NCBI GenBank assembly: GCA_947311825.1
Contig: CAMZLY010000081.1
Location: 1 to 63,906 of the forward strand
Direction of reading: 5' to 3'
Length of the DNA stretch: 63,906 nt
DNA from: an uncultured bacterium
Lineage (GTDB): Bacteria > Verrucomicrobiota > Kiritimatiellia > UBA8416 > CAMZLY01
Below are positions 1-63,906 of the stretch, in pieces. How positions within the stretch are numbered: the first letter of the stretch is position 1; every line of letters begins with the position of its first letter. The translations under genes were made by a program, and so were the position numbers. The notes beneath the pieces are model-generated. The model had not been told where the DNA came from. It did not search any database and saw only the letters and a list, made by a program, of their open reading frames with translations.

Positions 1-348
1 CGTACATTCATGTTTCTTCATTGCATCTATAATACCACGCACTGTTACTGCACGAGCAATACCGGTAGAGTTCCAGTAGCCGCCATCATACATAGCCTGT
101 GCCTTAATCATAATCAGGCAAGCATCAGCCATTTCATCTTTCAAATCAACAATAACAGTTTCAGCACCACAAGGAGCCATATTAGTAATAACATCACGGA
201 TATCCTCCTCATCCGCCTGTGCAAGATCAGCAGAAAAGCAGACAACATCCGCCCCCAAATCAACCAACCGCTTAGTAACCGTCTTACTATCTAACCCACC
301 GGAAACACATATACCCAACTTTTCATTCTCTAAATCTGATAATTTCAT
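1..348 (-). CDS. argG: Argininosuccinate synthase, N-terminal 116 codons; the gene continues past the left edge
   Basis: Absent from the ORF track because it is open at the edge. Hand translation from the ATG (rc of 346-348) gives MKLSDLENEKLGICVSGGLDSKTVTKRLVDLGADVVCFSADLAQADEEDIRDV...YDGGYWNSTGIARAVTVRGIIDAMKKHECT. The SGGLDS PP-loop and the DEED and RAVT blocks resemble the E. coli-type ArgG N-terminus. Clustered with argD/argB/argJ. Confidence 0.75.
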   Translation of the reverse strand, partial: MKLSDLENEKLGICVSGGLDSKTVTKRLVDLGADVVCFSADLAQADEEDIRDVITNMAPCGAETVIVDLKDEMADACLIMIKAQAMYDGGYWNSTGIARAVTVRGIIDAMKKHECT

Positions 349-389
349 TTTACTCCTTTTTTATAATTATGACAAATGACCATACAACT

Positions 390-977
390 TTATGCAAAGG
401 CTAATTTAACTTGATTTCTAGTTGTCCCAATCTCTTCGCCTTGTAAAGCTGATAAATCAATAACTGCACCGTATTCGATAAACACATCATAAAACTTATC
501 GTATTCACTGCCCCAATAAACCATTGCACACGCCATAGGTGCCCCCTTCCCACCACCAAAACCATTTTCAAGAAATTTTAGTCGTGTATCATACAAAAAA
601 CAAACTGCTTTAGCATGCCCAAAAACACTTTTCTTCCAATGTGATGTATTTGTTGCAACAGGAATTAAGGCCAATATTTCAGAGTCATATTCTTGATGTG
701 ACAATAAGCATTTTCTCAACCAATCCTTTATAGTTGTACCTCTATTACGATCAGCTCCATAAGGAGGATTCACATAAATAGTGGGATAATTCCATTCTTC
801 TATAAGTCCGTCATACTCAGGAAGCATAAACTCCATATCAGCATTAACTATAGAGTATTCATTTGAACATGGATCTAATGCTATAGAACCTCCAAAAAAG
901 TTTTTTATAACAGTAACATATTTCTGGGGTGTACCCCAACTCTGACTTTGCGAATTTACGGTTCGTCCCGCACTCAT
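390..977 (-). CDS. DNA N6-adenine methyltransferase, short phage-Dam-like family
   Basis: 195 aa. The layout WGTPQKYV..ALDPCS..DGL..EW..IYVNPPYG (TP motif, LDPC, catalytic NPPY) is typical of the small Dam-type N6-MTase family. Its ATG overlaps the upstream ORF's TGA as ATGA (974-977). Confidence 0.75.
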   Translation of the reverse strand: MSAGRTVNSQSQSWGTPQKYVTVIKNFFGGSIALDPCSNEYSIVNADMEFMLPEYDGLIEEWNYPTIYVNPPYGADRNRGTTIKDWLRKCLLSHQEYDSEILALIPVATNTSHWKKSVFGHAKAVCFLYDTRLKFLENGFGGGKGAPMACAMVYWGSEYDKFYDVFIEYGAVIDLSALQGEEIGTTRNQVKLAFA

Positions 978-2110
978 CGGATATCACTCCATTTCTTTGA
1001 TTTTAATTCTTCAAGTTCCTTCTTCAGTTCTACTATTTCTCTTTTTACAGGGGCAATAATATTAAACCACCCTTCAATCTTCCTTAAATTATCTGAAAAA
1101 TATTTAAGCAATATTTGATCTGCATCATAATCTATTCTTATTTTTGTAAAAACATTCCGCTTTTTATTTACAGTATAACTGCTTTGAAAAGCATCCTGTA
1201 CTTTTTTATATTTGCTCTTGGGATTAAGTAATAGCTCATCAATAAATTGAGAAAGTCCTTTGTCGGTTAAAAACAGCAACCAATCATACGATTGAGCTAA
1301 TACTTTCAATTCTTTATTATGATCTTCCGCAGTAAACCAATTGCCATGATTACTGACTATTCCCACAGTTAAAATAAACTTCTTCAATAATTCACTATTA
1401 TCTGAATAAATGATTTCATTCATTAATTCATCGTAAGGCTTAATATATGGCTGATTATCTGAACGGTAGATCAAACCATATTTTTCTCCAGTATCAGTTC
1501 TTATTTTTTGTAAAGAAGATGCCGACCTTGCAACATAAGCTCCCTGTTTTGCTTTTTCAATTGTTTGGGGACCCTTTTTCATGCCCTCCTCAACACCTAC
1601 TCTCTTACACTCAAAGATTACATAAGGTTTATGCATTTGCTCAAAAACGAACACTTTATGTATGGATTTCCCATACGCTTTAAAACTTGCCAATAAGAAA
1701 GAATCATCAGACTCTCCAATTGTACACGCATTCCGTAGCAAATTATGCGTATCAAGAAGATTATTATTTTTCTTAGTAAATCTTGAAATATTCGGTATTC
1801 CTTCTAGTTTTCGCAGAATTTTACTTGCTGTAATTGATTTGCCATCATTAGGAATAGTTATTTCATATTCATTAACTATCGGATGAAGAGAATATTCAAC
1901 ATTATGCGTAATATCCATATTCCCATATTCAACTAAGCCTCTTTCAATAGATGTAGAATTATTAAGTCCCCAAGTTTTTAGTAGATAATAAGTGATAATT
2001 TCAACCATTGTACCAAGTGCTCTGCCCGCTGCTTTTTTCTTATCCTTAGTATAATGAAACACTTTTTCACTAAGAGCGTTCTGCAATTTATCTATAGATT
2101 CATAAGCCAT
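974..2110 (-). CDS. Putative type II restriction endonuclease (PD-(D/E)xK-like), partner of the adjacent methyltransferase
   Basis: 378 aa with no family I can name. Candidate nuclease core is ..GESDDSF..(30 aa)..VIFECKRVG (D...ExK). Translationally coupled (ATGA) to the MTase. By eye the region is more AT-rich than the flanking arg genes. Confidence 0.5.
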   Translation of the reverse strand: MAYESIDKLQNALSEKVFHYTKDKKKAAGRALGTMVEIITYYLLKTWGLNNSTSIERGLVEYGNMDITHNVEYSLHPIVNEYEITIPNDGKSITASKILRKLEGIPNISRFTKKNNNLLDTHNLLRNACTIGESDDSFLLASFKAYGKSIHKVFVFEQMHKPYVIFECKRVGVEEGMKKGPQTIEKAKQGAYVARSASSLQKIRTDTGEKYGLIYRSDNQPYIKPYDELMNEIIYSDNSELLKKFILTVGIVSNHGNWFTAEDHNKELKVLAQSYDWLLFLTDKGLSQFIDELLLNPKSKYKKVQDAFQSSYTVNKKRNVFTKIRIDYDADQILLKYFSDNLRKIEGWFNIIAPVKREIVELKKELEELKSKKWSDIR

Positions 2111-2130
2111 TATTTAATACTCCGTGTACA

Positions 2131-3312
2131 TTACTCACTATCTTCATGTAATTCAGCAATACAATCTTCCAACATGTCAAGAGCTTCTTCAATTTCTGAA
2201 GGTTTAACATTAAGTGGTGGCAGAAAGCGTACTACATTGCCAGCAGTAGCAAGCGTCAATAACCCCATATCAGCCAGCATATCAACTAACGGCTTAGCAT
2301 CGCAATCCAAAACCAATCCCAACATTAACCCTTTGCCGCGAACATCAATAACATGCTTAAATTCTTTAACAAACCCCCGTAATCCATCTTCAAAGATTTT
2401 ACCGGTCTCAACTGCCGCACTTACCATGTCTTCTGCTTCTATCGCCTGGATAGTTGCTATTGCTGCTGCACACGCAAGCGGGGTTCCGCCAAAAGTCGAA
2501 GCATGTTTTCCCGGCTGAAAAACATCTGCAAGTTTTTCACCACTAACAACTGCACCAATTGGATATCCGCTGCCCAATGCTTTAGCAATTGAAATAGCAT
2601 CCGGCACCGAATCATAATTCTGATAACCAAACCATTTGCCGGTACGTCCCATCCCGCATTGAACTTCATCACAAAGCATCAAGATATTATGCTCATCGCA
2701 CAATGAACGAACACCATTAAAAAACTCATCCGTTGCCGGAACAATTCCACCTTCGCCCTGTATAGCCTCTAACATCACGGCAACGGTCTTTTCGCTAATA
2801 AGAGACTTAACCGATTCCAGATCATTATATTCAGCATGAATAAAACCTTCCGGCATAGGCTCAAAACCCACCTTCACCTTATCCTGTCCGGTAGCTGCGG
2901 CAGTAGCCAAAGTACGCCCATGAAAAGAATTCTTCATACATATTATTTCATATTTACCCTCTTCATGTCCCCATAGCCGAGCAAGTTTAATTAGCCCCTC
3001 ATTAGCTTCCGCACCGGAATTGGCAAAAAAGCATTTACCGCCCAGTGAAATATCAGACAGCAATTCAGCCAACAATGCCTGATTTTCTGTATAATAAAGA
3101 TTAGAAACATGTATCAGCTTTTCCGCCTGATCCTGAATAGCCGCAACTACTGTCGGATGCGAATAGCCAGTGTTCAACACCGAAATGCCAGCAATGAAAT
3201 CCAGATAAACCATACCATTATCAGCCCAAACTTTTGTACCTTTACCTTTTATCAATGTCACCGCCGGTGCATACGTCGGCATAACATACTTATTAAATTT
3301 TTCTTTTGTCAT
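2131..3312 (-). CDS. argD: Acetylornithine aminotransferase (class III PLP aminotransferase)
   Basis: 393 aa. N-terminus MPTYAPAVTLIKGKGTKVWADNGMVYLDFIAGISVLNTGYSHP and the LMLCDEVQCGMGRTG block are typical of ArgD. Lies in the arg cluster. Confidence 0.9.
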   Translation of the reverse strand: MTKEKFNKYVMPTYAPAVTLIKGKGTKVWADNGMVYLDFIAGISVLNTGYSHPTVVAAIQDQAEKLIHVSNLYYTENQALLAELLSDISLGGKCFFANSGAEANEGLIKLARLWGHEEGKYEIICMKNSFHGRTLATAAATGQDKVKVGFEPMPEGFIHAEYNDLESVKSLISEKTVAVMLEAIQGEGGIVPATDEFFNGVRSLCDEHNILMLCDEVQCGMGRTGKWFGYQNYDSVPDAISIAKALGSGYPIGAVVSGEKLADVFQPGKHASTFGGTPLACAAAIATIQAIEAEDMVSAAVETGKIFEDGLRGFVKEFKHVIDVRGKGLMLGLVLDCDAKPLVDMLADMGLLTLATAGNVVRFLPPLNVKPSEIEEALDMLEDCIAELHEDSE

Positions 3313-3346
3313 TTCACTCCAAATTTATTATCGTTCATCATTCTCT

Positions 3347-4225
3347 TCAGTCCGGCACTAATTCTGTACCGACACCGCTGTCAGTAAATATTTCCAGTAA
3401 TAACGAGTGCTGCATTCTGCCATCAATCATGTGAACTTTCTTTACTCCAGCTTTCAATGCCTCAACGCCACTACTAACCTTTGGCAACATACCGCCACTA
3501 ATAACTTGAGTATCAACCAAATATTCTATCTCGCTTAATCGTAATGTTGCAATCAATGACTCCGGATCCGCAGGATCACGTAATAACCCCGGTACGTCAG
3601 TTAAATATACCAGTTTACGAGCTTTTAATGCCTTAGCCACTGCTCCTGCGGCTATATCTGCATTAATATTATGAACTTTATCATCTGCCCCCAAACCTAA
3701 TGGCGTAATTACCGGAATGATCTTGTTATTCAGCATAACCTTTATTGGCTCAATATTTACCGATGTAGGCTCACCCACAAAACCCCAATCAAGAACTTCC
3801 CCGGTATCTTTATCATTACCAACTTTACGTGTAACCCTAAAAATATCTTCTCCATTTAAAGCTGAAACCGTTGCCCCCATATCTTTAAGAACTTTGGTAA
3901 TACTCGGGTTAACCTCACCCTTCATTACCCGTTCAACAACTTCTATTGATTTCTCGCAAGTAACACGTAACCCATGCACAAACTTTGATTCAATCCCCTC
4001 TTCACGCATGCCACGCGAAATAGCCTTACCACCACCATGAACAATAATGGGAATCATCCCCATACACTCCATAAATGTTATATCTGTCAATAAACGAGAG
4101 ACAACATTCTTATCCTCCATCGCACTACCGCCAAGTTTAATCACCACAATAGAACCGCGAAACTTCTGAATATACGGTAACGCCTCTATCAGTATCTCCG
4201 CTTTATTAATTAAATTCTGCATCAT
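3347..4225 (-). CDS. argB: Acetylglutamate kinase
   Basis: 292 aa. LPYIQKFRGSIVVIKLGGSAM and VHGGG motifs of the amino-acid kinase/ArgB family. Confidence 0.9.
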   Translation of the reverse strand: MMQNLINKAEILIEALPYIQKFRGSIVVIKLGGSAMEDKNVVSRLLTDITFMECMGMIPIIVHGGGKAISRGMREEGIESKFVHGLRVTCEKSIEVVERVMKGEVNPSITKVLKDMGATVSALNGEDIFRVTRKVGNDKDTGEVLDWGFVGEPTSVNIEPIKVMLNNKIIPVITPLGLGADDKVHNINADIAAGAVAKALKARKLVYLTDVPGLLRDPADPESLIATLRLSEIEYLVDTQVISGGMLPKVSSGVEALKAGVKKVHMIDGRMQHSLLLEIFTDSGVGTELVPD

Positions 4226-4261
4226 TCTCTCTTTTCATTAACAATAAATATATACTTAACA

Positions 4262-4681
4262 TCAAGTATCATCACCAACTATTTCAATAGCCCGTTCCAT
4301 AATCATCATTGCATTCTCGCATGCCAGTTCAGCATCTGCCAATACGAATGTTGTACCTGGAGTCAAGTCGGGCAGCCCATTTGGATAACGAGCAGGAATA
4401 TAGTAACGATCAAGAGCCGCAGCTCTTTCCACCAAAACATCAAACTTGTCCCTAATATTCTTTTCAGGAATGTCGCATATCAATTTCTGAATACTATGTC
4501 CCCATGAATCTACATCCAATTCAAATAAAACAGACTTCAACGATTTTTCCGCAGCCTGCTGAGCAATAAAACAACTATGAGAATACATTCCCTGTCCCTT
4601 TAGCAATATTGCCGCAGAAAAATCTTCTTGAGCAGTTGTAAACCACCGAACCGCCTCATGATGTTGTTGCTTCTTGCTCAT
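4262..4681 (-). CDS. HEPN-domain protein (putative toxin of an MNT/HEPN pair)
   Basis: 139 aa. A helical protein with GHSIQKL and LDRYYIPARYP blocks characteristic of small HEPN proteins. Overlaps the upstream nucleotidyltransferase gene by 26 nt. Confidence 0.75.
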   Translation of the reverse strand: MSKKQQHHEAVRWFTTAQEDFSAAILLKGQGMYSHSCFIAQQAAEKSLKSVLFELDVDSWGHSIQKLICDIPEKNIRDKFDVLVERAAALDRYYIPARYPNGLPDLTPGTTFVLADAELACENAMMIMERAIEIVGDDT

Positions 4682-5003
4682 AAATTACAACCCCTTCTTT
4701 TAATATATTCTTTATAAATGTCCGCATAGATAATTGTTTCATTTCACTAACGCTATAAATAAGCAAATCAACCGGATTAGTATAGAGTAATTTCGATATT
4801 TTTGCATAAATATCATCATATCTATCAAAAAAACGATTGGACGTATCCTGAACAAGCATCAAATCGATGTCACTATGCCTACTCTGATCATTCCTTGCAA
4901 AAGAGCCAAAAACAACGGCCTTAACAATTTTACACGACTCAAATAATCTACACAGTTTTTCAAACGTCTCTTGATCACATATCGAACATTGTTTTTGATT
5001 CAT
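4656..5003 (-). CDS. Minimal nucleotidyltransferase (MNT), putative antitoxin partner of the HEPN protein
   Basis: GSFARNDQSRHSDIDLML matches the GSxxRG..SDxDL pol-beta-type NTase motif. The track start at 5006 is GTG; the ATG is at 5003. Confidence 0.75.
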   Translation of the reverse strand: MNQKQCSICDQETFEKLCRLFESCKIVKAVVFGSFARNDQSRHSDIDLMLVQDTSNRFFDRYDDIYAKISKLLYTNPVDLLIYSVSEMKQLSMRTFIKNILKEGVVIYEQEATTS

Positions 5004-5038
5004 CACTATTCACTATTCACTGTTCACTATTCACTATC
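5004..5038 (-). repeat. Heptamer tandem array, 5 units (plus strand CACTATT CACTATT CACTGTT CACTATT CACTATC)
   Basis: Read directly from the sequence. It lies between the double stop of argJ (TGATGA, 5039-5044) and the ATG of the MNT gene (5003), with zero-nt spacing to that ATG. Confidence 0.9.
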
Positions 5039-5041
5039 TCA

Positions 5042-6253
5042 TCACGTCATATACGCAGAATTAATTTTTATATATTCTTCGCTACAATCGCAAGTATATA
5101 CCGTATCGCTATCATCACCTAGATTTAGATTTACAGTCAAAGCAAAACTATCGCCAGCCAAAATCTTTTCCAGCTCTTCCAGCGATTGTTCAGGAACTCG
5201 ACAACCGCCCTTAACCATTAAAACATCATCATAAGCAATATCAACCAGTTCCTCCCGTACATCTGCACCGGAATATCCAACAACATCAATAACCCGCCCC
5301 CAGTTAGGATCTCCCCCACACCACGACGTTTTAACCAATAACGAATTAGCAATTGCACGTGTTGCAAGTTCTGCATCACTAATCGTTGCCGCACCTTTTA
5401 CCGTTACCGTTACAAATTTTGTAGCACCTTCTCCATCTTTTACAATCATAAAAGCCAACTGCTTCGCAATCTCAATTACTGCATTACAAAACTTCGCCCA
5501 CTCAGGATGCTGTGCATTTAATAATTCGTTGCCAGCTTTACCATTCGCAAACAACAATACAGTGTCATTACAGCTCTGATCGCCATCAACAGAAATCTTA
5601 TTGAAACTAACGGCAACCGCTGCTAAAAGAGCATCCTGCAACGCACTTTGTTCAACTTTTGCATCAGTAGTTATATAAGCAAGCATAGTTGCCATATTGG
5701 GCTCAATCATACCGGAACCTTTTGCCATACCGCCAACACATACTCTCTTACCGTCTATCATAAGTTCAATCGCATACTGTTTATTAACTAAATCTGTAGT
5801 CATAATGGCTTTTGCCGCCATATCACCACCATCATCAGATAGAGCTTCTGCAACCATACCGACCCCACCCTCAACCTTATCCATCGGCATAGGCACACCA
5901 ACAGTTCCGGTAGAACAGACAAGCACTAATGATTTATCAACACCAAGCACCGAAGCAGTCATAGCCCCCATACGTATAGCATCTAACATTCCCTGCTTGC
6001 CATTACACGCATTGGCATTACCGCTATTTATAACAACTGCCTTAGCCGTGCCGCCGACAATCAGTTCCTGGCAAAGTTTAACCGGTGCACCTTTTATCTT
6101 ATTAGATGTAAAGACACCGGCAACATTAGCAACAACATCAGAATAGAGTAACGCAAAATCCAACGCTTTATGCTTTAATCCTGCATGGACACCTGCAGCT
6201 CGATATCCTTCTGCCGCAGTAACACCACCATCAATTTTAATATATTCATTCAT
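5042..6253 (-). CDS. argJ: Bifunctional glutamate N-acetyltransferase / amino-acid acetyltransferase
   Basis: 403 aa. ArgJ family, with the autoprocessing-site context MATMLAYITTDA and the C-terminal CSEEYIKINSAY. Confidence 0.9.
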   Translation of the reverse strand: MNEYIKIDGGVTAAEGYRAAGVHAGLKHKALDFALLYSDVVANVAGVFTSNKIKGAPVKLCQELIVGGTAKAVVINSGNANACNGKQGMLDAIRMGAMTASVLGVDKSLVLVCSTGTVGVPMPMDKVEGGVGMVAEALSDDGGDMAAKAIMTTDLVNKQYAIELMIDGKRVCVGGMAKGSGMIEPNMATMLAYITTDAKVEQSALQDALLAAVAVSFNKISVDGDQSCNDTVLLFANGKAGNELLNAQHPEWAKFCNAVIEIAKQLAFMIVKDGEGATKFVTVTVKGAATISDAELATRAIANSLLVKTSWCGGDPNWGRVIDVVGYSGADVREELVDIAYDDVLMVKGGCRVPEQSLEELEKILAGDSFALTVNLNLGDDSDTVYTCDCSEEYIKINSAYMT

Positions 6254-6343
6254 AAAAATACTCTTTTTTCTTTCGTCATAATAACTGTGATAAATATCAA
6301 CAATTATCCGCCAAAAGTCTATTAAAATATTGCTACCCTATAA

Positions 6344-6405
6344 ACAAAAAAACGCACAAACCTTCCGACATCCATATTTAATGGCAGTCAGACTGTTTGT
6401 GCGTT
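6344..6405 (-). terminator. Probable intrinsic terminator after rpsI
   Basis: In minus-strand sense: AACGCACAAAC (rc of 6395-6405), a 33 nt loop containing a small inner hairpin, GTTTGTGCGTT (rc of 6351-6361), then TTTTTTT (rc of 6344-6350). The stem is 11 bp. The loop is long for a canonical terminator. Confidence 0.5.
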
Positions 6406-6435
6406 AATAAATAACACCTGTTTTCCAGAAACGAT

Positions 6436-6834
6436 TTAACGCTTGGAGAACTGGAAGCGTTTGCGAGCACCGGGCTGACCAGGTTTTTTACGCTCTTTCA
6501 TACGTGAATCACGAGTGAGACAACCGCTATTTTTTAATACTTCACGTAATGATGTATCAGCAAGGGAAAGTGCTCTTGCCAAACCATGCCGAACAGCTCC
6601 AGCCTGACCTGCAATTCCACCACCACTAACTTTTACTGAAATATCAAAACTCTCAAGCATATTTGTAAGCTTAAGAGGTTGTTCAATATAGCTAATCAGC
6701 GCTTCACTGTTAAAATATTCAACGATACCACGCTTATTGACTTTCCATTGCCCGTTACCAGGCTTTAAAGTCACACGAGCGACAGAAGTCTTACGACGCC
6801 CTGTTGCACTGAATTCAGTTTTATCTCCAGCCAC
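6436..6834 (-). CDS. rpsI: 30S ribosomal protein S9
   Basis: 132 aa ending ..[11 protein letters not shown], with [19 protein letters not shown], the S9 signature. Confidence 0.95.
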
Positions 6835-6861
6835 TTTTTACTCCTAATTTGTAGCAATATT

Positions 6862-7293
6862 TTATGCTAACTCTATTTTTTGTGGGTTCTGCGCCTCATG
6901 CGGATGCTGTTCGCCAGCATATACTTTTAGACGACTCAAAATGTCTCTGCTAAGATTGTTCTTAGGCAACATTCCTTTTACGGCCAACTGAATGATCCGC
7001 TCAGGATGACGCTCACGTACACGTGCTACAGGAACCTCATTTAAACCGCCACGATAACCAGTGTAGCGCTTATAAACCTTCTGATCTTCCTTATTACCTG
7101 TCAACTTAACTTTCTCTGCATTTACAACTACCACAAAGTCACCTGTATCGACATGTGGTGTAAATGTAGGCTTAACCTTACCTCTTAATATATCAGAAAT
7201 AGCGACGGCCAACCGCCCCAGCGGCTTACCTTCTGCATCAACTACAAACCATTCTCGGTCTATTTCTGTCTCTTTTGCCATAAACGATTTCAT
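6862..7293 (-). CDS. rplM: 50S ribosomal protein L13
   Basis: 143 aa. [17 protein letters not shown] and [11 protein letters not shown] are typical of L13. Conserved rplM-rpsI order. Confidence 0.95.
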
Positions 7294-7320
7294 GAAACTC
7301 CTCTCAAAATCAACTCATAA

Positions 7321-7347
7321 GAGGCAGGACAATAGTAGAACTGCCTC
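7321..7347 (-). terminator. Stem-loop between gspD and rplM (possible terminator or attenuator)
   Basis: GAGGCAG-N13-CTGCCTC. In minus sense it is followed by TTATGAGTTGATTTT. The T-tract is weak. Confidence 0.3.
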
Positions 7348-7361
7348 GTTCTGTCAACCCT

Positions 7362-9785
7362 CTATTTTTGATTTTCCTCTTTATTTTCTACTTTTTCATT
7401 ATTCCCAGCTGTAGATTTATCATCTTCACCTGCCTGCATAAGCATAAATTCCATTAATGCCGGATCCGTAATCACATCCAAATCGTTAACTATACCCGAC
7501 CTTTTGCCATCTTTTTTACCATTATTCCAACTGTTTGTTCCTGATGACTTGGGATCTTTTGCTAATTTACTCGACGTCCAGCCCTTTTCCCATGCATCAC
7601 CTGTTTTAGTTGCATTTCTACGTCTTTCAGTTTCTCGCATTATATCTTCTGGCGTATCCAATACTGTAGGTGTTAAAAATACAATTGTTTCTGTGCGACC
7701 ACCAGATTTTGATTTATAAGAAAACAACCTACCAAGTAGTGGAATTCTTGATAAAAGCGGAATACCAGTGACTTCTTCAGATGACGTATTCCTAACCTGA
7801 CCACCAAGAACAATCGTATCACCACTTTTCACTGCAACAGTTGCATTTAAAGTACGAGAACTATAACTAATCTTACCAGCCAAATTATCAGTAGCTGTTC
7901 CACCAGAATCGCCCGGTTCACTCATAGTCTGCTCAATTTCCATAACTACAAATTTCTTTTCATTAATGTGCGGCGTCACCGTCAACTCAAGACCAACATC
8001 CTGTTGCGAATAACGAGAATTATTGTACTGACCGCTCGTGCCTGTCGTAGTAGCACCTTCATAAACATAAATTTTATCCGTTGCCGTTATTTTTGCCTCT
8101 GTATTATCAGTTGTAGCAATGATTGGCATTGACACAACGTTCGCAGATCTATCGCTATATGTTGCCGCAACAACCACATCAAGGTTCAGATCAAAAAGGG
8201 TCATATAATACTTCATCCCGGCAATAGCAGACACATCTTCAAGTGATGTAGCAATCTTCGCCTGATTCAGTTTTCCACCCCCTTTACCACCAAAAGCCAT
8301 TACAGGTGACCTAGAGCCATCAGTTCCCTGATCATACGCAATCATAGATCGTTGCAACCAGTCAACGCCCGTTGCAATATTGTCAGAAAGCTTAACATCA
8401 ATAATTGCCGACTCAATCAAAACCTGCGAAAGCATCATATCCATATCTTTTACAATCATCTCAATTGTTCTAAGATCATTTTTGCTAGCCATAATAATCA
8501 ATGCATTAGTACGTTCATCAGCCAATATTTTGATATTATCTTTGGAAAGCTCGCCCACTTTAGATGCACCAGAACTTTTGGCAGCAGCATTCTGCTTGGC
8601 AATATAATTCCTCAAAGCAACACTTCCACTTGTACTTCTTGTGTTTTTAGCACCTACATCGTCTTTATTCTTTGCTGCACCAATTAAATCATTCAACATT
8701 CCGGCAACGGTCTTTGCTTCAGCATATTCTAACCTAAAGACACGAACACCTACATCCGGTGCAGTTTCAACATCCAGTACTTCAATAATTCTATTGAAAA
8801 ACTTCATATTTTCCGGGCGCGTAATGATAATCAGCATATTTGTTCGCTCATCTGACACTATTTTTACCTTACCACGAATAATTCCCCGCTCTACCATTTC
8901 CATAATCGCCGCAGTTGCCGATGCCGTTCTCGCTGTCTTTGCACGAATAACACCCGGAACCGTTGGACGCACAAAACCGGGAGAACCGGAACTTTTAGCC
9001 TTTGGTGCACCCTTTTTCTTCTGCTCCGCCTGCTGATCAGCAATAATTTCTTCCAACTTTTTCTTTATGTCGGCAGCCTTGGCATATTTAATCATAACAA
9101 TATTAGGCTCTTCTCGTGCTTCAACAGGCTGATCAATATAGCCAATAATTTCCGACATACGATTAACATTAGCACGTGTATCAGTAATCAAAATACTATT
9201 AATACGCTCAAACAACTGAATCTGGGCATACGGATGTTTAAACATAGTTATTGCCTTCTGTGCCTCTGCCACATCAATATATCTCAAAGCAATCATCTGA
9301 CTAACAAGCTGATCATTTTCAACAACCTCAACACTATTACTTCCATCTTCAGCGTTTGACACTATAGGAGCAAGAATAGGCATTGACTCCAAACGTGCCT
9401 TTGCACTCGGAACAACCTTTAAAAACTTATCACCAACTTCAAGCAAAGCAATGCCATTCATTCCCAAAACACTCTCTATCGCATTAAGATAATCCTCCTC
9501 CGAAAGCTTATCCTGACTTCGCAATGTAATCAATGTTTTTGGCACCCCCGGGCCCTTCAAAAGTGTACGCCCAGTCTTCTCTGCATAGTCCTGCAACACA
9601 ATATCAACAGTAGCACTACTGAACTTTAACTGATTACCGTTACTATTTGTAGCACGATTATTTATTGCCCCCCTAGACTTTACAGAACTCCGTGGAACAG
9701 GAATCTGTCCATACGTCATTATAGCTAAACAATATATACCACATACCAGCAGTAAATATCTTTTCTTTCTTATTTCAATAAACAT
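7362..9785 (-). CDS. gspD: Type II secretion system secretin
   Basis: 807 aa. Signal-like N-terminus, repeated N-domains, and the secretin C-domain block VVLGGQVRNTSSEEVTGIPLLSRIPLLGRLF..TETIVFLTPTVL. AAGGAG SD upstream of the ATG at 9785. Last gene of the gsp operon. Confidence 0.85.
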   Translation of the reverse strand: MFIEIRKKRYLLLVCGIYCLAIMTYGQIPVPRSSVKSRGAINNRATNSNGNQLKFSSATVDIVLQDYAEKTGRTLLKGPGVPKTLITLRSQDKLSEEDYLNAIESVLGMNGIALLEVGDKFLKVVPSAKARLESMPILAPIVSNAEDGSNSVEVVENDQLVSQMIALRYIDVAEAQKAITMFKHPYAQIQLFERINSILITDTRANVNRMSEIIGYIDQPVEAREEPNIVMIKYAKAADIKKKLEEIIADQQAEQKKKGAPKAKSSGSPGFVRPTVPGVIRAKTARTASATAAIMEMVERGIIRGKVKIVSDERTNMLIIITRPENMKFFNRIIEVLDVETAPDVGVRVFRLEYAEAKTVAGMLNDLIGAAKNKDDVGAKNTRSTSGSVALRNYIAKQNAAAKSSGASKVGELSKDNIKILADERTNALIIMASKNDLRTIEMIVKDMDMMLSQVLIESAIIDVKLSDNIATGVDWLQRSMIAYDQGTDGSRSPVMAFGGKGGGKLNQAKIATSLEDVSAIAGMKYYMTLFDLNLDVVVAATYSDRSANVVSMPIIATTDNTEAKITATDKIYVYEGATTTGTSGQYNNSRYSQQDVGLELTVTPHINEKKFVVMEIEQTMSEPGDSGGTATDNLAGKISYSSRTLNATVAVKSGDTIVLGGQVRNTSSEEVTGIPLLSRIPLLGRLFSYKSKSGGRTETIVFLTPTVLDTPEDIMRETERRRNATKTGDAWEKGWTSSKLAKDPKSSGTNSWNNGKKDGKRSGIVNDLDVITDPALMEFMLMQAGEDDKSTAGNNEKVENKEENQK

Positions 9786-9820
9786 AAAACTCCTTAATTA
9801 TCCAAAACAACTAAAATCCT

Positions 9821-9937
9821 GTAGCGTTCGCTCTCAGAGCGAAAAATGCTTAATCACATCTCACATCCTCGCACAAACCTTGTCGCGTTGGCTCTATGAG
9901 CCAAAACTTCCCGCAGGGAAGCTCGCCTTCAGGCGAG
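9821..9937 (-). repeat. Four-hairpin intergenic module, copy A
   Basis: Four hairpins in series: TTCGCTCTCAGAGCGAA (9827-9843), TTGGCTCTATGAGCCAA (9888-9904), CTTCCCGCAGGGAAG (9907-9921) and CTCGCCTTCAGGCGAG (9922-9937). Near-identical to 14686-14803. A further related stretch with the TCGGTTCACAGAGCCGA hairpin continues to about 10036. Confidence 0.85.
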
Positions 9938-10036
9938 TCCACAAACACAACAAACACTTCGCACATCGCACGTCGCTTTCGGTTCACAGAGCCGACACTA
10001 CATTTCACTCAATCATTCTTCACATTTGTAGCGTCC

Positions 10037-10068
10037 AACTATTCACTATTCACTATAAATTATTCACT
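10037..10068 (-). repeat. Degenerate heptamer array (CACTATT family) overlapping the stop codon of the gspM-like gene
   Basis: Plus strand reads ..AACTATT CACTATT CACTATA AATTATT CACTG. The TAA stop (rc of 10060-10062) lies inside the array. Confidence 0.7.
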
Positions 10069-10593
10069 GCTTTTTTCTCTCGTATATGCACAATACAACG
10101 TAAAACGCCCTTTTAGCTTTCCCTTACCTTTAGGCTTAACTAGCAATTGACGAATATCTAACATAGCACCTTCAGACTGAAGTTCAAACAAGAAATTTAC
10201 CAATGACTCAAGATCTGCTTCCCATTCCTTGCATTCAATTGGCAATTCATAGACATCTCCTTGTTGCACTTCTTCACCTGCCATACGTTTACTAATCTTT
10301 ACATTATGCTTAGATGCAATACGATCCATTACAGATAACCAATGCACATCCATATCTTTATCTGCGGCTTCCATAGGTAGCAACTGGCTCATTTCAGCAA
10401 GCCGTTGTTCCCAATAGTCTCTTTTTTCTACCAATCTTTTTTCTATTTTAATACTATTAATAATGTTCTGTCTCTGAGCATTAACCTCTTTGAGCTCATC
10501 AATCTTAGGCTTTGCTAATAATGCAGTAAGCCCAAACAAAACTACGCCAATAGTCAAAACAGCAAGAACAAGTTCACGTGCCGACATTTTCAT
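10060..10593 (-). CDS. T2SS inner-membrane platform protein, GspM/PilO-like
   Basis: 177 aa. One N-terminal TM helix (LVLAVLTIGVVLFGLTALL), then a coiled-coil and an alpha/beta domain. ATGA overlap with the upstream L-like gene. Called on position in the gsp operon, not on a motif. Confidence 0.45.
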   Translation of the reverse strand: MKMSARELVLAVLTIGVVLFGLTALLAKPKIDELKEVNAQRQNIINSIKIEKRLVEKRDYWEQRLAEMSQLLPMEAADKDMDVHWLSVMDRIASKHNVKISKRMAGEEVQQGDVYELPIECKEWEADLESLVNFLFELQSEGAMLDIRQLLVKPKGKGKLKGRFTLYCAYTREKSSE

Positions 10594-11993
10594 TCAACCA
10601 CCTCCGGCAATGCCAATATAATATCAAAGATTTCTTTACGCTTCTTAGAGTCACGGCGCGGACCAATTAAATCAGAGTTTTCAAACAACTCATTAGCATC
10701 AAGTGCATTCTTGAATTGATAAACAGCTTCCACATTTACCGCCTGCCCACTAATTTTTACACGTTTACCCTTTTTATAATCATAAACAACCAAATCAACA
10801 CCACTTGGTTGTACCATACTAATGGCACGTAAACATTCTAATGATGATGTTTTTTGATCCTGATAGCGTTCAATCATAAAAACCCGTCGCCGCATAGATC
10901 TAACCTTCATAGAAGACGTCTTCCAGTTTTCAAGTTCACTATTCAAACTTCCAAGCTGAAAATTATGATATGCAATTATACCAAACAAAGCCCCCACAGT
11001 TCCTAACCAAAGTAATAATACCATCACGGCAGAAAAAATCATTCGCTTACGAAACAATGCACTACGCTCTTTTTCACGCCATACAGATGAAGTTAAATCC
11101 AACAATTTAACATCACTCTTTTTTTCGCGCTGGGCAATCCCCTCCGAGGCAGTGCCAAGCAGGTTCAGAGCCAATACTCTAACATCACAGCCACACTTCT
11201 CCTTCAAACTCTTAACCAATGAATGTGGCTCTTCGCCGGAAAACCAAATACAAATACTACTATCAACTTCAGTCTCGTCGCCCATTTCCAAAGATATAAA
11301 CGTATGCTCCAACTCCAAAGCTATTTCCTCATACAATACATCTCCCTCAAGGCCATCTAACCCGGAGAACGCACGAAAAATGACAGGAATCCCATCTTGA
11401 ACTACAATAAGTTCAGGTGCACCATAATCTAAAAACAGAAAGATCTGCCGACCAACAGATTCAATTTTACCACTATTCTGTAAAAGACGATACCAACCCA
11501 TAATCGCGGCATCCAGACGCTCAACAGTAACACCTGCATCCTTAAACGTCTTATCAAACGTATCAGCCTTATCTTTACTTATTGCCGCTACCAGAACATG
11601 ACAAGTGGCATGCTCCTTATTGCGACTGAGAACCTCATACCCCACCACCATGTTTTCCACTGGAAATGGAGAAAATTTATCAGCCTGTAACTCAACAATT
11701 CCTGCCAATTCAGAATCATTCACCTCCGGCAGCTCAACAACCCTTAATAACAACTGATCAGTTGGCAAGCCGGGAACAATCATATTACTCTTAAATTTAT
11801 TACATTCTTTTGATATCTGACTAGCAACAGTAACCACCGATTCAGGAACAATATCATCCTTATCAGCCACAACAACCGGTTCCACAGGAATACTGTTCGC
11901 AGCAATAGCAGAAGCCCTACCTTTCAGCTGCAACGTAGTCCATTCCAAGAGCTTCGCACTCAAAACCAATCCAGTTATTTTATCTTTTGCCAT
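10590..11993 (-). CDS. T2SS assembly-platform protein, GspL-like (PilM-like cytoplasmic domain, TM helix, PilN-like part)
   Basis: About 467 aa from the ATG at 11993 (MAKDKITG..). The track's longer N-terminus (to 12038) runs into the intergenic repeat. One central TM helix (IFSAVMVLLLWLGTVGALFGII). Called partly on operon position. Confidence 0.5.
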   Translation of the reverse strand: MAKDKITGLVLSAKLLEWTTLQLKGRASAIAANSIPVEPVVVADKDDIVPESVVTVASQISKECNKFKSNMIVPGLPTDQLLLRVVELPEVNDSELAGIVELQADKFSPFPVENMVVGYEVLSRNKEHATCHVLVAAISKDKADTFDKTFKDAGVTVERLDAAIMGWYRLLQNSGKIESVGRQIFLFLDYGAPELIVVQDGIPVIFRAFSGLDGLEGDVLYEEIALELEHTFISLEMGDETEVDSSICIWFSGEEPHSLVKSLKEKCGCDVRVLALNLLGTASEGIAQREKKSDVKLLDLTSSVWREKERSALFRKRMIFSAVMVLLLWLGTVGALFGIIAYHNFQLGSLNSELENWKTSSMKVRSMRRRVFMIERYQDQKTSSLECLRAISMVQPSGVDLVVYDYKKGKRVKISGQAVNVEAVYQFKNALDANELFENSDLIGPRRDSKKRKEIFDIILALPEVVE

Positions 11994-12009
11994 ATTTTCT
12001 TCACTTTTT

Positions 12010-12076
12010 GTAGCGTTGGCTCTATGAGCCAAAAACACTTAATCTGTAACGCACGCAACTCGCACATCCATCGGCT
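12010..12076 (-). repeat. Hairpin intergenic module, short copy C
   Basis: GTAGCGTTGGCTCTATGAGCCAAAAACACTTAATC.. shares the GTAGCG + TTGGCTCTATGAGCCAA hairpin + CTTAATC layout with copies A and B. Confidence 0.75.
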
Positions 12077-12108
12077 CACTATTCACTATTCACTGTTCAC
12101 TATTCACT
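12077..12108 (-). repeat. Heptamer array (CACTATT CACTATT CACTGTT CACTATT CACTG) overlapping the gspK stop codon
   Basis: Read directly. The gspK TGA (rc of 12104-12106) lies in the last unit. Confidence 0.9.
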
Positions 12109-13177
12109 GCTCTTCTTCACGCCAACGCAATATCGTCAAACTCTTATTCGCATAACGAACAATACACCATACAGTACGTTTGACACCATGAACATCACCA
12201 ATTGACTTAATCCTATAAGTTTTTGAATCAACACTCAAATAATTTCTCACTTCTGCCGGGGCATCTGGTATACGTCCTGAGAAATCACCTATACTTTTAA
12301 ATGAATAATCTTCCTCTTCCTCATCGCTGCCAGTATCATCAATCCAACCTTCGCCTTCACGCTCCTCTATAATTGCCCGTGCAACTAACTCCGCCTCATC
12401 GCCCAGCGGTAACGTCATCAAAACCCGCATAGGTGCAGCATTGACATTAACTTTTCCATCGCCATACGTAGTCAATAAATCAGCAATACCACTTATAACA
12501 ACAGGGTCATCCTCCTCTAAAACCTGAAGAGAACCCCCGAACAATATGGTTTTAGTGAACCCTTTGACAAGCAAAAGTTCTTCAACAGTATCTAATACAT
12601 CATTATCTGCCCGATAGGGTGGCTCCAATGTCTCATAATAATCCTCCGTTTCAGCCCCATCCATGCGCGGATCATCATCTTTATCAGTCCAATCGTTAAA
12701 CGAATCAATAAGCTCCGGCCAAAGCTCTTCCGGAACACCGCCAACCTCAAGAACTCGCTCCCAATCATCATCTTTAAGCATATTTACATTACGCCGAGCT
12801 GGCTCCGGTATAATATCCAAAATAATTTTACCATCCCCCAATTCCTGTTCTATCCCCATAAGTGATGCCCCAGTTTTAAGCCGTTTCTTAGCCTCAAACC
12901 ACTGATCATCCTCAAATTCTTCCGTTTTCTCCTGATCTTTTTTGATCTCTGCCGAACCAGCCATCAACATTTCAGCAATCTCTATCCCAGATTTTGCCAA
13001 ATACTGAGCCTTAGTTCGCTTCTTATAATACGAAGTAATACGAGACTCAACATGAGCATCAAAAGCAAACGAACCTATCAGCATTGACAACAACCCAACA
13101 ACCCACAACACAACAATCAATGCCGAGCCATCACACCTCTCTTTTTTTGCTCTTTTTTCAGAAATCATACTCTTCAC
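12104..13177 (-). CDS. gspK: T2SS minor pseudopilin GspK
   Basis: 357 aa. N-terminal GSALIVVLWVVGLLSMLIGSFAF helix, a large insertion domain, and the helix-hairpin-helix-like VNVNAAPMRVLMTLPL typical of GspK. The start at 13177 is GTG; an alternative ATG is at 13168. Confidence 0.75.
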   Translation of the reverse strand: MKSMISEKRAKKERCDGSALIVVLWVVGLLSMLIGSFAFDAHVESRITSYYKKRTKAQYLAKSGIEIAEMLMAGSAEIKKDQEKTEEFEDDQWFEAKKRLKTGASLMGIEQELGDGKIILDIIPEPARRNVNMLKDDDWERVLEVGGVPEELWPELIDSFNDWTDKDDDPRMDGAETEDYYETLEPPYRADNDVLDTVEELLLVKGFTKTILFGGSLQVLEEDDPVVISGIADLLTTYGDGKVNVNAAPMRVLMTLPLGDEAELVARAIIEEREGEGWIDDTGSDEEEEDYSFKSIGDFSGRIPDAPAEVRNYLSVDSKTYRIKSIGDVHGVKRTVWCIVRYANKSLTILRWREEEQ

Positions 13178-13212
13178 TCTTCTTATTGTAACCTCTCAAA
13201 AACTCACTCGGG

Positions 13213-13270
13213 CGGGAAGATTTCCAGCACTACTTTTTTCATTTCACATGTAGATTGGGAAATCTTCCCG
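13213..13270. repeat. 13-bp perfect inverted repeat (CGGGAAGATTTCC ... GGAAATCTTCCCG) with a 32 nt spacer
   Basis: Read directly, in the 147-bp gap between gspK and the J-like gene. Confidence 0.8.
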
Positions 13271-13324
13271 ACCATAAAATATTTTTTTGAGCAGTTACTT
13301 CTTATTCATTATAACATCTATCTT

Positions 13325-14218
13325 TTAAGGCCTTCCTGGAGTATTAGGACGAGAACGAAGACCAGCCCCACTTGACGTAGGCGGTCTACGATTCCCTGGG
13401 TTTGCCCTTCTCTGATCTGTTTTTCTACGCTTATTATTACTATTCCCCCTATTCCCCTGCGATGCTCCATCATCAGTTCCAATAGTCATCTCTTTTCCCC
13501 AACAAAGATCACCGGCACTTATTTTAACTAACCGCTTAACCTCCACCGCATCATCATCTCGCCCAAGCGGTTCCATATAAAGCGTTAATTCCACATATTT
13601 CGGAACTTTATTAGTCTCCTCCCACTCATCCAGCCAATCAAGTTCATTATCATCTTTCATTTCATAAGCCATACGACAATTCATCCCCGTAATTCTAGTA
13701 GAAAGAAATACCGGCTCAATATCTTCCGGCTCAAAATCCTCATCCTGCCCCTTAACCCGCCAAGACCTCACGGCCACCCCAACATCCCCATCTTCATCAT
13801 CCTCAATTGTCACCCTAACTCTATGCGGACTACCAAAATAGACATTTTCCTTACCTATCAGGGCAGAACCAAGTGCCACCCAACTGATTTCATCCTCCGC
13901 AGTCGCACCATCGCCATTATCTTCCATCCAAAACCCATACTTAGAATCTTTCTGATTAGACTCAGGATAATACGTAGAACGCAATCCCAACACAATCTGC
14001 TCAACCACAAAATCACCACGATTCAACTCCTCTGTCAGCTGCGATCCCCGTTGCCACGCCTTAATAACCGTCGAAAAAGTCATATACGTCACCGTCATAA
14101 CCAGCGAAAGAATAGTTATCGCCAACATCAACTCAAGCAGAGTAAAGCCAGATAAACGATGAACTTTTGTGCTATTTACACCTTTATCATTTACTATTTT
14201 ATAGCTTAACTTTCTCAC
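13325..14218 (-). CDS. Prepilin-type pseudopilin, GspJ-like, with a long basic C-terminal tail
   Basis: 297 aa. The prepilin N-methylation motif SGFTLLELMLAITILSLV follows a 23-aa leader. GTG start overlapping the upstream stop (GTGA). J-like by size and position. The last ~50 aa are rich in R/K/N/G/P. Confidence 0.55.
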   Translation of the reverse strand: MRKLSYKIVNDKGVNSTKVHRLSGFTLLELMLAITILSLVMTVTYMTFSTVIKAWQRGSQLTEELNRGDFVVEQIVLGLRSTYYPESNQKDSKYGFWMEDNGDGATAEDEISWVALGSALIGKENVYFGSPHRVRVTIEDDEDGDVGVAVRSWRVKGQDEDFEPEDIEPVFLSTRITGMNCRMAYEMKDDNELDWLDEWEETNKVPKYVELTLYMEPLGRDDDAVEVKRLVKISAGDLCWGKEMTIGTDDGASQGNRGNSNNKRRKTDQRRANPGNRRPPTSSGAGLRSRPNTPGRP

Positions 14219-14643
14219 TTATCCTCATCCTCTATCGGCTTAAATATATAAGACACCACCTCATCAAAACGTTTAGCCCCACGAGAATCCCAGCTTACCC
14301 TTGCTCTAACAACATACAAGCCATCCTCATCCTCATCTTCCTCAACTTCTCTGGTATAAGTAAGCCCATTATCATAAGTTTCCGGACCAACACTAAGATT
14401 CTCAATATCATTCGTTTTCATAAGCGGGAAATCCGCCTCCCCCATCGCCAACGTCCATTGTGCCTTTTGATAAGTCTGCGATTGCTTAATCGCAGCAATA
14501 CAACGCGAAGCCGCCGTCAACAACACCGTAAAAGAAAAACCAAGAATAGCCACCGCCAGCATAACCTCAATCAAAGTCATACCGCCCCTAAGCGTTCTCT
14601 CCCCTTGGATATTGAGTATTGTATCCGTTTTCCCCTTGAACAT
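14215..14643 (-). CDS. Prepilin-type pseudopilin, GspI-like
   Basis: GGMTLIEVMLAVAILGF prepilin motif. About 142 aa from the ATG at 14643, which has AGGAG 10 nt upstream. The track start at 14661 is less well supported. Confidence 0.55.
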   Translation of the reverse strand: MFKGKTDTILNIQGERTLRGGMTLIEVMLAVAILGFSFTVLLTAASRCIAAIKQSQTYQKAQWTLAMGEADFPLMKTNDIENLSVGPETYDNGLTYTREVEEDEDEDGLYVVRARVSWDSRGAKRFDEVVSYIFKPIEDEDK

Positions 14644-14685
14644 TGTACGTTGGCTCCTCATTCTTTTTCATCCCGTATTTTTTTT

Positions 14686-14803
14686 GTAGCGTTCGCTCTC
14701 AGAGCGAAAAATGCTTAATCTACATCTCGCATCCTCGCACAAATCTTGTAGCGTTGCCCCTATGAGCCAAAACTTCCCGCAGGGAAGCTCGCTTTCAGGC
14801 GAG
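14686..14803 (-). repeat. Four-hairpin intergenic module, copy B
   Basis: Aligns along its whole length with 9821-9937 with only a handful of differences. The same four hairpins occur in the same order. Confidence 0.85.
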
Positions 14804-14808
14804 TTCTT

Positions 14809-14843
14809 CACTATTCACTTTTCACTATTAGTTATTCACTATT
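14809..14843 (-). repeat. Heptamer array (CACTATT CACTTTT CACTATT AGTTATT CACTATT) overlapping the stop of the gspH-like gene
   Basis: Read directly. The TAA stop (rc of 14832-14834) lies inside the array. Confidence 0.8.
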
Positions 14844-15380
14844 TTCCGTCTTCGCAGCAGAAAGTGCATCAACCTCAATAACCACGCTTTTTCCCTGACC
14901 ATCACTAATCTTAACTGTATAAGGATGACACCGCCCATTACTAGAATAAACAACCGCCCCAGAACCAGACGTAATCACATCGCCATCAATTTCAACAGAT
15001 TCAAACGAAACTTGGTCCAATTTACGGGAAATCAATTCAGTGCGAGTAATGGCCATTTCAGGCTTTACAGCATCCTCATCCTCCGAATCAAACGAATCAT
15101 CAGACTTCAAATCCTCAACAGCCGCAGCAGTAAGTGCGACCTCATCAACAACAATAGTACCCTCATCAATATTAAACGTCAGTAAAATATCCGCCTGCTT
15201 CATAACCGCCATACTTCGTGCGTAACGTCCAGCCATAACAACAGACTTCACGCCAACACGAAGCCGATTGCCACGTATTGAATTTACAAACTGCGGAATT
15301 GTTACTGCCGAAATAATACCGATCACAACCAGCACTAATAACATCTCAATCAGAGTAAAACCAGACTTTCTCATAATCAT
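14832..15380 (-). CDS. Prepilin-type pseudopilin, GspH-like
   Basis: 182 aa. MIMRKSGFTLIEMLLVLVVIGIISAV prepilin motif. H-like by position, immediately after gspG. Confidence 0.55.
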   Translation of the reverse strand: MIMRKSGFTLIEMLLVLVVIGIISAVTIPQFVNSIRGNRLRVGVKSVVMAGRYARSMAVMKQADILLTFNIDEGTIVVDEVALTAAAVEDLKSDDSFDSEDEDAVKPEMAITRTELISRKLDQVSFESVEIDGDVITSGSGAVVYSSNGRCHPYTVKISDGQGKSVVIEVDALSAAKTENSE

Positions 15381-15405
15381 ATATTCTTCCTACAGAGAAT
15401 ACTGA

Positions 15406-15816
15406 TTAATTAGTAATATCGTCTGCACTACCCATAGCAAGGTCAGGCCCTGCAGAAACAATTTTCACACTATTACCTTCAACAGTATAACTTAAAGGAG
15501 TACCCCACGTATCCGCTGGTACAGTTTTTAGATATGGACCATTCCAGTTTGCTGAACCATCATTTTTGGCCAAAGAATCCAGACTGGAAGGGAAACGCCC
15601 AATATCAACCTCATACAAACCAAGAGCTGTTTCAACAGCCTTAATACTTGTTCGTGTAGTACTAATTCTTGCACCCTTACCTTTACCCGCAAAATTAACA
15701 ACCACAACACTGGCCAAAATCCCGAGAATAGCAACAACCAGCAAAACCTCAATCAACGTAAAACCAGACCATGCAGAACCATCGCTTTCGACGATTTCTT
15801 CTCTTTTCATTTTCAT
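15406..15816 (-). CDS. gspG: T2SS major pseudopilin GspG
   Basis: SGFTLIEVLLVVAILGILASVVV, then ..NWNGPYLK..DTWGTPLSY..IVSAGPDLAMGSADDITN, the GspG C-terminal signature. ATG at 15816 with AGGAGA upstream. The track extension to 15900 is unlikely. Confidence 0.85.
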   Translation of the reverse strand: MKMKREEIVESDGSAWSGFTLIEVLLVVAILGILASVVVVNFAGKGKGARISTTRTSIKAVETALGLYEVDIGRFPSSLDSLAKNDGSANWNGPYLKTVPADTWGTPLSYTVEGNSVKIVSAGPDLAMGSADDITN

Positions 15817-16009
15817 TTCTCCTATCATAAAAAACAAACTGTTCCAATAATTCAAGTATTGAACCATTTTTAGCTTATAAAAGCAAGATATCGTATTCAT
15901 CTTTTACGCCTTATATTAAATTCAGCTAATATTTTGCTATACTAATAACACTTAACTTCATACTATTGCAAAAAATAAGTAAAACTGTTTCTAAAGAAAG
16001 GGATATCAA

Positions 16010-16363
16010 ATGAAAATCACAGAATTAACAAACGAACAACAAGTAGCACTCGTGGCAACTATTGAAGCAATCGCAATGTCAGATGGAACAATCAATGAAG
16101 GCGAACAAAAGACTATTGGACAAATAGCTTCAGAATTAGGCGTAGACACCTACCGTGCACTTCTTCGTGATGCCGATGAACGCTACCCCAACACAGATGC
16201 ACTAAAACAACTTCTTGAAACCATTAAAGACCAAGAAGTACGAGAAACAATTTACGGACTCGCTCTGCAAGATGCAATGCTCTCACCAGCCATAAACCAC
16301 CTACAATCAAAAATGCTTGAATGGCTAAGAAAAACCTGGGACATAACAGTAGAAGAAGGCTAG
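16010..16363 (+). CDS. Small TerB-like (tellurite-resistance TerB / DjlA-N-like) protein
   Basis: 117 aa, all-helical. The block IAMSDGTINEGEQKTIGQIASELG resembles the TerB-family aDG..(x)E..l motif. Confidence 0.4.
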   Translation: MKITELTNEQQVALVATIEAIAMSDGTINEGEQKTIGQIASELGVDTYRALLRDADERYPNTDALKQLLETIKDQEVRETIYGLALQDAMLSPAINHLQSKMLEWLRKTWDITVEEG

Positions 16364-16372
16364 ACAGGAAGA

Positions 16373-16461
16373 TAGAGCAACACCGCCACAATGCTTTACC
16401 CCCTTCATCCCCTTCATCCATGTTCCACCCACACCGTAGAGCAACACCGCCACAATGCTTT
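16373..16461. repeat. Two perfect 25-bp direct repeats (TAGAGCAACACCGCCACAATGCTTT) separated by 39 bp
   Basis: Copies at 16373-16397 and 16437-16461. The spacer contains a tandem CCTTCATCC CCTTCATCC. Lies between two convergent genes. Confidence 0.9.
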
Positions 16462-17187
16462 TTAATCAATAATCTCGAAATCATAAACCATCGGGAGATG
16501 ATCAGAGTGCAATACCTGCGGAATCCGAAACCCCGTCGTGCGTATATCAGGACTATGTAGAATAAAATCTAACTCCCGCGTTGGTGCCCAGCTCGGAAAA
16601 GTATTCTCACCATCTATGTTTACGCTCTTTAACCCCGATGCCGCCAAAAATAGATTGACCTCCTTATCCCCCCAGAACACATTAAAATCTCCGGCAACGA
16701 TGCAAGGCTTATCAGAACCCTTCATCATATCATACAAAGAACTCAATTGGTGATGTCGCACACGAAACCCCAACGCCAGATGCACCAAGAATATCCGCAA
16801 ATTATCCAGCTCCAACTCAATAACCAGCTTCTTCATACCATCATCAAAATAGTGAAATTTTTCTTTTGTAAAACTGCCGCGTGATATAAATGCATTGCCC
16901 TGCTTATTGATAACCGGTACTAACCGTGCAAACCCCGTATCACTATATTTAGATCCATAAGTATGATAATGCCCTAAAGAATCAGCAATAACCTTTGCCT
17001 GATTCTCTCCACGAGTACGATACGAACCAGAATCAACCTCAACCAGCCCCACTACATCAGGATTCATCTCATGCATAAAAGTAGTTATCTTATCCAGATT
17101 AGAACCAGTTGTGCTACAATACCCACTCCACGGCATTTTCTTACCACCGCCAGTACCATACCTTATATTATATAAAACAAATCTCAT
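16462..17187 (-). CDS. Endonuclease/exonuclease/phosphatase (EEP) family protein
   Basis: VVGLVEVD near the N-terminus and HSDHLPMV near the C-terminus are EEP catalytic blocks. ATG at 17187; the track's 17190 is TTG. Confidence 0.8.
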   Translation of the reverse strand: MRFVLYNIRYGTGGGKKMPWSGYCSTTGSNLDKITTFMHEMNPDVVGLVEVDSGSYRTRGENQAKVIADSLGHYHTYGSKYSDTGFARLVPVINKQGNAFISRGSFTKEKFHYFDDGMKKLVIELELDNLRIFLVHLALGFRVRHHQLSSLYDMMKGSDKPCIVAGDFNVFWGDKEVNLFLAASGLKSVNIDGENTFPSWAPTRELDFILHSPDIRTTGFRIPQVLHSDHLPMVYDFEIID

Positions 17188-17419
17188 CAAAAAAACCTTA
17201 ACATTCTACTATTTGTATTTCCTGAACAGTATATTTTGATTATGCATAGTGTCAAGAAACAACCTCCTTCAGCTTAGTTGAATTTCCCTTAATCCTAAAT
17301 CATAATCGTAATCAACAAATTGAGTTCTTTTGATTCTTTCAATTACTATTAACATTTGTTACTTTTTTTATTAATAAGCAAAACAACTCATATTTTATAA
17401 CAAGAATGGATATGCATAA

Positions 17420-18940
17420 ATGAACAATATGACACTATCATGGTCGTGGATGGGGCTGATAACACTACTACATATCACATCTTTCTTGCTAGTATGTACG
17501 CACGCCCTACGACATCGCAGAGCGGCAGCAGCGACTATTCTATGGATATTTGTAGCATGGTCATTCCCTATAATCGGACCATTACTTTATTTATCATTTG
17601 GCATAACAAGAATCCCCGATAAAGGCTTCAAAAAACATATTTCAAACCAGAAACTACTGGAACGACGCAAAGCACTGGAATCGGCAACAGAAGAAATAGA
17701 CGACGAAAAAGACTCAGCACCACTAGCATATTGGCAAGCTGTTCATGACTCCGGCCTAGCAGAACCAAAATCTGAATGGGGGCGTAATCTAAATAACGCA
17801 ATGAATTCTATACTGCCGGATCATCATCTTCTAGGCGGTAACTCTATCACTCCTCTAGTATACGGCGACACTGCGTTCCCCGCAATGCGTAAAGCTATTC
17901 GCAATGCAAATCATCATATTCACTTACAATCATTTATCTTTGCCAATGATATTATAGGAAAAGAACTCTTTGATCTACTAGCCCAAAAAGCCTCCGAAGG
18001 GGTACAAATACGACTGATGTATGATCGCTTCGGCTCAACTTATGCCGTACTAGGCGGGCTTTTTAGGAAGTACAAAAATATTCATAATTTTCAACTAGCT
18101 GGCTGGACACAAGCAAATATATTAAAGAGACAATTTCAAGTAAACCTAAGAAATCACCGTAAAATAATGGTTGTAGATGGTAAAACAGGGTTCATGGGCG
18201 GAATGAATATAAGTGTTAAAAACATATCCGGCAAAGGGCTTCAACCTATTCGCGATTACCACTTCCAGATAGAAGGTGCCATTATCCAGGAGCTCCAATA
18301 TTCCTTTATGAAAGATTGGCACTTTATAACAAACGAAGACCCGGCCAATATTCTAACCGAAGCATATTTTCCACATATAGAATCATCCGGCAATGCCATG
18401 ATGCGAATGGTAAATTCCGGTCCAACCAAAGACCTGGCAACCATAAGAGACACAATATTTATGGCATTCACCCAAGCCAGAAAACAGATTATAGCCGTAA
18501 CCCCATACCTAGTGCCAACACCAGAAATCATACAAGCACTACGTTCTGCCGCCATGCGTGGTGTCGATGTACGCCTCATTGTACCACAAAAAAACAATCA
18601 CCTATACGCAGGTCTCGCCGGTCGCTCGCTTTATACCGAACTACTAACATCCGGCATACGTATCTTTGAACGATTTCCACCATTCATTCATGCAAAAGCA
18701 GTTATAATTGACGATGAATTCTCACTAATCGGCACCGCAAACCTTGATGTACGTAGCCTTCACCTAAACTACGAATCCAACCTAGCAATTTATGATGAAA
18801 ATTTCACCAACAAATTAAAGGAAATCATTCTAGATGACCAAGCTCAAAGCACAGAAATAATTCTCGACAAATGGCTACAACGACCCCTAAAAACTCAAAT
18901 GCTAGAAAACCTCGCACACCTAATGATGCCAATGCTTTAA
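17420..18940 (+). CDS. cls: Cardiolipin synthase (phospholipase D superfamily, two HKD motifs)
   Basis: 506 aa. N-terminal TM helices, with HRKIMVVDG and HAKAVIIDDEFSLIGTANLD HKD motifs. Confidence 0.85.
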   Translation: MNNMTLSWSWMGLITLLHITSFLLVCTHALRHRRAAAATILWIFVAWSFPIIGPLLYLSFGITRIPDKGFKKHISNQKLLERRKALESATEEIDDEKDSAPLAYWQAVHDSGLAEPKSEWGRNLNNAMNSILPDHHLLGGNSITPLVYGDTAFPAMRKAIRNANHHIHLQSFIFANDIIGKELFDLLAQKASEGVQIRLMYDRFGSTYAVLGGLFRKYKNIHNFQLAGWTQANILKRQFQVNLRNHRKIMVVDGKTGFMGGMNISVKNISGKGLQPIRDYHFQIEGAIIQELQYSFMKDWHFITNEDPANILTEAYFPHIESSGNAMMRMVNSGPTKDLATIRDTIFMAFTQARKQIIAVTPYLVPTPEIIQALRSAAMRGVDVRLIVPQKNNHLYAGLAGRSLYTELLTSGIRIFERFPPFIHAKAVIIDDEFSLIGTANLDVRSLHLNYESNLAIYDENFTNKLKEIILDDQAQSTEIILDKWLQRPLKTQMLENLAHLMMPML

Positions 18941-19004
18941 CCTAGATTCGGAGTCTAACATAAAATAGTATCCGGCACCGTCGCCCCTCATCGTCAACCA
19001 GGCA

Positions 19005-19042
19005 CATTTCAGTTTATGTTGCACACAACATAAACTGAAATG
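19005..19042. repeat. 16-bp perfect inverted repeat with a 6 nt loop (CATTTCAGTTTATGTT GCACAC AACATAAACTGAAATG)
   Basis: Read directly, between cls and ligA. No T-tract follows, so it is not called a canonical terminator. Confidence 0.8.
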
Positions 19043-19090
19043 CGCACTCGTCACCCCCTTTCCCTAAGAGCACCCATAAAATCACAATGA

Positions 19091-21244
<2,154 letters not shown>

Positions 21245-21310
21245 CCGCGATTATAGATGAAATTATATGGGACAGTGCTCACAAAGTAAAACTATTCGCT
21301 ATTAACAGCC

Positions 21311-22972
21311 TTAATAGTCTCTTATTTCCATTGATTTACGTCCAATATAAAGCGGTATCAATGTAACTGCTATTGTAATCAGAATCAACCAGCTCCAACA
21401 CCATTTAAGATACACTTTCATTTCATAAACAGAAACCAAGCCCGTCCCAGTAAAATGTAACAATAATGCAAACGGCAATATAGATAACAAAATAAAACCT
21501 AAACTAAACACCAAATTAACTGTCCCGCCAAAGCCGGAAACAATTGCCGCCGAATTAGTTTTCTTTAAATCAAGAAAAAAAGCACCTAATCCGGTAGCTA
21601 ATGCAGATATGGCAAATGAAATTGAAACAACCAACATTATAGATATGTTCCTTACCAAAGGTTCGATACTCAACATATAGGCGGACAATAACATTAAGAA
21701 AATACTGATTGTCGTCATTGAAATAAGGGCTGATACAAACTTTGTCATCAAAATACGTCCTATCGTTATCGGCGAAAGACCCAAAGTCCAAAATGCCTGG
21801 CCTTCCAAACTTAATTGTGGATAAACAAACCTTGATGCCAACGAGCACTGTACCGCTGCAATACTAAAAACATTCAGAAACGTAATCATATTACGCCATT
21901 CATGCGGCAACAGATTGTAATGAAAAGAGCGAATACTCATAAAATATATAGCCAACAAGCCAAAGAATATCAATGCCTGTGACCACTGTAGCGGATCCCT
22001 GAAAAATGTCCTTATATCCTTCATAATAATTGCACGCATATCTCGCGGGAATAAACAGAATAATTTTGATAACCCTACACTCCATAAACGTTGTTTTGAT
22101 GCCGTACCATGTGCACCATTTACCAACTGATAAGTATCAAAAAAAAGCTTCTTACCTACCCCATAGAGGGCGAGACATGCCACCAACGCATTTGAAGTCA
22201 CCACATTCCATAAGATACATCCTCGTACCCAATTGCCGCGAGCAAACGCCTTTAGCCCCTCAGCAGTCCACCAGCTGGGGAGAATAGGATTAGATGCAAG
22301 CTTCAGCCCTGGCACAATTTTAGAAAGAACAAATGTTGCATCATCAACAGTTCCCGCCTGTGCAAGCTTGATAAGATAAATATATCCGGCAACGAACGCC
22401 CCAAGCAACAACAATAATGCAAGAATTTTTCCTCGCGGAACCCAGCGCACAACCACCAATGTAATTAAAGAACCTAGTGCCGAACATAATAATAAAAATG
22501 GTATTGTGAAAACAAAAACCCATACCCCAAACATAAAACTTATCTTCTGCTGTAATGCATAGGCGGCAGCAAACGGAGTAATAATAAAAAAGAATGTCCA
22601 TGAACTAAGCAGGGCAGATTCCAGAAACTTATAAAAAGCAATACTTCCCATATCAAAAGGAGATGTCACCAGGAAACTCAAATCATGAGACCTAAAAAAT
22701 GTCGAATATGATGTAACAATACTAGATATAACAAGCATCATCCCCAGACCAAGAAAAAATAGAGAAAACAGACTGCGTGTAATCATAAAACCCGCACCGC
22801 CAAACTCAGCCAAAAAGCGAAAACCATCATAAAACAGCACAAATAAACCGCCAATCATAGCCATAGCAAACAACAGTATAAAACCAACCTTAAAGGAGGA
22901 ATCTTCTCGTATCGCTCGCCATAAATTGCCAGCCACCACAAAATCTTTTCTGAGTAATGCAACTATTTCCAT
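21311..22972 (-). CDS. Polytopic inner-membrane protein of unknown function (permease-like)
   Basis: About 553 aa from the ATG at 22972 (MEIVALLRKDF..), with many hydrophobic helices throughout. I cannot assign a family from sequence alone. Confidence 0.4.
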   Translation of the reverse strand: MEIVALLRKDFVVAGNLWRAIREDSSFKVGFILLFAMAMIGGLFVLFYDGFRFLAEFGGAGFMITRSLFSLFFLGLGMMLVISSIVTSYSTFFRSHDLSFLVTSPFDMGSIAFYKFLESALLSSWTFFFIITPFAAAYALQQKISFMFGVWVFVFTIPFLLLCSALGSLITLVVVRWVPRGKILALLLLLGAFVAGYIYLIKLAQAGTVDDATFVLSKIVPGLKLASNPILPSWWTAEGLKAFARGNWVRGCILWNVVTSNALVACLALYGVGKKLFFDTYQLVNGAHGTASKQRLWSVGLSKLFCLFPRDMRAIIMKDIRTFFRDPLQWSQALIFFGLLAIYFMSIRSFHYNLLPHEWRNMITFLNVFSIAAVQCSLASRFVYPQLSLEGQAFWTLGLSPITIGRILMTKFVSALISMTTISIFLMLLSAYMLSIEPLVRNISIMLVVSISFAISALATGLGAFFLDLKKTNSAAIVSGFGGTVNLVFSLGFILLSILPFALLLHFTGTGLVSVYEMKVYLKWCWSWLILITIAVTLIPLYIGRKSMEIRDY

Positions 22973-23134
22973 AAAACAGATTGTACAAAACAAGAGGTTA
23001 TTGTCAAATTTTATTCGTCACGCCAAGCTTAATGATTCTTGACTCCAATTACAAATAAAGCTATGGTCTACCCCTTCTTACTCAAGAAGAGACTTCTGCT
23101 ATACATTTTATTAAACTAAAGGACTTTTTCTATA

Positions 23135-24295
23135 ATGAAAACAATAAACTTTGCCGTTATCGGATGTGGTGCATTGGCAAGAATGATGCACATACCAAAT
23201 ATTGCCAAATCTAATAAAGCTGTGCTACATACTTGCTGTGATCTATCTGATGATGCACTTAAAGAATGCAAGGAAGTACATGGCGCATTACATATATCAA
23301 AAGATTGGGAATCGGTTATAAAAGACCCTGCAATTGATGCCATTTGTCTAGCTACCACAGAAAAACTACGCATTCCTGTAATCAAATTAGCCATTGAAAA
23401 TGGGAAACCCGTCTATGTTGAAAAGCCATTGGCACGAACGCTAGAAGAAGTCTATAAAATTCAAGAAATTGTAAATGCTAGTGGCATCCCTTTCTGTGTT
23501 GGACATAATCGACGTAACAGTCCAGCAATGATTGAAGCTCACCGTATTTTCCGTAACCACATGGATAACCCACAGGATTGTGGGTGGCGTTGGGATCGTG
23601 AGGGAGAAGACCGACCATTACGCAAAGATGATGGCGTTGCGGCAATGACATGTCGTATAAATGATGACTGGTATTCTTGGAAAAGCTGGGTATTTGATAA
23701 AACCCAAGCACCACACGGACCAATGTTATTTGAGATGACCCACTTTACCGATATTTGTAATTGGTTTATGAACAGCGACCCTATTGAAGTGGTGGCAATG
23801 GAAACTGGAATGTTAAACCATTCTATTATCGTTAAATATGCCGGAGGCGAGCTCGCCACACTTTCATTATGCGGAACAGGAACTTTTGGTTATCCAAAAG
23901 AATTATATGAGGTAATGGGACAAGGTGCTATTGTGGTTTGCGATCACATGTGCGAGATTCGCACTGCCGGTATTAAAAATGTACCATCTCGTATAACCTA
24001 CCCATTTTTGAAAGATCGACATCCAGATGTCGGCACGCAAGGCGGAATTAACGGTTGGATGGAAAAGAAAGAAGCAGCCTGTCGCGAAGCAATTGCGGCA
24101 AATGACCAAGCACTTCAATTTACCGCCGAACCAGATAAAGGTCATGCACATGCCATTGATCGTTTCATTGATGAAATAAACGGAAAAGGTCCAGTGGTAT
24201 GCAGTGTCGATGAGGCAGTTTTAGCCACACGTATCGCCTTTGCGGCAATTAAATCTACCAAAGAAAACAGAATCATTAATATGGAAGATATCTAA
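23135..24295 (+). CDS. Gfo/Idh/MocA family NAD(P)-dependent oxidoreductase
   Basis: 386 aa. N-terminal Rossmann block INFAVIGCGALARMMH and the EKPLA motif (VYVEKPLARTLEE). Confidence 0.85.
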   Translation: MKTINFAVIGCGALARMMHIPNIAKSNKAVLHTCCDLSDDALKECKEVHGALHISKDWESVIKDPAIDAICLATTEKLRIPVIKLAIENGKPVYVEKPLARTLEEVYKIQEIVNASGIPFCVGHNRRNSPAMIEAHRIFRNHMDNPQDCGWRWDREGEDRPLRKDDGVAAMTCRINDDWYSWKSWVFDKTQAPHGPMLFEMTHFTDICNWFMNSDPIEVVAMETGMLNHSIIVKYAGGELATLSLCGTGTFGYPKELYEVMGQGAIVVCDHMCEIRTAGIKNVPSRITYPFLKDRHPDVGTQGGINGWMEKKEAACREAIAANDQALQFTAEPDKGHAHAIDRFIDEINGKGPVVCSVDEAVLATRIAFAAIKSTKENRIINMEDI

Positions 24296-24321
24296 CGTCC
24301 AACGCTAAATCTACATCTTTA

Positions 24322-24490
24322 GAGGCACTTGCAAAACTACTTGTGCGAGGCAATTTTTAGTATTTCAAGGCGAGCAGATTCGGCATTTTGATCAACTGGA
24401 GCATACCCCGAGAGACTGTAAAATTGCGAAAAAGCGGAATATGCCGTATAAAATCAAAAAGTGTCCGCAGATAGTTTTGCAAGTTCCTCT
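24322..24490. mobile_element. MITE-like element (~169 bp) with ~20-bp terminal inverted repeats and a TTTA flank on both sides
   Basis: The left end is GAGGCACTTGCAAAACTAC. The rc of the right end is GAGGAACTTGCAAAACTATCTG. TTTA lies immediately outside both ends (24318-24321 and 24491-24494). No ORF inside. The right flank includes the ptsI stop codon. Confidence 0.55.
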
Positions 24491-26260
24491 TTATACTAAT
24501 TCAAGCAATTCTGGAGCAACTTCACTGGTTAAATGCCGGCAAAGATTCAGTACTTCTGTTCCCGTTCTGCACATAAGTGACTCTGCGGCAAGTTCCTTAG
24601 CCTGTACAAAACCAACAGTCCGAACAGCATCCTTTACCATTGGTACAGCTGCTGGAGATACGCTTAATTCATCTATACCCAATCCCAACAGAAGCGGAAC
24701 CAACACCGGGTCGGCAGCCATCTCGCCACATAGTCCAACCCATATACCATGCCTATGCCCAGCATCTACGGTCTCTTTAATCATCTTTAGTACTGCCGGA
24801 TGTGTTGGTTCATACAGATATGCAACACGCTCATTAACCCTATCAACGGCTAAAGTATATTGAATAAGATCATTGGTTCCTATACTGAAAAAACTAACAT
24901 GCTCTGCCAATACATCTGCGGTCATAACTGCCGCAGGAATCTCTACCATAATACCAACTTCAATATCTTTCTCAAATGGAATATTCTCAGCGGTAAGTTC
25001 ACTTTTCGCTTCTTCCAATATTTTATTTGCTGCAATAATTTCATTTACATTGCTAATCATAGGATACATTAATTTTATATTGCCATGAGCACTTGCACGT
25101 AAAATGGATCTTAATTGAACCTTAAACGACTTTGGATAGAGCAGTGATAATCTGATAGAACGACATCCTAAAAACGGATTTGCCTCTCGCTCAAATTGTG
25201 ACCCGTCTAATAATTTATCTCCCCCTATATCCATAGTACGAATAATAACCGGAGCTGGAGATAAGCGCTTAGCCACCTGCTGATACACTGCGGTCTGTGA
25301 TTCCTCATCTATCCCACCTTTTATAGCAAGAAAAAGATATTCAGAACGAAATAATCCGACTCCTTCGGCACCATAACGCAGCACAGAATCAACCTCTTGC
25401 AAACCCTCCGTATTGGCTGACAAGGTGATTTTATGCCCATCAGTTGTTTCTGCCGGCTTGTGTTGTAATGTAACAAGCCCTCTTTCAATCGTCTGCCGAG
25501 CTTCTGCAAGGCGTCCATATTTTTCCATTTGCACTTCAGTAGGGTTGATAATAAGAACACCCTTGTTCCCATCAATCAGAATCTCATCACCGGGGGATAC
25601 TTGTTCGCTAATATTACGAAGTGATACAACTGCAGGGATCTCAAGTGCTCGTGCCATAACTGCTGAATGAGATGTGGGACTACCCACATCCGTTGCAAAC
25701 CCAACCACCATATCTTTGCACATACCAGCAGTTTCACTCGGAGACAGGTCTTTTGCAATAACTATATGTCTATGGTTGAGATCAAGCACAGAATGATCCA
25801 TTGCACTAGTAAGGTTGTTTATCATGCGCTTCGCAACATCAAGAACATCCGCAGATCGTTCACGCAGATATTCATCTTCAACCGAAGCCAGCATTTTGGC
25901 ATAACTTTCAAGGATTTCACTAACAGCCGCCTCAACATTAGTTTGTGCCTGAACTTTTTTTATAACATCATCCACAAATACATGATCATCAAGAACCATT
26001 AGGTGTGCATCAAGAATACTCGCATCGCGCATGGTTGTATTCTGTTCCAGGTTATTCTGAACTTCAAGTATCTGTTGTCTGGTTTTTATTAACGCATCTT
26101 CAAACCGTTCAATCTCAGTAAACACACTCTCTTTTGGAATTTTATGGCGAACGACGCAGACAGACTCCGTCATAAGCATAAAGGCCGGAGCAATTACAAC
26201 GCCGGGAGAAACCCCTATGCCACGTAAGGTTTTATTCTTTTTTGTTTTTTCATTCACCAA
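24491..26260 (-). CDS. ptsI: Phosphoenolpyruvate-protein phosphotransferase (PTS enzyme I)
   Basis: 589 aa. GIGVSPGVVIAPAF, the active-site region GSPTSHSAVMARALEIP, and the PEP-utilising C-terminal barrel (FFSIGTNDLIQYTLAVDR). The start is non-ATG (TTG at 26260 or GTG at 26257). Confidence 0.9.
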   Translation of the reverse strand: MVNEKTKKNKTLRGIGVSPGVVIAPAFMLMTESVCVVRHKIPKESVFTEIERFEDALIKTRQQILEVQNNLEQNTTMRDASILDAHLMVLDDHVFVDDVIKKVQAQTNVEAAVSEILESYAKMLASVEDEYLRERSADVLDVAKRMINNLTSAMDHSVLDLNHRHIVIAKDLSPSETAGMCKDMVVGFATDVGSPTSHSAVMARALEIPAVVSLRNISEQVSPGDEILIDGNKGVLIINPTEVQMEKYGRLAEARQTIERGLVTLQHKPAETTDGHKITLSANTEGLQEVDSVLRYGAEGVGLFRSEYLFLAIKGGIDEESQTAVYQQVAKRLSPAPVIIRTMDIGGDKLLDGSQFEREANPFLGCRSIRLSLLYPKSFKVQLRSILRASAHGNIKLMYPMISNVNEIIAANKILEEAKSELTAENIPFEKDIEVGIMVEIPAAVMTADVLAEHVSFFSIGTNDLIQYTLAVDRVNERVAYLYEPTHPAVLKMIKETVDAGHRHGIWVGLCGEMAADPVLVPLLLGLGIDELSVSPAAVPMVKDAVRTVGFVQAKELAAESLMCRTGTEVLNLCRHLTSEVAPELLELV

Positions 26261-26275
26261 AACTTACCAATTTTT

Positions 26276-26551
26276 CTATTCACCAAACTTAGATGCAAAA
26301 AGCTCTTCAAAAGCATCAAGAATAACTTCCTCATCACCACCATCAACAGACACCGTCAATACAGTACCACATGAAGCAGCCATAGTCATCAATCCCATAA
26401 TACTTTTGGCAGAGATTTTTACTCCATCATTATCAATAAAAATATCTGCGTCATATTTAGACGCAGTTCTAACTATCATTGACGCCGGGCGGGCGTGAAC
26501 GCCAAGTTTATTTATGATTTTAAGTTTTCGTTCAGTCACAATCCTCACCAT
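26276..26551 (-). CDS. ptsH: Phosphocarrier protein HPr
   Basis: 91 aa. It has both the His-15 context (LGVHARPAS) and the Ser-46 context (AKSIMGLM). Confidence 0.9.
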   Translation of the reverse strand: MVRIVTERKLKIINKLGVHARPASMIVRTASKYDADIFIDNDGVKISAKSIMGLMTMAASCGTVLTVSVDGGDEEVILDAFEELFASKFGE

Positions 26552-26554
26552 TTA

Positions 26555-27523
26555 TTAGTCGATAATCGCCTGTCCGCCTGTCATTATACGTACAAGTTTT
26601 TCATCCAGCTCTTTTTCGGCATCATGCCCAAGTCTTTTCAGTTTCAAGTCAAGAGTAGCCGCTTCAACAATATTAGCAATATCCCTACCGGGAATAACAG
26701 CAATTACTATATGTGGGATATCTACCCCTAAAATTTCCACTGCAGGAAAATCTTCCCCGCCTCTAAATTCTTTGCTGCGTTGCTTTTCACTACATAATGT
26801 AATAACGACATCCAGTTTTTTCTCATTACGAACCGAAGACACTCCGTACAAACTAGGGACATGTATTATACCAAGCCCTCTTATTTCCATGTGATATCTG
26901 GTAACACTGACAGGAGAAGCTATAATAGAACCGGCACTATCAACTCTAACCGATGTCACATCATCAGAAACCAACGCATTACCTTTTCGTATAAGAGCTA
27001 AAGCTGTATCGCTTTTACCAATCCCTGGTGCACCATCAATCAAAACACCAATGCCCATAATTTCCATCATTGTTCCTTGGATTTTAGAACGTGGCGCACT
27101 CAGATTCTCCATAACTATTGTTGTTGCATTAACAAAGTCCTTGGTAATAGCCTTAGTTCTCAATACGGGAACTCGGAATTCATCTGCCAACTTAATAACT
27201 TCAGGCGGAACCTGTTTACCCCTTGTAAAAACAACACATGGAATTTTTCGCCCAAAGAACTCACGCAGGCATTCACTTCTTTTGGGCTTACTTAATGATG
27301 ACAGGTATGAAATCTCAGCCAAGCCAAGAACTTGAATTCTGCGGTTTGCAAAATATTTATAAAATCCCGTTAATGCTAAACCGGGTCGATTAACTGCAGC
27401 CTCATTAATGCGATGCTTCAAACCAGCCTTGCCCGCCACCAACTTAAGTTGCATGGCCGCATGGCTAGCCTCAACAAAATCTCCAACTGTTACTAAAGGT
27501 CTCTTTAACGGCTGTTTAATCAT
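26555..27523 (-). CDS. hprK: HPr kinase/phosphorylase
   Basis: 322 aa. P-loop GAPGIGKSDTALALIRKGNALVSDD and the EIRGLGIIHV block. Confidence 0.9.
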   Translation of the reverse strand: MIKQPLKRPLVTVGDFVEASHAAMQLKLVAGKAGLKHRINEAAVNRPGLALTGFYKYFANRRIQVLGLAEISYLSSLSKPKRSECLREFFGRKIPCVVFTRGKQVPPEVIKLADEFRVPVLRTKAITKDFVNATTIVMENLSAPRSKIQGTMMEIMGIGVLIDGAPGIGKSDTALALIRKGNALVSDDVTSVRVDSAGSIIASPVSVTRYHMEIRGLGIIHVPSLYGVSSVRNEKKLDVVITLCSEKQRSKEFRGGEDFPAVEILGVDIPHIVIAVIPGRDIANIVEAATLDLKLKRLGHDAEKELDEKLVRIMTGGQAIID

Positions 27524-27867
27524 TACACAGTCTCCGGCTCCTCGCCACGATGATTTTCTACATGCTTCATAACCACTTTATGATCCTGAACTTTATCACG
27601 CAATTTTCGCAACTGTTTCGAAATTTTATCCAGTGCACCCTCAATTGCAGTATTTATATTCTCATCCTCTTCTTCAGCCTCAACTCTAATATGATTTTTT
27701 GCCTGAGCAAAAACATGTACAATAAATTGACGATGTTCTTTATTTAAAGTTACATGTATGTGCTCCACTCTAGTAAATTCAGCCATTATTTCTTCAGCTC
27801 GTGAATTCACATAGTCCTGAGTACTCTTCGATATATCATCATGCCTTACAGTTACTTCAATTGACAT
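27523..27867 (-). CDS. hpf: Ribosome hibernation promoting factor (RaiA/HPF family)
   Basis: 114 aa. MSIEVTVRHDDIS..L..YV..R and the KLRKLRDKV tail are typical of HPF. Conserved position downstream of lptB. Confidence 0.85.
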   Translation of the reverse strand: MSIEVTVRHDDISKSTQDYVNSRAEEIMAEFTRVEHIHVTLNKEHRQFIVHVFAQAKNHIRVEAEEEDENINTAIEGALDKISKQLRKLRDKVQDHKVVMKHVENHRGEEPETV

Positions 27868-27973
27868 TATAAGTCTCCTTTATATTTTTTGTCTAAACTA
27901 ATTTATTTCATTCTATTAATCATAATTGCAGATTTCATTCTGTATGTCCACAAAATTCATAAAGAACGTAATT

Positions 27974-28711
27974 TTACATTCTAAAGCTTTCCCCCAGATA
28001 TAACTCCTTGCTCAATTTATCATTAACAAGGAAATCACTTTCGCCTTCCCTTATTATTTTTCCTTCAAACATTAAATACGCTCTATTCACAACAGATAAA
28101 GTTTCGCGGACGTTATGATCTGTGATAAATATTCCGAGTCCGCGGTCCCTTAGACCTACAATAATATCCTGAATATCACCAACAGCCAAAGGATCTACAC
28201 CACTAAACGGCTCATCAAGCATCAAAATAGATGGCCGCGTCACTAATGCACGCGAAATCTCCAGCCGCCGGCGTTCACCACCACTCAACGTATAAGCACG
28301 CTGTTGTGCCAGTTTTTCAAGCCCTAAATCTTTAAGCAAAGTAACCAATCGAGTACGCCGCTCTGCACGTGAAATCTTCAAAGTCTCAAGAATTGACATT
28401 ATATTATCTTCAACCGTCAATTTTCGAAAAACTGACGGCTCCTGCGAAAGATAACCTATCCCCAACCTAGCACGCTTGTAAACTGGTAGCTTAGCAATAT
28501 TTTTATCATTAAACATAATAGTACCAGAATCAGAACGAATTAATCCAACAACCATATAAAATGATGTAGTTTTTCCTGCACCATTAGGACCAAGCAAGCC
28601 TACAATTTCTCCTTTATTAACTGTTAATGATACATCGCTAACAACAGTACGCCCCTTATATGACTTTGAGATTCCATCAACATTTAGTAAGTTATGTTCT
28701 GTTTCAGTCAT
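27974..28711 (-). CDS. lptB: LPS export ABC transporter ATP-binding protein
   Basis: 245 aa. Walker A GPNGAGKTT, signature LSGGERRR, Walker B ILMLDEP. Follows lptA. Confidence 0.9.
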   Translation of the reverse strand: MTETEHNLLNVDGISKSYKGRTVVSDVSLTVNKGEIVGLLGPNGAGKTTSFYMVVGLIRSDSGTIMFNDKNIAKLPVYKRARLGIGYLSQEPSVFRKLTVEDNIMSILETLKISRAERRTRLVTLLKDLGLEKLAQQRAYTLSGGERRRLEISRALVTRPSILMLDEPFSGVDPLAVGDIQDIIVGLRDRGLGIFITDHNVRETLSVVNRAYLMFEGKIIREGESDFLVNDKLSKELYLGESFRM

Positions 28712-28727
28712 AGATTAAGTCTTTCCA

Positions 28728-29246
28728 CTACTTTTTCTTGTCATCGCCCAAATTAAAAACATCAGTTCCCGAGCGCTCTTGATCGGAGTATATAATCAAC
28801 CTACCCGGCGTGCATAACACCCGCTCTTCATTAAGCCAAAATGTTATTTGCTTACCTTCAAGCCGATCATTATTACGCATGAGCACGGCATCTCCAGTCA
28901 ACAATATTTCTCCAGACTTAGCAATATAAATAGCTTTATTACATAAAGCCGCTTTATCATCACTTTTAATACGAACATTACCAACCGCAGTTATAGATTT
29001 TATCTCATTTGTTCTACCAAACAAAACCGTAAGAGCATCGGACTCAAGTCTAACTTGCGGATCAATAACAACCACATTATCCTGGAAAATAGCAATTGAG
29101 CGTTTATAGTCATACGACATTGTATCTGCAGTAATTGTCGTCTTAGACTCTTTGTCTTTAGATGATTCTGCTATAACCGGAACAGCTCCAGCTATAATAA
29201 AACTTATTACCAGTGTTAAATTTATATATTTATTCATTTTTATCAC
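28728..29246 (-). CDS. lptA: LPS transport periplasmic protein LptA (OstA-like)
   Basis: 172 aa. Signal peptide, beta-rich OstA-like sequence (ITADTMSYDYK..AIFQDNVVV), and a position between the lptC-like gene and lptB. Confidence 0.7.
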   Translation of the reverse strand: MIKMNKYINLTLVISFIIAGAVPVIAESSKDKESKTTITADTMSYDYKRSIAIFQDNVVVIDPQVRLESDALTVLFGRTNEIKSITAVGNVRIKSDDKAALCNKAIYIAKSGEILLTGDAVLMRNNDRLEGKQITFWLNEERVLCTPGRLIIYSDQERSGTDVFNLGDDKKK

Positions 29247-29721
29247 TCCTCTTTCTAAATTCTTTTATTAAACTTCCCTGTGAACTCCCGCCCTTACGAG
29301 TTAACACAATTTTTGCATCAGAAAGAATCTTTACCCGCTCTCTTTCCGAATACCATTCAAATCCTTTGCCGGTAATAACAATATTATCTCTTATTATCTT
29401 TATTTTACCACCAGATTTTGCCGACTGTTTTTCGCGGTCATATTTACAATCTTCCGCAGTCATCATAACATTTGTTGAACCATTTTCAAAAAACATATGC
29501 ATTACAACATTAGATGCCACAATAACACCTTTAGGCGGAACCAAAGCAAATCCAGCCTTCAACTGCGTTTTCACTGCACCGCTATCATAATACTCCATAG
29601 GTAAACGTAAATTCTTTACCGGCATAGCCATCTCTTCCGCCATTACCACAGATGCAATCATGGACACAACCACCAACCCCACAACTATACATAATATATT
29701 TTTTTTAATCAATAACTTCAT
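29230..29721 (-). CDS. lptC: LptC-like membrane-anchored LPS transport protein
   Basis: 163 aa. An N-terminal TM anchor and a beta-rich periplasmic part. Called mostly on the conserved position between kdsA and lptA. Confidence 0.5.
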   Translation of the reverse strand: MKLLIKKNILCIVVGLVVVSMIASVVMAEEMAMPVKNLRLPMEYYDSGAVKTQLKAGFALVPPKGVIVASNVVMHMFFENGSTNVMMTAEDCKYDREKQSAKSGGKIKIIRDNIVITGKGFEWYSERERVKILSDAKIVLTRKGGSSQGSLIKEFRKRSDKNE

Positions 29722-30520
29722 TAATATCCTTTAGCTGTCTCCATATCTTTCGTAGCGAAGAGAGCTTTAAAGTATTATCCTTATCCGATAACGCCTCTTC
29801 CGGTTTGATATGCGTTTCTAAAAATATACCATCACAACCAACAGCAACTGCTGCACGTGCCAAGGCCGGTGCCCACTTGGAATCACCAGAAGAACTACTC
29901 CCAGCCCCACCCGGCCTCTGCACACTATGTGTAGCATCAAAAACAACCGGATATCCCATTTCCCGTAGTATAAGCAAACTACGCATATCTGCAACTAGAT
30001 TATTATACCCAAAACTTGCACCACGTTCTGTCAAAATAATCTTCCTTGTTCCTGTTGACTCTGCCTTAACCACAACATTGATCATATCCTCGGGGGCTAA
30101 AAACTGCCCCTTCTTGATATTAATAGCTTTTCCGCTATCTGCAGCGGCAATAATTAAATCGGTCTGCCTACATAAAAATGCCGGTATTTGCAATATATCA
30201 ACCACTTTTGCCACCGCATCAACCTCTGCCACACTATGCACATCAGTTAAAACCGGCACATTATAACATTCTTTAATCTCAGCAAGTATTTCAAGACCTT
30301 CTTCCATGCCAGGTCCGCGAAATGACTTATGAGATGATCTATTAGCCTTATCATACGATGCTTTAAAAACAAACGGAATATCTTCTTCTTTGGCCAACCG
30401 CACCAAACGCCCAGCCAAATCGACACAGCCCTTGCGACTTTCTATCACACAAGGCCCGGCAATCAATGCCAAAGACTTACGCCCACCAAACTTTATCCCA
30501 GCCACATTTACCGTCTTCAT
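29705..30520 (-). CDS. kdsA: 3-deoxy-8-phosphooctulonate (KDO-8-P) synthase
   Basis: 271 aa. LALIAGPCVIESR, FKASYDKANRSS and FDATHSVQ blocks. Confidence 0.9.
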   Translation of the reverse strand: MKTVNVAGIKFGGRKSLALIAGPCVIESRKGCVDLAGRLVRLAKEEDIPFVFKASYDKANRSSHKSFRGPGMEEGLEILAEIKECYNVPVLTDVHSVAEVDAVAKVVDILQIPAFLCRQTDLIIAAADSGKAINIKKGQFLAPEDMINVVVKAESTGTRKIILTERGASFGYNNLVADMRSLLILREMGYPVVFDATHSVQRPGGAGSSSSGDSKWAPALARAAVAVGCDGIFLETHIKPEEALSDKDNTLKLSSLRKIWRQLKDINEVID

Positions 30521-31257
30521 AAAATATCCTTTATAATACGCTCAACCTTTATTACGTCTTCCGGTGTATCGACACCTATACCAGCATCTTCTGTTCCAAC
30601 AACAATCATACTAGCACCAATGTACAATGCACGCAACTGCTCAAGTTTTTCGGCATTTTCCAATGCACATGGCGGAGTATTCACTAATTTCTCTAAAAAA
30701 TCACGCCTATAGGCATAAACCCCTAGATGCCGCATATACAAATCCTTGCCTAGACCACCATCATTATCACGAATAAAAGGAATAACCGAACGGGAAAAAT
30801 ATAACGCCCTACCATCCTGTGCCGTCACAACCTTTACTACCGATGATTCATCAATTTCAGACTCATCCAATATGGGTGTTGCCGCTGTTGCCATATCCCA
30901 ACTTCTATCTTCAACCATAACCCGAACCAACCGATCAAGCAAAGCTGAATCCAGCAACGGTTCATCTCCCTGAATATTAACAACCAAATCCGCATCAATC
31001 CCTTGCAACGCCTCAGCGATACGATCAGTGCCAGATGGATGATCAGGTGAAGTCATAACCGCACGAACACCCAACGGAACAACCGCATCAACAATCCGCT
31101 GATCATCAGTTGCAACCAACAGTTCATCAATCAGGTCAGCCTTACCGGCAGCCTCAACAACCCACTGCACCAACGGCTTACCGCATATAGAAATCAAACT
31201 TTTTCCGGGCAACCTTGTTGATGCCCACCGTGATGGAATAACACCTACTACACGCAT
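30517..31257 (-). CDS. kdsB: 3-deoxy-manno-octulosonate cytidylyltransferase (CMP-KDO synthetase)
   Basis: MRVVGVIPSRWASTRLPGKSL.. from the ATG at 31257, with IQGDEPL. ATGA overlap with kdsA. Confidence 0.9.
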   Translation of the reverse strand: MRVVGVIPSRWASTRLPGKSLISICGKPLVQWVVEAAGKADLIDELLVATDDQRIVDAVVPLGVRAVMTSPDHPSGTDRIAEALQGIDADLVVNIQGDEPLLDSALLDRLVRVMVEDRSWDMATAATPILDESEIDESSVVKVVTAQDGRALYFSRSVIPFIRDNDGGLGKDLYMRHLGVYAYRRDFLEKLVNTPPCALENAEKLEQLRALYIGASMIVVGTEDAGIGVDTPEDVIKVERIIKDIL

Positions 31258-31259
31258 AA

Positions 31260-32252
31260 TTAAATATTCTCCAAGATTTCTGATACCAAACAAGGAGCCG
31301 TCCCCAGCTTACCTACAACAATCCCCGCAGCAATATTTGCCAATGACGCCGCCTCTTCATGAGTCGCCCCGCCTGCAAGTGCAAGCACTGCCGTAGCAAT
31401 TACCGTATCACCCGCACCTGAAACATCAAACACCTCCATCGCCAACGTAGGAATTACCACCGGAGCAGAATCCTTGGCCAACAAATACATTCCGTATGCA
31501 CCCAAAGTAATTACAAGCAATTCAGTATTCCAACGTTCCTGTAAAATCGTCCCAATTTCCAGTAGATGTGCATCTGTTTCCGGAGCATTATTAAGCATTT
31601 CACTGCGAACACCAGCTGCGGCACATGCCTCCTTATAATTTGGAGTGGCAATTGTAATGCCAGATATATCAAGATCATGATTATCTTTCGGATCAAGCCC
31701 AACGGGAACACCAGCCTTATTAGCTGCTGCAAGAATTGTATTTATAACCTTCTGCGTAATACACCCCTTGCCATAATCCTCAATAATAACTCCATCAACT
31801 TTTGACATAACCTCATCAATCTCATTACAAAGCTCAGGGATCATACTCTGCATTTCTTCAGGTATATCTTCACGGTCAACTCTCACTATTTGCTGCCGCT
31901 CGGCAATAACTCTAGTTTTAACAATAGTCTTAATATCACCAGAAACAACACTCTCAACAGAAATATCATCTTTAGTAAGTAAAGCAAGCATATCATCGCC
32001 AGCACTATCACGCCCCATAATGCCGGACAATATTCCATTCCCGCCAAGTGCCTGAATATTAAGAGCCACATTAGCCGCCCCCCCAGGGCGGGAATACTCT
32101 TTCTGAACATGAACAACCGGCACCGGTGCTTCTGGGGAGATACGCTCCACATTGCCAACCACATACTTATCCAGCATAATATCGCCAACCACCAACACGC
32201 ACTTATTCTGCATTTGCACCAGCAACTCTTTTACCCTAGAACTTTCTATCAT
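31260..32252 (-). CDS. hldA: D-glycero-beta-D-manno-heptose-7-phosphate kinase (RfaE domain I only, PfkB family)
   Basis: 330 aa. VLVVGDIMLDKYVVGNVERISPEAPVPVV is the RfaE domain-I hallmark, with the C-terminal GAGDT motif. There is no adenylyltransferase domain. Confidence 0.75.
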   Translation of the reverse strand: MIESSRVKELLVQMQNKCVLVVGDIMLDKYVVGNVERISPEAPVPVVHVQKEYSRPGGAANVALNIQALGGNGILSGIMGRDSAGDDMLALLTKDDISVESVVSGDIKTIVKTRVIAERQQIVRVDREDIPEEMQSMIPELCNEIDEVMSKVDGVIIEDYGKGCITQKVINTILAAANKAGVPVGLDPKDNHDLDISGITIATPNYKEACAAAGVRSEMLNNAPETDAHLLEIGTILQERWNTELLVITLGAYGMYLLAKDSAPVVIPTLAMEVFDVSGAGDTVIATAVLALAGGATHEEAASLANIAAGIVVGKLGTAPCLVSEILENI

Positions 32253-33022
32253 TTAGTTCCTCCCGTAGTCCGAACTCCCCATTGTTCATTTTCATCAGCA
32301 GCCGCCTCGTCTTCATATAACCCTAAATACGACTTATCTTTGGATGCAAGCCACTCTTTTTTTATATCACTAAATTTACTGCCGTTAACAACTCCTGAAT
32401 TTATCGACAAAGAAAAATAACGCATATCATGCTTATAAATTTTTACCGGTAAAGTCTTAAAATACAACCCGGAAACTGAACTTATTTTACTGCCCGACTT
32501 ATCAACCCAACTTATTTCACTATCAGTTATATCAATTACAATTCTTTTATCAAACAAATCAAGCGTTTTGGAAAGTTGTGTAATATTCTCCGTCGGCAGA
32601 TTTCCTAACCGAGAAAAAGTATGCGGTCCCCAATCACCATCACCGCTCTGCTCAAGTGTTAATTCCCCGCGATTAATAAAAATATTTGTACGAAACTTAA
32701 AATCCTTCGACAAACGAACACTTTTAGCAAAAATAGATGTTTTATCCGTATCTTTCTCCTTTATTGAGACCCCTTCCAACACTAACACATAAGGCCACCC
32801 AACCCTTGTACCAGCCAATTCAACATCCATTCCAAGAGATTTGCCTAACTTATCAGTAATCACCTCTTTGCTACCATCAGTCTTAACAATAAAAAAGATA
32901 GCCACCAACAATATTATAACCACCATTAGAAACGGAACAACAAAACTACTAAAAAAACTCGAACGCCGTTCACCAGGTGTTATTACCTGCATATTTCCAG
33001 ATGATTCACGTGATTTAGCCAT
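32249..33022 (-). CDS. Membrane-anchored protein of unknown function
   Basis: 257 aa. One TM helix (FVVPFLMVVIILLVAIFFIV), then a beta-rich domain. 4-nt overlap with hldA suggests co-translation. No family recognised. Confidence 0.35.
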   Translation of the reverse strand: MAKSRESSGNMQVITPGERRSSFFSSFVVPFLMVVIILLVAIFFIVKTDGSKEVITDKLGKSLGMDVELAGTRVGWPYVLVLEGVSIKEKDTDKTSIFAKSVRLSKDFKFRTNIFINRGELTLEQSGDGDWGPHTFSRLGNLPTENITQLSKTLDLFDKRIVIDITDSEISWVDKSGSKISSVSGLYFKTLPVKIYKHDMRYFSLSINSGVVNGSKFSDIKKEWLASKDKSYLGLYEDEAAADENEQWGVRTTGGTK

Positions 33023-33096
33023 AATACAGTTCCTTTTCTTACATCCCTAACCTTCTCTGACCCCTAAAGCCTTTTAAACCCTTTTTCACGTCCCTA

Positions 33097-34131
33097 CTAC
33101 TCAGAAGGTAAAGATAATTCTGTTGTGGCACTAACCGAAATTGTACTTTTTCCATTATTGGGTAACTTAAGATTTGGTAATATCTGATCCATCAAATCAG
33201 CCACATTTTCTTTTGCATGGAAACGTTCCCCAAGATAATTATCAAATAATTCTTTCTGCTCATCATTAAGAACACCCTTAGCCTTAGCATCAACTTTATC
33301 AAAATTTACTATATTATCTTCAAGTGCATTACTAGCAGCATCCCCCAAGTTTTCTTCTTCACCCGTAGGATTAATCTTAAACTGCACCGCCCCGTAAGAA
33401 AGAGGAATATCTTTCACCGTATCAGGATCCAACTTCATAAACTCATCAACCTGCGTCCCCGTAAGTGCATGCCCATTCTCAGCAAGATAACTCGCAAAAT
33501 CATCTACAAATAACCTCGTAGGAAGCTCTTCCTCATATTTTTTATACTGATCATACTTATCCCCCAACAAATCACTGATTTGCTTATCAACGTCCTCCCC
33601 AGCCCCGCCCGTCAGCCATAAATTGCTTTTTTTATTCAACAAAGCCATCAATTTCTTTTTCACACTATCAGAAACCTCAATCTTATCAAATAAAACCGAA
33701 TACTTATCTTCCAGCGTAGGAGCAGAACTATTGGCGTTTTGCATATCAATAAGACTACTTAGCTTTTGGGACAACTCCTCTCCATCCTTCAAATTAGCAC
33801 TAACTACGTCTGAACTGCCGGCAACATCTATTGTTTTATTATCCTTTTTAACGCTATCTTTTGCTACCTGCATAATTTGTAAAGACTTGTTTTTCTCCTT
33901 CAAATCCGCAAGCTGTTCCCGCAATATCTTTATCTCGCTATCCTTATCAGTAAGCTCATTTTTCAACGTCTTAACAACCATATTATCAGCATCTACACCA
34001 CTATCCTTAACCTCAGGCAGATTCTCGCTCTCTCTATTCAGAAAACTCTTATTTTGCATTATCTGACGTGCATACAAAATAGACAAAACAACTACAGCAA
34101 CAGATAAAACAACAATAATACTTCTTTTCAT
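33097..34131 (-). CDS. Secreted or anchored coiled-coil protein of unknown function
   Basis: 344 aa. An N-terminal hydrophobic helix (IIVVLSVAVVVLSILYA), then a coiled-coil stretch (EIKILREQLADLKEKNKSL) and an acidic helical remainder. No family recognised. Confidence 0.35.
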   Translation of the reverse strand: MKRSIIVVLSVAVVVLSILYARQIMQNKSFLNRESENLPEVKDSGVDADNMVVKTLKNELTDKDSEIKILREQLADLKEKNKSLQIMQVAKDSVKKDNKTIDVAGSSDVVSANLKDGEELSQKLSSLIDMQNANSSAPTLEDKYSVLFDKIEVSDSVKKKLMALLNKKSNLWLTGGAGEDVDKQISDLLGDKYDQYKKYEEELPTRLFVDDFASYLAENGHALTGTQVDEFMKLDPDTVKDIPLSYGAVQFKINPTGEEENLGDAASNALEDNIVNFDKVDAKAKGVLNDEQKELFDNYLGERFHAKENVADLMDQILPNLKLPNNGKSTISVSATTELSLPSE

Positions 34132-34400
34132 ATTAATAAACCCTTTTACATTTATAATTACAGACCAAAATAAGAAAAAATCACCTAGATGAAAAGAAAA
34201 TTCTCATCTAATCCATTGCTAGTGACTTATTGTTTTTTTAGAATTGCTAAAAAAATAAATATATGCTCTAATTTCGCAATGGCTCAAATACAATAAACAA
34301 CCTTCTAAGGAACAAAACAATTAAAACAAAAAAAATATCACTACTATTAATATGTACACTATTTGCGACAACATTAGTATACGCAACCATATTCAGCTCC

Positions 34401-35615
34401 ATGTTTCCACTTGCAAACTTCTTTATGACCATAAAAGGAACAAGCTTACATTATCCACCAAATACTGCGTTTACTTATATAGCTACAGAAACAAATGCAC
34501 CCTACCCTGGCTACTTAACCCCTACAACAGGATCCGTATTCTCTAACAAAATAATACGTGTATCTGACTACCCATCCGTTATCGCAGAAGAACCATACCC
34601 CAAAACTCAAGCATGGAATATTGACGGAACTCTGTTAATGCTATACTACAAACTATTAGACGGAAAAACATACCAAACTATCGCAAGTAATATTTGGTGG
34701 GATGATGATGAACGCAAATGGTCCGCTGTGTATCCGCACATTTACTACGCAATGGAACACTATATAGATACAAATGGTGATGGTACTAACGATCACTCTT
34801 TTGTCAAGCGCGATGTAACGCCGGTTTTATCAGGATCCAGCACGCCACTCAAAGAAGTACTAATAAGTTTTACTAACAACTTATACGACGAACTACTACT
34901 TGGCAAATATGAAGGCAACATTGATCACCAAGATAAATATGTTGTTTTTGCCGCCAAAAAGAAAAATACCAATTATCTCACTGCCATAGTATTTGACATC
35001 CAAAACAAGCAAATAACAGCTCAGGCAGATTTCACAAATATAACCTGGACAGATAGCAATGGATATCAAGTGCTAGACTGGATATCGGTATCACCATCAG
35101 GTAATTATATTCTAATAGACTGGAAAAAAGACCCAGATAATCCAGATCCGGTTTTCCGTTATTCAATTGATCAATATGATATTAATCTAAACTTCATACG
35201 TGAACTTGCCGCACAAGGAGAGCACGGAGATATTGGCGTAGATACCAACGGAACGGATACATTCATCCAATTTGAGTTTGGAAGCAGAGCAGGAATATGG
35301 GCATACAACCTCGCAACCGGAGGAGAGACAAGGCTACTCCCCAGCAAATATAACGGTGGTCACATAAGCTGCCGTAACTATAAACGCCCAGGATGGTGCT
35401 ACCCCAGCACTAACAAAGAAGGCTTTAAGGAAGTATTTGCACTAAAACTTGATGGTAGCGGTATAGTTAACCGGTTTGCACAAACCCACATAACCGATCC
35501 CAACTCAGAAGGAGGTGTCAGCCCCGACGGCACAAAAATGATATTCAAAAGCAGTTGGGGTGGAGCAACCTCAAATGGAACAGACGAAACCTTTGTGGTC
35601 GAACCATACAAATAA
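34401..35615 (+). CDS. Hypothetical protein, possibly beta-propeller-like and exported
   Basis: 404 aa from the first ATG. Rich in W/Y/G/D/N repeats. An in-frame hydrophobic signal-like stretch lies upstream of the ATG (see findings). Confidence 0.35.
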   Translation: MFPLANFFMTIKGTSLHYPPNTAFTYIATETNAPYPGYLTPTTGSVFSNKIIRVSDYPSVIAEEPYPKTQAWNIDGTLLMLYYKLLDGKTYQTIASNIWWDDDERKWSAVYPHIYYAMEHYIDTNGDGTNDHSFVKRDVTPVLSGSSTPLKEVLISFTNNLYDELLLGKYEGNIDHQDKYVVFAAKKKNTNYLTAIVFDIQNKQITAQADFTNITWTDSNGYQVLDWISVSPSGNYILIDWKKDPDNPDPVFRYSIDQYDINLNFIRELAAQGEHGDIGVDTNGTDTFIQFEFGSRAGIWAYNLATGGETRLLPSKYNGGHISCRNYKRPGWCYPSTNKEGFKEVFALKLDGSGIVNRFAQTHITDPNSEGGVSPDGTKMIFKSSWGGATSNGTDETFVVEPYK

Positions 35616-35679
35616 ACTTCATAAAAAACAGCTAGAAATGCACCCTTCAGTAAACACCCCTACTATTTTAAAAACACAC

Positions 35680-36495
35680 CTATTCTTCTGTTGTTTTCTT
35701 TCGCCAAATCTTTAATTCATTCATTATAGCAACATGTGCCGCAACAACATTCATCATAACGGCAGGCTCCTTTTCTTTAGTAAAAGCAGAACCTCTGTAG
35801 GCAGAAACCAACGTAAGCATATCCTCACTAGCCCACGAAGGCTGTTTTAATCTAAGAAATGTCCATATATCACATCGCGAATTATTCCACTTTGCCTGAA
35901 GCATCATTTTCGTATTAGTAATTGGATGCTTTAAACTGGACCATGTTAATCCACGAGGCACCCAACTAGGATCCTCCTCCATACCTACCCTGGGGAACAC
36001 CATAGAGCGAACATCAATCGCTAATGCAGAGAAGTCACCTGACCTCAACATGCTAGTAACCCAAATAGATATACCACCTGAACTTGATGTTAATCGCCAA
36101 ATCTGCAACTGCTTAGGCAAATTATTAGTAACAGATTCATGCCCACGCCTAGTATCGGCAAGCAAGTCAACTGTATATCCCTTAATCTTCATGCAATCGC
36201 ACATATTGTAACCATGCACTAATCTAGTTAAAACAATAGAATCATTTTCTTGCTCCCGCGGTTTAATCATGAATGCAGCAACATTTGGCTCCATCACGGT
36301 TGTAACAACCGGTACCGACTTAATAATATATTTACTTTTATCACTCTGTTCAAAGCCAACAAAAGCATCATTGCTTAACTTAAAAGCATCGAGAGCACGA
36401 TTACTGTAACTTGACATTATTTCCCAGAATCCCACCAAGAAAACACAAACAAGAAGTGCCACAGCTGTAACTATCTGTTTTTTTTCATGTGCCAT
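35680..36495 (-). CDS. Membrane-anchored protein, tentatively EpsI-like (exosortase-associated)
   Basis: About 271 aa from the ATG at 36495 (the track's TTG is at 36510). One TM helix, then a soluble domain containing VHGYNMCDCMKIKGY. This recalls the H-x4-C-x4-G-(W/Y) block I remember from EpsI-family proteins. Last gene of the exosortase operon. Weak call. Confidence 0.3.
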   Translation of the reverse strand: MAHEKKQIVTAVALLVCVFLVGFWEIMSSYSNRALDAFKLSNDAFVGFEQSDKSKYIIKSVPVVTTVMEPNVAAFMIKPREQENDSIVLTRLVHGYNMCDCMKIKGYTVDLLADTRRGHESVTNNLPKQLQIWRLTSSSGGISIWVTSMLRSGDFSALAIDVRSMVFPRVGMEEDPSWVPRGLTWSSLKHPITNTKMMLQAKWNNSRCDIWTFLRLKQPSWASEDMLTLVSAYRGSAFTKEKEPAVMMNVVAAHVAIMNELKIWRKKTTEE

Positions 36496-36512
36496 CCAAA
36501 GCCTCTTCAATT

Positions 36513-37934
36513 CTACTTTGATCGCTCTTTTCCAAAAAGGACAATACGTAAAGTACTAAGAATAATCTGTAAATCAAGACTCAACGATAAATGTTTAATA
36601 TAATAAAGGTCATACTCTAATTTTCGCTTAGCATCTTCAACTGAACTACCGTAATGATATCTAATTTGTGCCCAGCCAGTAAGCCCCGGCATCACATTCT
36701 CTCTTTCACGATAAAAAGGAATATCTTTTTCAATCCGGTTTATAATAGAGGTACGTTCTGGGCGTGGACCAACTAAGTTCATTTCTCCACGTAAAATATT
36801 AAAAAACTGCGGAATTTCATCTATCCTTGTTTTGCGCAATATGCGCCCAAACCAAGTAATTCTTTCATCATTATCTGCAGCCCAAACTGGTCCAGTATCA
36901 TCTTCCGCACCATGCCGCATTGTGCGAAGTTTATATATCGTAAAAAGTACACCAAAACGCCCTTCTCTTTCCTGAGAATATAGAATGGGACTACGAGGCT
37001 CAAGTATCTTCATAATCAAAGCTACTAATAATAACAATGGTGCAGATAAAATGACGGCAAATAAGGAAATAAGTATATCTGATATTCTTTTCATCCTCCA
37101 TATACTCTGCAAACGTGACTCCATACTAACCTGCATCAATAATTCCTCATCAACATATTCTAATGGAGTCATTCCGCTATATATTTCAGCAATATGCAAT
37201 GGCAAAAGAACCTCCATCCCATTGAAGCGTAAATGTTTTAATTGCGGATATAATATATTAGCCTTACTCATATCATCAAGTGCAAGTATAATTAAATCAA
37301 CCCCCAGACTATTGACAACCTCTTCTAATTTATCTGGAGATGCATAAATCACCACTACACCATCATTAAAATCAGAACCAGAACGTAATTCAACCTTAGT
37401 GTCCAAAACAGAAATGAAAGCTACCGCTTTATGTGCAGGGAGCACAAATTCTTTTTCTATAATACGACGACAAAACCTAGCACTCTTACCGCTACCAATA
37501 ATAACAGAACGACAAGTAAAACGCTCACTTCTGAATAGTGCCCTATAGACCATCATTTTAAGGGATAACGACACGACACTGTAAACTATAACAGAAATAA
37601 GAAGTACGCCACGTCCAAGCACCACCATAAACCAAGCATAAGAAGTAATACTAAGGATAAAAAGAGCAAAAACCAATGAGAATAGCCAAGTAACAATGAG
37701 GTTAAACCTGGAAAATGTATATTGAACTCTATAGCTACCAGCCAAATAATTAGCTAAGATAACACCACCAAAGAACATCATCCAGCCATCTATATGCTCA
37801 AAAGCATAAACTGCGGTTGCTCCATGTCCTAGCCGACCAATGATACCAGCCGCACCGCCGATAATTAGACAAACTAAATCTATTAACGCCAACCAAGCAA
37901 TCTGTACACGAACATGTGAACGAGCCATTACCAT
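36513..37934 (-). CDS. Polyprenyl-phosphate hexose-1-phosphate transferase (bacterial sugar transferase, WbaP/EpsB-like)
   Basis: 473 aa. N-terminal TM helices, a central Rossmann-like part, and a C-terminal catalytic domain with YKLRTM, DEIPQFFNILRGEMNLVGPRPE and KLEYDLYYI. Confidence 0.85.
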   Translation of the reverse strand: MVMARSHVRVQIAWLALIDLVCLIIGGAAGIIGRLGHGATAVYAFEHIDGWMMFFGGVILANYLAGSYRVQYTFSRFNLIVTWLFSLVFALFILSITSYAWFMVVLGRGVLLISVIVYSVVSLSLKMMVYRALFRSERFTCRSVIIGSGKSARFCRRIIEKEFVLPAHKAVAFISVLDTKVELRSGSDFNDGVVVIYASPDKLEEVVNSLGVDLIILALDDMSKANILYPQLKHLRFNGMEVLLPLHIAEIYSGMTPLEYVDEELLMQVSMESRLQSIWRMKRISDILISLFAVILSAPLLLLVALIMKILEPRSPILYSQEREGRFGVLFTIYKLRTMRHGAEDDTGPVWAADNDERITWFGRILRKTRIDEIPQFFNILRGEMNLVGPRPERTSIINRIEKDIPFYRERENVMPGLTGWAQIRYHYGSSVEDAKRKLEYDLYYIKHLSLSLDLQIILSTLRIVLFGKERSK

Positions 37935-37962
37935 AGTTTGATCCTATTTTATAACTCAACTA

Positions 37963-40266
37963 TCAAGAGAAAGTATTTCTAACCCACCGATCAAATGATT
38001 TTCTTGCATTTTGTAGTGGATTCTTGCGGCGATATTTAACCGCTTTACCCTTTTGCTCACCATAATTATAATAATTATAACCATAGGCATAAGCATTACT
38101 GTAATAAGCATAATTAGGATATTGATAAGCATAATAAAGACTGCTTATCTTATGCATTTCAATACTATTCATAATTAATCCCAATACATTTGCTTCCTTC
38201 AACATATCAAGAGAATAGCGAATCAGTGGTTTTGGAGTATGATTAACACGTGCAACATATATAACCACTCCAACGCCCAGCGTTGTCATAATAACCGTAT
38301 CAGTTACTCGCAGAATTGGTGATGTATCAACAAAAATATAGTCATAATCATCTTGTAGTTCTACCAACATTGCCATTAGATTTGCTGACTGTAACATTTC
38401 AGATGAACCATCATACGTTTTACCTGTCGGAGCCAAGGAAAGATTTTCTATGCGCGTAGAAACAATAACATCCTTAATAGTACGTTGATCTTTTAATGCA
38501 TCAGTGATACCAGGAGCCTTTGAAACACCTAATGATCTATGCAGGCGTCCACGACGTAAATCCATGTCAATCAACAAAACCTTCTTCTCCATCTGTGCTG
38601 TCATAATAGCTAAATTAAGCGTTGTTAATGTTTTTCCTTCACGGGAATCAGCACTGGTAACAAAAACAATCTTTTCATTAAGCTTAGCAAGCTCTGTAAT
38701 CAAAACTGTACGCAGTGCACGATACGCCTCTACCGCTCCTGAAGAATGCTCTTCTGTCACAATTGGACGAACCGTACGCTCAAGACCACTATGCACCCAA
38801 TAAGGAACCCCACCTAAGAATTTAATTTCTAAATCTTTTTCAACATCTTTAATAGATTGAATCTTATTATCCAGAAACTGCATAAAAAATGATATCCCAA
38901 AACCTGCACCAAGCCCAATAACAACCGCAACTAACAATATTCTTGAGGGATCTGGCCAAGTGGGCTTTGTCGGAGATGTTGCATGTCGTACTATTGAAAA
39001 TCTTTCGGTATTCGTTTCTTCAGCAATCTTTGTTTCATGATAACGTGCGTAAAGTGTACTGTAGTTTTTCTTATACCGTGTAAGCGAATCCTTAAACCTT
39101 GATAACTCAGTTTCTTTAACCATAGATTGCAAACGTTTTGCCTGCCATTTATATTCCATAGACTCAAGTGATTTAAGTAAAATCAACATTGATTTATGCT
39201 TATCCCTCAAAGACATAAGCTTTAACTGTGCCAAATAATTCATCTGATCTTTAATGTTTTTTATTTTAGCATCAACAGCACGCACAAGCTGATGTTCAGG
39301 AGTTAGATTCTTTTGGAGTTCCGCTTTTTCATCTTTAAGATTTAATAATTTCAATCGTAAAGTTACCAACCCTGTAATTTCATCTTCACCACTTGTCCCC
39401 TTGCCGGGATTGACCGTACTTCCATTCCCATCGCTATCTTCAGGAAAAGCATCTTTCAACCATTCATCATCATTTCCGCCAGTTTTCCTCCCGGCCGCAT
39501 CAAATTTAGAAGCTTTATCTGACACTATACCGGCAGCCATACTATCAACTGCTGAGATCACTGCTAGATTGGAATCTTTTAATTCAGGATTAGCAGTTTC
39601 CATCATAAACAGTTCGGTCTCAAGGGCAGTGCGACGACTCATTATACGCTTAATAAACCCCTCCTCAACCCTAGCTCTAATAGTTTGCCGTGTAAGGTCA
39701 TTCAGTCGAGTATATTCTATAATATTATTCTGGGCTTCTTCTATTTTTTCTTCTGTAAGTGACATCTCTGCTAACAACGCCTTAATCGCATTACTCATTG
39801 ACTGCCGTTGCTTACTACGCCATTGCACCTCATGAATCGATAATAATGTATCAAGAAATTTTATTGCATACTCACGGTTAACACACTTAGTCGAGATGGT
39901 AACGCTTGACCTGCCCGGTCGTGCAGAAACAGACAACGCCATCGCCTTACGCCCCCCCATTTGCTCAGACCACTCATCAAATAATTTATCCACTGTACGA
40001 TCCCGTAAATCGGCACTGGACAATAATTGCGCATGCGTTCCCGGTCGTGCCCATTGCCCTGCAGCCTTAGTAACAGTTGTCAATGGATCACGATAAATGG
40101 AAATAGCACAACTTGCTTCGTACTGTGGAGGAGTAAAATCAATATATAACACACCGCCAAGCAGTGCATATAAAAAACAGACAACGATAGTCTTCCAATG
40201 GAAAAAAATCATTCCTATATATAGCCGAATATCTATCGGTTCGCTTTGTTCTAATTCTTGTGGCAT
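37963..40266 (-). CDS. Polysaccharide co-polymerase / BY-kinase (Wzc-like chain-length determinant with tyrosine autokinase)
   Basis: 767 aa. Two TM helices flank a long coiled-coil periplasmic region. Walker A SADSREGKT, Walker A' LLIDMDLRR, Walker B IFVDTSP. The tail is Tyr-rich: YYAYQYPNYAYYSNAYAYGYNYYNYG. Confidence 0.85.
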   Translation of the reverse strand: MPQELEQSEPIDIRLYIGMIFFHWKTIVVCFLYALLGGVLYIDFTPPQYEASCAISIYRDPLTTVTKAAGQWARPGTHAQLLSSADLRDRTVDKLFDEWSEQMGGRKAMALSVSARPGRSSVTISTKCVNREYAIKFLDTLLSIHEVQWRSKQRQSMSNAIKALLAEMSLTEEKIEEAQNNIIEYTRLNDLTRQTIRARVEEGFIKRIMSRRTALETELFMMETANPELKDSNLAVISAVDSMAAGIVSDKASKFDAAGRKTGGNDDEWLKDAFPEDSDGNGSTVNPGKGTSGEDEITGLVTLRLKLLNLKDEKAELQKNLTPEHQLVRAVDAKIKNIKDQMNYLAQLKLMSLRDKHKSMLILLKSLESMEYKWQAKRLQSMVKETELSRFKDSLTRYKKNYSTLYARYHETKIAEETNTERFSIVRHATSPTKPTWPDPSRILLVAVVIGLGAGFGISFFMQFLDNKIQSIKDVEKDLEIKFLGGVPYWVHSGLERTVRPIVTEEHSSGAVEAYRALRTVLITELAKLNEKIVFVTSADSREGKTLTTLNLAIMTAQMEKKVLLIDMDLRRGRLHRSLGVSKAPGITDALKDQRTIKDVIVSTRIENLSLAPTGKTYDGSSEMLQSANLMAMLVELQDDYDYIFVDTSPILRVTDTVIMTTLGVGVVIYVARVNHTPKPLIRYSLDMLKEANVLGLIMNSIEMHKISSLYYAYQYPNYAYYSNAYAYGYNYYNYGEQKGKAVKYRRKNPLQNARKSFDRWVRNTFS

Positions 40267-40278
40267 TTAGGCGTCCTT

Positions 40279-41376
40279 CTAGAAAAGGCTAATACGGCGA
40301 GCGGGAACAATTACACGGTCACCATCTTCTAAGGCGAAATCCTGCTCAGGATTACCCTCTTTCATTATCTGCTTTGCATTTACGGTGAATTCAACATCTT
40401 CACCAGCAGCATTTTTTCTTATAACTCTAATGGCTTTTTCTTTTGCATAAAGCGGCAACCCACCTATTTTGAACATAAGGTTCATCATTGTAGCTGATTC
40501 AGCAGGACCAAAAGTAATAAAGCCTTTTCTTCGAACCTCCCCCAGCAACAAAATAGTTACTGGCTCAATTTTGGTTTCTGATACACCGCCACCTTCAACA
40601 TCTGACGCCGTTACCTTGCCGCCGACAATAACACGAACCAGATCATTGTTCCGTAATCGCAATGAAGGAACCCGAGGGGTACCATCATCATCGACAAGGT
40701 AATAATCCTCGCCCGGCAAAGAGTATGCAAGTGGCGACTGAAGACCATCTTTAACAACACTTACTTTTATTTTATTGGCAGATGCATTCAACCCGCCCGC
40801 ACGCAATAATAAGTCATTAAGTGATATGGAGTCACCTGCTCCAATCTGAATAATACCTGGCTTAGTAACAGATCCCACAATTTTAACCTTGTCGTATGAT
40901 GCCCTTAAAATTCTTACCTTAACTGTAGCCCTACTGAAATTGCGTGTTTTTAAAACTTCTTCAATTTTACGAGCCGCCTCACGTTCAGTTTTATTAAACA
41001 AAAATACCGGCCCCACATATTTCAGCTGAACAGCACCAAGGTTATTAACAGTATAACTACCGTCTAGCGATGGATCTTCCGCCACATTGATCATTAACAG
41101 GCAATCGGGTTGAATAGTTATACTTTCGTCTGAATCTGAATATCCGCTATCACTATATTTTCCTGCCGCATCTCCAGCGGCAGAAACAGGCGGTAACCCC
41201 GTCATTGGTGCATCCGGAGCATCTGGTCCGGCAGGAATATCATCAACTACTTCAGCAACATCAGAGGCTTCTAGTTCGGCCAAATATTGTTGGGCTGCCA
41301 CATCACGCTTTGTTGCACAACCCATGCCACCAAAAACCATAATACTCATTAAAAATAGTAATAAAAATCGTTGCAT
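40279..41376 (-). CDS. Outer-membrane polysaccharide export lipoprotein (Wza-like, Poly_export + SLBB)
   Basis: 365 aa. Lipobox VFGGMGC, the Poly_export-like block ITIQPDCLLMINVAEDPSLDGSYTVNNLGAVQLKYVG, and the C-terminal GDRVIVP. Confidence 0.8.
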   Translation of the reverse strand: MQRFLLLFLMSIMVFGGMGCATKRDVAAQQYLAELEASDVAEVVDDIPAGPDAPDAPMTGLPPVSAAGDAAGKYSDSGYSDSDESITIQPDCLLMINVAEDPSLDGSYTVNNLGAVQLKYVGPVFLFNKTEREAARKIEEVLKTRNFSRATVKVRILRASYDKVKIVGSVTKPGIIQIGAGDSISLNDLLLRAGGLNASANKIKVSVVKDGLQSPLAYSLPGEDYYLVDDDGTPRVPSLRLRNNDLVRVIVGGKVTASDVEGGGVSETKIEPVTILLLGEVRRKGFITFGPAESATMMNLMFKIGGLPLYAKEKAIRVIRKNAAGEDVEFTVNAKQIMKEGNPEQDFALEDGDRVIVPARRISLF

Positions 41377-41485
41377 ATTTCATTCATCCCGCTATTAAAC
41401 CAATAAACTAGTTAAATTTACATTAATACGAATGGTTGTTGTATATCCTGTTTTGACAAATAAAGTCAACCATAAAACCATCGTA

Positions 41486-44400
41486 TTATAACCTTTTGTT
41501 ATCCCTTATTGCTTTTTCAACCTCTTTAAGCATCACTTTTGACGTTTTATCTACAATAAAATTGCGGCCAGAACTCACCCCAACTTCAGTAATAATGCCT
41601 TTTGCTTCCTTTATATTACCAGCCTTAAAAAGTATTCTTGCCATATTAAGACGCATTTCCAACACCCTTGAATCATCATCAGGTACTAGAGCCATAGCCT
41701 TATCCATGTACTTACGAGCCAACTCAATCTCACCACTATACAAATAGACCATTGCCACAGTATCAAGAATTTCAAAGGATCCTTCACTATTTTCCAAAAG
41801 TTTATCCAAATATACACGAGCCTTATCAACTGTTGCCGGGTTCATAGCAAGATAATACACATAGTTGTTTAAAACTGATATATCTTGCGGATGTAATCTG
41901 TTTGTAGCATCAATTATACTTATTGCCTGCTTGTTTTCACCCTGCTGCCGAGCTGCTTCCGCCGCTAACATTAACGATTCTGTACGAACCTCTTTTATAT
42001 TGTTTTCTATCATCGGCTCCAAAACATCTAAAGCTCGTTTCATATCTTTATTTTTGAAATAAACAAAACCCAATGTTTCGTTCAACTGAGAACTACTGCC
42101 ACTACTACTACGCAAAAACTCTAGAGCGTTAACCATAGCACCATCAGTTTCTTTTTGTGCAACCTTAATTTGCACTATTGTTTTATAAAATATTGCCGGG
42201 TCATGTGCAAGCAAGATACTATCAAAGGCCAAATCAAGTGCTAATTGCCAATCTTTATTCTTTAATGCACAACGTAAACCCAAAACATACGGCGGCAATA
42301 CGCCATATCCATTTTTCACACCATACTCTGCCGCTACTGCGGCTGAGTCGATTAAGTTATTACGATACAATAAATCACCCGCACGCGTTATATCTCTAAC
42401 GGAATATGCAGAATTACTTACAGCCTCAACAACCATATCACCAACAGCCGCAGCAGTTTCATTACTCATACTTACCACAACATCCGCCAGCCATATACTA
42501 GAATCATTGGGACACGCAATTCTGGCGGCTTTAACAACATCTTTAGCACCCTTTGCCAGCTTGATTTGTAATCGATGCAAAAGTGGATTATGCGGCATAT
42601 ACTCAATGGCTTTCGATAAAGCCTGCTTAGCTACAGAATAATGCTCCTGCTGAATTGACAAAAGTGCCAATCGGTGCAAAGCATCACTTTTCTCATAGTC
42701 ATCTCTCCCTACGGCATCCCAGTCATCAATTTTTACATATTTCGACTCCCCGCCAGATTTATACCAAACTGCCGTTATCGCCGCTAAATTCTTTACAAAT
42801 GGACTAACTGCACCTTTCTCTACTGTTTCAAAAGCAACAGCACGATCTTTTAGTTGCTCATCAGTTAATGGTTTTGGCCAAATATCAGCAATAACACGCT
42901 CAGCCGGAGCAAAGTTTAAAAGCGTACTGTTTTCTATCCCTCTCCTGACTAACCGAGTTCCCCATACCTTACTCATCTTGTCAGCTTCTTTAAAACGCCC
43001 CGTATCATATAACAGTTGCGGCGATATTGCCGCCGAATTGAGAAGCCCCGCCTGATCCAACACAAAGAAAGCGTCTTCGGGAAAGCCAAACATATTCCAG
43101 AGAGCAACTTTTGATAAAGCAAGTTGCGGGGCACCAGAGAATATTCCTTCTGCATCCCGAATCAACTGCATCGCTGAAATACCCATATCTAAATGTATCA
43201 TTGCATTTATATTCTGCAAAACCGCATTAAGAGTGATTTCACCAGCAACCAGATTATATTGGCGTAGCGTCTCATATACCTTCCCCCAGCGCTTTTCCTC
43301 TGTATATAATGTGGCTTGACGCAACAATAAATCACGCTTCTGCTCTGGATATTGTACCAATAAAGCCGCCAACATCTTATGGGCTTCAGCGTACTCACCA
43401 TCAAGAGCCAAAACAAATGGATACATAATCTGCATACGATAACTCAACAAACCAGATTCACTTCTTTTTTTTAGTTCACCAAGACATTTAATCAAACTTG
43501 CCGCACGCAAATCCTCTATATCATCAACCAATAATTCTGACCTTAAAGGCACTTCAGCCAAAAATGATTTTAATGGCTCTACAGACTCTGTTAATTTACA
43601 AAACTCTCGCAAATCAAGAAGATTTTCCCGTTCATCTATCGGCACCTCAATATCTTTTCTTGAAAATCTAAACCAATTCACTCCAAACTGTACCACCGCC
43701 AACGCAAGAGCCGGATCATCAGCATCTAACTGCTGTAAATCAAGATAAGCAATCCAGCCCAAATCGGGTCGCTGCAACTTAAAACAATTCCCGAGATATT
43801 CAGCCAAAACATCTTGCGGCAATCTAGTAAGGTTGGCTTTAAAGTTCGCTGCCATCTTTTCCTCCCAGCCCGCACCTGGACGGCTAAGTGCCATCTTTGT
43901 AATATACCCCAAAAACCTCGCATCTTCAGGCCAACTTTTTAAAGCAACCCTTAATACCCGCTCCGCACCAAGTATATTTCTTTCCCGCAAATTAGCACTA
44001 ACAGCTATCAATGCCTGCGAGACCTCATCAAACGGAACGTCACTATTACAGTCAACTATTGCACCCCACTGCTCACGTGTAGCCAAATATGGGAAAAGAT
44101 TACGAACCCGCGAAGAAAGAGCCGTCCATTTAGCTGCCAATACAATATTCTTACTAACATCTTCTGCATTATCTTTACGTGCCGCATATTCAGCACGAAC
44201 AATAGCAACTCCCGGCAGACGTTTATCAGCATCAGGCAACGCATTAAGCACATCCATCGCTTCATCCATACGATCCAAGGCCATTAATGCCCAGCTTTTC
44301 CAGATCACCTCAATCAATTCTAGCTCACCATCAAGTGCATCTATTTTTACCAACACATCTTCAAATCTTTTCTGCTTCAACAGAATTCGTATCTGCTCAA

Positions 44401-45493
44401 TCCGCATCTCAGTATCGTCAGGGTCATACGCCAATACCTTCTCAATTGCACGGGCGGCAAGTTCTGGATCCCGTTCTGTCAATCCGGGAATAACATCACG
44501 AATCATCTCATTGCGATGGCTTGGCCTTGATTTAATTGCCGCAAAAACCACCACCAATATAAGCGTCATTCCCAAAACAACAAAACCACCCCTCCTGGAC
44601 ATAAAACGCCAAAACTTAGGTAATACACTACCAAGATCTGCCGGTTCAAGTTCACCGCGCAAAATCCCGCTTCTAATACGTATTCTCTTATCTGACCAAT
44701 ATTTATACAAAGACATTTCCACTTGGATAATCATAATAGATATAAAAAGAAATATACCGAGAGTATCATGCAGAAAAGTAGAAGCCCATTCCGGTGACAT
44801 TTGAGGTGCCCAATATACCATACCACTAATACGTACTACATTAAAAAACAACACTTGCACCACGCTAAATACCAAAAATGACAATAATTGCCACCACTTA
44901 AATCTTAGAAGAATACTGGTACCCAAAGTACACAACACCACCGTAACAGCCGTACGCATACCGCTACATGACTCCGGCACTCCAAACGTGGAACCATTAG
45001 TATAAAGAGCCATGCCATCAGCCCATACCCTGATATTAAACCCGTGCAATACCCATTCAGACACCTTAACCGATATCATCTGCATAATAATCTGAAAATG
45101 CCCAAAAATCTGCCCTGGCAACGGATGAACCCAATAAAGCATAAAAAGCGACAGCACAATATCTGTACCAAAACGAACAGGCAACGCCCATCGTAGGCAT
45201 GCATACAGCACAAAAATCAGGCCCAACCACTCAAACTGATGCACATGGAAAATAATACCATACAACGCCATAATAGTACCGCAACCACCAACTACCGGCA
45301 AAACCCATTCAGGTATTTTTACAACCACATCCCGTTCTTTCCAACGAAACAAAATAAATATCGCAAAAAACACTCCCAGAACAAACCGAATAAACCCCTC
45401 CTCATCTCCAGTCAGCCGCCCATAATTAGCAATACCCCAAGCCACCATCAAGAAACCGGCAGCAAACAAAACTATTTTTTTTACAAAACTCAT
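41486..45493 (-). CDS. Exosortase (EpsH/Xrt-like transpeptidase) fused to a ~1000-aa TPR/helical-repeat domain
   Basis: One uninterrupted ORF. The N-terminal ~290 aa are polytopic, with GVPESCSGMRT (Cys), FFNVVRISGM (Arg) and FLHDTLGIF (His) in exosortase order. An extra TM helix follows, then long helical repeats to the C-terminus. ATG at 45493; the track's GTG is at 45505. Confidence 0.7.
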   Translation of the reverse strand: MSFVKKIVLFAAGFLMVAWGIANYGRLTGDEEGFIRFVLGVFFAIFILFRWKERDVVVKIPEWVLPVVGGCGTIMALYGIIFHVHQFEWLGLIFVLYACLRWALPVRFGTDIVLSLFMLYWVHPLPGQIFGHFQIIMQMISVKVSEWVLHGFNIRVWADGMALYTNGSTFGVPESCSGMRTAVTVVLCTLGTSILLRFKWWQLLSFLVFSVVQVLFFNVVRISGMVYWAPQMSPEWASTFLHDTLGIFLFISIMIIQVEMSLYKYWSDKRIRIRSGILRGELEPADLGSVLPKFWRFMSRRGGFVVLGMTLILVVVFAAIKSRPSHRNEMIRDVIPGLTERDPELAARAIEKVLAYDPDDTEMRIEQIRILLKQKRFEDVLVKIDALDGELELIEVIWKSWALMALDRMDEAMDVLNALPDADKRLPGVAIVRAEYAARKDNAEDVSKNIVLAAKWTALSSRVRNLFPYLATREQWGAIVDCNSDVPFDEVSQALIAVSANLRERNILGAERVLRVALKSWPEDARFLGYITKMALSRPGAGWEEKMAANFKANLTRLPQDVLAEYLGNCFKLQRPDLGWIAYLDLQQLDADDPALALAVVQFGVNWFRFSRKDIEVPIDERENLLDLREFCKLTESVEPLKSFLAEVPLRSELLVDDIEDLRAASLIKCLGELKKRSESGLLSYRMQIMYPFVLALDGEYAEAHKMLAALLVQYPEQKRDLLLRQATLYTEEKRWGKVYETLRQYNLVAGEITLNAVLQNINAMIHLDMGISAMQLIRDAEGIFSGAPQLALSKVALWNMFGFPEDAFFVLDQAGLLNSAAISPQLLYDTGRFKEADKMSKVWGTRLVRRGIENSTLLNFAPAERVIADIWPKPLTDEQLKDRAVAFETVEKGAVSPFVKNLAAITAVWYKSGGESKYVKIDDWDAVGRDDYEKSDALHRLALLSIQQEHYSVAKQALSKAIEYMPHNPLLHRLQIKLAKGAKDVVKAARIACPNDSSIWLADVVVSMSNETAAAVGDMVVEAVSNSAYSVRDITRAGDLLYRNNLIDSAAVAAEYGVKNGYGVLPPYVLGLRCALKNKDWQLALDLAFDSILLAHDPAIFYKTIVQIKVAQKETDGAMVNALEFLRSSSGSSSQLNETLGFVYFKNKDMKRALDVLEPMIENNIKEVRTESLMLAAEAARQQGENKQAISIIDATNRLHPQDISVLNNYVYYLAMNPATVDKARVYLDKLLENSEGSFEILDTVAMVYLYSGEIELARKYMDKAMALVPDDDSRVLEMRLNMARILFKAGNIKEAKGIITEVGVSSGRNFIVDKTSKVMLKEVEKAIRDNKRL

Positions 45494-45523
45494 ATAAAGA
45501 ACCACCCCAATATATTAACAAAC

Positions 45524-47044
45524 TTAAAATTGATGGGTATAACGGAAATATGCCTCAAAAATATCACGAGTATAAACTAGATCGTCATTATCACTATCCC
45601 GAGAAACATGTGTATAATATGTGTAAAACTTGATTGTCTTTGTTACAGCAAAAGAAGATCCGATGCGCCCCATCCATGTATCGTAGTTGGATGTAGTTTC
45701 AGGATCATATAATTCATTCGGTAATAAATTAGGCTGATTCTCGCGTACCTGATAACGTAACACTCCATGCAATTCTATATACCTTGTTAGAGGGTAAGTA
45801 ACATCCAGTCGTGTAATCCAATCAGCGTAATCACTAAATATATTTCCACTCGGCACTGTTGTTCTATATTCAGAAAGCAAAGTAGCCGTAGTTGCCTCAC
45901 CATGCCATTCCAACCGATACTCAAGACTATCAACAAGCTCAAAAGCCGTACGATAACCAGTATTTATACTGCTGGAATATCCAAGCGAATGCCACACATC
46001 CTCCATCAACAACGTCTTAATACTAGCAAACCAAATAAACTGAGCAAAATTATTGCCATCAGCACCATATATATCAGAAATATTATTGGTAGATATCACC
46101 CCATCAACATTGCGAATCTGATCCCCCGCACGTATCTCACCATTAACTCCAGCAGAATACCCTATACCTATTGATGCCGTTGTATAATCACTCATCTTGA
46201 TGTGTAATCCATTATCATCACCAAGCCCATCATTATATCTAGCAAAAAGATAAAACGACTGATAACTATTATCAGGTCTATAATCAACCTTATAAGTTGT
46301 CTGATTAAAGCTATAATTGCCACCAACGGATATATTGCCGATCACACGTTGTGAATACTCCAACATCTGTTCATACGTAATACGTTCCTGATCGTCAAAT
46401 CCGTCACTAAAAGGAATAACATCTTGGCGACTTACATCAAATCGAAACTTCTTACCCCGTGCAAAATTCCAGTCAAGATATGTACCAATAGTATTATCAA
46501 TATACTCATACCGTTCACCACCATAACGGTCTGCATTTCCACGCGTATCAAAATAATCAGTGCGATACTTAAATCGATCATATAACGTACCGGTAAGCAC
46601 TGGTGTTATCCGGTAATTCAAAGTAATCGTTCCTAATACTCCCTCCTCCGGCATATCAAAATAAAACCCGCCCTCCTGCGTATCTAACGGATAATACTCA
46701 TAACTCATCCAGAACGAAATATCCAAATCCATCTTCCTTGTTATCAAAACATAATTCCTGAACGACAAAGTTGAAATCAACGGAAAATCTGAACCATCTT
46801 TTCTGATCTCACCACGCCGATTATTATAAAGATAATCGGTGCCTTTACCGGAACTCCCGGTCCACCTATATCCAAACTGTTGCGTAAATGCTACCGTTGA
46901 ATAAAATGGGCCAATCCGTAAAGTAGCATAATCAGGAATATTAACATCACGAGTATTATCAAAAGTTATTGCCTGCCCAAACAACATCCCCGCAAAAAAC
47001 AAATACGCCACAATAACAACTATTATGTTTTTATATATTCTCAA
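45524..47044 (-). CDS. Outer-membrane beta-barrel protein of unknown function
   Basis: 506 aa. Signal peptide (RIYKNIIVVIVAYLFFAGMLFGQ), alternating aromatic beta-strand pattern rich in Y/R/D/N/G, and a terminal ...FRYTHQF (C-terminal Phe). TTG start. Confidence 0.6.
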   Translation of the reverse strand: MRIYKNIIVVIVAYLFFAGMLFGQAITFDNTRDVNIPDYATLRIGPFYSTVAFTQQFGYRWTGSSGKGTDYLYNNRRGEIRKDGSDFPLISTLSFRNYVLITRKMDLDISFWMSYEYYPLDTQEGGFYFDMPEEGVLGTITLNYRITPVLTGTLYDRFKYRTDYFDTRGNADRYGGERYEYIDNTIGTYLDWNFARGKKFRFDVSRQDVIPFSDGFDDQERITYEQMLEYSQRVIGNISVGGNYSFNQTTYKVDYRPDNSYQSFYLFARYNDGLGDDNGLHIKMSDYTTASIGIGYSAGVNGEIRAGDQIRNVDGVISTNNISDIYGADGNNFAQFIWFASIKTLLMEDVWHSLGYSSSINTGYRTAFELVDSLEYRLEWHGEATTATLLSEYRTTVPSGNIFSDYADWITRLDVTYPLTRYIELHGVLRYQVRENQPNLLPNELYDPETTSNYDTWMGRIGSSFAVTKTIKFYTYYTHVSRDSDNDDLVYTRDIFEAYFRYTHQF

Positions 47045-47072
47045 ATCATCTCCACAATAAATATTACTACTT

Positions 47073-47089
47073 GAGGTGCTTGCAAAACT
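47073..47089 (+). repeat. Solo copy of the GAGGTGCTTGCAAAACT motif (MITE-end family)
   Basis: The same 17-mer as at 58631. It lies 29 nt outside the OMP start codon. Confidence 0.7.
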
Positions 47090-47147
47090 TTCTCATTATA
47101 ATAACCATAAAATCTGTGTTATGTAAATACTTTATATAAAGAGGGTG

Positions 47148-48767
47148 CTATTTCCGTAAAAAAACTTCAAGCCGCGTTCCGGCCTGTCCAAAACTATCTA
47201 CAGCATAACACAACTCATAATTTCGTTCTAAAATCTCCCATAAAACAACCTGTTCTTGCACCGGTAACTCAGCAACTTCAGGACAGCCAATTGCAAAACC
47301 ATAACCACTAAAAGCAGCTACCGGAGCAGAAGCCTTCTCCAATAATTCAATTAATGACGTTCTATTAAGCACATGACAAGCATCAGCCTTCTCTCGTGAC
47401 CAATTCGGAAAATAACTGAAAGGCCCCAGCTCCAAGCCATACGGAACCCGTGCTCCAGTTTCAACTGCCAAATAAATATCCTGCGTCAAAAGCAAATCAT
47501 TCGGGCCCAACTCTTTTCTGATTTCAGCGGCAGTCTCACGCAATATTGCCAATGAACTTTTTTCCTTAAAAGGCCACCATATTCTATCTCGGTCTCCAAT
47601 AAACCAGCCCTGAATCATAGGTGATGCAAACGCCGCCGCCATATTAAGAATAAAAACAATCAGTAATAACACCACTAAAGGCGAATATTTTGATCCTTCT
47701 GTTAAAACAGTAAAACTTGATAACAATCTAATAATAAATATAGACAGAAAAACAGCCAACAAAGGAAATATCATAACCTGATAATCATCATACGGAAAAG
47801 CCGCAACAAAATGTAATAGTGTAACAGCCGCAATAGCTACACAAAGAGACATATACAATGGAGACCATGCCTGACCTCGTTTTTTTGTTAGCCAAGTAAC
47901 AACCCCACCGACAAGTAAGCCTCCCAATGCAACAAAATAAACATTAAATAGCCGAGCAACAAACCCGGCCTTATAAGCCAAAATCTTAAATAACCCTCCC
48001 GCTTCACGTCCTGCATGATATTCAACAAGCCCAAACAACGTGGCCTCCGGTGCTTTTATCAAAAACGGCAAAAAAACCAATAACCCCGTCAATAACGCAC
48101 CAGCGGCAACCCACACAGCCGTTTTGAGATGAGAAGCATCACCCTTACCACGTAAAACATAAATAATATATACCAGTAAAACTGCCGGAATAACAGCAAT
48201 TGCCGAAAGACGCGTAGCAACAGCAAGTGACATAAACACACCAGAGATAAAAGCCGGCAGATAACCACGCTTTCCTTTACAAAAACTCAAAGCCAGAAAA
48301 CTACACACCAACAACAATCCAGCAAGAGCATAAGTTTTTACAATAACAAAGAAATAAGATTGATAAACATTTATCCCGATAAAAACAAATGTCATCAATG
48401 CCGCTACCCCCGCAACCTCCTTGGTCTCTTTTTGTTTTTCTGAGTTTAATACCATCATGCGATAAGCAAGCCAAGCCGCACCAATAGTGCAAAGCAAGCC
48501 CAAAACCGCCGTAAATATTCTCCCCCCCAACACACCAAAAGCATCAACCAATGGCCAGGCAATAGCATAAACAAACGCCATAATCGGCCCCTGCGTACTC
48601 GCAAAATCAATAAATGGCAACTGTCCCTCCGCCACCATCCTTCCAGAATAAAGATACCAGCCCTCATCCTGATTAAGCTCACCAAACCAAATATTAGCCG
48701 TAGCAAGCACCAAAGTTGCAACAACCACAACAGGCCAAAGAATCTCCAATAAACGTTTTATACTCAT
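47148..48767 (-). CDS. GT-C fold glycosyltransferase (ArnT/PMT-like, polyprenyl-phosphate-sugar dependent)
   Basis: 539 aa. More than 10 TM helices in the N-terminal two-thirds, an early acidic loop motif (GELNQDEGWY), and a soluble C-terminal domain. This architecture is typical of GT39/GT83-type enzymes. Confidence 0.65.
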   Translation of the reverse strand: MSIKRLLEILWPVVVVATLVLATANIWFGELNQDEGWYLYSGRMVAEGQLPFIDFASTQGPIMAFVYAIAWPLVDAFGVLGGRIFTAVLGLLCTIGAAWLAYRMMVLNSEKQKETKEVAGVAALMTFVFIGINVYQSYFFVIVKTYALAGLLLVCSFLALSFCKGKRGYLPAFISGVFMSLAVATRLSAIAVIPAVLLVYIIYVLRGKGDASHLKTAVWVAAGALLTGLLVFLPFLIKAPEATLFGLVEYHAGREAGGLFKILAYKAGFVARLFNVYFVALGGLLVGGVVTWLTKKRGQAWSPLYMSLCVAIAAVTLLHFVAAFPYDDYQVMIFPLLAVFLSIFIIRLLSSFTVLTEGSKYSPLVVLLLIVFILNMAAAFASPMIQGWFIGDRDRIWWPFKEKSSLAILRETAAEIRKELGPNDLLLTQDIYLAVETGARVPYGLELGPFSYFPNWSREKADACHVLNRTSLIELLEKASAPVAAFSGYGFAIGCPEVAELPVQEQVVLWEILERNYELCYAVDSFGQAGTRLEVFLRK

Positions 48768-48768
48768 C

Positions 48769-48845
48769 CACTATTCACTATTCACTATTCACTATCCACT
48801 ATCCACTATTCACTATCCACTATCCACTATCCACTATTCACTATT
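48769..48845 (-). repeat. Heptamer tandem array, 11 complete units of CACTATT / CACTATC
   Basis: Counted unit by unit. The pyrE TGA (rc of 48845-48847) lies at the junction of the last full unit and the following partial unit. The ATG of the GT-C gene (48767) is 1 nt from the other end. Confidence 0.95.
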
Positions 48846-49438
48846 CACGATCCCGGATGAACAAGCGGCAATTTTTGTTTACAAAGCGGACATTCATCCG
48901 GTGCCCATGTTATCGGCTCCATCTCTAATAAACTAAAAGTCGGATAGCCAAAATCAACTTTTCCACCACTTCTATTTACCAACAACGCCACAGCGACAAC
49001 TTCGCCGCCAGCATTCTTAACAATATCAATAGTCTCCTGCACACGCCCGCCACGAGTAACCACATCTTCAGCTACCACAATCTTTTCACCAGGATTTATT
49101 TTAAAGCGACGTAAATACAACTTATCATCCTGCTTTTCAGCAAAAATAGACTTCACCCCGATCTCACGAGCAACTTCATGCCCTACGACTATACCACCCA
49201 ATGCAGGTGCAATCACAGTATCAACAGCACCCAAGACCCCGGCAATAGTCATTTTTTCAACCAAGGCCTCACAACATTGTTGTGCATAAATAGGATAGCT
49301 CAACAAATTTGCACACTGAAAAAAACGATCACTATGCAACCCAGACCTCAATTCAAAATGCCCCTCAAGCAATGCATCAGTATTTTTCAGTATCTCAACG
49401 ACTTCTTCCGGTTTCATCATATTTGTCAAATCTTTCAT
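48845..49438 (-). CDS. pyrE: Orotate phosphoribosyltransferase
   Basis: 197 aa. PRPP-binding motif KIVVAEDVVTRGG and the N-terminal FELRSGLHSDRFFQ. Confidence 0.9.
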   Translation of the reverse strand: MKDLTNMMKPEEVVEILKNTDALLEGHFELRSGLHSDRFFQCANLLSYPIYAQQCCEALVEKMTIAGVLGAVDTVIAPALGGIVVGHEVAREIGVKSIFAEKQDDKLYLRRFKINPGEKIVVAEDVVTRGGRVQETIDIVKNAGGEVVAVALLVNRSGGKVDFGYPTFSLLEMEPITWAPDECPLCKQKLPLVHPGS

Positions 49439-49645
49439 TTTAGAGCTTTGTAAAACTTAATTTATAAATCTATGTTTTAATCAAACCATAATAACAGATA
49501 GATTGCAAGACACCCCTTTCACAAAACAGTGAATATTTTTTTATCAAAAATACCATATTTCTCTTGTTACAACTACAAATAATTAGATAAAGTGGTTATC
49601 AGTAACTATATATATTGCTTGTAACGCTTATTTAGGCATAAAATA

Positions 49646-52201
49646 ATGGATAATTCAGAACAAAATACGGAATTTACACCAATAAAAATACTGGTGGTTG
49701 ATGACGAGGCAGGTATCAGAAAAATATTCTGTGCCGCACTAGCCCAACAAAACCACTATACAAAATCAGCCAGCAACGCTAGAGAAGCTCTTCTTATTCT
49801 TATGCAGGAGGATTTTGATGTTCTAATTGTAGACCTAAATATGGGCGAGATGAACGGCATCACATTTCTTCAAGAGGCACTAAATATATGGCCTTGGCTA
49901 GGTGTCATTATTGTTTCTGGCTACGTCACTGAGGGAGCAATCAAAAATGCCAACAAACTTGGCATAACACGCTTAATGAACAAACCGGTACAGCTAAAGA
50001 CTTTATGCGATAATGTTATAGAAGAATATAAACTTAAGCAAAAGAGACAAGAAAATATCCCCGCCGAAAATGCACTTATATTAATGCGCAATCACCTGAA
50101 TATTTTAACACGTTTAAGCCAAAATATTTCCGGCACCGAGACGCTTTCCAAGATTCTACTTGAATTCTCCAGTTCTATCGTAGAGATGTTTCCCTCCAAT
50201 ATTGTTGGCATACTTATTTCGGATGAAGAAAATACTCTACTTATGTCCACGCAAAAAACCGTTTCCCAAAACTTTGTAAATAACGTTAAAAAAGAAATGC
50301 TAACCCGCTATACCGCCATAAGCGGAAACAAACTTGATCCAGACAACATCACTCTTAATATAGAAAGTGATAAAATCCAGGAAGATGGTGCCAAAGAAAT
50401 AGGGAGCATCATTTCAGTTCCTACTATAATTGATAATAATATACATGGTATTCTTACCCTTGCCTGTGAAAGAAAAGATGCGTATCACCCATCAGACATC
50501 TCCCTTCTTTATCACGCAGCAAACCACATTTCTGCCGCTTTTATTGCATTAGAAAAGATGCACCACTTAGTCACCCGCGACCCATTAACCGGGGCGTTCA
50601 ACAGAATAAGACTAAACGAAGAAATAGAGCGGGCATGGCTCACAAGCCATCGGTACGATTATTCCATGGCGATAATTATCGTTGATGTAGATCACTTCAA
50701 AACACTAAACGATACATTTGGGCATAACGTAGGCGATGAAACTCTCTGTGCGTTTGCCAAAATCATGCAAGAAGCCTCACGTACAACAGATATTATCGCA
50801 AGATATGGTGGCGACGAATTTGTCGCCATCCTTCCACGAGCAGATAAAGAAGACGCCGTTGCTTTTGGTGAAAGATTAATGAAAAAAACCAGAGAATACA
50901 CTCTGGAAAAAGAAGGCAATAAAATAAAACTGAGCATCTCTATAGGAATCTCTACCAGCCTGAATCATACCAAACCAGCCTCGTACTCAGAACTTCTCAT
51001 TCAGGCAGATCAAGCACTATACACAGCCAAAAATTCCGGCAGAAATAGAATCTGTATATGGCCAGATCACACCTGCAGCAGCATTGTCGAAAATATCATT
51101 GCAACAAACATCCCTGATACAGAAGATAATCATGCCTATGAAATAGCAGAAATCAAAGAACAAGTTGGTAGAATCTTGCTTGTCGATGATGATGAACCAA
51201 TCCTTAAAGTAATTAAAGCCATGCTAAATTTCGATGGCTACGAAGTCGATACTTTTACAACTGCAACTGAGGCACTGGAACATCTAAAAACAAAACATGG
51301 CTACTATAATATTCTCATGACCGATCTGGGGCTACCGGACATGAATGGATTAGAAGTATTACATAAAGCAAACGAACTTGATGACTCAATAATAAAAATA
51401 GTTATCAGCGGACAGGCCACCGTAGATAATGCCATTAATGCCCTACGTAAAGGGGCCCACGACTTTATTCAAAAACCTGTCATAAAAGAACAACTTTCAA
51501 TAATGATAAAACATGCACTCGAATTCCATAAACTGAAAAGAGAGAACAAACGACATCAAATACACTTGGAAGAAACCGTCAATAAACGTAGTGCTCAACT
51601 GGCCGCAACTCTTGAAGAAACAAAACGATCTTACGAATTTACTCTCGAAGCAATGGTGGCAATGCTGGATGCACGCGAACGCCACACTGCCAAACATAGT
51701 ATAAGAACAAGATCAATGGCAATTATCCTCGCAAAACATATCGGAGTACCAAAAGAAGATATCAATAATATTGCATCCGGTGCTTTATTACACGATATAG
51801 GAAAAATTGGCATACCAGATTCAGTCCTACTCAAAGAAGGTCCACTCACTGACGAACAATGGGTAATAATGAAAAAACATCCTCAAATTGGATATGATGT
51901 TATAAAAACAAGTCCATACCTTAAAGATGCCGCACAAATAGTATACCAACATCAAGAACGTCACGACGGAAACGGCTATCCTCAACACCTAAAAGGGGAA
52001 GAAATATGCATCGGTGCCAGAATCTTCTCCGTAATAGATGCTTATGATGCAATGCGCTCCAAGCGTGTTTATCGTGGACCAATACCCCCGGAAGCGGCAA
52101 TTGCCGACCTCATTCAAAACAAAGGTACACAATTTGACCCCAAAATAGTCGATGCATTCATTGAATGCCAACCAGAAATAGAAGCACTATTTTCTCAATA
52201 A
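49646..52201 (+). CDS. Hybrid response regulator: REC, sensor-like region, GGDEF, REC, HD-GYP
   Basis: 851 aa. ILVVDDEAG..LIVDLNMGEMNG (REC1), RYGGDEFVAILP (intact GGDEF), ILLVDDDEP..LMTDLGLPDMNG (REC2), HDIGKIGIPD and HQERHDGNGYP (HD-GYP). Confidence 0.85.
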   Translation: MDNSEQNTEFTPIKILVVDDEAGIRKIFCAALAQQNHYTKSASNAREALLILMQEDFDVLIVDLNMGEMNGITFLQEALNIWPWLGVIIVSGYVTEGAIKNANKLGITRLMNKPVQLKTLCDNVIEEYKLKQKRQENIPAENALILMRNHLNILTRLSQNISGTETLSKILLEFSSSIVEMFPSNIVGILISDEENTLLMSTQKTVSQNFVNNVKKEMLTRYTAISGNKLDPDNITLNIESDKIQEDGAKEIGSIISVPTIIDNNIHGILTLACERKDAYHPSDISLLYHAANHISAAFIALEKMHHLVTRDPLTGAFNRIRLNEEIERAWLTSHRYDYSMAIIIVDVDHFKTLNDTFGHNVGDETLCAFAKIMQEASRTTDIIARYGGDEFVAILPRADKEDAVAFGERLMKKTREYTLEKEGNKIKLSISIGISTSLNHTKPASYSELLIQADQALYTAKNSGRNRICIWPDHTCSSIVENIIATNIPDTEDNHAYEIAEIKEQVGRILLVDDDEPILKVIKAMLNFDGYEVDTFTTATEALEHLKTKHGYYNILMTDLGLPDMNGLEVLHKANELDDSIIKIVISGQATVDNAINALRKGAHDFIQKPVIKEQLSIMIKHALEFHKLKRENKRHQIHLEETVNKRSAQLAATLEETKRSYEFTLEAMVAMLDARERHTAKHSIRTRSMAIILAKHIGVPKEDINNIASGALLHDIGKIGIPDSVLLKEGPLTDEQWVIMKKHPQIGYDVIKTSPYLKDAAQIVYQHQERHDGNGYPQHLKGEEICIGARIFSVIDAYDAMRSKRVYRGPIPPEAAIADLIQNKGTQFDPKIVDAFIECQPEIEALFSQ

Positions 52202-52247
52202 CAAGGCGTATCACCGTCTATGACAATCCGGCTTCTGTAAATGTTGC

Positions 52248-52724
52248 CTACTCAAATACTGGCTTTAGTAAATCCCATAAATCCAATAATGCAACCGGAA
52301 CAACCCTAGTATCAGACAGCACCGGCATAAAATTTGTATCCCCATCCCATCGCGGAACAATATGCATATGCAGATGATCTTCCAATCCAGCACCCGCAAC
52401 TTTCCCAAGATTAGCCCCAACATTAAACCCCGCAGGATATATAACCTTCTTCAAAACAGTTATAGACTCATCAATCAAATTCAGCACCTCAAGCTTTTCT
52501 TCAGAAGTAAGATCACCAAGCTCTGCCACATGCCTAAAAGGAAGTACCATCAAATGCCCACCATTATATGGATATCGATTCATAACCACCGCACAAGCCA
52601 CCCCACGCTTAAGCAATAAATTATCCCGATCCTTGTCATCAGCAATAATATCACATAAAAAACAACCATCAGGCTTATCGCCCAAAATATACTCCATGCG
52701 CCACGGTGCCCAAAACTGCTTCAT
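52248..52724 (-). CDS. HIT-family nucleotide hydrolase/transferase
   Basis: Histidine triad HLHMHIVPR. ATG at 52724 (MKQFWAPWRMEYI..). The track's longer start at 52766 is unlikely. Confidence 0.85.
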   Translation of the reverse strand: MKQFWAPWRMEYILGDKPDGCFLCDIIADDKDRDNLLLKRGVACAVVMNRYPYNGGHLMVLPFRHVAELGDLTSEEKLEVLNLIDESITVLKKVIYPAGFNVGANLGKVAGAGLEDHLHMHIVPRWDGDTNFMPVLSDTRVVPVALLDLWDLLKPVFE

Positions 52725-52878
52725 ATAATCACCTTTATTAGTTTTAAAGTATCTACCTATCATCATTACGTTCGCTCAGACCTCTTGTGCTCCACTGAAC
52801 ATCAATTCGATAAGAGGATACTCATCATCCGAAGTGACATCAAGTAAAAAGCAATATCACCGCAACTGATAATTGCCA

Positions 52879-52913
52879 ACTGATAACTGATAACTGATAA
52901 CTAATAACTGTTA
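52879..52913. repeat. Second heptamer tandem array: ACTGATA x3, then ACTAATA and ACTGTTA (plus a detached ACTGATA at 52865-52871)
   Basis: Read directly. It lies in the divergent intergenic region between the HIT gene and the second sugar transferase, about 50 nt upstream of the ATG at 52964. Confidence 0.9.
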
Positions 52914-52963
52914 CCCTTTACTCTTTACAATTCCCCCTTTCTCCCCATATAGTAGCACAATAC

Positions 52964-54376
52964 ATGAAAACAAACGATACATCTGATGCACTACTAAGTG
53001 CCTTGTCCATATTTTGCGATGCACTTGCCGTTTACGGTAGCTTAATACTGGCCACCTGGATTCGATTTGGCTCAGGGATAATCCCCATTATAAATAATCC
53101 GCAACCAGATTTCTATAAAGTATATGCACAAGGCGCAATATTTGCCACAATTATATTTATTCTGGCTTTTCGTAACCTGGGTCTCTATATACGCCCACAA
53201 ACAGGATCATTTATTGATAAAATACCCAGGATTATAAAAGGCTGTACAACCGGTATGATCATAACCTTTATGCTGGCTTTTGCCGTAATTCACATTGCCG
53301 ACTTCTCAAGAATAACAATATTAATATCAATGTTTATAGCTGGATTCTTTGTTATTATAGAACGCTATGCCCTTTACAGACTCGAATGGAATATTGCACG
53401 ACACAGCAAAACCAGAAACAACATACTCATTCTAGGGACCGACTCATCCGCCGCACACCTAACAGATACACTTCAACAGGAAACCATGCTAAAAGCAAAT
53501 GTCATAGGATTCATGCAAACTGACGTATCTACACCCGATCCTAAAATTCCTACCAATAAAATCATAGGAAATATAGGAACTCTCAGTGACTTCCTAAAAA
53601 CTAATGAAGTTAATCAAATAATCCTAACCAACTCCAACCTTGGTCATGACAAAATAGTTGAAATAATATTACTTTGCGAACAAAACCTCATCACGTTTAA
53701 TATGATTCTCGATTTATTCCGCGTACTTACCAGCAGTATGGACGTGCAATCATTAAACGATATTCCTCTATTAGGAATAAGTAAATGGCCACTTGACTAC
53801 TTTTGGAAAAGAATGCTCAAACGTGCAGAAGATGTCATTGGTGCTTGCATTGCATTATTACTAAGTTCGCCCATAATTCTAATCGCAGCAATTCTCATCA
53901 AAAAATCCTCACCGGGTCCAGTGCTCTACAAACAGGAACGATGCGGAGAAAACGGAAAATCTTTTAACTTATATAAACTACGCACCATGAAAATCAATGC
54001 CGAACAACAATCAGGCCCCGTCTTTACTGCCGAAGATGACCCACGAACAACCAAAATAGGAGCATTTCTACGACGCAACAATCTTGACGAGTTACCACAA
54101 CTATGGAATGTAATTAAAGGAGAAATGAGCATGGTAGGACCACGCCCAGAACGTCCACACTTCGTCGAAAAATTTAAAACTGATATGACAAAATATATGT
54201 GGCGACACGTTTCTAAACCCGGCATGACCGGCTGGGCACAGGTAAATGGCCTGCGCGGCAACACAAGTATTGAAGAACGTATCAAATATGACTTATACTA
54301 TCTTGAAAACTGGTCATTGGCCTTTGATTTTAAAATATTAACAAAAACAATATTTGCAAATAAAAATGCATATTAA
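52964..54376 (+). CDS. Undecaprenyl-phosphate hexose-1-phosphate transferase (WcaJ/WbaP-like bacterial sugar transferase)
   Basis: 470 aa. The same architecture and catalytic blocks as 36513-37934 (YKLRTM, DELPQLWNVIKGEMSMVGPRPE, KYDLYYLENWS). Confidence 0.85.
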   Translation: MKTNDTSDALLSALSIFCDALAVYGSLILATWIRFGSGIIPIINNPQPDFYKVYAQGAIFATIIFILAFRNLGLYIRPQTGSFIDKIPRIIKGCTTGMIITFMLAFAVIHIADFSRITILISMFIAGFFVIIERYALYRLEWNIARHSKTRNNILILGTDSSAAHLTDTLQQETMLKANVIGFMQTDVSTPDPKIPTNKIIGNIGTLSDFLKTNEVNQIILTNSNLGHDKIVEIILLCEQNLITFNMILDLFRVLTSSMDVQSLNDIPLLGISKWPLDYFWKRMLKRAEDVIGACIALLLSSPIILIAAILIKKSSPGPVLYKQERCGENGKSFNLYKLRTMKINAEQQSGPVFTAEDDPRTTKIGAFLRRNNLDELPQLWNVIKGEMSMVGPRPERPHFVEKFKTDMTKYMWRHVSKPGMTGWAQVNGLRGNTSIEERIKYDLYYLENWSLAFDFKILTKTIFANKNAY

Positions 54377-54379
54377 AAA

Positions 54380-54409
54380 GAGGTGCACGCAGATAGTTTT
54401 GTAAGTGCC
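54380..54409 (-). repeat. Reverse-oriented copy of the GAGGTGCTTGCAAAACTAC.. motif family
   Basis: GAGGTGCACGCAGATAGTTTTGTAAGTGCC contains ..CAGATAGTTTTG(C/T)AAGT.CC, the same as the right end of the 24322-24490 element. Confidence 0.6.
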
Positions 54410-54424
54410 GCAAAAGGAAATACT

Positions 54425-54892
54425 ATGAAAGATTCATTTTTAGATATATTTAAATCAGTATATGTTTTAACACCATTCTGTGCATGGATGCTTGCACAAC
54501 TGATAAAAATGCTACTGAGCTTTATGAAAACAAAGAAAGTCGACATAGCCTACCTCATGAGCACTGGAGGTATGCCAAGTGCCCACTCAGCACTAGTGTC
54601 AGGACTTGCTACCATCGTGGGCATAAATATTGGTTTTGGCACCCCAGTCTTTGCGGTGGCACTGGGATTTGCCCTAATAACAATGTTTGATGCATCAACC
54701 GTACGACGTGCCGCCGGCACACAAGCACGCCTACTAAACGAAATCGTTGACGAGCTATTTAAAGAACACCGCCTCTCAGAAACAAAACTAGCAGAACTAC
54801 TCGGGCACACCAGATTTGAAGTCTTTATGGGCATGACCACAGGTATTCTTGTCGCCCTTCTATTTAGCTCATTCCCATACTTTGCCGTTTAG
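54425..54892 (+). CDS. Divergent PAP2 / acid phosphatase-vanadium haloperoxidase-related membrane protein (DUF212-like)
   Basis: About 155 aa from the ATG at 54425. GGMPSAHSA and the FDASTVRR..G block are typical of this small membrane family. Confidence 0.65.
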   Translation: MKDSFLDIFKSVYVLTPFCAWMLAQLIKMLLSFMKTKKVDIAYLMSTGGMPSAHSALVSGLATIVGINIGFGTPVFAVALGFALITMFDASTVRRAAGTQARLLNEIVDELFKEHRLSETKLAELLGHTRFEVFMGMTTGILVALLFSSFPYFAV

Positions 54893-55041
54893 ATAAATAC
54901 TCACTTATTAGAACTCAATTCTCACTATTAAGTTTCAATGCCAGAACAAAAAAAACTTTTTCAAGTTCTCATACTCTTTATCCATTTTAATTTTTTATCT
55001 AATATCCCCTCCATCATATCCGTTTATTTAATAACAGGCTC

Positions 55042-55587
55042 ATGAGAAAAACCCAAAAACAAAAAAAAACAGAACAGCTTATAGCATTCAATATAATTGT
55101 ATCTCGCTACGAAGAACAATTGCTACGTTATGCATCACGAATAGTCGGCGGCTCTGATGCAGCACAAGATATTGTTCAAAATACATTCATAAAACTCTTC
55201 AAAAAATGGACAGAAGAACTTGAACCATCACCAAAATTATCAGGCTGGCTATATCGTGTTGCCCATAACTGTGCTGTTGACTATATAAGAAAAGAAACAC
55301 GACGACATACACTTCATCTAAAACATGCAGAAGAAATCGACAACTTCATTCCCCCAAACAGAGGTGCCGGGTTTAGAATAGGTGAAAAAGCCGAACGAGC
55401 CGCAGCTGCACTAAAAATTCTAACCCCGCGCGAACAGCAACTTGTAATTCTTAAAATCTATGAAGAAAAATCATACAAAGAAATCGGCGAAATAACCGGA
55501 TTAACAGTTACGAATATCGGATATATCCTACACCATGCCATGAAAAAGATGGCTACCGAGCTTAAAAAGGCGCAAAATAATGAATAA
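55042..55587 (+). CDS. ECF-type RNA polymerase sigma-70 factor
   Basis: 181 aa. Region 2 (AQDIVQNTFIKLF..WLYRVAHNCAVDYIRK) and region 4 (EKSYKEIGEITGLTVTNIGYILHHAMKKM). Confidence 0.85.
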   Translation: MRKTQKQKKTEQLIAFNIIVSRYEEQLLRYASRIVGGSDAAQDIVQNTFIKLFKKWTEELEPSPKLSGWLYRVAHNCAVDYIRKETRRHTLHLKHAEEIDNFIPPNRGAGFRIGEKAERAAAALKILTPREQQLVILKIYEEKSYKEIGEITGLTVTNIGYILHHAMKKMATELKKAQNNE

Positions 55588-55993
55588 AAAAAAGAAAACC
55601 ACAAATTCAATGAAATGCACAGATATTCAAGCACACCTTTTTGCCTACATAACCCACGATGCAGGACAAGAGAGAACAGAGCTAATCAAGAAACACCTTG
55701 GGCACTGTAGCAACTGTCAGGCAGAAGCCAAACAAATCAAAGATGCGATAAACTTTCTTAATAGCACACATAAAATAGAGAACATCCCAACTCAACTATC
55801 CGAGAAACGCAAAAAATTAATTGCCAGAGCCTTTATGCATCCCATTATAGACTTCATTTATCGACATCATATAACCATGTCCATAATTGCCGCCATCATA
55901 ACCATCACCATAACCCTATGCGTCCTACGCCAGGTAAAAGTATGGCATTCAGAACAACTTGATACCGGTATCCCCGTTTCAATAGCTCAATAA
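55580..55993 (+). CDS. Anti-sigma factor (zf-HC2 type) with one TM helix
   Basis: 137 aa. C-x..-H-x3-C-x2-C pattern (CTDIQAHLF...HLGHCSNCQ) and the TM helix MSIIAAIITITITLCVL. 8-nt overlap with the sigma gene. Confidence 0.6.
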   Translation: MNKKKKTTNSMKCTDIQAHLFAYITHDAGQERTELIKKHLGHCSNCQAEAKQIKDAINFLNSTHKIENIPTQLSEKRKKLIARAFMHPIIDFIYRHHITMSIIAAIITITITLCVLRQVKVWHSEQLDTGIPVSIAQ

Positions 55994-56169
55994 TGACTCT
56001 ATACGCTTCTTTTCTGATCGCTCAAAATAATAATTACGCAATTCCAAATCATACTCTTTAATAATATCCTTTGCCGTAAATTCATCACTTTCACTGAAAA
56101 GCAGACAGCAACCGATATTTTTCGGAATATCCGGTTGCAACTCCCAATTCCTCTGCGGGGATATCCACT

Positions 56170-56895
56170 TCAATACTCGCCTGCCGTTAGCTGCAAAAAA
56201 ATATCTTCCAGACTGTCATCTGCCCCTACCTGCTCGCGTAATTCCTTCAATGTTCCCAAAGCAACCAATTTACCTTCCGATATTATTCCGATTCTATCAG
56301 CAATTTCTTCTGCGACAGCAAGAATATGTGTTGTCAAAAAGATAGTCATTCCAGACTTCACACGTTCTCGTAATAAATCCTTTATTACCCGTATTGTATA
56401 CGGATCAAGCCCTACTAATGGTTCATCTACAAACATCACCTGTGGATCATGCAAAAAAGTTGCCGCATAAATAAGCCGTTGCCGAAACCCATGCGAAAGA
56501 TCTCTAACTAAAGTGTCCTGATATTGATTCAACCCTAATTGTTCAAAATCACCGGCAATAGTTTCTACCACCCGTTGTCCTGAAACTTTATAAAGATCCG
56601 CCACAAATTCAATATACTCCACCGGCGTTAAATGCTCATAAATATATGGCATATCGGGAATATATCCCATTATACGCTTAGCCTCTACCGGATATTTCGT
56701 TATATCATGCTCATTAACCTTAATTACACCGCTATCGGGTTTCATTAAGCCGGTTAGCATCTTTATAGTTGTCGTTTTGCCTGCACCATTAGGTCCGAGA
56801 AAACAAAACAACTCCCCCGCAGGCACAGATAAATTTAAGCGATCAACAGCCTTAAGTTCACCAAAACTTTTTGATAATTCTTTTATTTTAATCAT
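56170..56895 (-). CDS. ABC transporter ATP-binding protein (no permease gene adjacent)
   Basis: MIKIKELSKSFG.. from the ATG at 56895. Walker A GPNGAGKTT, signature SHGFRQRL, Walker B MFVDEP. Overlaps the lipB 3' end by 8 nt. Confidence 0.85.
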   Translation of the reverse strand: MIKIKELSKSFGELKAVDRLNLSVPAGELFCFLGPNGAGKTTTIKMLTGLMKPDSGVIKVNEHDITKYPVEAKRIMGYIPDMPYIYEHLTPVEYIEFVADLYKVSGQRVVETIAGDFEQLGLNQYQDTLVRDLSHGFRQRLIYAATFLHDPQVMFVDEPLVGLDPYTIRVIKDLLRERVKSGMTIFLTTHILAVAEEIADRIGIISEGKLVALGTLKELREQVGADDSLEDIFLQLTAGEY

Positions 56896-57541
56896 AAATA
56901 ACCTCAGTAAAATGACGTACAATAGCCTTTTTAACCTCGTCAATACCAACCTCTTGCTTGCTCAACGTCATAGAAGTAACACCTTTACCATAAATGCCAC
57001 ACGGAACAATCCAAGAATAAGGCTGCATATCAAGTTTAACATTCAAGGCAAAACCATGCATAGTTACACCACGGGTAATACGCACCCCCAAAGCCGCAAT
57101 TTTATCATTACCTATCCAGACTCCACGATCCTCACGCCCCCCTTCAGCAACTATGCCAAAATCAGATAGCACCTCTATTACTATCTGCTCAAGACTATTA
57201 ACATACCACAAAACACCTTTTCCACGTGCCTTAAGGTCTATTATCGGATATACCACAGCCTGCCCCGGCCCATGATACGTAACATCACCACCACGCCCAA
57301 TCTCAACTACATCCACACCACGTTTTTCAATCTCTTCACGAGACAAAAGCACATTTTCCTCTTTCGCATTACGCCCCAAAGTAAATACAGGCTCATGCTC
57401 AACAAAAATCACAGTGTCACGGATTGAACCCATCTTACGCTTTGCCACTAGTTCCTCTTGCAGTTCAAGAGTGGGAACATAACGGCACTGCCCAATATCC
57501 AAAAGATCAAATGGTAAATTTCTATTATCAGATTGTAACAT
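56888..57541 (-). CDS. lipB: Octanoyltransferase (lipoyl(octanoyl) transferase)
   Basis: 217 aa. RGGDVTYHGPGQ, KIAALGVR and PCG blocks of LipB. Confidence 0.9.
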   Translation of the reverse strand: MLQSDNRNLPFDLLDIGQCRYVPTLELQEELVAKRKMGSIRDTVIFVEHEPVFTLGRNAKEENVLLSREEIEKRGVDVVEIGRGGDVTYHGPGQAVVYPIIDLKARGKGVLWYVNSLEQIVIEVLSDFGIVAEGGREDRGVWIGNDKIAALGVRITRGVTMHGFALNVKLDMQPYSWIVPCGIYGKGVTSMTLSKQEVGIDEVKKAIVRHFTEVIYD

Positions 57542-57574
57542 TCTAAAGCCCTAAAATCATTTTTATAATCACTA

Positions 57575-57590
57575 GAGGTGCTTGCCTCAC
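57575..57590 (+). repeat. Truncated copy of the GAGGTGCTTGC.. motif (GAGGTGCTTGCCTCAC)
   Basis: Shares the first 11 nt with the 58631 copy. It is flanked by the direct repeat TCACTAG on both sides (57569-57575 and 57587-57593). Confidence 0.5.
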
Positions 57591-57780
57591 TAGAACCTTT
57601 ATTATCGCCAATAATAACACAACAAAATACAGCTCTTAATATAGAGAAGCATTACTATTTATTATAACATCATACAATAAAAAACGTTGTACTAAGAATA
57701 GAAATCATCGCTTGACAACAAAAATAACCACGCTACTATTACTTATTTTACCAAACAAAAGGATAAGTAAGGACATTATA

Positions 57781-58452
57781 ATGAAACTATATCCAATTCT
57801 ATTAACAATTTTACTATCAACAGCAACCCTACCGGCAGACACAATGACAACTGGTAGCAAAACTTACAAAGGGATGCTAGAAGGATATAAAAACGGCCAT
57901 TTCATTTTTAAAACAACCGATTGGAAGACCATCAAAAAACCAAGAACCAACGTCAAAAAACTATCTTTCGACCGACCTTACAACACCACTTACACCGAAA
58001 ACGGAAAACCATATACCGCCAAGCTAATAAAATATGAAAACTCAAAATTCTTTTTTAAATCAAAAGAGGGAAAAGAAAAGTGCATATATGGTGTAAAAAT
58101 TAAAAAACTACAAATAGAAAAACACTCTCCATTTAGTACGCCTAAAGGAATAAGACCGAATAAACAAGGACTAAAAACAAAACTAAACATAAGAGAGCTG
58201 GTCAAATCAGGAAACCTATCTAATTCGCAAAAGATGGCTATTAAAAACTATATTACCGCTAGAAAAGCATATATAAAGTTTCAGAAAGAAAGCAACGCAA
58301 TGATTAAACAAAGAGATCAACTAACCGGCAAAGATCGCGAAACACTAATAAACGAACTTCATTTAAGAAAAAACTCCGAACAGACTATTATAAACAAACT
58401 AAAAATAAGCGTTAAACAACTAGAAAATGAATTTGCAGGCAACAGCAAATAG
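57781..58452 (+). CDS. Secreted protein of unknown function
   Basis: About 223 aa from the ATG at 57781 (MKLYPILLTILLSTATLPADT, signal-peptide-like). The track start at 57712 is TTG. Two internal similar segments (YKGMLEGYKNGHFIFKT / YTAKLIKYENSKFFFKS). Confidence 0.4.
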   Translation: MKLYPILLTILLSTATLPADTMTTGSKTYKGMLEGYKNGHFIFKTTDWKTIKKPRTNVKKLSFDRPYNTTYTENGKPYTAKLIKYENSKFFFKSKEGKEKCIYGVKIKKLQIEKHSPFSTPKGIRPNKQGLKTKLNIRELVKSGNLSNSQKMAIKNYITARKAYIKFQKESNAMIKQRDQLTGKDRETLINELHLRKNSEQTIINKLKISVKQLENEFAGNSK

Positions 58453-58461
58453 CAATAGAAA

Positions 58462-58536
58462 TGGCACGCCCACGGGGAATCGAACCCCGCTTACCAGGAT
58501 GAAAACCTGGTGTCCTATCCGATAGACGATGGGCGT
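58462..58536 (-). tRNA. tRNA-Glu (anticodon UUC), CCA encoded
   Basis: The rc reads ACGCCCA TC GTCT ATCGGATA GGAC A CCAGG TTTTCAT CCTGG TAAG CGGGG TTCGATT CCCCG TGGGCGT G CCA. All four stems pair, a T-loop TTCGA is present, and the anticodon loop is TT-TTC-AT. Confidence 0.9.
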
Positions 58537-58630
58537 ATCTGCTACTGAAGTGATGCACAGTACCAAAATTTTATAATTAGACAACAAAAAAATTAATTAT
58601 TTTATAAAAATATATTTTATCCACACAACT

Positions 58631-58662
58631 GAGGTGCTTGCAAAACTACTGTGCGAGGCAAT
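58631..58662 (+). repeat. Copy of the 32-nt motif GAGGTGCTTGCAAAACTACTGTGCGAGGCAAT
   Basis: Nearly identical to 24322-24354 and 59347-59380. It ends 19 nt upstream of the ATG at 58682. Confidence 0.8.
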
Positions 58663-58681
58663 ATTCTAAGGACTAAAACAG

Positions 58682-59323
58682 ATGACTTTACTTAAAAACA
58701 ATACTCCATATCACATATATATTGATTTTGACGACGTATTATGTGAAACCGCAAAACTATTACTTGATGTTGCAAACAAGGAATTTGGTAAAAATATTTC
58801 ATTCGAGGAAATTCACTCTTTTGATATAGGAAAAACATTCAATCTTACCCTAAAAGAAGTGCAACATGTGCTTGCCATTATGCATAAACCGGAAAATTTA
58901 TTGGCAATTGCTCCTATCGAGAAAGCGGCATCCACAATAAACAGCTGGGTAGATAAAGGTTTCACGGTGGATATTGTTACCGGACGACCACCTTTTACCG
59001 CAGAAGCATCACACGCTTGGCTTAACAAATATAATATTTCTTATTCCGAGATAATATTTGTAAATAAATACGCAAGAAATCATAACGGCTTTGACCATCA
59101 CGAGAAGGCTCTTACCCTTGAAGAACTCAAGAATTGCCACTACGACCTTGCAATTGACGACTCTTCAACCATGCTTAATTTTCTATTTACTGAAATGAAA
59201 ATGGACGTTGCCATATTTCATCGCCCTTGGAATGCAACACTAGAACCACCGAAAAACAATACGAACCCTAAACGTAAAATAAAACGCTGCCATAATTGGA
59301 ATGAAATAAAAAACTATTTTTGA
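58682..59323 (+). CDS. HAD-superfamily 5'(3')-deoxyribonucleotidase-like protein (NT5C-like)
   Basis: 213 aa. N-terminal HAD motif I, IYIDFDDVLCET (DxDxV). Small cap region. DIVTGRP and a late AIDDS motif. Confidence 0.6.
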   Translation: MTLLKNNTPYHIYIDFDDVLCETAKLLLDVANKEFGKNISFEEIHSFDIGKTFNLTLKEVQHVLAIMHKPENLLAIAPIEKAASTINSWVDKGFTVDIVTGRPPFTAEASHAWLNKYNISYSEIIFVNKYARNHNGFDHHEKALTLEELKNCHYDLAIDDSSTMLNFLFTEMKMDVAIFHRPWNATLEPPKNNTNPKRKIKRCHNWNEIKNYF

Positions 59324-59346
59324 TTCAATTTTACACATTTACGCTT

Positions 59347-59380
59347 GAGATGCTTGCAAAACTACTGTGCAAGTGCCTCG
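59347..59380 (+). repeat. Motif copy in which left-end and right-end-like halves are juxtaposed (GAGATGCTTGCAAAACTACTG TGCAAGTGCCTCG)
   Basis: TGCAAGTGCCTC is the rc of GAGGCACTTGCA, the left end of the 24322 element. It ends 20 nt upstream of the ATG at 59401. Confidence 0.7.
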
Positions 59381-59400
59381 CTTATGAAACAGAAAAATCT

Positions 59401-60126
59401 ATGACAAACCAATATATAACTGACTATCTTCTTAGCCTTGGGAATGCAGAAACTGCTAAACGCTCAAAATCCTTTTTTAAAACAGGCAAAGGTGAATATG
59501 GATTTGGTGATATTTTTCTCGGCATAAGAGTTCCTGTTCTACGAAAAGCTGTAAAAAGCTTCAATAAAATATCACTGGATACTGCCGAACAACTGTTACA
59601 CAGCAAATACCACGAAATCCGCCTATTTGCATTACTTCTTTTGGTTGACCGGTTCAATAAAGCAACTGCTGATGAGCAGAAAAGAATATACAAACTATAT
59701 CTTAATAACACAAAATATATCAACAACTGGGATCTAGTCGATAGCTCAGCACATTATATTGTCGGTGCATATCTATCAGACAAAAATAAAGATATTCTCT
59801 ATAGGCTGACACAATCAGATTCATTATGGGAACGCCGTGTAGCGGTTATATCAACTTTCTATTTTATCAAAAACAATGATTTTAAAGATGCAACAATCAT
59901 TATAGAAGATTTACTCGACGATCAGGAGGACTTGATTCATAAAGCCGCAGGCTGGATGCTTCGAGAAATCGGGAAGAGAGATCATGCTGAAGAAGCATTA
60001 TTCTTGGAATGCCACTATCACCGAATGCCACGAACCACACTACGCTACGCCGTAGAGAGGTTCGATGAAGAGGAGCGGCAGATGTGGTTGAAAAGAAAGG
60101 TAACCGTTCACACAAAAAAAATATAG
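59401..60126 (+). CDS. DNA alkylation repair protein (AlkD/AlkC-like HEAT-repeat glycosylase family)
   Basis: About 241 aa from the ATG at 59401. KSFFKTGKGEYGFGDIFLGIRVPVLRK, NNWDLVD and WERRVAVIST blocks are typical of the DNA_alkylation family. The last 8 codons and the stop lie inside a MITE. Confidence 0.7.
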   Translation: MTNQYITDYLLSLGNAETAKRSKSFFKTGKGEYGFGDIFLGIRVPVLRKAVKSFNKISLDTAEQLLHSKYHEIRLFALLLLVDRFNKATADEQKRIYKLYLNNTKYINNWDLVDSSAHYIVGAYLSDKNKDILYRLTQSDSLWERRVAVISTFYFIKNNDFKDATIIIEDLLDDQEDLIHKAAGWMLREIGKRDHAEEALFLECHYHRMPRTTLRYAVERFDEEERQMWLKRKVTVHTKKI

Positions 60127-60289
60127 CCGCAAAAGAACGTAAGGAAAGACTATTTGGATAGCATTTTAATAAACTTTAGCATTTCATATTTGTGATCCTG
60201 AACTTGATAAATATGACATCATCCAACAATATTAATCCTTATTCTTTGCGTTCTTTTGCGGCTAATCCGTATAGGGTGTGAACGGTTAC
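60100..60289. mobile_element. MITE-like element (190 bp) with perfect 14-bp terminal inverted repeats, an inner 22-bp inverted repeat, and an 8-bp target-site duplication
   Basis: Terminal inverted repeats GTAACCGTTCACAC (60100-60113) and GTGTGAACGGTTAC (60276-60289). Inner repeat 60125-60146 versus 60242-60263, matching at 20 of 22 positions. Direct repeat AAAGAAAG immediately outside both ends (60092-60099 and 60290-60297). Confidence 0.7.
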
Positions 60290-60313
60290 AAAGAAAGCAA
60301 CTCCCCTTCTCTT

Positions 60314-61450
60314 TCATAGACGATGGATACGATCTTTTATGACGCTAGGACTATGATCATCACCACCTTTCAAAGTATGGCTAGAAATATTTAACAGCAC
60401 ACATACTAGTGCGACTGAAATGATTAGACTTGAACCACCATAACTGATAAACGGTAATGCTATCCCTTTAGTAGGTAGACAGCCTGTCACTACTCCAATA
60501 TTAATAACCGCCTGCATCGCAACAAGAAATGTCACCCCAAAACCAAGCAACTTACCAAACATATCAACAGCACGAATACTTATTATTATCCCACATATTA
60601 AAATAATAATAAAAAGAACGACTACGATTAAAGACATAATAAGACCAAGTTCTTCACCGAGAATTGCAAATATAAAGTCTGTATGAGCTTCAGGTAAGAA
60701 AAGTTGCTTTTGGGCACTATTACCATACCCGACCCCCCATACTCCGCCATGCATAAATGATATTTTCGACTGATTTAGCTGATGAGCTATATCAGGATTC
60801 GCATTTGGGTCCATAAAAGCCTTAATTCTGTCCATTCGTAATTTATTTTGCGAAATAAAGAAACAAATAACACCCAATCCGACTGCTGCTATAGGTGCAA
60901 TATGACCTAACAATGTACCGCCAACAAACATAATTATTACGCCTACCGTGGCAACTAATATGGTTGTACCATAATCCGGTTCCGCAAAAATCAAAACAAC
61001 AAATATACCCAATATTCCTAAAGGAACAGCAAGACCTTCCGGATACCGCGTAACCCTTCGTCCAATACTGGCAATCCAACTCGATATAGCAATAACGACA
61101 GCGAATTTACCCAACTCAGAAGGCTGAATACTTACCGGACCTAAATGAAGCCAGCGACGACTACCGCCAATTTTGGACCCTATGCCGGGAATTAAAACAA
61201 TGATAAGCAATAAAAGGGAAAACAATGATATAGGCACCGCCCATTTCTGCCACCAATGATAATCAAATTTTGCAGTAATAATGCCAGCTACGATCGCTAC
61301 CAACAACCAAATCATTTGACGTTTAATAAAAAACTGAGAGTCACCATGATGCTGAAGCCCCATAACACCACTGGCACTGGCCAAAATAACTAGACCAATT
61401 CCCAACAAAATACTGACAACTGTAATAAGAACAGCAGATACTTTAGGCAT
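60314..61450 (-). CDS. SEDS-family peptidoglycan glycosyltransferase (FtsW/RodA)
   Basis: 378 aa with about 10 TM helices. QPSELGKF, PDYGT and GIALPFISYGGSSL blocks. Confidence 0.85.
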   Translation of the reverse strand: MPKVSAVLITVVSILLGIGLVILASASGVMGLQHHGDSQFFIKRQMIWLLVAIVAGIITAKFDYHWWQKWAVPISLFSLLLLIIVLIPGIGSKIGGSRRWLHLGPVSIQPSELGKFAVVIAISSWIASIGRRVTRYPEGLAVPLGILGIFVVLIFAEPDYGTTILVATVGVIIMFVGGTLLGHIAPIAAVGLGVICFFISQNKLRMDRIKAFMDPNANPDIAHQLNQSKISFMHGGVWGVGYGNSAQKQLFLPEAHTDFIFAILGEELGLIMSLIVVVLFIIILICGIIISIRAVDMFGKLLGFGVTFLVAMQAVINIGVVTGCLPTKGIALPFISYGGSSLIISVALVCVLLNISSHTLKGGDDHSPSVIKDRIHRL

Positions 61451-61453
61451 TAT

Positions 61454-62377
61454 TTATTCCGAGACAGGAATCAATATTTTCTGTCCAACAGATAGTTTAG
61501 TATCAGAAAGTTTATTGATTTCTTTTAATCTTGCAACACTTACTCCCCACATCATTGCCACTCCGTACAAATCGTCGTCATCTTCATTAACAACATACTC
61601 GCGGACCTCAAGATCATTATCCACATTTTTTACTGGTGCCGCTAAAATCACATCATTATCCAACTCAGGCTCATCAACTGTGATCGTTGTTGTTTCTTCA
61701 ACAACCTTGGCATTATCTTCAACAATACCCACCTTTTCTACTTTTTTTGTAATTACCGGTGTTTCTATAGACTTACTAATGCTCTTTCCGCCAGGAATAA
61801 CAAGTTTCTGATTTATAAAGATTTTATTACCAGAAATGCCGTTAGCAGCTTTTAGGTCAGATATATTAACCCCCGCTTTATATGCAATAACAGAAAGTGA
61901 ATCACCTTTTTTTACAGTGTATGATGTGGCCCCTTCCGGAATAGTAACCGCCGTCTTTTTAGCAGTACTACTTACTTTCTTTGTCATACCAGCAGTATCT
62001 TTCCCCGGCAGTAAAAGTTTTTGACCAGCTCTAACTTTATTAGGATTTTTAATACTATTCAACGCAACAATATCAGCTACTCGTACCCCATGCTCTCTAG
62101 CTATAACAGAAAGCGATTCACCTTTACCGACAACATATGTAGAAGTTTCCTCCGGCAAATCAATAACTGGCTTTGGCGTAACAACCGTATGAACAGGAGG
62201 TGCAACCTCCACTGTTTCAACAGTAGTAACTGCTGGCGGCATAACAGGTTCTCCAGGCATTCCCGTATCAAGTTGTGCACGAGGCGAAACACCACATCCT
62301 TGAGTTAACATAATACCACCAATAACAACAACATGGACACCAACAACCATACTTACTAATAACGCTGTTTTCATCAT
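61454..62377 (-). CDS. LysM-repeat peptidoglycan-binding protein, membrane-anchored
   Basis: From the ATG at 62377 (MMKTALLVSMVVGVHVVVIGG), with AGGAGA upstream. Three LysM-like repeats (YVVGKGESLSVIAREHGV..., YTVKKGDSLSVIAYKAGV..., YVVNEDDDDLYGVAMMWGV...). The track extension to 62470 is AT-rich upstream DNA. Confidence 0.8.
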   Translation of the reverse strand: MMKTALLVSMVVGVHVVVIGGIMLTQGCGVSPRAQLDTGMPGEPVMPPAVTTVETVEVAPPVHTVVTPKPVIDLPEETSTYVVGKGESLSVIAREHGVRVADIVALNSIKNPNKVRAGQKLLLPGKDTAGMTKKVSSTAKKTAVTIPEGATSYTVKKGDSLSVIAYKAGVNISDLKAANGISGNKIFINQKLVIPGGKSISKSIETPVITKKVEKVGIVEDNAKVVEETTTITVDEPELDNDVILAAPVKNVDNDLEVREYVVNEDDDDLYGVAMMWGVSVARLKEINKLSDTKLSVGQKILIPVSE

Positions 62378-62603
62378 ATTTCTCCTGCTTTTTATCACAC
62401 AAAATCTACATATATATTTATACTCAAAATCAATCAAATTAAGAATATATATATATTCAGAATAATACAAACTTTATTCTTACTAATTATTATTTTATCT
62501 ATTGAGCGAATTGCCTCATAATAGATGACACCGAACGGAAGAGCTGAAAGAACGAAGTAAGTATTGGTTGACTCATAATAGATGACACCCAGAGAATGGG
62601 GGT

Positions 62604-63773
62604 ATGAAAATGAGTAAACAAGCAACAGAAGAGTATATAGCAAGAACCCGGCAACGCTATATATGCATGACAAAAAGAGCCGGCAAAAGTCATGTTCTTG
62701 ATAGTTTTTGTGATACTACAGGATATGAACGAAAGTATGCAATAAAGCTGCTTAATAATATAAAATCTGGCAACAGAAAGAATAGAGCTGGACGTAAGCC
62801 CAAATATGATGAAACAGTAAAAGAGGTGATATTAGAGATATGGAAAATGAGTGATCAGCTATGCTCAAAACTATTAGTAACCGTTATTGAAGTATATTTA
62901 GAAAGCTATAAAAGGAATATTTCATCAGTTTCTACTGAGGTTTCTAAGAAGGTTTTAGAAATAAGTCCAGCAACAATAGATAGATTGCTTAAACCAAATC
63001 GTGTAAATACATCTAAATGGAGACGGCGTATAGGAAAGTCATCAACGAAACTTAAAAAATCTGTACCTATACGTGTTGGTCCATGGAATGTAGATCGCCC
63101 CGGCTGGCTTGAAGCTGATGGAGTAGCACACTGCGGTGGTTCGATGGCTGGTGATTTCATTTGGAGCGTTAGCTATACAGATATATATAGTTGCTGGACC
63201 GAGGCTCGTGCGACGTGGAACCGTAGTTCTGATGCGGTAAAAGCTTCTACTGATAAATTAAAAATAGAGTTACCTTTTAAGATAGAAGGACTAGATGTTG
63301 ACAATGGACCAGAATTTTTAAACTGGAGTTTATATAAATACTGCCAAGAAGAAAAAATAGAGTTTACAAGATCTAGACCTTATCAGAAGAATGATAATGC
63401 CCATATTGAGCAACGTAATTGGACACATGTCCGGCAACTACTGGGGAATGATCGGTTTGAAGATCCATGTATGGTGGATATGATAAATGATCTATATGCA
63501 AATGACTGGTCATTATTTAAGAATTTATACTGCCCTACAATGAAACTGATAAGCAAGGAACGTATAGGATCAAAGTATAAGAAAAAGTTTGAGCAACCTA
63601 AAACTCCGTGTCAGAGACTTTTAGACTCAGAGCATGTATCAGATAATCAAAAACAACGACTAAGGAATATGTTAAAGAATACGGATCCATACAAACTAAG
63701 AAATAATATAGAAATTAAGTTAAAAAAGATTTTCAATTATGAACAAAAAACAATACAAAGAAGAGCGTCCTAG
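62604..63773 (+). CDS. DDE transposase with integrase-core (rve) domain
   Basis: 389 aa. N-terminal HTH-like region. Candidate DDE triad: LEADGVAH, LDVDNGPEF and HIEQRNW (about 60 and about 35 residue spacing). GGGGG SD-like run upstream of the ATG. Confidence 0.85.
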   Translation: MKMSKQATEEYIARTRQRYICMTKRAGKSHVLDSFCDTTGYERKYAIKLLNNIKSGNRKNRAGRKPKYDETVKEVILEIWKMSDQLCSKLLVTVIEVYLESYKRNISSVSTEVSKKVLEISPATIDRLLKPNRVNTSKWRRRIGKSSTKLKKSVPIRVGPWNVDRPGWLEADGVAHCGGSMAGDFIWSVSYTDIYSCWTEARATWNRSSDAVKASTDKLKIELPFKIEGLDVDNGPEFLNWSLYKYCQEEKIEFTRSRPYQKNDNAHIEQRNWTHVRQLLGNDRFEDPCMVDMINDLYANDWSLFKNLYCPTMKLISKERIGSKYKKKFEQPKTPCQRLLDSEHVSDNQKQRLRNMLKNTDPYKLRNNIEIKLKKIFNYEQKTIQRRAS

Positions 63774-63808
63774 CCGGTATCAAGGGGGTACCCCCTTGAT
63801 ACCGGCTA
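63771..63808 (+). repeat. Perfect 38-bp palindrome starting at the transposase stop codon
   Basis: TAGCCGGTATCAAGGGGGTA / CCCCCTTGATACCGGCTA (19 + 19). No T-tract follows. It could be a terminator or a structural element of the IS end. Confidence 0.85.
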
Positions 63809-63906
63809 GGCTGGAAAATAACATTATCGTTGGGTGTGACTATTATGAGGCAACCATAGCTTTATTTTGCTCATCCTTCGGTGTCATGTTTATTTGAGGC
63901 AACACG

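Follow-up and report, generated by a model that had tools for sequence, protein, structure and literature searches.

A conserved gene cassette joining an exosortase-TPR fusion to polysaccharide export in uncultured Lentisphaerota and Kiritimatiellia

Among the described systems closest to the locus considered here is the XrtA/PEP-CTERM EPS system (PMC1569441), which likewise has an exosortase with a Cys/Arg/His triad among genes for a PGT, a kinase, an OPX exporter, a barrel and a TPR component. Its NCBIfam models (TIGR03109, TIGR02917, TIGR03013, TIGR03018, TIGR03007, TIGR03027, TIGR03016 and TIGR02914) served for comparison. According to Haft et al. (2006; PMC1569441), a genome has a median of 8 PEP-CTERM genes, most of them scattered as single-gene units. 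On the export side, the Myxococcus xanthus translocons EpsY-EpsX and WzaX-WzpX rely on class-3 OPX proteins, which require a partner barrel (OPX classes are defined in PMC9603273 and PMC9601211). By analogy only, the AlgK/AlgE, PgaA and BcsC exporters are also comparable, since their genes likewise pair a long periplasmic TPR module with an outer-membrane barrel.

The window analyzed is the whole of contig CAMZLY010000081.1 (63.9 kb). It contains seven co-directional genes, tightly packed on the minus strand as the initial annotation had described, with gaps of 2, 28, 12, 109, 18 and 103 nt from low to high coordinate. These genes and a co-directional neighbor upstream are:

35680-36510, minus strand: 276-aa family gene
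36513-37934, minus strand: PGT
37963-40266, minus strand: Wzc-like BY-kinase
40279-41376, minus strand: Wza-like OPX lipoprotein
41486-45505, minus strand: exosortase-TPR fusion
45524-47044, minus strand: predicted OMP of 506 aa
47148-48767, minus strand: GT-C glycosyltransferase
48845-49438, minus strand: pyrE (orotate phosphoribosyltransferase; TIGR01367, 194 vs. cut-off 150)

Six of the seven identities first assigned (GT-C, OMP, exosortase-TPR, OPX, BY-kinase and PGT) hold, while the seventh, an EpsI-like protein, was given up for lack of any EpsI signal. The partner set of a PEP-CTERM/exosortase EPS locus is reproduced as far as export and assembly are concerned. The reported absence of GT-A/GT-B glycosyltransferases, Wzx and Wzy also stands, none being found among the other window proteins scanned; the contig further differs from the XrtA system in having neither EpsI nor the PrsK/PrsR sigma-54 regulators.

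In profile searches the exosortase domain of the fusion (PF09721, 98 bits) spans residues 30-260, and TPRs then run to residue 1339. The exosortase portion has about eight TM helices and the catalytic residues Cys180, Arg225 and His246; neither this triad nor the motifs around it vary among all 68 family members compared, which include every member of the window-type clade. An additional TM helix lies between exosortase and TPR (residues 306-324), and since the TPR arm of ~1000 aa follows this ninth helix, it is predicted to be periplasmic. Homologues begin MSF or MSL, and translation of the window gene probably starts at the ATG at 45493 (MSFVKK...), for a protein of 1335 aa. The exosortase signature TIGR04178 is matched at 47.9 vs. 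23, but no NCBIfam subtype model reaches its cut-off on the window exosortase, the best being XrtA (66 vs. 208). The PrsT model scores 82 vs. 312, and only over residues 1109-1307. Where the XrtA system has a separate lipoprotein, PrsT, the window TPR is fused to the exosortase via the extra TM helix; and where AlgK/AlgE, PgaA and BcsC carry their TPRs on a barrel or lipoprotein and work with a synthase, here the TPR is on an inner-membrane, transpeptidase-like exosortase with no synthase. The fusion is kept at 1330-1620 aa in 65 loci, all from PVC-group MAGs (Lentisphaerota/Kiritimatiellia/Victivallales), and this system, unlike XrtA, is confined to Lentisphaerota/Kiritimatiellia.

The Wza-like lipoprotein (365 aa, lipobox ...FGGMGC) has Poly_export and two SLBB domains (PF02563, PF22461, PF10531) and stops straight after the last of them. 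Because it has no outer-membrane-spanning Wza_C helix, its domain content places it with the class-3, or D1D2-type, OPX proteins, which would need a separate porin. It shares with the M. xanthus proteins both this short architecture and its encoding with a PCP-2a kinase and a separate barrel gene, and it is matched by the EpsY model (NF041843, 56) as well as by TIGR03027 (82 vs. 180). Its gene is directly downstream of the exosortase in 22 of 49 loci. The Wzc-like protein (767 aa) is a PCP-2a polysaccharide co-polymerase/BY-kinase with Wzz, GNVR and AAA_31 (P-loop) domains, Walker A (SREGKT), A' (LLIDMDLRRG) and B (IFVDTSP) motifs and a C-terminal Tyr cluster. It passes TIGR01007 (128.5 vs. 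108) but not the XrtA-associated kinase model TIGR03018 (144 vs. 230), and it unites in one protein the chain-length determinant and kinase, another difference from the XrtA system. The PGT (473 aa; PF02397, 207 bits) is a polyprenyl-phosphate glycosyl-1-phosphate transferase, a large initiating enzyme of the WbaP/WcaJ type, and scores 326 vs. 295.6 with TIGR03025 but 320 vs. 393 with the XrtA-type TIGR03013. In short, XrtA-system models are the best or second-best NCBIfam match for the PGT, kinase, exporter and TPR region of the window, but all of those for XrtA, PrsT, kinase, exporter and PGT remain below cut-off.

The 506-aa protein has a signal peptide, a single N-terminal hydrophobic segment and a C-terminal ...YTHQF, and the window copy has no Pfam or NCBIfam match. 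Weak matches occur in a minority of its 25 homologues (BBP2_2 in four, OMP_b-brl in three, EpsL TIGR03014 in two, TIGR03016 in one), and together with the sequence features they suggest an outer-membrane beta-barrel. Its gene is the most constant neighbor of the exosortase, directly upstream in 38 of the 58 loci with enough upstream DNA. Two points set the predicted barrel apart from the M. xanthus ones: its gene adjoins the exosortase rather than the OPX and persists in loci without an OPX, and it is nearer to BBP2_2/EpsL than to PgaA-like barrels.

Two further conserved partners, the GT-C enzyme and the 276-aa family, are extra to the XrtA set. The 539-aa integral-membrane protein has no Pfam or NCBIfam match, PDB profile searches with it were empty, and its homologues show only weak PMT_2 (3 of 17) or PMT (1 of 17) matches. 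Its AF2 model (pLDDT 95.2, pTM 0.94), compared with the PDB by Foldseek, places ArnT first (5f15, E 1.3e-8, TM 0.63), followed by AglB, STT3, PglB, ALG9/12, AftA and Emb, and on this modeled fold it is a GT-C glycosyltransferase resembling ArnT and the oligosaccharyltransferases. It shares with ArnT and PglB/AglB/STT3 its size, an acidic first-loop motif and a small C-terminal periplasmic domain, but not sequence-level membership or the WWDYG motif of the oligosaccharyltransferases. The first periplasmic loop has an invariant NQDEGWY (D34 and E35 invariant in 91 sequences), and an invariant DRIWW follows the last TM helix. Twenty related loci have this gene upstream of that for the OMP, and in 14 loci pyrE is in turn upstream of it and co-directional. 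The two probably form one block, as the pair also occurs in L068 and L069, where the remaining cassette genes are missing; a part for pyrE in sorting or export is not evident. The gap between them in the window is occupied entirely by a heptamer tandem repeat, which the relatives L071, L072 and L068 lack between these two genes:

48769-48848, minus strand: heptamer tandem repeat, GAATAGT/GGATAGT on the minus strand, 11.4 copies, TRF score 125

The 276-aa protein (271 aa in the database call) is N-terminally anchored and periplasmic, with an invariant R-x2-HGYNM-x2-C-x3-K motif. Sets of 8 and 91 members gave no Pfam or NCBIfam match, all 164 homologues are named "hypothetical", and among 1.84 billion representatives there are only 147 matches, all from its own family. 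Its AF2 model (pLDDT 85.6) has no significant PDB fold match. It belongs to an isolated, lineage-specific family not detectably related to EpsI. The gene is kept in the cassette in 10 loci, although in two cases (L020, L045) its place is now directly before the OMP gene.

The initial annotation had proposed looking for the gene set in relatives, and dozens of independent MAG loci do have it next to their exosortase gene, whereas every other window gene recurs in five or fewer of them; this is more than chance. The full order pyrE-GTC-OMP-XRT-Wza-Wzc-PGT-276aa reappears in loci far apart on the exosortase tree (L013, L019, L058), and L050, whose contig ends in Wzc, is compatible with it. At the same time the cassette looks modular, with pyrE-GT-C, OMP-exosortase and Wza-Wzc-PGT-276aa as its blocks: at least nine loci have OMP-exosortase but lack Wza-Wzc-PGT, and at least five show the reverse. 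Possible transcription signals were found at both block boundaries:

47045-47147, minus strand: 103-nt GT-C/OMP gap, with promoter-like TTTACA-N18-TATTAT (consensus scan)
47186-47158, minus strand: terminator-like hairpin and T-run, within the GT-C gene and very close to its 3' end
41377-41485, minus strand: 109-nt exosortase/Wza-like gap, with promoter-like TTGACT motif

The first hexamer pair and its spacing are conserved in L071, and the 109-nt gap, with its hexamer, is conserved in length and sequence in the ~80% identical L070. The signals of the 103-nt gap are no more than suggestive, and TTGACT in the other gap is a candidate promoter motif. Such gaps, and the separate occurrence of the blocks in other genomes, make the single 13-kb operon first proposed doubtful. 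They also fit another reading, that the seven genes are three independently mobile blocks and chance neighbors, with the GT-C enzyme perhaps serving an unrelated envelope glycosylation (e.g., ArnT-like modification of lipid A). This is a real but lesser possibility, given the full gene order in distant branches, the 276-aa gene that stays in the cassette even when moved, and a count of promoter-like motifs across the region that is at chance level.

As first noted, the window has no PEP-CTERM-type substrate: none of its stop-to-stop ORFs ends in a tripartite signal by either of two heuristic scans, by a PEP regex or by an HMM built on the PEP-CTERM tails of relatives. In 15 of 65 loci a PEP-CTERM protein of one family is beside the exosortase gene or within a few kb, with the signal YGLDNF-x-L-x-VPEP, a TM helix and RRRK, a classical signal as in the XrtA system. 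Four of ten such proteins tested reach the TIGR02595 cut-off, and the client-tail HMM gives 48-60 bits on clients and at most 10 bits on the rest of ~1 Mb. One client-adjacent locus, L033, is in a neighboring clade of the tree and has XRT-Wza-Wzc-PGT-276aa like the window. A reverse search from the client family found an adjoining exosortase-TPR gene in 7 of 14 metagenome loci, and in MAG JASLPY a window-like locus (L007) coexists with a paralogue that is linked to a client (L060). Adjacent clients are concentrated in clades that are paralogous or basal, and in three branches within the main clade; a client gene within 10 kb is missing from most window-type loci (those with the OMP upstream). 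One-to-one client pairings are reportedly described, by Haft and colleagues and in NCBIfam, for other exosortase subtypes. About a quarter of the family loci resemble these in having a PEP-CTERM gene, always of one family, directly next to that for the exosortase, while window-type loci have the OMP gene and EPS export block in the client's place.

That pattern, the OPX without its own pore and a TPR-barrel pairing like that of synthase-dependent exporters would also suit a fusion that has lost sorting in the window-type clade and acts only as a periplasmic scaffold for polysaccharide export, in a genome perhaps free of clients. This seems improbable, with the catalytic triad invariant throughout that clade and four loci inside it (L033, L006, L008, L053) having adjacent clients. 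The suggestion of an unrecognized sorting signal, to which the client-free contig and the lack of a subtype match might point, new subtypes often being paired with variant signals, is very unlikely because classical PEP-CTERM clients, some passing TIGR02595 and all with invariant PEP motif, TM helix and Arg/Lys cluster, adjoin relatives' exosortases (including L033, with the window's Wza-Wzc-PGT-276aa block), and broad tripartite scans not requiring PEP gave nothing else near exosortases.

The reading preferred here, and probably the correct one, is that the locus is this genome's form of a PEP-CTERM/exosortase-EPS system specific to Lentisphaerota/Kiritimatiellia. Several observations count against it: the contig has no client and most window-type loci have none nearby, XrtA-system models fall below cut-off, the beta-barrel call depends on weak homologue matches and sequence features, and the GT-C link is facultative, since this gene stays with pyrE in the cassette-less L068. 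In the proposed mechanism, classical PEP-CTERM proteins would have their C-terminal PEP-TM-basic anchor cleaved at the inner membrane by an active exosortase, whose TPR arm would form a scaffold that extends towards the dedicated beta-barrel encoded immediately upstream. Neighboring genes would provide a lipid-linked glycan and its export route, with the PGT initiating synthesis on polyprenyl phosphate and the GT-C enzyme transferring sugar on the periplasmic side; the 276-aa family may also have a role. Wzc and the pore-less OPX would carry the polymer across the periplasm, and the beta-barrel would be the probable outer-membrane pore. Clients, cytoplasmic glycosyltransferases, flippase and polymerase would be encoded elsewhere in the genome, which agrees with the initial annotation and is still the best reading of a contig with neither clients nor cytoplasmic polymer-building genes. 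The locus is less odd in this respect than was implied: the substrates in relatives are PEP-CTERM proteins of the classical kind, whose genes can lie elsewhere, so a substrate-free contig is ordinary, and clients encoded away from the exosortase are the normal PEP-CTERM situation. Overall, this is a real and conserved gene cassette of uncultured Lentisphaerota/Kiritimatiellia, coupling a protein-sorting enzyme to polysaccharide export.

The exosortase gene of the cassette encodes one polypeptide in which the exosortase domain continues into a long TPR region, and four of its seven genes, this one included, have family matches (scores vs. cut-offs in parentheses where given):

36513–37934, minus strand, PGT, a polyprenyl phosphoglycosyl transferase (PF02397, 207 vs. 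27; TIGR03025, 326 vs. 295.55)
37963–40266, minus strand, BY-kinase/PCP-2a (Wzc) with Wzz, GNVR and P-loop regions (TIGR01007, 128.5 vs. 108)
40279–41376, minus strand, OPX (Wza-like) exporter with Poly_export and SLBB domains and a lipobox, without a C-terminal outer-membrane helix
41486–45505, minus strand, exosortase-TPR, with PF09721 (98.3 bits) at residues 30–260, then one TM helix, then TPR to residue 1339

These HMM scans bear out the identities given in the initial annotation for the PGT, the Wzc-like kinase, the Wza-like exporter and the exosortase-TPR protein. The last is a member of the exosortase/archaeosortase superfamily: it scores well over the cut-offs of PF09721 (25.7) and TIGR04178 (47.9 bits vs. 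23), and its catalytic residues C180 (CSGM[RK]), R225 (N-x2-RI) and H246 (LHD) are unchanged in 68 of 68 family sequences. None of the NCBIfam models for named Xrt/Crt subtypes reaches its curated cut-off with it (XrtA, 66.1 vs. 208; XrtD, 53.4 vs. 400; XrtV, 38 vs. 313), nor does the general model TIGR02602 (52 vs. 105.6), and NCBIfam has no curated model for the exosortase-TPR fusion. The PrsT model (TIGR02917) matches only residues 1109–1307 of the fused TPR region, at 82.2 bits vs. 312; unlike PrsT, the TPR component is not a separate lipoprotein but part of the exosortase polypeptide. The number of TM helices in the exosortase domain is even, and after a basic stretch comes a ninth helix at residues 306–324; this arrangement predicts a periplasmic TPR arm.

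XrtA-system models rank first or second among the NCBIfam matches of the PGT, the kinase, the exporter and the TPR region, always below cut-off; the model concerned for the PGT is TIGR03013, at 320.6 vs. 393. The kinase has Walker A, A' and B motifs and a C-terminal Tyr cluster, and is of the PCP-2a type. The exporter matches PF02563, PF22461 (twice) and PF10531 and no other Pfam family, and ends six residues past the last domain match. With Poly_export and SLBB present and Wza_C/GfcC absent, it is a class 3 OPX protein, a pore-less Wza homologue (PMC9603273).

The other three cassette ORFs, of 539, 506 and 276 aa, have no family match, and PDB sequence searches with profiles of these three families and of the client family (the PEP-CTERM proteins described below) were empty or insignificant. 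The 539-aa protein has more than 1500 database homologues, none of them named. Its AlphaFold2 model (91-sequence alignment; pLDDT 95.2, pTM 0.94) has 25 Foldseek matches in the PDB at E ≤ 1e-3, GT-C enzymes without exception, led by ArnT (E 1.3e-8, TM 0.63) and continuing with archaeal, bacterial and eukaryotic oligosaccharyltransferases, ALG9/12, AftA and Emb. The first external loop carries the sequence NQDEGWY, in which D34 and E35 are invariant. These matches and the invariant Asp-Glu pair confirm the earlier assignment as a GT-C glycosyltransferase; the window protein does not match Pfam PMT_2, which is found weakly in three of 17 homologues.

The 506-aa protein carries a signal peptide, and its last residues are ...YTHQF, with a conserved C-terminal aromatic residue. 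It has no match to BBP2_2 (PF10082), EpsL (TIGR03014) or TIGR03016. Among 25 homologues there are matches below cut-off to BBP2_2 (four, best E 3.7e-5), OMP_b-brl (three), EpsL (two, 2e-4) and TIGR03016 (one). From its sequence, it is likely an outer-membrane beta-barrel, with a distant relationship to the barrels of PEP-CTERM systems.

The 276-aa protein, with an N-terminal anchor and an invariant motif R-x2-HGYNM-x2-C-x3-K, had been called EpsI-like. The EpsI models (TIGR02914/PF11984) match neither the window protein nor any homologue searched, eight against Pfam (E ≤ 5) and 91 against NCBIfam (E ≤ 1). When 1.84 billion representatives were searched with a profile, only 147 proteins came back, all from its own family and none fused to an exosortase. 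Its confident AlphaFold model (pLDDT 85.6) had no significant match in a PDB fold search, the START/Bet v1-like hits being at E ≥ 0.09 and TM ~0.2. With no EpsI model match, an isolated family and no fold match, the label is not supported, although the fold search neither confirms nor structurally excludes it. We know of no solved EpsI structure.

Related loci were collected by scanning one genome for each species with a pattern, which yielded far more than a word-indexed search for homologues of the exosortase domain (only five matches). The scan found 65 exosortase loci, the best match 75% identical, all in MAGs named Lentisphaerota, Victivallales, Kiritimatiellia, Verrucomicrobiota or PVC group. 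The TPR fusion (~1000 aa) is conserved, with proteins of 1330–1400 aa and paralogues of up to 1620 aa. It had been suggested that co-occurrence of the gene set be checked in relatives, and the cassette genes and pyrE do recur around the exosortase. They are the only window genes to do so apart from a second PGT gene, whose recurrence is a cross-match to the same PGT genes. The 506-aa gene is immediately 5' of the exosortase gene in 38 of the 58 loci with enough DNA, and the Wza-like gene immediately 3' in 22 of 49. By profile search, 20 loci have the GT-C gene and ten the 276-aa gene; by BLAST, 14 have pyrE. GCA_029940435.1, ~80% identical, has exactly the window order, including a divergent GGDEF regulator. 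The 404-aa, 344-aa and 257-aa neighbors at 32249–35615 recur in no related locus, and were rejected as members of the system.

In three loci the PGT and 276-aa genes are separated by a Wzy_C (O-antigen-ligase/polymerase-like) gene (L014, 19332–20627; L019, 13777–15093; L039, 11843–13150); in the window there is a 2-nt gap without it. After the 276-aa gene, locus L070 of the ~80% identical relative has a carbamoyltransferase (Carbam_trans_N/C) and a DUF5989 gene (11016–13044), and the window at the same place has the convergent 404-aa gene (34401–35615). One locus (L001, ena:ERZ26869290 ctg350359) has the GT-C-OMP-exosortase block twice, inverted, with the junction inside the exosortase gene; this looks like a palindromic assembly artefact.

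The initial annotation found no sorting-signal substrate, Wzx/Wzy pair or GT-A/GT-B glycosyltransferase beside the cassette, and the scans agree. No stop-to-stop ORF in the window ends in a PEP-like motif, hydrophobic helix and basic tail, and an HMM of the relatives' PEP-CTERM tails has no match there even at E = 10. Among the other window proteins scanned there is no GT-A, GT-B, Wzx or Wzy, nor any PrsK/PrsR sigma-54 two-component regulator. As the window is the entire 63,906-bp contig, the scope of these absences is this one contig. Haft et al. (2006; PMC1569441) found most PEP-CTERM genes scattered as single-gene units, at a median of eight per genome, so a 64-kb contig without one is unremarkable, and the missing client near the cassette is ordinary.

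The alternative offered, a sorting signal of an unrecognized type, is unlikely, because the clients found in relatives carry the classical PEP-CTERM signal. In 15 loci the exosortase gene has a gene for a secreted PEP-CTERM protein of 220–280 aa next to it or nearby. This gene either immediately precedes the exosortase gene in the same direction, immediately follows it in convergent orientation, or lies at most a few kb away. The C-terminus of the protein consists of YGLDN[FW]-x-L-x-[VI]PEP, then a hydrophobic helix, then a cluster of Arg/Lys residues, and PEP is invariant in the family alignment. The TIGR02595 cut-off (16 bits) is reached by four of ten clients tested, and others are just below. 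No further ORF resembling a PEP-CTERM tail was found in ~1 Mb of neighborhood DNA, which argues that the association is specific. In a metagenome search with a five-sequence client alignment, the exosortase-TPR gene adjoins the client in seven of 14 loci; L075 and L078, with several kb of flank, have a client without it. The client-linked loci belong mostly to basal or paralogous clades, yet four (L006, L008, L033 and L053) fall within the main clade to which the window belongs. In L033 the exosortase-Wza-Wzc-PGT-276-aa block is as in the window, with a client gene replacing the OMP gene, and MAG JASLPY carries a window-like locus as well as a client-linked paralogue.

Beside many client genes there is a paralogue with the client-type N-terminal domain and a ...PYFYR[IV]xV module instead of the PEP-CTERM end (L023, 14973–16202; L053, 7923–9200; L060, 14903–15859; L031, 8940–9899; L008, 1972–3000; also in L079/L080 and L084).

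The cassette had also been described as a 13-kb operon. It does consist of seven co-directional minus-strand ORFs (35680–48767) with short gaps of 2, 28, 12, 109, 18 and 103 nt, and pyrE is next on that strand, 77 nt further on, but parts of the cassette are separable elsewhere: pyrE-GT-C, OMP-exosortase and Wza-Wzc-PGT-276-aa occur as separate blocks in other genomes. The 103- and 109-nt gaps contain promoter-like hexamers that are kept in the ~80% identical relative, and there is a terminator-like hairpin at the 3' end of the GT-C gene. Promoter-like sites overall were at chance frequency in the scan and are not evidence alone, so these signals are only suggestive. Three transcription units are at least as likely as a single 13-kb transcript. 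An Rfam scan found no riboswitch or other RNA near the cassette, its sole match being a tRNA-Glu at 58462–58536.

The surroundings include the following features:

48845–49438, minus strand, pyrE, orotate phosphoribosyltransferase by TIGR01367
49646–52201, plus strand, divergent REC-GAF-GGDEF-REC-HD-GYP protein (c-di-GMP turnover) adjoining pyrE, the only nearby regulator
52964–54376, plus strand, second large PGT (Bac_transf + CoA_binding_3)
54383–54892, plus strand, divergent PAP2 (DUF212) protein directly after the second PGT
5003–5037, 10038–10068, 12076–12108, 14807–14843 and 48769–48848, intergenic heptamer tandem arrays after minus-strand stop codons

In the 14 loci with pyrE, it is the conserved co-directional 5' neighbor of the GT-C gene (47148–48767 in the window), and the pair persists without the exosortase cassette in L068 (9405–11608). 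The REC-GAF-GGDEF-REC-HD-GYP protein, a possible regulator of the cassette, is conserved in L071, from the ~80% identical relative, and L016 and L049 also encode GGDEF proteins close to the exosortase.

The heptamer unit, read on the minus strand, is TGAATAG/GAATAGT, with variants GGATAGT and GAACAGT, in 4–11 copies; the period of seven places TGA/TAG stops in all three frames. The sequence [TC]CACTAT occurs 42 times on the plus strand and its complement twice. No such array is present at the corresponding gap of an 82% identical relative or in other relatives, and the arrays are possibly slipped-strand or frame-independent-stop elements. A different 7-nt repeat, AACTGAT × 6.7, lies just upstream of the second PGT (52864–52910). 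Farther away is a type II secretion/pseudopilin cluster (7362–15900) with a GspD-like secretin, PilM/N-like and GspK-like proteins, and several proteins with prepilin-type N-terminal methylation signals. An rve integrase-core gene (62604–63773) at one contig end, and a Dam-like methyltransferase and an unknown gene (390–2110) at the other, may be mobile-element remnants at assembly breaks. Plus-strand GC skew is strongly negative along the whole contig (2-kb windows, −0.07 to −0.41; G+C ~40%), and most window genes are on the minus strand.

Taken together, we read the cassette as a distant, lineage-specific cousin of the XrtA/PEP-CTERM EPS system with a different architecture. Compared to that system, its TPR component is fused to the exosortase and its co-polymerase to the kinase, EpsI and PrsK/PrsR are lacking in the window, a dedicated barrel gene lies upstream of the exosortase, and two partner families are added, the GT-C enzyme and the 276-aa protein. 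Neither the fusion nor its partner set was found described in the literature searched, nor were exosortases in Lentisphaerota/Kiritimatiellia beyond passing mentions.

By the Myxococcus model a pore-less OPX protein would need a partner barrel (PMC9601211, PMC9603273), for which the 506-aa protein is the obvious candidate. Across related loci its gene tracks the exosortase more closely than the OPX gene, and the barrel is therefore proposed as a putative outer-membrane exit for the exosortase-TPR protein and, where present, for the OPX. The PGT and GT-C enzyme could supply a polyprenyl-linked glycan and its periplasmic transfer, with polymer, lipid or client protein as candidate acceptors. A more ambitious reading, which we consider improbable as it stands, would make the OMP and exosortase-TPR core, often with the GT-C enzyme, a trans-envelope machine: the exosortase would cut the PEP-CTERM protein, the GT-C enzyme or the exosortase itself would join it to the polyprenyl-linked glycan begun by the PGT, and the periplasm-spanning TPR arm would pass the product to the dedicated outer-membrane barrel.

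The interest of the locus is moderate and for specialists, and lies in the fused architecture and dedicated partners, not in the missing client. Several of the families concerned are unnamed in current libraries (the exosortase subtype, the GT-C family with its many homologues, the 276-aa family and the client), and their hosts are abundant uncultured polysaccharide-degrading PVC bacteria. Exosortases are poorly characterized with regard to the attachment partner of PEP-CTERM proteins, outer-membrane crossing and the role of the associated TPR protein. The cassette hard-wires parts that the XrtA paradigm either keeps apart or lacks, namely the TPR arm, the upstream barrel and frequently a GT-C enzyme, and in relatives the exosortase-TPR family pairs with one recognizable client family; this offers testable hypotheses of physical interaction in a compact model system. 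If the trans-envelope reading were true, it would give concrete genes for the long-postulated glycosylation or attachment of PEP-CTERM proteins and for their outer-membrane route, and PrsT-type TPR proteins would be mechanical partners of exosortases, not regulators.

Follow-up and report, generated by a model that had tools for sequence, protein, structure and literature searches.

In several of the exosortases XrtD, XrtW, XrtT and XrtN, an extra transmembrane (TM) helix is followed by a periplasmic domain of the EpsI type. The XrtA loci that have been described have one gene for the exosortase and another for the TPR protein PrsT (PMC1569441), in agreement with what the first-pass annotation of the present DNA had stated. 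In Aquincola, genetic evidence shows that PEP-CTERM-dependent floc formation needs PrsT (PMC9850573). A Cys-Arg-His putative catalytic triad has been defined for exosortases, and it is unproven, for the family as a whole, that they carry out transpeptidation and not just cleavage (bioRxiv 10.1101/2023.06.07.544157). Searches of the PDB by sequence and by fold found no solved exosortase structure.

Here, a stretch of 63,906 nucleotides from an uncultured bacterium of the Kiritimatiellia (hereafter the window) was analysed, in which one gene encodes both an exosortase and a TPR array. The analysis confirmed that this exosortase fused to a TPR scaffold of ~1000 residues is a real, widely conserved and undescribed membrane enzyme of Kiritimatiellae and Lentisphaerae.

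The fused gene and its family

The open reading frame (ORF) at 41486..45505 of the minus strand was uninterrupted and has 1339 aa if counted from GTG. The translation start is most likely ATG 45493 and not GTG 45505, as a Shine-Dalgarno-like element (GGGGTGG) precedes this ATG, the public gene call P0001 (1335 aa) starts there and the N-termini of homologs align there. The gene, here termed Xrt-TPR, then covers 41486..45493 on the minus strand, with its stop codon at 41486-41488, and encodes the 1335 aa by which residues are numbered below. The first-pass annotation had described a single ORF of ~1335 aa joining an exosortase to a ~1000-aa repeat array, and this was borne out by the ORF, the profiles and the homologs.

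More than 120 full-length homologs with 36-81% identity were found. At least 120 homologs were 1299-1695 aa long; those of ~1330 aa aligned over 97-100% of the query, and six longer ones carried an extra internal TPR segment. When the TPR part alone was used as query (E <= 1e-30), 212 clusters at 50% identity were recovered and the match nearly always started at residue ~330, so the TPR sequence is family-specific. The fusion, first taken as possibly unique, instead belongs to a large conserved family. Family loci were recovered with three sequence patterns, one of which was a C-P-x-D motif in the TPR region. There were 77 loci in species-representative genomes, and all partial matches were at contig ends. 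All 77 came from metagenome-assembled genomes of Kiritimatiellae, Lentisphaerae, Victivallales or Verrucomicrobiota, 62 of them in a main clade (including the window copy) and 15 in a divergent clade. Comparison of related genomes for fused versus split genes, as the first-pass annotation had proposed, showed that the fusion was kept in every relative found. The pairwise identities of core and TPR region were correlated (r = 0.88 over 2211 pairs), showing at the level of sequence that the two halves co-evolve. Members in public databases are unnamed and labelled 'archaeosortase/exosortase family protein', and no description of an exosortase-TPR fusion was found in the literature searched, nor a curated NCBIfam model of such a fusion that the protein passes; this matches the earlier remark that the architecture is not known to have been characterised.

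The exosortase core (residues 1-265, 44699..45493, minus strand) was delimited by PF09721, TIGR04178, AF2 and hydropathy, and has 8 TM helices according to AF2 helices and hydropathy. A profile-HMM search for the exosortase family, which had also been proposed, gave matches above cutoff for both superfamily models: PF09721 with E = 6.2e-28 (98.3 bits, cutoff 25.7, residues 30-260), and the TIGR04178 signature, which spans the Cys-Arg-His stretch, with 47.9-50.9 bits (cutoff 23). Within the family, 30/30 members tested matched at superfamily level. The motifs quoted earlier (GVPESCSGMRT, FFNVVRISGM and FLHDTLGIF) were all present in the translation, with Cys, Arg and His in the order claimed. 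The catalytic Cys176 (ORF residue 180, 44966..44968, motif VPExCSGMRT) was invariant in 30/30 and in 49/49 homologs. In the AF2 secondary structure, an amphipathic helix on the periplasmic side (126-151) and then a small beta-sheet (157-171) lead directly up to this Cys. Homolog alignments placed Arg221 (ORF residue 225, 44831..44833) in the motif QVLxxNxxRI and His242 (ORF residue 246, 44768..44770) in the motif FLHD at the outer end of core TM8; these three codons lie on the minus strand. Cys176, Arg221 and His242, and likewise Asn218 and Gln213, were invariant in 49 aligned sequences down to 36% identity, mainly from the main clade. The single exception was the main-clade locus L007, in which Cys replaces the catalytic Arg. 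As judged from sequence, there is solid statistical support for the window protein being a genuine member of the exosortase family, with its Cys, Arg and His standing in the expected order.

The core is followed by a basic cytoplasmic linker (residues 266-301, 44591..44698, minus strand; motif GELExPD..LPxFWR) that was delimited by hydropathy, alignment and loop charge, its 36 residues containing 8.9 K+R as a family mean. Then comes a ninth TM helix (residues 302-320, 44534..44590, minus strand; hydropathy 2.66, AF2 helix 293-321), by which, going by hydropathy and the AF2 helix, the chain crosses the membrane once more. The extra TM segment named in the first-pass annotation, GGFVVLGMTLILVVVFAAI, was found in the translation after the exosortase core. 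The junction motifs (GELExPD..LPxFWR, TM9 and YKxRPxHRxxM) were conserved in 30/30 aligned homologs.

A TPR-like alpha-solenoid makes up residues 321-1335 (~1010 aa, 41489..44533, minus strand), as defined by Pfam TPR models, AF2 and Foldseek. TPR_19, TPR_14, TPR_16, TPR_2 and other TPR models of Pfam scored above cutoff in the C-terminal ~1000 aa, and AF2 gave a continuous all-helical solenoid with a mean pLDDT of 87.5; both agree with the ~1000-aa helical repeat noted earlier. Because the pTM of this model was 0.57, no claim is made on contacts between the TPR region and the active site. About 50 helices were modelled up to residue 1200, followed by canonical TPRs to the C-terminus, giving roughly 28 repeats with two non-helical inserts (607-659 and 845-877). 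Foldseek matched only long TPR scaffolds, among them Ski3, IFT139, Ctr9, APC subunits and OGT. The motif C-P-x-D-[PS]-[ED]-[IV]-W-L-A (Cys994, Pro995, Asp997; 42485..42514, minus strand) lies inside the TPR region and was invariant.

Operon setting and candidate substrates

In the main clade, the conserved operon order was outer-membrane (OM) beta-barrel, Xrt-TPR, Wza, Wzc and priming glycosyltransferase. All operon genes given here lie on the minus strand of the window. The gene upstream of Xrt-TPR (45524..47044, gap of 18-30 nt) encodes a 506-aa secreted protein, predicted to form a large plug-less OM beta-barrel, and was the most conserved neighbour, with a homolog at 42/77 loci. AF2 modelled ~24 strands for this protein (pLDDT 79, pTM 0.74), Foldseek matched TBDT barrels, porins and MtrB, and weak BBP2_2/OMP_b-brl matches were found by Pfam among its family members. 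A 539-aa polytopic membrane protein (47148..48767) had no family match and was syntenic at 17 loci. Downstream, a Wza-like polysaccharide export protein with Poly_export and SLBB domains (40279..41376) was conserved at 34 loci, a Wzc-like chain-length determinant/tyrosine autokinase (37963..40266; TIGR01007, 128.5 bits, above cutoff) at 30 loci and an EPS priming polyprenyl glycosylphosphotransferase (36513..37934; TIGR03025, 326 bits, cutoff 295.55) at 29 loci. The best NCBIfam matches of these three genes were XrtA-associated models. The last conserved operon member (35680..36510) encodes a 276-aa signal-anchored protein with a homolog at 15 loci and no match in Pfam or NCBIfam.

No PEP-CTERM-tailed ORF was found anywhere in the window. 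Elsewhere, at no fewer than 13 loci, secreted proteins of 186-316 aa ending in ..LM[VI]PEP-TM-RKKR were encoded 6-440 nt from the fusion gene; main-clade loci of this kind include L005, L027, L034, L059 and L063. TIGR02595 (PEP_CTERM) scored above cutoff in 4/6 neighbour proteins tested.

A probable scaffolded exosortase and the alternatives

Taken together, the protein is probably an inner-membrane cysteine transpeptidase/protease of the exosortase family that processes PEP-CTERM proteins and whose own TPR part provides a periplasmic scaffold connected with EPS export. The unnamed subfamily to which it belongs would go back to the ancestor of a PVC lineage (Kiritimatiellae, Lentisphaerae and Victivallales) and be universal there. 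PEP-CTERM proteins, once exported by Sec, would remain anchored via their C-terminal helix. The core may use Cys176 to form an acyl-enzyme when cleaving at the PEP motif, and then pass the protein on to an acceptor. The solenoid, probably periplasmic and on the active-site face, could serve as a docking and hand-over platform, the role suspected in trans for PrsT-type TPR lipoproteins in XrtA systems. It might either hold the passenger domain of the substrate or bridge the enzyme to the OM barrel and Wza, in which case sorted proteins and exopolysaccharide might leave together. An exosortase permanently joined to a scaffold inside a polysaccharide-export operon hints at physical coupling of sorting and export. 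In a bolder version, to which we give little probability, the ~28-repeat solenoid would be a periplasm-spanning arm docking the exosortase onto the co-operonic OM barrel and Wza; this trans-envelope machine would cleave PEP-CTERM proteins and hand them, possibly covalently, to the nascent exopolysaccharide during export, and the CPxD motif (Cys994) could provide another functional site or a relay. In that case, the stand-alone PrsT of Proteobacteria would be the detached equivalent, with a structural and not a regulatory role.

The long ORF could in principle be an assembly chimera, or hide a missed stop or frameshift, so that an exosortase gene and a TPR gene, both of ordinary type, would have been run together. 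Nothing in favour of this was found: public data do contain three gene calls of ~1000 aa with the TPR part only (P0161, P0163 and P0168), but they represent one contig-edge truncation, one in-frame interruption and one frameshift. The break of the interrupted case was in-frame and inside one continuous same-frame alignment, and the contig of the frameshifted case had a coverage of 5.6x. The same architecture occurred in more than 120 independent assemblies, and the 77 loci, the conserved linker and the co-evolution of the halves argue likewise, so that an artefact has a vanishingly small probability; this reading is already refuted by the independent homologs. A stop or frameshift at the junction (~44.5-44.7 kb) is excluded because the linker motifs were present in the 30/30 aligned homologs, down to 36% identity. 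The side of the membrane on which the TPR region lies was approached through charge and AF2, following a topology check proposed in the first-pass annotation. The loop charge alternates family-wide: L2, L6 and L8 are rich in K+R, and the Cys- and His-bearing loops are not basic. Such alternation agrees with an N-in/C-in core of 8 TMs, and the AF2 helix order is consistent with it; we infer from loop charges, AF2 helices and hydropathy that the triad is at the extracytoplasmic face. The charge and topology analysis also suggests that the TPR region is periplasmic, on the active-site side. This stops short of proof: the 15 residues just after TM9 (YKxRPxHRxxM) have a net charge of +3 and are no less basic than the 15 preceding the helix. 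That charge, the common cytoplasmic location of TPR proteins and a c-di-GMP signalling protein encoded nearby (49646-52201) would suit a cytoplasmic regulatory or adaptor domain, binding for example Wzc or c-di-GMP effectors. This arrangement is very unlikely, given the N-in/C-in core, the mean of 8.9 K+R before TM9, and Cys, Arg and His at the opposite, non-basic helix ends. Moreover, the c-di-GMP gene, which encodes a GGDEF protein, was next to 0 homologs among the loci compared. Known exosortase fusions have one added TM and a periplasmic EpsI domain, which also counts against a cytoplasmic TPR. PrsT, as the closest TPR family, points the same way: being a lipoprotein, it is extracytoplasmic (PMC1569441).

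In another reading, the main clade with its EPS operon, to which the window copy belongs, might no longer sort PEP-CTERM proteins, being instead a structural part of a Wzx/Wzy-Wza-type export machine or recognizing a non-PEP sorting signal, and the divergent clade alone would be the dedicated PEP-CTERM exosortase. The lack of a PEP-CTERM ORF in the window, the loss of the catalytic Arg in L007 and operon partners that are all polysaccharide-export proteins point this way, as does the presence of a PEP-CTERM gene nearby at only 7/62 main-clade loci (flanks examined) versus at least 8/15 divergent-clade loci, with more by BLAST; because of this low count, any statement on which substrates the window copy accepts is an extrapolation. 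We consider such a loss quite improbable, however, as the triad and surrounding motifs were invariant in the 49/49 aligned, mainly main-clade, members. Furthermore, a PEP-CTERM gene lies 15-352 nt upstream at the main-clade loci L005, L027 and L034, in the latter two inside the same Wza-Wzc-GT operon, and XrtA-type exosortases typically serve many unlinked, genome-scattered substrates (PMC1569441). The first-pass annotation had described an EpsH-like and a PrsT-like part in one polypeptide; taken literally, this would be an xrtA-prsT fusion, with a true PrsT ortholog as the C-terminal region. Among TPR families, PrsT (TIGR02917) did score highest in 30/30 members (best E = 4.7e-32), so that 'PrsT-like' stands to this extent. 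In the window protein, residues 1109-1307 matched model positions 708-896, the C-terminal ~190 residues aligning end-to-end with the last ~190 positions; a weak second match was roughly collinear (residues 345-391 to positions 207-253), and the size is similar (~1000 aa versus 899 positions). Yet the score was 82 bits against an equivalog cutoff of 312, only the last ~190 residues aligned well, ~750 middle residues had no PrsT match, and TPR-to-TPR similarity is notoriously non-specific. Xrt-TPR has no N-terminal lipobox, its TPR region following TM9 within the ORF, and the annotated neighbours in the window included no PrsK/PrsR or sigma-54-type partner, the nearby regulator being the GGDEF protein. 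The exosortase half is also not XrtA by NCBIfam criteria, and PrsT orthology is rather unlikely.

Relation to known exosortase and TPR systems

The scaffolded exosortase proposed here can be set beside several known systems. With XrtA/EpsH (TIGR03109; PF09721) it shares the fold family, the 8-TM core, the Cys-Arg-His triad at the outer membrane face, the EPS locus setting (Wza-like, Wzc-like and priming GT) and PEP-CTERM proteins as likely substrates. Unlike XrtA/EpsH, Xrt-TPR adds a TM helix and the ~1010-aa C-terminal TPR region, is confined to the PVC lineage and has no PrsK/PrsR seen nearby. The label 'EpsH/XrtA-like' held in that, of the Xrt models, XrtA gave the window protein its highest score (best E-value within the family 2.9e-19), but the score was 66-70 bits against a cutoff of 208. 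A distinct exosortase subfamily is indicated because of this gap (66 versus 208 bits). None of the named subtypes XrtB-XrtX or the cyanoexosortases reached the cutoff (XrtD 53 versus 400, XrtV 38 versus 313, XrtW 31 versus 425).

XrtD, XrtW, XrtT and XrtN (NCBIfam profiles of 406-494 positions) likewise have a core, an additional TM and an extracytoplasmic module in one polypeptide. Alignment to the XrtD, XrtW and XrtT models was confined to their core portions (e.g. XrtD positions 20-249 of 486), and no Pfam match to the EpsI/DUF3485 domain was found in the window protein at E <= 1. In contrast to these exosortases, the accessory module is a TPR solenoid and several times larger. With PrsT, the family shares a large (~900-1000 aa) extracytoplasmic TPR protein tied to an exosortase system, with the C-terminal ~190 residues in register. 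PrsT is a separate gene product with a lipoprotein signal, whereas here the TPR region is tethered to the enzyme by a TM helix and most of it is unmatched. The periplasmic TPR scaffolds AlgK, PelB, BcsC and PgaA also combine TPR arrays with an OM beta-barrel in exopolysaccharide export, and here a barrel gene directly precedes; the sequence match to PgaA was negligible (18-24 bits, cutoff 367). In those synthase-dependent systems the TPR array is fused to or partnered with an OM porin, whereas here it is carried by an inner-membrane protease in a Wza/Wzc-type locus.

Reading Frame and Conservation of the Exosortase-TPR Fusion

The exosortase-TPR gene was contained in a single unbroken minus-strand ORF (41486..45505), 1339 aa when counted from a GTG. 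An ATG at 45493, four codons inside the GTG start, is preceded by GGGGTGG; P0001, a gene call of 1335 aa in public data, starts at this ATG, and the N-termini of homologs align there. Therefore, the numbering of P0001 (ORF numbering minus 4) was adopted, and the protein is referred to as Xrt-TPR. Residues 30-260 matched the Pfam model Exosortase_EpsH (PF09721; E = 6.2e-28, 98.3 bits versus a cutoff of 25.7), and several TPR families also scored above cutoff, including matches at 1245-1307. The NCBIfam exosortase/archaeosortase signature TIGR04178 (47.9 versus a cutoff of 23) spanned the Cys/Arg/His stretch, the putative triad of the exosortase family (bioRxiv 10.1101/2023.06.07.544157). Cys176, Arg221 and His242 were invariant in alignments of both 30 and 49 sequences, as were Pro173, Gly178, Gln213 and Asn218. 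The motifs quoted by a first-pass annotation were all found in the translation, and both the exosortase assignment and the triad proposed there were borne out. Every testable feature agreed with exosortase superfamily membership, and the exosortase-TPR ORF is real, well past chance.

The conservation of the fusion was then compared among relatives. Among 5.8 billion proteins searched, there were at least 120 homologs, with lengths of 1299-1695 aa; those of about 1330 aa covered 97-100% of the query with 36-81% identity. Where named, they were called only "archaeosortase/exosortase family protein", and their source MAGs were assigned to Kiritimatiellae, Lentisphaerae or Verrucomicrobiota. When each GTDB species was represented by a single genome, a scan gave 77 loci, all in Kiritimatiellae/Lentisphaerae/Verrucomicrobiota-type PVC MAGs, with a full-length Xrt-TPR in every one except where a contig end cuts it and 2-4 paralogs in several MAGs. 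When the TPR part was used as the sole query against 1.84 billion cluster representatives, 212 matches were obtained at E <= 1e-30, 248 at E <= 1e-10 and 1086 at E <= 1e-3, indicating that the TPR region is family-specific. Nearly all listed matches were 1300-1400 aa long, with the alignment starting near residue 330. The junction was also conserved (GELExPD..LPxFWR, TM9, then YKxRPxHRxxM), and, pair by pair, sequence identity in the exosortase half was correlated with that in the TPR half (r = 0.88, 2211 pairs). With the same architecture in so many homologs and loci, a conserved linker and correlated halves, the chance that the ORF is an assembly or frameshift artefact is negligible.

The first-pass annotation had left a choice between fusion and split genes in relatives, and the fusion was found throughout. 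The shorter TPR-only representatives included three near-full-length calls (1004-1025 aa), all of which proved to be artefacts: the call in L081 begins at a contig edge, L082 aligned continuously in the same frame with an in-frame interruption, and L083 carries a frameshift on a contig with 5.6x coverage. At the level of sequence comparison, these results indicate that the fusion is ancestral and kept by selection.

Six family members (P0032, P0049, P0057, P0070, P0109 and P0117) reach 1571-1695 aa. A separate architecture was rejected after comparison of one of them, P0057, which is the same fusion with an additional ~300-350 aa in the TPR region, placed after residue ~550; this segment probably arose by internal duplication or by insertion.

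Domain Layout and Predicted Topology

Residues 1-1200 were modeled by AlphaFold2 with a 49-sequence alignment (mean pLDDT 87.5, pTM 0.57), and the layout was read from the helix list together with hydropathy. The core begins with TM1 (3-22), TM2 (31-48), TM3 (64-81), TM4 (85-103) and TM5 (106-120), followed by an amphipathic helix (126-151) and a three-stranded sheet (157-171) directly preceding Cys176. TM6 (180-195), TM7 (200-227) and TM8 (245-265) complete the core, and a basic loop (266-301) leads to TM9 (302-320). A helical solenoid of ~50 helices extends from 324 to at least 1199, with non-helical inserts at 607-659 and 845-877, and the Pfam matches at its far end show that canonical TPRs run on to the C-terminus.

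Among 30 sequences, loops L2, L6 and L8 were K/R-rich (L8 with a mean of 8.9 K+R), and the Cys-bearing L5 and His-bearing L7 were not. This pattern points to an N-in, C-in core of eight TMs, so TM9 would place the TPR region in the periplasm. Judged from loop charge and helix layout, the TPR region is thus probably periplasmic, on the same side as the active site. The 15 residues past TM9 are likewise net +3, which would suit a cytoplasmic TPR region; the core loop charges argue against such an orientation, and we regard it as improbable.

Foldseek against the PDB matched the model only to long TPR scaffolds (Ski3, IFT139, Ctr9, APC subunits, Naa15 and OGT) with low TM-scores, and neither Foldseek nor a family-profile sequence search, which returned TPR proteins only, found an exosortase-like fold or template there. 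Assuming consensus TPR superhelix geometry (28 repeats x ~9 Å), the solenoid would be ~250 Å long, an estimate that carries no weight as evidence. Within the solenoid, the motif CPxD[PS][ED][IV]WLA (residues 994-1003; 42485-42514, minus strand) was invariant and includes Cys994. Its possible partner Cys1075 was conserved to only 80%, indicating that an obligatory Cys994-Cys1075 disulfide is unlikely.

Operon Context and PEP-CTERM Neighbors

Xrt-TPR (41486-45493; Pfam, NCBIfam) sits in a tight co-directional minus-strand cluster. Ahead of it lie genes for a 539-aa polytopic membrane protein without family or PDB match (47148-48767, syntenic in 17 loci) and a 506-aa predicted outer-membrane (OM) beta-barrel (45524-47044; AlphaFold2, Foldseek). 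It is followed by a Wza-like exporter (40279-41376), a Wzc-like tyrosine autokinase (37963-40266), a priming glycosylphosphotransferase (GT; 36513-37934, TIGR03025 above cutoff) and a 276-aa signal-anchored protein without family match (35680-36510), the closing operon gene in 15 loci. When these proteins were compared by BLAST with the ORFs of the 77 loci, homologs were found in 42 for the 506-aa protein, 34 for Wza, 30 for Wzc, 29 for the GT and 15 for the 276-aa protein. Order and strand were kept, and the homologs were confined to loci where Xrt-TPR shares 34% identity or more with the window protein.

The 506-aa protein, the most conserved neighbor, falls in an uncharacterised family with 40 or more members. 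It had no Pfam or NCBIfam match itself, and BBP2_2 and OMP_b-brl each matched 3 of 37 family members. Its AlphaFold2 model (pLDDT 79.4, pTM 0.74) showed a ~24-strand barrel following a signal peptide, and Foldseek matched it to TonB-dependent-transporter barrels, porins and MtrB. A plug-less OM beta-barrel of ~24 strands is thus predicted with good confidence. Taken together, gene conservation and barrel prediction define a conserved module of a predicted OM beta-barrel, an inner-membrane exosortase-TPR protein and Wza/Wzc/priming GT.

In a scan for operon promoters and terminators, promoter-like sites occurred at the level of shuffled sequence. A 10/12 promoter-like site upstream of the barrel gene (47127-47095) and a terminator-like hairpin (47186-47168) ~20 nt ahead of the stop of the 539-aa gene, within its final codons, are suggestive only. 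The 'NQDEGWY' after the first TM of the 539-aa protein resembles, as a candidate reading, GT-C/PMT_2-type glycosyltransferases; at locus L001, a separate PMT_2 gene lies immediately upstream of the fusion gene. Near the EPS cluster, an 851-aa multi-domain signalling protein (49646-52201, plus strand) with receiver domains and GGDEF matches NosR-type c-di-GMP phosphodiesterase response regulators; it showed no conservation beside Xrt-TPR homologs in the other loci. A second sugar-transferase gene (52964-54376, plus strand; Bac_transf and CoA_binding_3) lies ~7.5 kb off the fusion gene and has homologs in 11 related loci. In Lentisphaerae MAG Zod_Metabat.245 (L002:2750-8183), the operon is locally rearranged: genes for an RHS/YD-repeat protein and a Y1 transposase immediately precede the barrel/Xrt-TPR pair, and Wza-Wzc-GT are inverted compared with the common arrangement. 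GC skew is strongly negative throughout the window (-0.07 to -0.41 per 2-kb window), parallel to minus-strand gene predominance. The window also encodes ArgJ, LigA, PtsI, HprK, KdsA/KdsB, a secretin/PilM cluster (7362-12038) and tRNA-Glu (58462-58536), and this housekeeping content indicates a chromosomal segment and no mobile element.

Clustering separated ~13 divergent sequences from a main clade of 54, to which the window protein belongs. A tail filter and a custom HMM, built on 15 tails of which a few were spurious, detected no PEP-CTERM-type tail on any ORF of the 64-kb window, and the main-clade protein might now be purely structural in EPS export or act on a non-PEP signal. We consider this unlikely; related loci encode secreted proteins of 186-316 aa, 6-440 nt from the fusion gene, with a tail of ..DNFxLM[VI]PEP[AG]E, a hydrophobic helix and RKKR. 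Such a gene lies beside the fusion in most divergent-clade loci (28-32% identity to the window protein, without the EPS operon) and also in main-clade loci L005, L027, L034, L059 and L063, inside the Wza-Wzc-GT operon in L027 and L034. Four of six tested proteins passed the TIGR02595 (PEP_CTERM) cutoff, and the remaining two fell just under it. This adjacency is the strongest evidence at hand that the family processes PEP-CTERM proteins, and by extrapolation the window copy may do so as well.

At divergent loci, a 320-410-aa paralog sharing its N-terminal domain adjoins the PEP-CTERM gene. These paralogs, which lack the tail, were found at L047:14966-16183, L080:14833-15855, L050:1589-2554, L061:16114-17181 and L063:14973-16202; they end instead in a conserved '..N.G.YFY[RK][IV]..', possibly a different C-terminal signal. 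In one main-clade homolog (L007:10001-14002, Kiritimatiellae MAG STD1_38), the catalytic Arg221 is replaced by Cys and Arg180 by Ala; this copy may be degenerate or repurposed, or the changes may reflect a sequencing error. The same MAG also carries a divergent paralog, at L047, with an adjoining PEP-CTERM gene.

Proposed Role and Comparison with Known Systems

Beyond the enzyme family, triad, fusion, operon and PEP-CTERM gene adjacency, which were shown, we propose that Sec-exported PEP-CTERM proteins would be held in the membrane by their C-terminal helix, and that the exosortase core, acting through Cys176, would cut at the PEP motif before passing the protein to an acceptor. Whether this is a one-step transpeptidation is unsettled across the whole exosortase family (bioRxiv 10.1101/2023.06.07.544157). 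The periplasmic solenoid would either grip the passenger domain or bridge to the OM barrel and Wza, and would couple protein sorting with EPS export.

Exosortases are widespread and have been characterised nearly wholly in silico. To our knowledge, neither their acceptor molecule, nor their partners, nor the role of PrsT, the separate TPR lipoprotein of XrtA systems, has been established. The Kiritimatiellae and Lentisphaerae, on whose envelope biology these results bear, are polysaccharide specialists known chiefly via MAGs. An obligatory ancient fusion of an exosortase to a TPR scaffold about as large as PrsT, fixed beside an OM barrel and Wza/Wzc, provides a "Rosetta-stone" argument, suggesting that large TPR proteins act physically with exosortase in the periplasm and tie protein sorting to polysaccharide export. 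PEP-CTERM-dependent floc formation genetically requires PrsT (PMC9850573). The subfamily, with ~212 clusters at 50% identity, could receive its own model and name, and the divergent-clade enzymes with their adjoining PEP-CTERM proteins are natural enzyme-substrate pairs for co-folding or reconstitution.

The first-pass annotation had described an EpsH-like and PrsT-like fusion. "EpsH-like" held for the exosortase superfamily but not for XrtA, whose model was missed (66 bits versus a cutoff of 208); no named Xrt subtype was reached across the family, the best E (8e-22, XrtD) being far below the XrtD cutoff. For the solenoid, PrsT (TIGR02917) was the top TPR family in 30 of 30 members (best E = 4.7e-32), with MamA, PilW and SctY behind. 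However, the window protein scored 82 bits versus a cutoff of 312. Its final ~190 residues matched the final ~190 positions of the model, the sole other match was a weak one at model 207-253, and Xrt-TPR lacks the lipoprotein signal of PrsT. The solenoid is therefore closest to PrsT among curated TPR families, but is not PrsT by these measures, and "PrsT-like" stands in that sense. In a tblastn search for a PrsT seed with the C-terminal 239 aa as query, a plasmid collection gave one weak generic TPR match. A literal xrtA-prsT fusion, which these scores make rather doubtful, would be compatible with the proposed role, and the solenoid may work like PrsT.

Haft 2006 described EpsH fusions only with CAAX proteases, and PrsT as a gene of its own. 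No account of an exosortase-TPR fusion, or of Kiritimatiellae/Lentisphaerae exosortases, was found in the literature searched, and with public records generically named, the architecture does appear uncharacterised, as first proposed. Unlike EpsI-type exosortases, Xrt-TPR has no EpsI-type domain in Pfam. The NCBIfam profiles of XrtD, XrtW and XrtT span 472-494 positions. These longer exosortases presumably offer a design parallel, with a core, an extra TM and a periplasmic accessory module. In combining a TPR array with an OM barrel, the locus resembles AlgK/AlgE, PelB, BcsC and PgaA, although sequence matches were negligible. Xrt-TPR, which constitutes no new mechanism class, thus represents an exosortase subfamily that is lineage-wide, has no curated model and carries a giant TPR module as a fusion.

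Follow-up and report, generated by a model that had tools for sequence, protein, structure and literature searches.

Between the stop codon of pyrE and the start codon of the first gene of an exosortase/EPS gene string, a bacterial contig of 63,906 nt (CAMZLY010000081.1; this whole stretch is the window in what follows) holds a perfect heptamer repeat. A preliminary description of the locus suggested that this repeat could serve as a multi-site platform for a DNA- or RNA-binding factor controlling the EPS operon. Here, we ask whether the array is such a dedicated element, to which kind of repeat it belongs, and what it may do at an operon junction.

Anatomy of the pyrE junction

Direct reading and unit splitting of positions 48,769-48,845 yield (CACTATY)x11 on the plus strand, i.e., (RATAGTG)x11 or 77 nt in the sense of the minus-strand genes. 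On the plus strand, three CACTATT units are followed by two CACTATC, one CACTATT, three CACTATC and two CACTATT (in gene sense, two AATAGTG, three GATAGTG, one AATAGTG, two GATAGTG and three AATAGTG), all 11 of them perfect. Tandem Repeats Finder (TRF) reports its top-scoring tandem repeat of the whole window at 48,769-48,848, with period 7, 11.4 copies, 94% matches and a score of 125. Eleven perfect tandem copies cannot have arisen by chance; the exact copy number of 11 is based on one metagenome contig. A degenerate twelfth unit at 48,846-48,852 (CACGATC on the plus strand, GATCGTG in the sense of the minus-strand genes) encodes the final pyrE codons, and the pyrE TGA (48,847-48,845) combines two bases of this unit with the last base of the adjoining end unit. 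At the other end, a single nucleotide separates the array from the ATG of the downstream gene (48,767-48,765). That is, the array forms the whole intercistronic spacer, and its extent, its unit count and the placement of the stop codon at the boundary of full and partial unit are as first described.

With regard to the flanking genes, pyrE (48,845-49,438, minus strand; orotate phosphoribosyltransferase, 197 aa) is confirmed by its match to TIGR01367 (194 bits versus a cut-off of 150). Its C-terminus ...VHPGS* is kept in related genomes, such that the array begins exactly at the native stop. The downstream gene (47,148-48,767, minus strand) is the first of the exosortase/EPS gene string and encodes a 539-aa polytopic membrane protein for which Pfam, NCBIfam and PDB sequence searches gave no match. 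Its AlphaFold model (pLDDT 92.8) matches the structures of ArnT, oligosaccharyltransferases, ALG9/12 and AftA, with a TM-score of 0.61-0.63 and an E-value of 3e-9 against ArnT. At the level of the predicted fold, the GT-C glycosyltransferase label initially given to this protein holds. Further downstream follow genes for an exosortase-TPR fusion, a Wza-like exporter and a Wzz/kinase. At the other flank of the EPS region, a genuine TAACTGA-type array of a different heptamer (AACTGAT x6.7, equivalent to TAACTGA; 52,864-52,910, plus strand) coexists in the window, in forward orientation and 54 nt upstream of the ATG of a priming sugar transferase gene at 52,964.

The base composition of the 77 nt in gene sense is A28 C0 G27 T22. 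They contain TAG 11 times and TGA five times but no ATG; all three frames are hit by stops, as had been noted, and only in gene sense, the opposite strand being stop-free. The lack of stops in every frame of CACTATY is the sole reason for the open reading frame at 48,716-48,928 (plus strand, 70 aa, HYSLFTI-type repeat). We reject a coding role for this frame, which extends into both flanking genes, in agreement with its earlier labelling as artefactual.

Neither the sense nor the antisense RNA of the array shows significant structure compared to shuffled sequences (z = 0.5 and 0.2, respectively). A promoter/terminator scan of the pyrE-GT-C junction found neither promoter-like nor terminator-like sites, and an Rfam search gave nothing credible in 48,600-49,000, with only one tRNA exceeding the gathering threshold in the whole window. 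Based on these empty scans we rejected a promoter, a terminator and a known RNA family; an intrinsic terminator or an REP/BIME/MITE element was discarded as well, since there is no stable hairpin and the C-free sense RNA folds like its shuffles. A canonical Shine-Dalgarno sequence is likewise absent before the GT-C ATG (no GGAG, GAGG or AGGA upstream). This was correctly observed before, and it is unexceptional because only about 22 of the 56 ORF starts in the window have one.

Sister arrays and orthologous junctions

The window holds four further RATAGTG arrays in the same orientation, located at junctions of the arg and type II secretion (T2SS) operons. Five units (GATAGTG, AATAGTG, AACAGTG and twice AATAGTG; 5,004-5,038, minus strand) lie between argJ and a gene for an MntA-like nucleotidyltransferase. 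They begin 3 nt past the argJ stop, with an in-frame second TGA in between, and end directly at the next ATG (gap of 0 nt). The three T2SS arrays, also read on the minus strand, each overlap an upstream stop codon, namely that of a 177-aa ORF upstream of the secretin gene (10,037-10,057, 3-4 units), of a GspK-like ORF upstream of a PilM/N-like gene (12,077-12,104, 4-5 units) and of a GspH-like pseudopilin ORF (14,809-14,829, three units plus degenerate ones up to 14,843). Lone RATAGTG copies are not enriched in the window (about 22 outside arrays versus about 17 expected), and a Chi- or KOPS-like polar motif was dropped on this ground. A TRAP-like (UAG)11 binding site was dropped too, given sister arrays of only 3-5 units and a 4-nt spacing unlike that of TRAP sites. 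A degenerate mini-array of the same chromosomal orientation is found at a plus-strand gene junction (54,893-54,935). Three window arrays adjoin a hairpin-rich repeated element, at no fixed distance.

A common positional rule emerges. All RATAGTG arrays of the window and of related genomes start at, or a few nucleotides from, the stop codon of the preceding gene, sometimes overlapping its last codons; for long spacers, the joint probability of such anchoring under uniform placement is about 9e-7. Within the lineage, the orientation is the gene sense in 9/9 cases, on the G-rich strand. Reaching the next start codon is no part of the rule, i.e., two of the five window arrays do so, while the other three are 60-270 nt away; gaps of 0-1 nt are seen at pyrE|GT-C, at argJ|mntA and at the argJ junction of one relative (locus L125). 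All arrays of the lineage belong to leading-strand operons, so orientation to transcription and to replication cannot be separated there. Read along the sense of each gene, the third-position GC skew is strong and of replication type, with +0.55 for minus-strand and -0.33 for plus-strand genes.

The sister arrays also bear on the proposed platform for control of the EPS operon. Identically oriented arrays of this unit occur at argJ|mntA, at three T2SS junctions and, in relatives, again at junctions of arg and T2SS genes (arginine-biosynthesis junctions being those of argJ, argB and argD), which indicates a genome-wide stop-anchored family that is not EPS-specific. The proposal is thus left without support; the search for a binding factor, a promoter or a terminator was negative as well.

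The expectation that a perfect 7-nt repeat should be unstable fared better, as seen on the evolutionary scale from relatives with about 82-84% protein identity (the host groups with Lentisphaerae, Kiritimatiellae and Verrucomicrobia, its named homologues having 45-65% identity). Across genomes, 5, 3, 5, 0, about 1, 0 and 0 units follow argJ. Orthologous junctions carry 3-4 versus 4-5 units between the 177-aa ORF and the secretin gene and 4-5 versus 3 units between gspK and pilM. Copy numbers thus differ by whole units, i.e., in 7-nt steps, at the same site.

The strongest difference is observed at pyrE itself, where 11 units here compare with none in the four relatives' loci L121-L124, which stem from three to four assemblies. 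These loci have a unique spacer of 44-59 nt instead, with a GAGGA Shine-Dalgarno sequence in 3/4 (...GAGGA(A/G)TG-ATG). One of them (L121) shares its assembly with a locus bearing a 5-unit array after argJ (L129). Since all four relatives' loci have a unique spacer where the array sits here, the latter is, judged from these sequences, a lineage-specific expansion that displaced the spacer and its Shine-Dalgarno sequence.

A different view of the contrast would be an assembly artefact, in which the repeat led to a wrong join or the number of units was collapsed or inflated. The unit occurs at no fewer than five loci, which makes a de Bruijn mis-join conceivable in a single metagenome contig. 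However, the order pyrE, GT-C gene, 506-aa protein gene and exosortase gene is identical in four independent contigs of relatives, and the join is therefore correct. Furthermore, an array of 77-84 nt is shorter than common short reads, and independent assemblies show such arrays at orthologous junctions, so that we consider an artefact highly improbable. No second contig of the same species was found in the collections (the pyrE exact-protein look-up was empty, and the GT-C cluster consists of a single member from a single contig). When metagenomes were scanned with a 20-mer taken from the GT-C gene start, five unrelated loci came up, none with a tblastn match.

Known heptamer repeats and distribution across phyla

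To our knowledge, heptanucleotide arrays (STRR, LSSR, TAACTGA) have been known in bacteria for decades and no function has been established for them. Among the closest known cases are the TAACTGA intergenic direct repeats described from marine Beggiatoaceae and from some Cyanobacteria and Bacteroidetes, which occur in many sets per genome, differ by 7-nt-step indels between related strains and are functionally unexplained, although a post-transcriptional network has been proposed (MacGregor 2015, PMC4679880). The pyrE array shares with them the intergenic tandem 7-nt units, the stops in all sense frames with open reverse frames and the lack of predicted RNA structure. TAACTGA repeats often lie a few nucleotides from a start codon, and the forward-oriented pyrE array likewise sits 1 nt before an ATG that has no canonical ribosome binding site. 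With five same-unit arrays per 64 kb and more in the contigs of relatives, the many sets per genome are found here as well. The differences concern the unit, which is RATAGTG, and the host lineage, which is outside the phyla given for TAACTGA. They also concern placement, since the constant rule of the RATAGTG arrays is the anchoring to the upstream stop, only 2/5 window arrays reaching a start. Both units nevertheless show a stop-N-stop layout, i.e., TGA-A-TAG for AATAGTG and TAA-C-TGA for TAACTGA.

More generally, LSSRs with units of 5-11 nt are described for prokaryotes, heptanucleotides forming the most frequent class (Mrazek et al. 2007, as cited in PMC4679880). In what is relayed of it there, this work is a statistical census that does not cover the RATAGTG unit, stop anchoring or conservation at orthologous junctions. 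The pyrE array agrees with the LSSR class, as characterized in the citing source, in being a perfect non-coding heptanucleotide tract beyond chance (11 perfect and one degenerate head-to-tail copies without spacers, TRF score 125), in its sporadic phylogenetic spread and in slippage as the proposed generator. The whole-unit length differences between related genomes at the same site are likewise those of an LSSR.

For Nostoc PCC 7120, contiguous heptamers are reported upstream of recF/recO that adjoin or overlap the start codons of many genes; their deletion alters reporter output and a binding partner has been postulated (bioRxiv 10.1101/2022.06.06.494920). These cyanobacterial heptamers differ in unit (TTTTGAA, GACYAAT) and lie in promoter or 5'-UTR settings, whereas the array studied here is an intra-operon spacer of a non-cyanobacterial host. 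Cyanobacterial STRR units are CCCCAGT and others. A heptanucleotide SSR is also known upstream of the Haemophilus influenzae adhesin genes hmw1A/hmw2A (PMC8262952, PMC12721329). There as here, a 7-nt repeat separates upstream signals from the start of a surface-structure gene, but the pyrE junction has no evident promoter and its array begins within the pyrE stop codon. The hmw1A/hmw2A repeat is located between mapped promoters and the start codon, its copy number grades expression without frame switching, and its variation in populations has been demonstrated.

Beyond the lineage, many phyla have (AATAGTG)n arrays, and (CACTATY)n is also found in the cyanobacteria Chamaesiphon, Nostocaceae and Snowella. 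Within the viral contigs of IMG/VR, AATAGTG arrays are about fourfold commoner than same-composition shuffles (18 versus 3-7). A scan of genome contigs gave at least 120 loci, those listed being repeat-to-repeat matches only and none of them the window's own genome; period 7 predominates among the tandem repeats of the listed loci. Among the matches listed, 25 arrays are sense and 21 antisense to co-directional genes. Random orientation relative to genes, the outcome that would have spoken against the preliminary description, thus applies by half: orientation is about random across bacteria among these matches and uniform within the lineage. The RATAGTG strand is the locally G-rich one in 86 loci versus 33 across phyla, again among the matches listed, in a skew test that is confounded by gene orientation. 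A literature search for AATAGTG, CACTATT and GATAGTG repeats found nothing relevant.

A probable slippage repeat as putative intercistronic linker

The array is a member of a stop-anchored lineage family, i.e., of an already described kind of simple repeat, and no dedicated switch of the EPS operon. With somewhat better than even confidence, we explain it as a slippage-driven heptanucleotide SSR of the TAACTGA/LSSR kind, one of the (RATAGTG)n = (TGAATAG)n repeats that fill intercistronic spacers of operons throughout the lineage; from the sequence evidence, it probably functions as a tunable intercistronic linker. The family would have originated from replication slippage of the stop-containing heptamer TGA-A-TAG, and unit duplication right after a stop would be harmless to the protein. 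The C-free composition is consistent with the extreme leading-strand G>C skew of the genome. Assuming co-transcription, given the absence of signals, the array would be transcribed within a pyrE-GT-C message as unstructured, C-free RNA that is single-stranded up to the ATG. As it has stops in every frame, it may end any translating ribosome, while Rho should load poorly on its C-free sense tract. Initiation at the GT-C gene would do without a Shine-Dalgarno sequence, relying on re-initiation, a standby site, S1 or no more than weak GUGA/anti-Shine-Dalgarno pairing. Since neither reading frame nor promoter spacing is altered, a change of copy number would cause a graded shift of downstream expression, no on/off switching.

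Pure neutral slippage predicts neither that one consensus is kept at numerous sites, across three or more related genomes and across many phyla, nor the fourfold excess over shuffles; this hints at selection on the sequence or a shared seeding mechanism behind the kept unit consensus. A selected RNA cis-element is to be weighed, be it a pad that terminates translation in all frames and serves as a platform for re-initiation or standby, or a multivalent set of sites to which a single-strand RNA-binding protein (S1, Csp, CsrA-like) binds. In both forms it would set downstream translation or stability, as in the post-transcriptional network proposed for TAACTGA repeats. It would account for the stop anchoring far above chance, the uniform sense orientation in the lineage, the 0-1 nt distance to the ATG at the three start-abutting junctions, the loss of the Shine-Dalgarno sequence where the array sits, the consensus kept across sites and genomes, the AATAGTG excess, the unstructured RNA and the stop-N-stop layout common to AATAGTG and TAACTGA; for a CsrA-like protein, GGA occurs five times in the array and GGAUG at the start. 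Yet arrays come and go at the same junction among close relatives (0 to 5 units after argJ, 0 versus 11 after pyrE), so that no single array is essential; 3/5 window arrays are far from the next start, antisense is about as frequent as sense among the listed matches across phyla, and no candidate binding protein was identified. We thus regard such an element as possible but rather doubtful. Slightly more tentative is an extension by which the stop-N-stop heptamers RATAGTG and TAACTGA form a selected cross-phylum class after stop codons, where all-frame termination is followed by Shine-Dalgarno-free handover of ribosomes or fresh subunits, or by binding of a conserved single-strand RNA-binding protein, and the repeat number sets how strongly adjacent genes of an operon are coupled.

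Phase variation typically affects surface structures. A further idea is that of a contingency locus modelled on hmw1A/hmw2A, i.e., a phase or rheostat switch of surface polysaccharide driven by frequent unit gain and loss. A perfect 77-nt repeat is a slippage-prone kind of tract, its copy number varies between relatives, a second heptamer array lies in the EPS region upstream of the priming sugar transferase gene, and further arrays occur in the type II secretion/pseudopilin operon. But an array between stop and start leaves reading frames and promoter spacing intact upon unit changes, there are no promoter-like hexamers within or beside it, and arrays are present at the argJ, argB and argD junctions too, which makes a contingency locus unlikely. 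Still less likely, in our assessment, is an action at the DNA level as a multi-site DNA-binding platform, a replication-oriented polar motif or the footprint of a mobile element with 7-bp duplications. The single chromosomal orientation of all window arrays, kept even by the mini-array at the plus-strand gene junction, is in line with it, as are the tracking of the locally G-rich strand across phyla among the listed matches and the hairpin-rich element beside three arrays. Then again, a 7-bp period places sites on differing faces of the helix, single heptamers are not enriched as Chi or KOPS-type motifs are, no transposase or recombinase is adjacent, and the array-to-element distance is not fixed.

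The repeat at pyrE adds AATAGTG/GATAGTG as a second recurrent heptamer unit that is present in many phyla, together with a clear positional rule in one lineage, i.e., a start at the stop codon and reading in gene sense. It also provides a natural experiment, since the same junction has a spacer with a Shine-Dalgarno sequence in relatives and an 11-unit array without one here; with these two states, what the array does to downstream translation can be tested directly. If the arrays tune intercistronic coupling, evolution would have in them an inexpensive means to adjust operon stoichiometry, among others that of polysaccharide and secretion genes, while inert arrays would give a measure of the tolerance for junk at operon junctions. 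Should the stop-N-stop class prove true, it would represent a general slippage-tunable intercistronic regulator that is not yet described.

The repeat at the pyrE junction and its neighbours

Direct reading of positions 48400-49200, heptamer splitting and Tandem Repeats Finder all recover the repeat announced in the preliminary description, i.e., 11 perfect heptamers at 48769-48845. On the plus strand the units run CACTATT x3, CACTATC x2, CACTATT, CACTATC x3 and CACTATT x2, followed by a degenerate unit CACGATC. It is by far the strongest tandem repeat of the window (score 125, period 7, 11.4 copies). The upstream minus-strand ORF (48845..49438) ends with a TGA at 48847-48845 and the downstream one (47148..48767) starts with an ATG at 48767-48765. 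The 77-nt spacer therefore consists of the repeat plus one G, such that the array fills the junction as described.

Read in the sense of the genes, the array has the composition A28 C0 G27 T22 and shows 11 TAG and five TGA; these stops cover all three frames, as claimed, and ATG is absent. Since the plus strand of the array is free of stops, a mechanical ORF of 70 aa arises there (48716..48928), which had rightly been regarded as an artefact. All factual points of the preliminary description hold. Folding of the junction RNA is no better than that of shuffled sequences, both for sense (z = 0.51) and antisense (z = 0.19); without C, self-pairing of the array is limited to A-U and G-U. We found no sigma-70-like promoter or intrinsic-terminator-like site on either strand of the junction, and no Rfam family matches it. 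GGAG, GAGG or AGGA precedes about 22 of the 56 ORF starts in the window, i.e., starts lacking a Shine-Dalgarno motif are common in this genome.

The upstream gene is pyrE (TIGR01367, 194 bits vs. a cut-off of 150.25), as annotated before. Its downstream neighbour encodes a 539-aa protein with no match in Pfam, NCBIfam or PDB sequence searches. Its AlphaFold model, built on 44 homologues with high confidence (pLDDT 92.8), matches ArnT (TM 0.61-0.63, E 3e-9) as well as the oligosaccharyltransferases AglB, PglB and STT3, ALG9/ALG12 and AftA. These structural matches make it a predicted GT-C fold glycosyltransferase, in line with the earlier label. Further 3' follow a 506-aa protein without Pfam/NCBIfam match (45524-47044, minus strand), whose position is conserved in all relatives, and a 1339-aa fusion of an EpsH-type exosortase domain with a very long TPR-rich C-terminal region (41486-45505, minus strand), an architecture also conserved in relatives (1331-1342 aa). 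With the subsequent Wza-like exporter and Wzz/kinase, ‘EPS/exosortase operon’ is a fair description of the gene string. For both the GT-C protein and ArgJ, the named homologues belong to Lentisphaerae, Kiritimatiellae and Verrucomicrobia (45-65% identity), which identifies the host as a PVC-group bacterium. The window's only Rfam match is a minus-strand tRNA gene between two plus-strand genes (58465-58536; RF00005, 55 bits).

A stop-anchored repeat family within the lineage

The window has 60 copies of the hexamer CACTAT on its plus strand, compared to 6 on its minus strand. Four further arrays of the same unit are present, all with CACTATY on the plus strand and all between co-directional minus-strand ORFs. 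They are found at the junctions of argJ and an MntA-like nucleotidyltransferase from a toxin-antitoxin module (5004-5038, 5 units), of a 177-aa ORF and secretin (10037-10057, 3-4 units), of GspK-like and PilM/N-like genes (12077-12104, 4-5 units) and of a GspH-like gene and a pseudopilin (14809-14829, at least 3 units). All four either overlap the upstream ORF's stop codon or come immediately after it, and the argJ array (TGA-TGA-(5 units)-ATG) spans stop to start just as the pyrE array does. Outside arrays, lone heptamers show no enrichment (about 22 vs. about 17 expected from base composition). The neighbours of these four arrays are unrelated to EPS. The initial interpretation is supported in part: the slippage-prone repeat stands, the platform specific to the EPS operon does not.

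Homologues of the GT-C protein with 75-84% identity (P0002, P0003, P0007) reside on contigs with identical gene order. In the relatives' loci (L121-L124) the pyrE/GT-C spacer comprises 44-59 nt of unique sequence and no heptamer array. For L121-L123 it ends in GAGGA(A/G)TG-ATG, a clear Shine-Dalgarno, while L124 has no GAGGA ahead of its called TTG start. In these three relatives' loci the GT-C gene thus has a Shine-Dalgarno, although starts without one are common in the genome studied here. Since PyrE ends in ...VHPGS-stop in the window and in all relatives' loci, the array starts exactly at the native pyrE stop. The pyrE-junction array is a derived state in which the Shine-Dalgarno spacer has been removed; it has displaced the entire ancestral spacer, ribosome binding site included.

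Homologues of ArgJ (74-84% identity) yielded seven further loci (L125-L131). L125 shares synteny with the window across the secretion operon, rplM-rpsI and arg genes, and the same unit forms arrays at its orthologous junctions. After argJ, 3 units take up exactly the 21 nt of TAA...ATG; at the 177-aa ORF/secretin junction, 4-5 units overlap the stop; at gspK/pilM, 3 units are accompanied by a TAACTGA-like array immediately adjoining the pilM ATG. Further arrays lie at argD/argG (5 units, overlapping the stop) and argB/argD. L129, from the same assembly as L121 (GCA_029940435.1), which lacks the pyrE array, has its argJ stop followed immediately by 5 units; there argB comes next and the toxin-antitoxin module is absent. 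At the argJ junction, L126, L128 and L130 have no units and L131 about one. The (RATAGTG)n family is therefore lineage-wide and keeps to the 3' end of the preceding gene; single arrays are gained, lost and resized by whole units.

A uniform scan of the window and L121-L131 places RATAGTG on the G-rich, gene-sense strand for 9/9 arrays of at least 3 units. For the five independent junctions with a spacer longer than the array, the joint probability of the observed stop placement is about 9e-7 under uniform placement. The tract is a real heptanucleotide repeat, and the family to which it belongs spans the lineage, is anchored at stops and runs in sense orientation. As to the toxin-antitoxin pair between argJ and argB (MntA-like nucleotidyltransferase and HepT-like HEPN; 4262-5003, minus strand), the window and L125 possess it, L130 retains a decayed HEPN fragment, and L126, L129 and L131 lack it; the array keeps to the argJ stop with or without it.

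Orientation also coincides with base skew. Within the window, GC skew at third codon positions in the genes' own sense is +0.55 for minus-strand and -0.33 for plus-strand genes, intergenic DNA has the same sign as genic DNA, and the plus strand holds 15750 C vs. 9548 G; about three quarters of the coding bases lie on the G-rich strand. Such asymmetry is of the replication type, the minus strand being the G-rich leading strand, and the G-containing, C-free orientation of the arrays agrees with it. Because all arrays are located in leading-strand operons, transcriptional and replicative orientation are inseparable here. A degenerate mini-array just 3' of a plus-strand gene's stop (CTCACTT ATTAGAA CTCAATT CTCACTATT; 54893-54935, plus strand) keeps the chromosomal orientation of the others and is hence antisense to its own operon, a weak hint that array orientation follows the replication strand.

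Other repeats share the spacers. A TAACTGA-type array in forward orientation (AACTGAT x6.7 in another register, variants AACTAAT and AACTGTT; 52864-52910, plus strand) is located in the spacer that separates a divergent pair, a minus-strand HIT-family gene and a plus-strand priming sugar transferase, 54 nt 5' of the latter's ATG. The very unit known from Beggiatoaceae, cyanobacteria and Bacteroidetes thus occurs in a PVC-group genome; the corresponding spacer of L121 holds a different period-7 run, TGAACTN. In minus-strand sense, a hairpin-rich element of about 120-140 nt (9805-9945, 14685-14804, fragment 12008-12044) has two copies of 94% identity, with stems CTCGCC-TGAA-GGCGAG, CTTCCC-TGC-GGGAAG, TTGGCTC-ATA-GAGCCAA and CGCTC-TGA-GAGCG. 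All copies are found in spacers of the type II secretion operon, 3' of heptamer arrays, and L128 has similar hairpins (GGCTCTGAGAGCCAACGCTAC). The element looks REP/MITE-like and has no Rfam match. Further degenerate runs of period 7, ending in GTG (CGACGTG CGATGTG CGAAGTG; GCGAGGATGTGAGATGTG), occur within the long secretin-upstream spacer (9955-9976 and 9850-9870, minus-strand sense), which suggests that NNNNGTG heptamers are a more general habit of the spacers in this genome.

Occurrence beyond the lineage

More than 120 stretches in species-representative genomes contain (CACTATY)4, compared to an arithmetic chance estimate of about 3e-4 occurrences for such a 28-mer. Among the matches listed, hosts include Chamaesiphon and other cyanobacteria, Caldilineaceae, Bacteroidota, Acidobacteriota, PVC bacteria, Campylobacterota, Methylomicrobium/Methylotuvimicrobium, Thiotrichaceae and Patescibacteria. 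At these listed loci period 7 is the dominant class (240 of about 430 tandem-repeat rows), and AATAGTG arrays are often neighboured by other heptamer arrays. Composite spacers at L004 (Methylotuvimicrobium buryatense 5G), L015 (Methylomicrobium sp. wino1), L033 and L081 combine (AATAGTG)n with second and third heptamer arrays (CCTCTTT/CACCTTT, GGGGACC/GGGGACA, GCATCAC/GCATTAC); the two methanotroph loci have homologous flanks with 10 vs. 5 units.

The uniform orientation seen in the lineage is not found across phyla: a crude ORF-based census of the listed matches counts 25 sense vs. 21 antisense arrays between co-directional ORFs (not significant), and 23 arrays in convergent vs. 7 in divergent spacers (p = 0.005). 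In several antisense cases (L001, L018, L033 and L066) the array, which reads CACTATY in the sense of the gene, stops 7-11 nt 5' of a real ATG. RATAGTG lies on the locally G-rich strand in 86 of the listed loci vs. 33 (p ~1e-6), a figure confounded with gene orientation. In IMG/VR, (AATAGTG)4 is found in 18 stretches and (TAACTGA)4 in 32, while four same-composition shuffles give 4, 7, 3 and 3. The Poisson probability of at least 18 at mean 4.25 is about 6e-7, so the unit AATAGTG is moderately favoured, relative to four controls, which are few.

Origin, alternatives and known heptamer repeats

We somewhat prefer, at slightly better than even confidence, to read the array as a slippage-born repeat of a stop heptamer that would be co-transcribed, would permit initiation without canonical Shine-Dalgarno and could grade but not switch expression. 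TGAATAG, another register of the unit, reads TGA-A-TAG, so a copy duplicated just after a stop would be invisible to the protein, and the leading-strand G>C bias would favour a C-free unit. Co-transcribed with pyrE, the array would form an unstructured RNA tract halting ribosomes in every frame. Its C-free RNA would be the opposite of a Rho loading site, while the reverse orientation, G-free and C-rich, would be ideal for Rho; this preference reflects the established properties of rut sites. Initiation at the adjacent GT-C ATG would need no canonical Shine-Dalgarno, and copy number could grade expression.

A selected RNA function, i.e., a pad for termination and re-initiation or an array bound by protein, along the lines of MacGregor's proposal for TAACTGA, is a serious but clearly less probable explanation, to which the maintained unit consensus, the anchoring at stop codons and the over-representation against shuffles point. 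We consider a true contingency switch for EPS unlikely. A DNA-level role or a mobile-element footprint is rated a little lower still, and an assembly artefact is very improbable given the conserved synteny in relatives.

The closest description is MacGregor's 2015 class of intergenic, forward-oriented TAACTGA direct repeats, often a few nt from a start codon, with stops in the forward frames only, no RNA structure, host spacers poor in ribosome binding sites and 7-nt indels between strains (PMC4679880). The pyrE array shares all its positional and physical features but differs in unit sequence, and its lineage is absent from the groups listed there. A second fitting category is the heptanucleotide LSSR class (Mrazek et al. 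2007, as far as summarised in PMC4679880), and the array resembles the contiguous heptamers near Nostoc start codons that affect recF/recO reporters (bioRxiv 10.1101/2022.06.06.494920). The best-studied functional analogue is the heptanucleotide repeat at H. influenzae hmw, whose position, unlike that of the pyrE array, is between mapped promoters and the start (PMC8262952, PMC12721329). Our literature search found no mention of AATAGTG, GATAGTG or CACTATT repeats in bacteria. As an element, the array is ordinary among heptamer-rich genomes and belongs to a known, mechanistically unsolved class. The stop-anchoring rule and a unit recurring across phyla, together with the natural contrast of Shine-Dalgarno spacer and array at one operon junction, provide a clean handle on this long-standing question.
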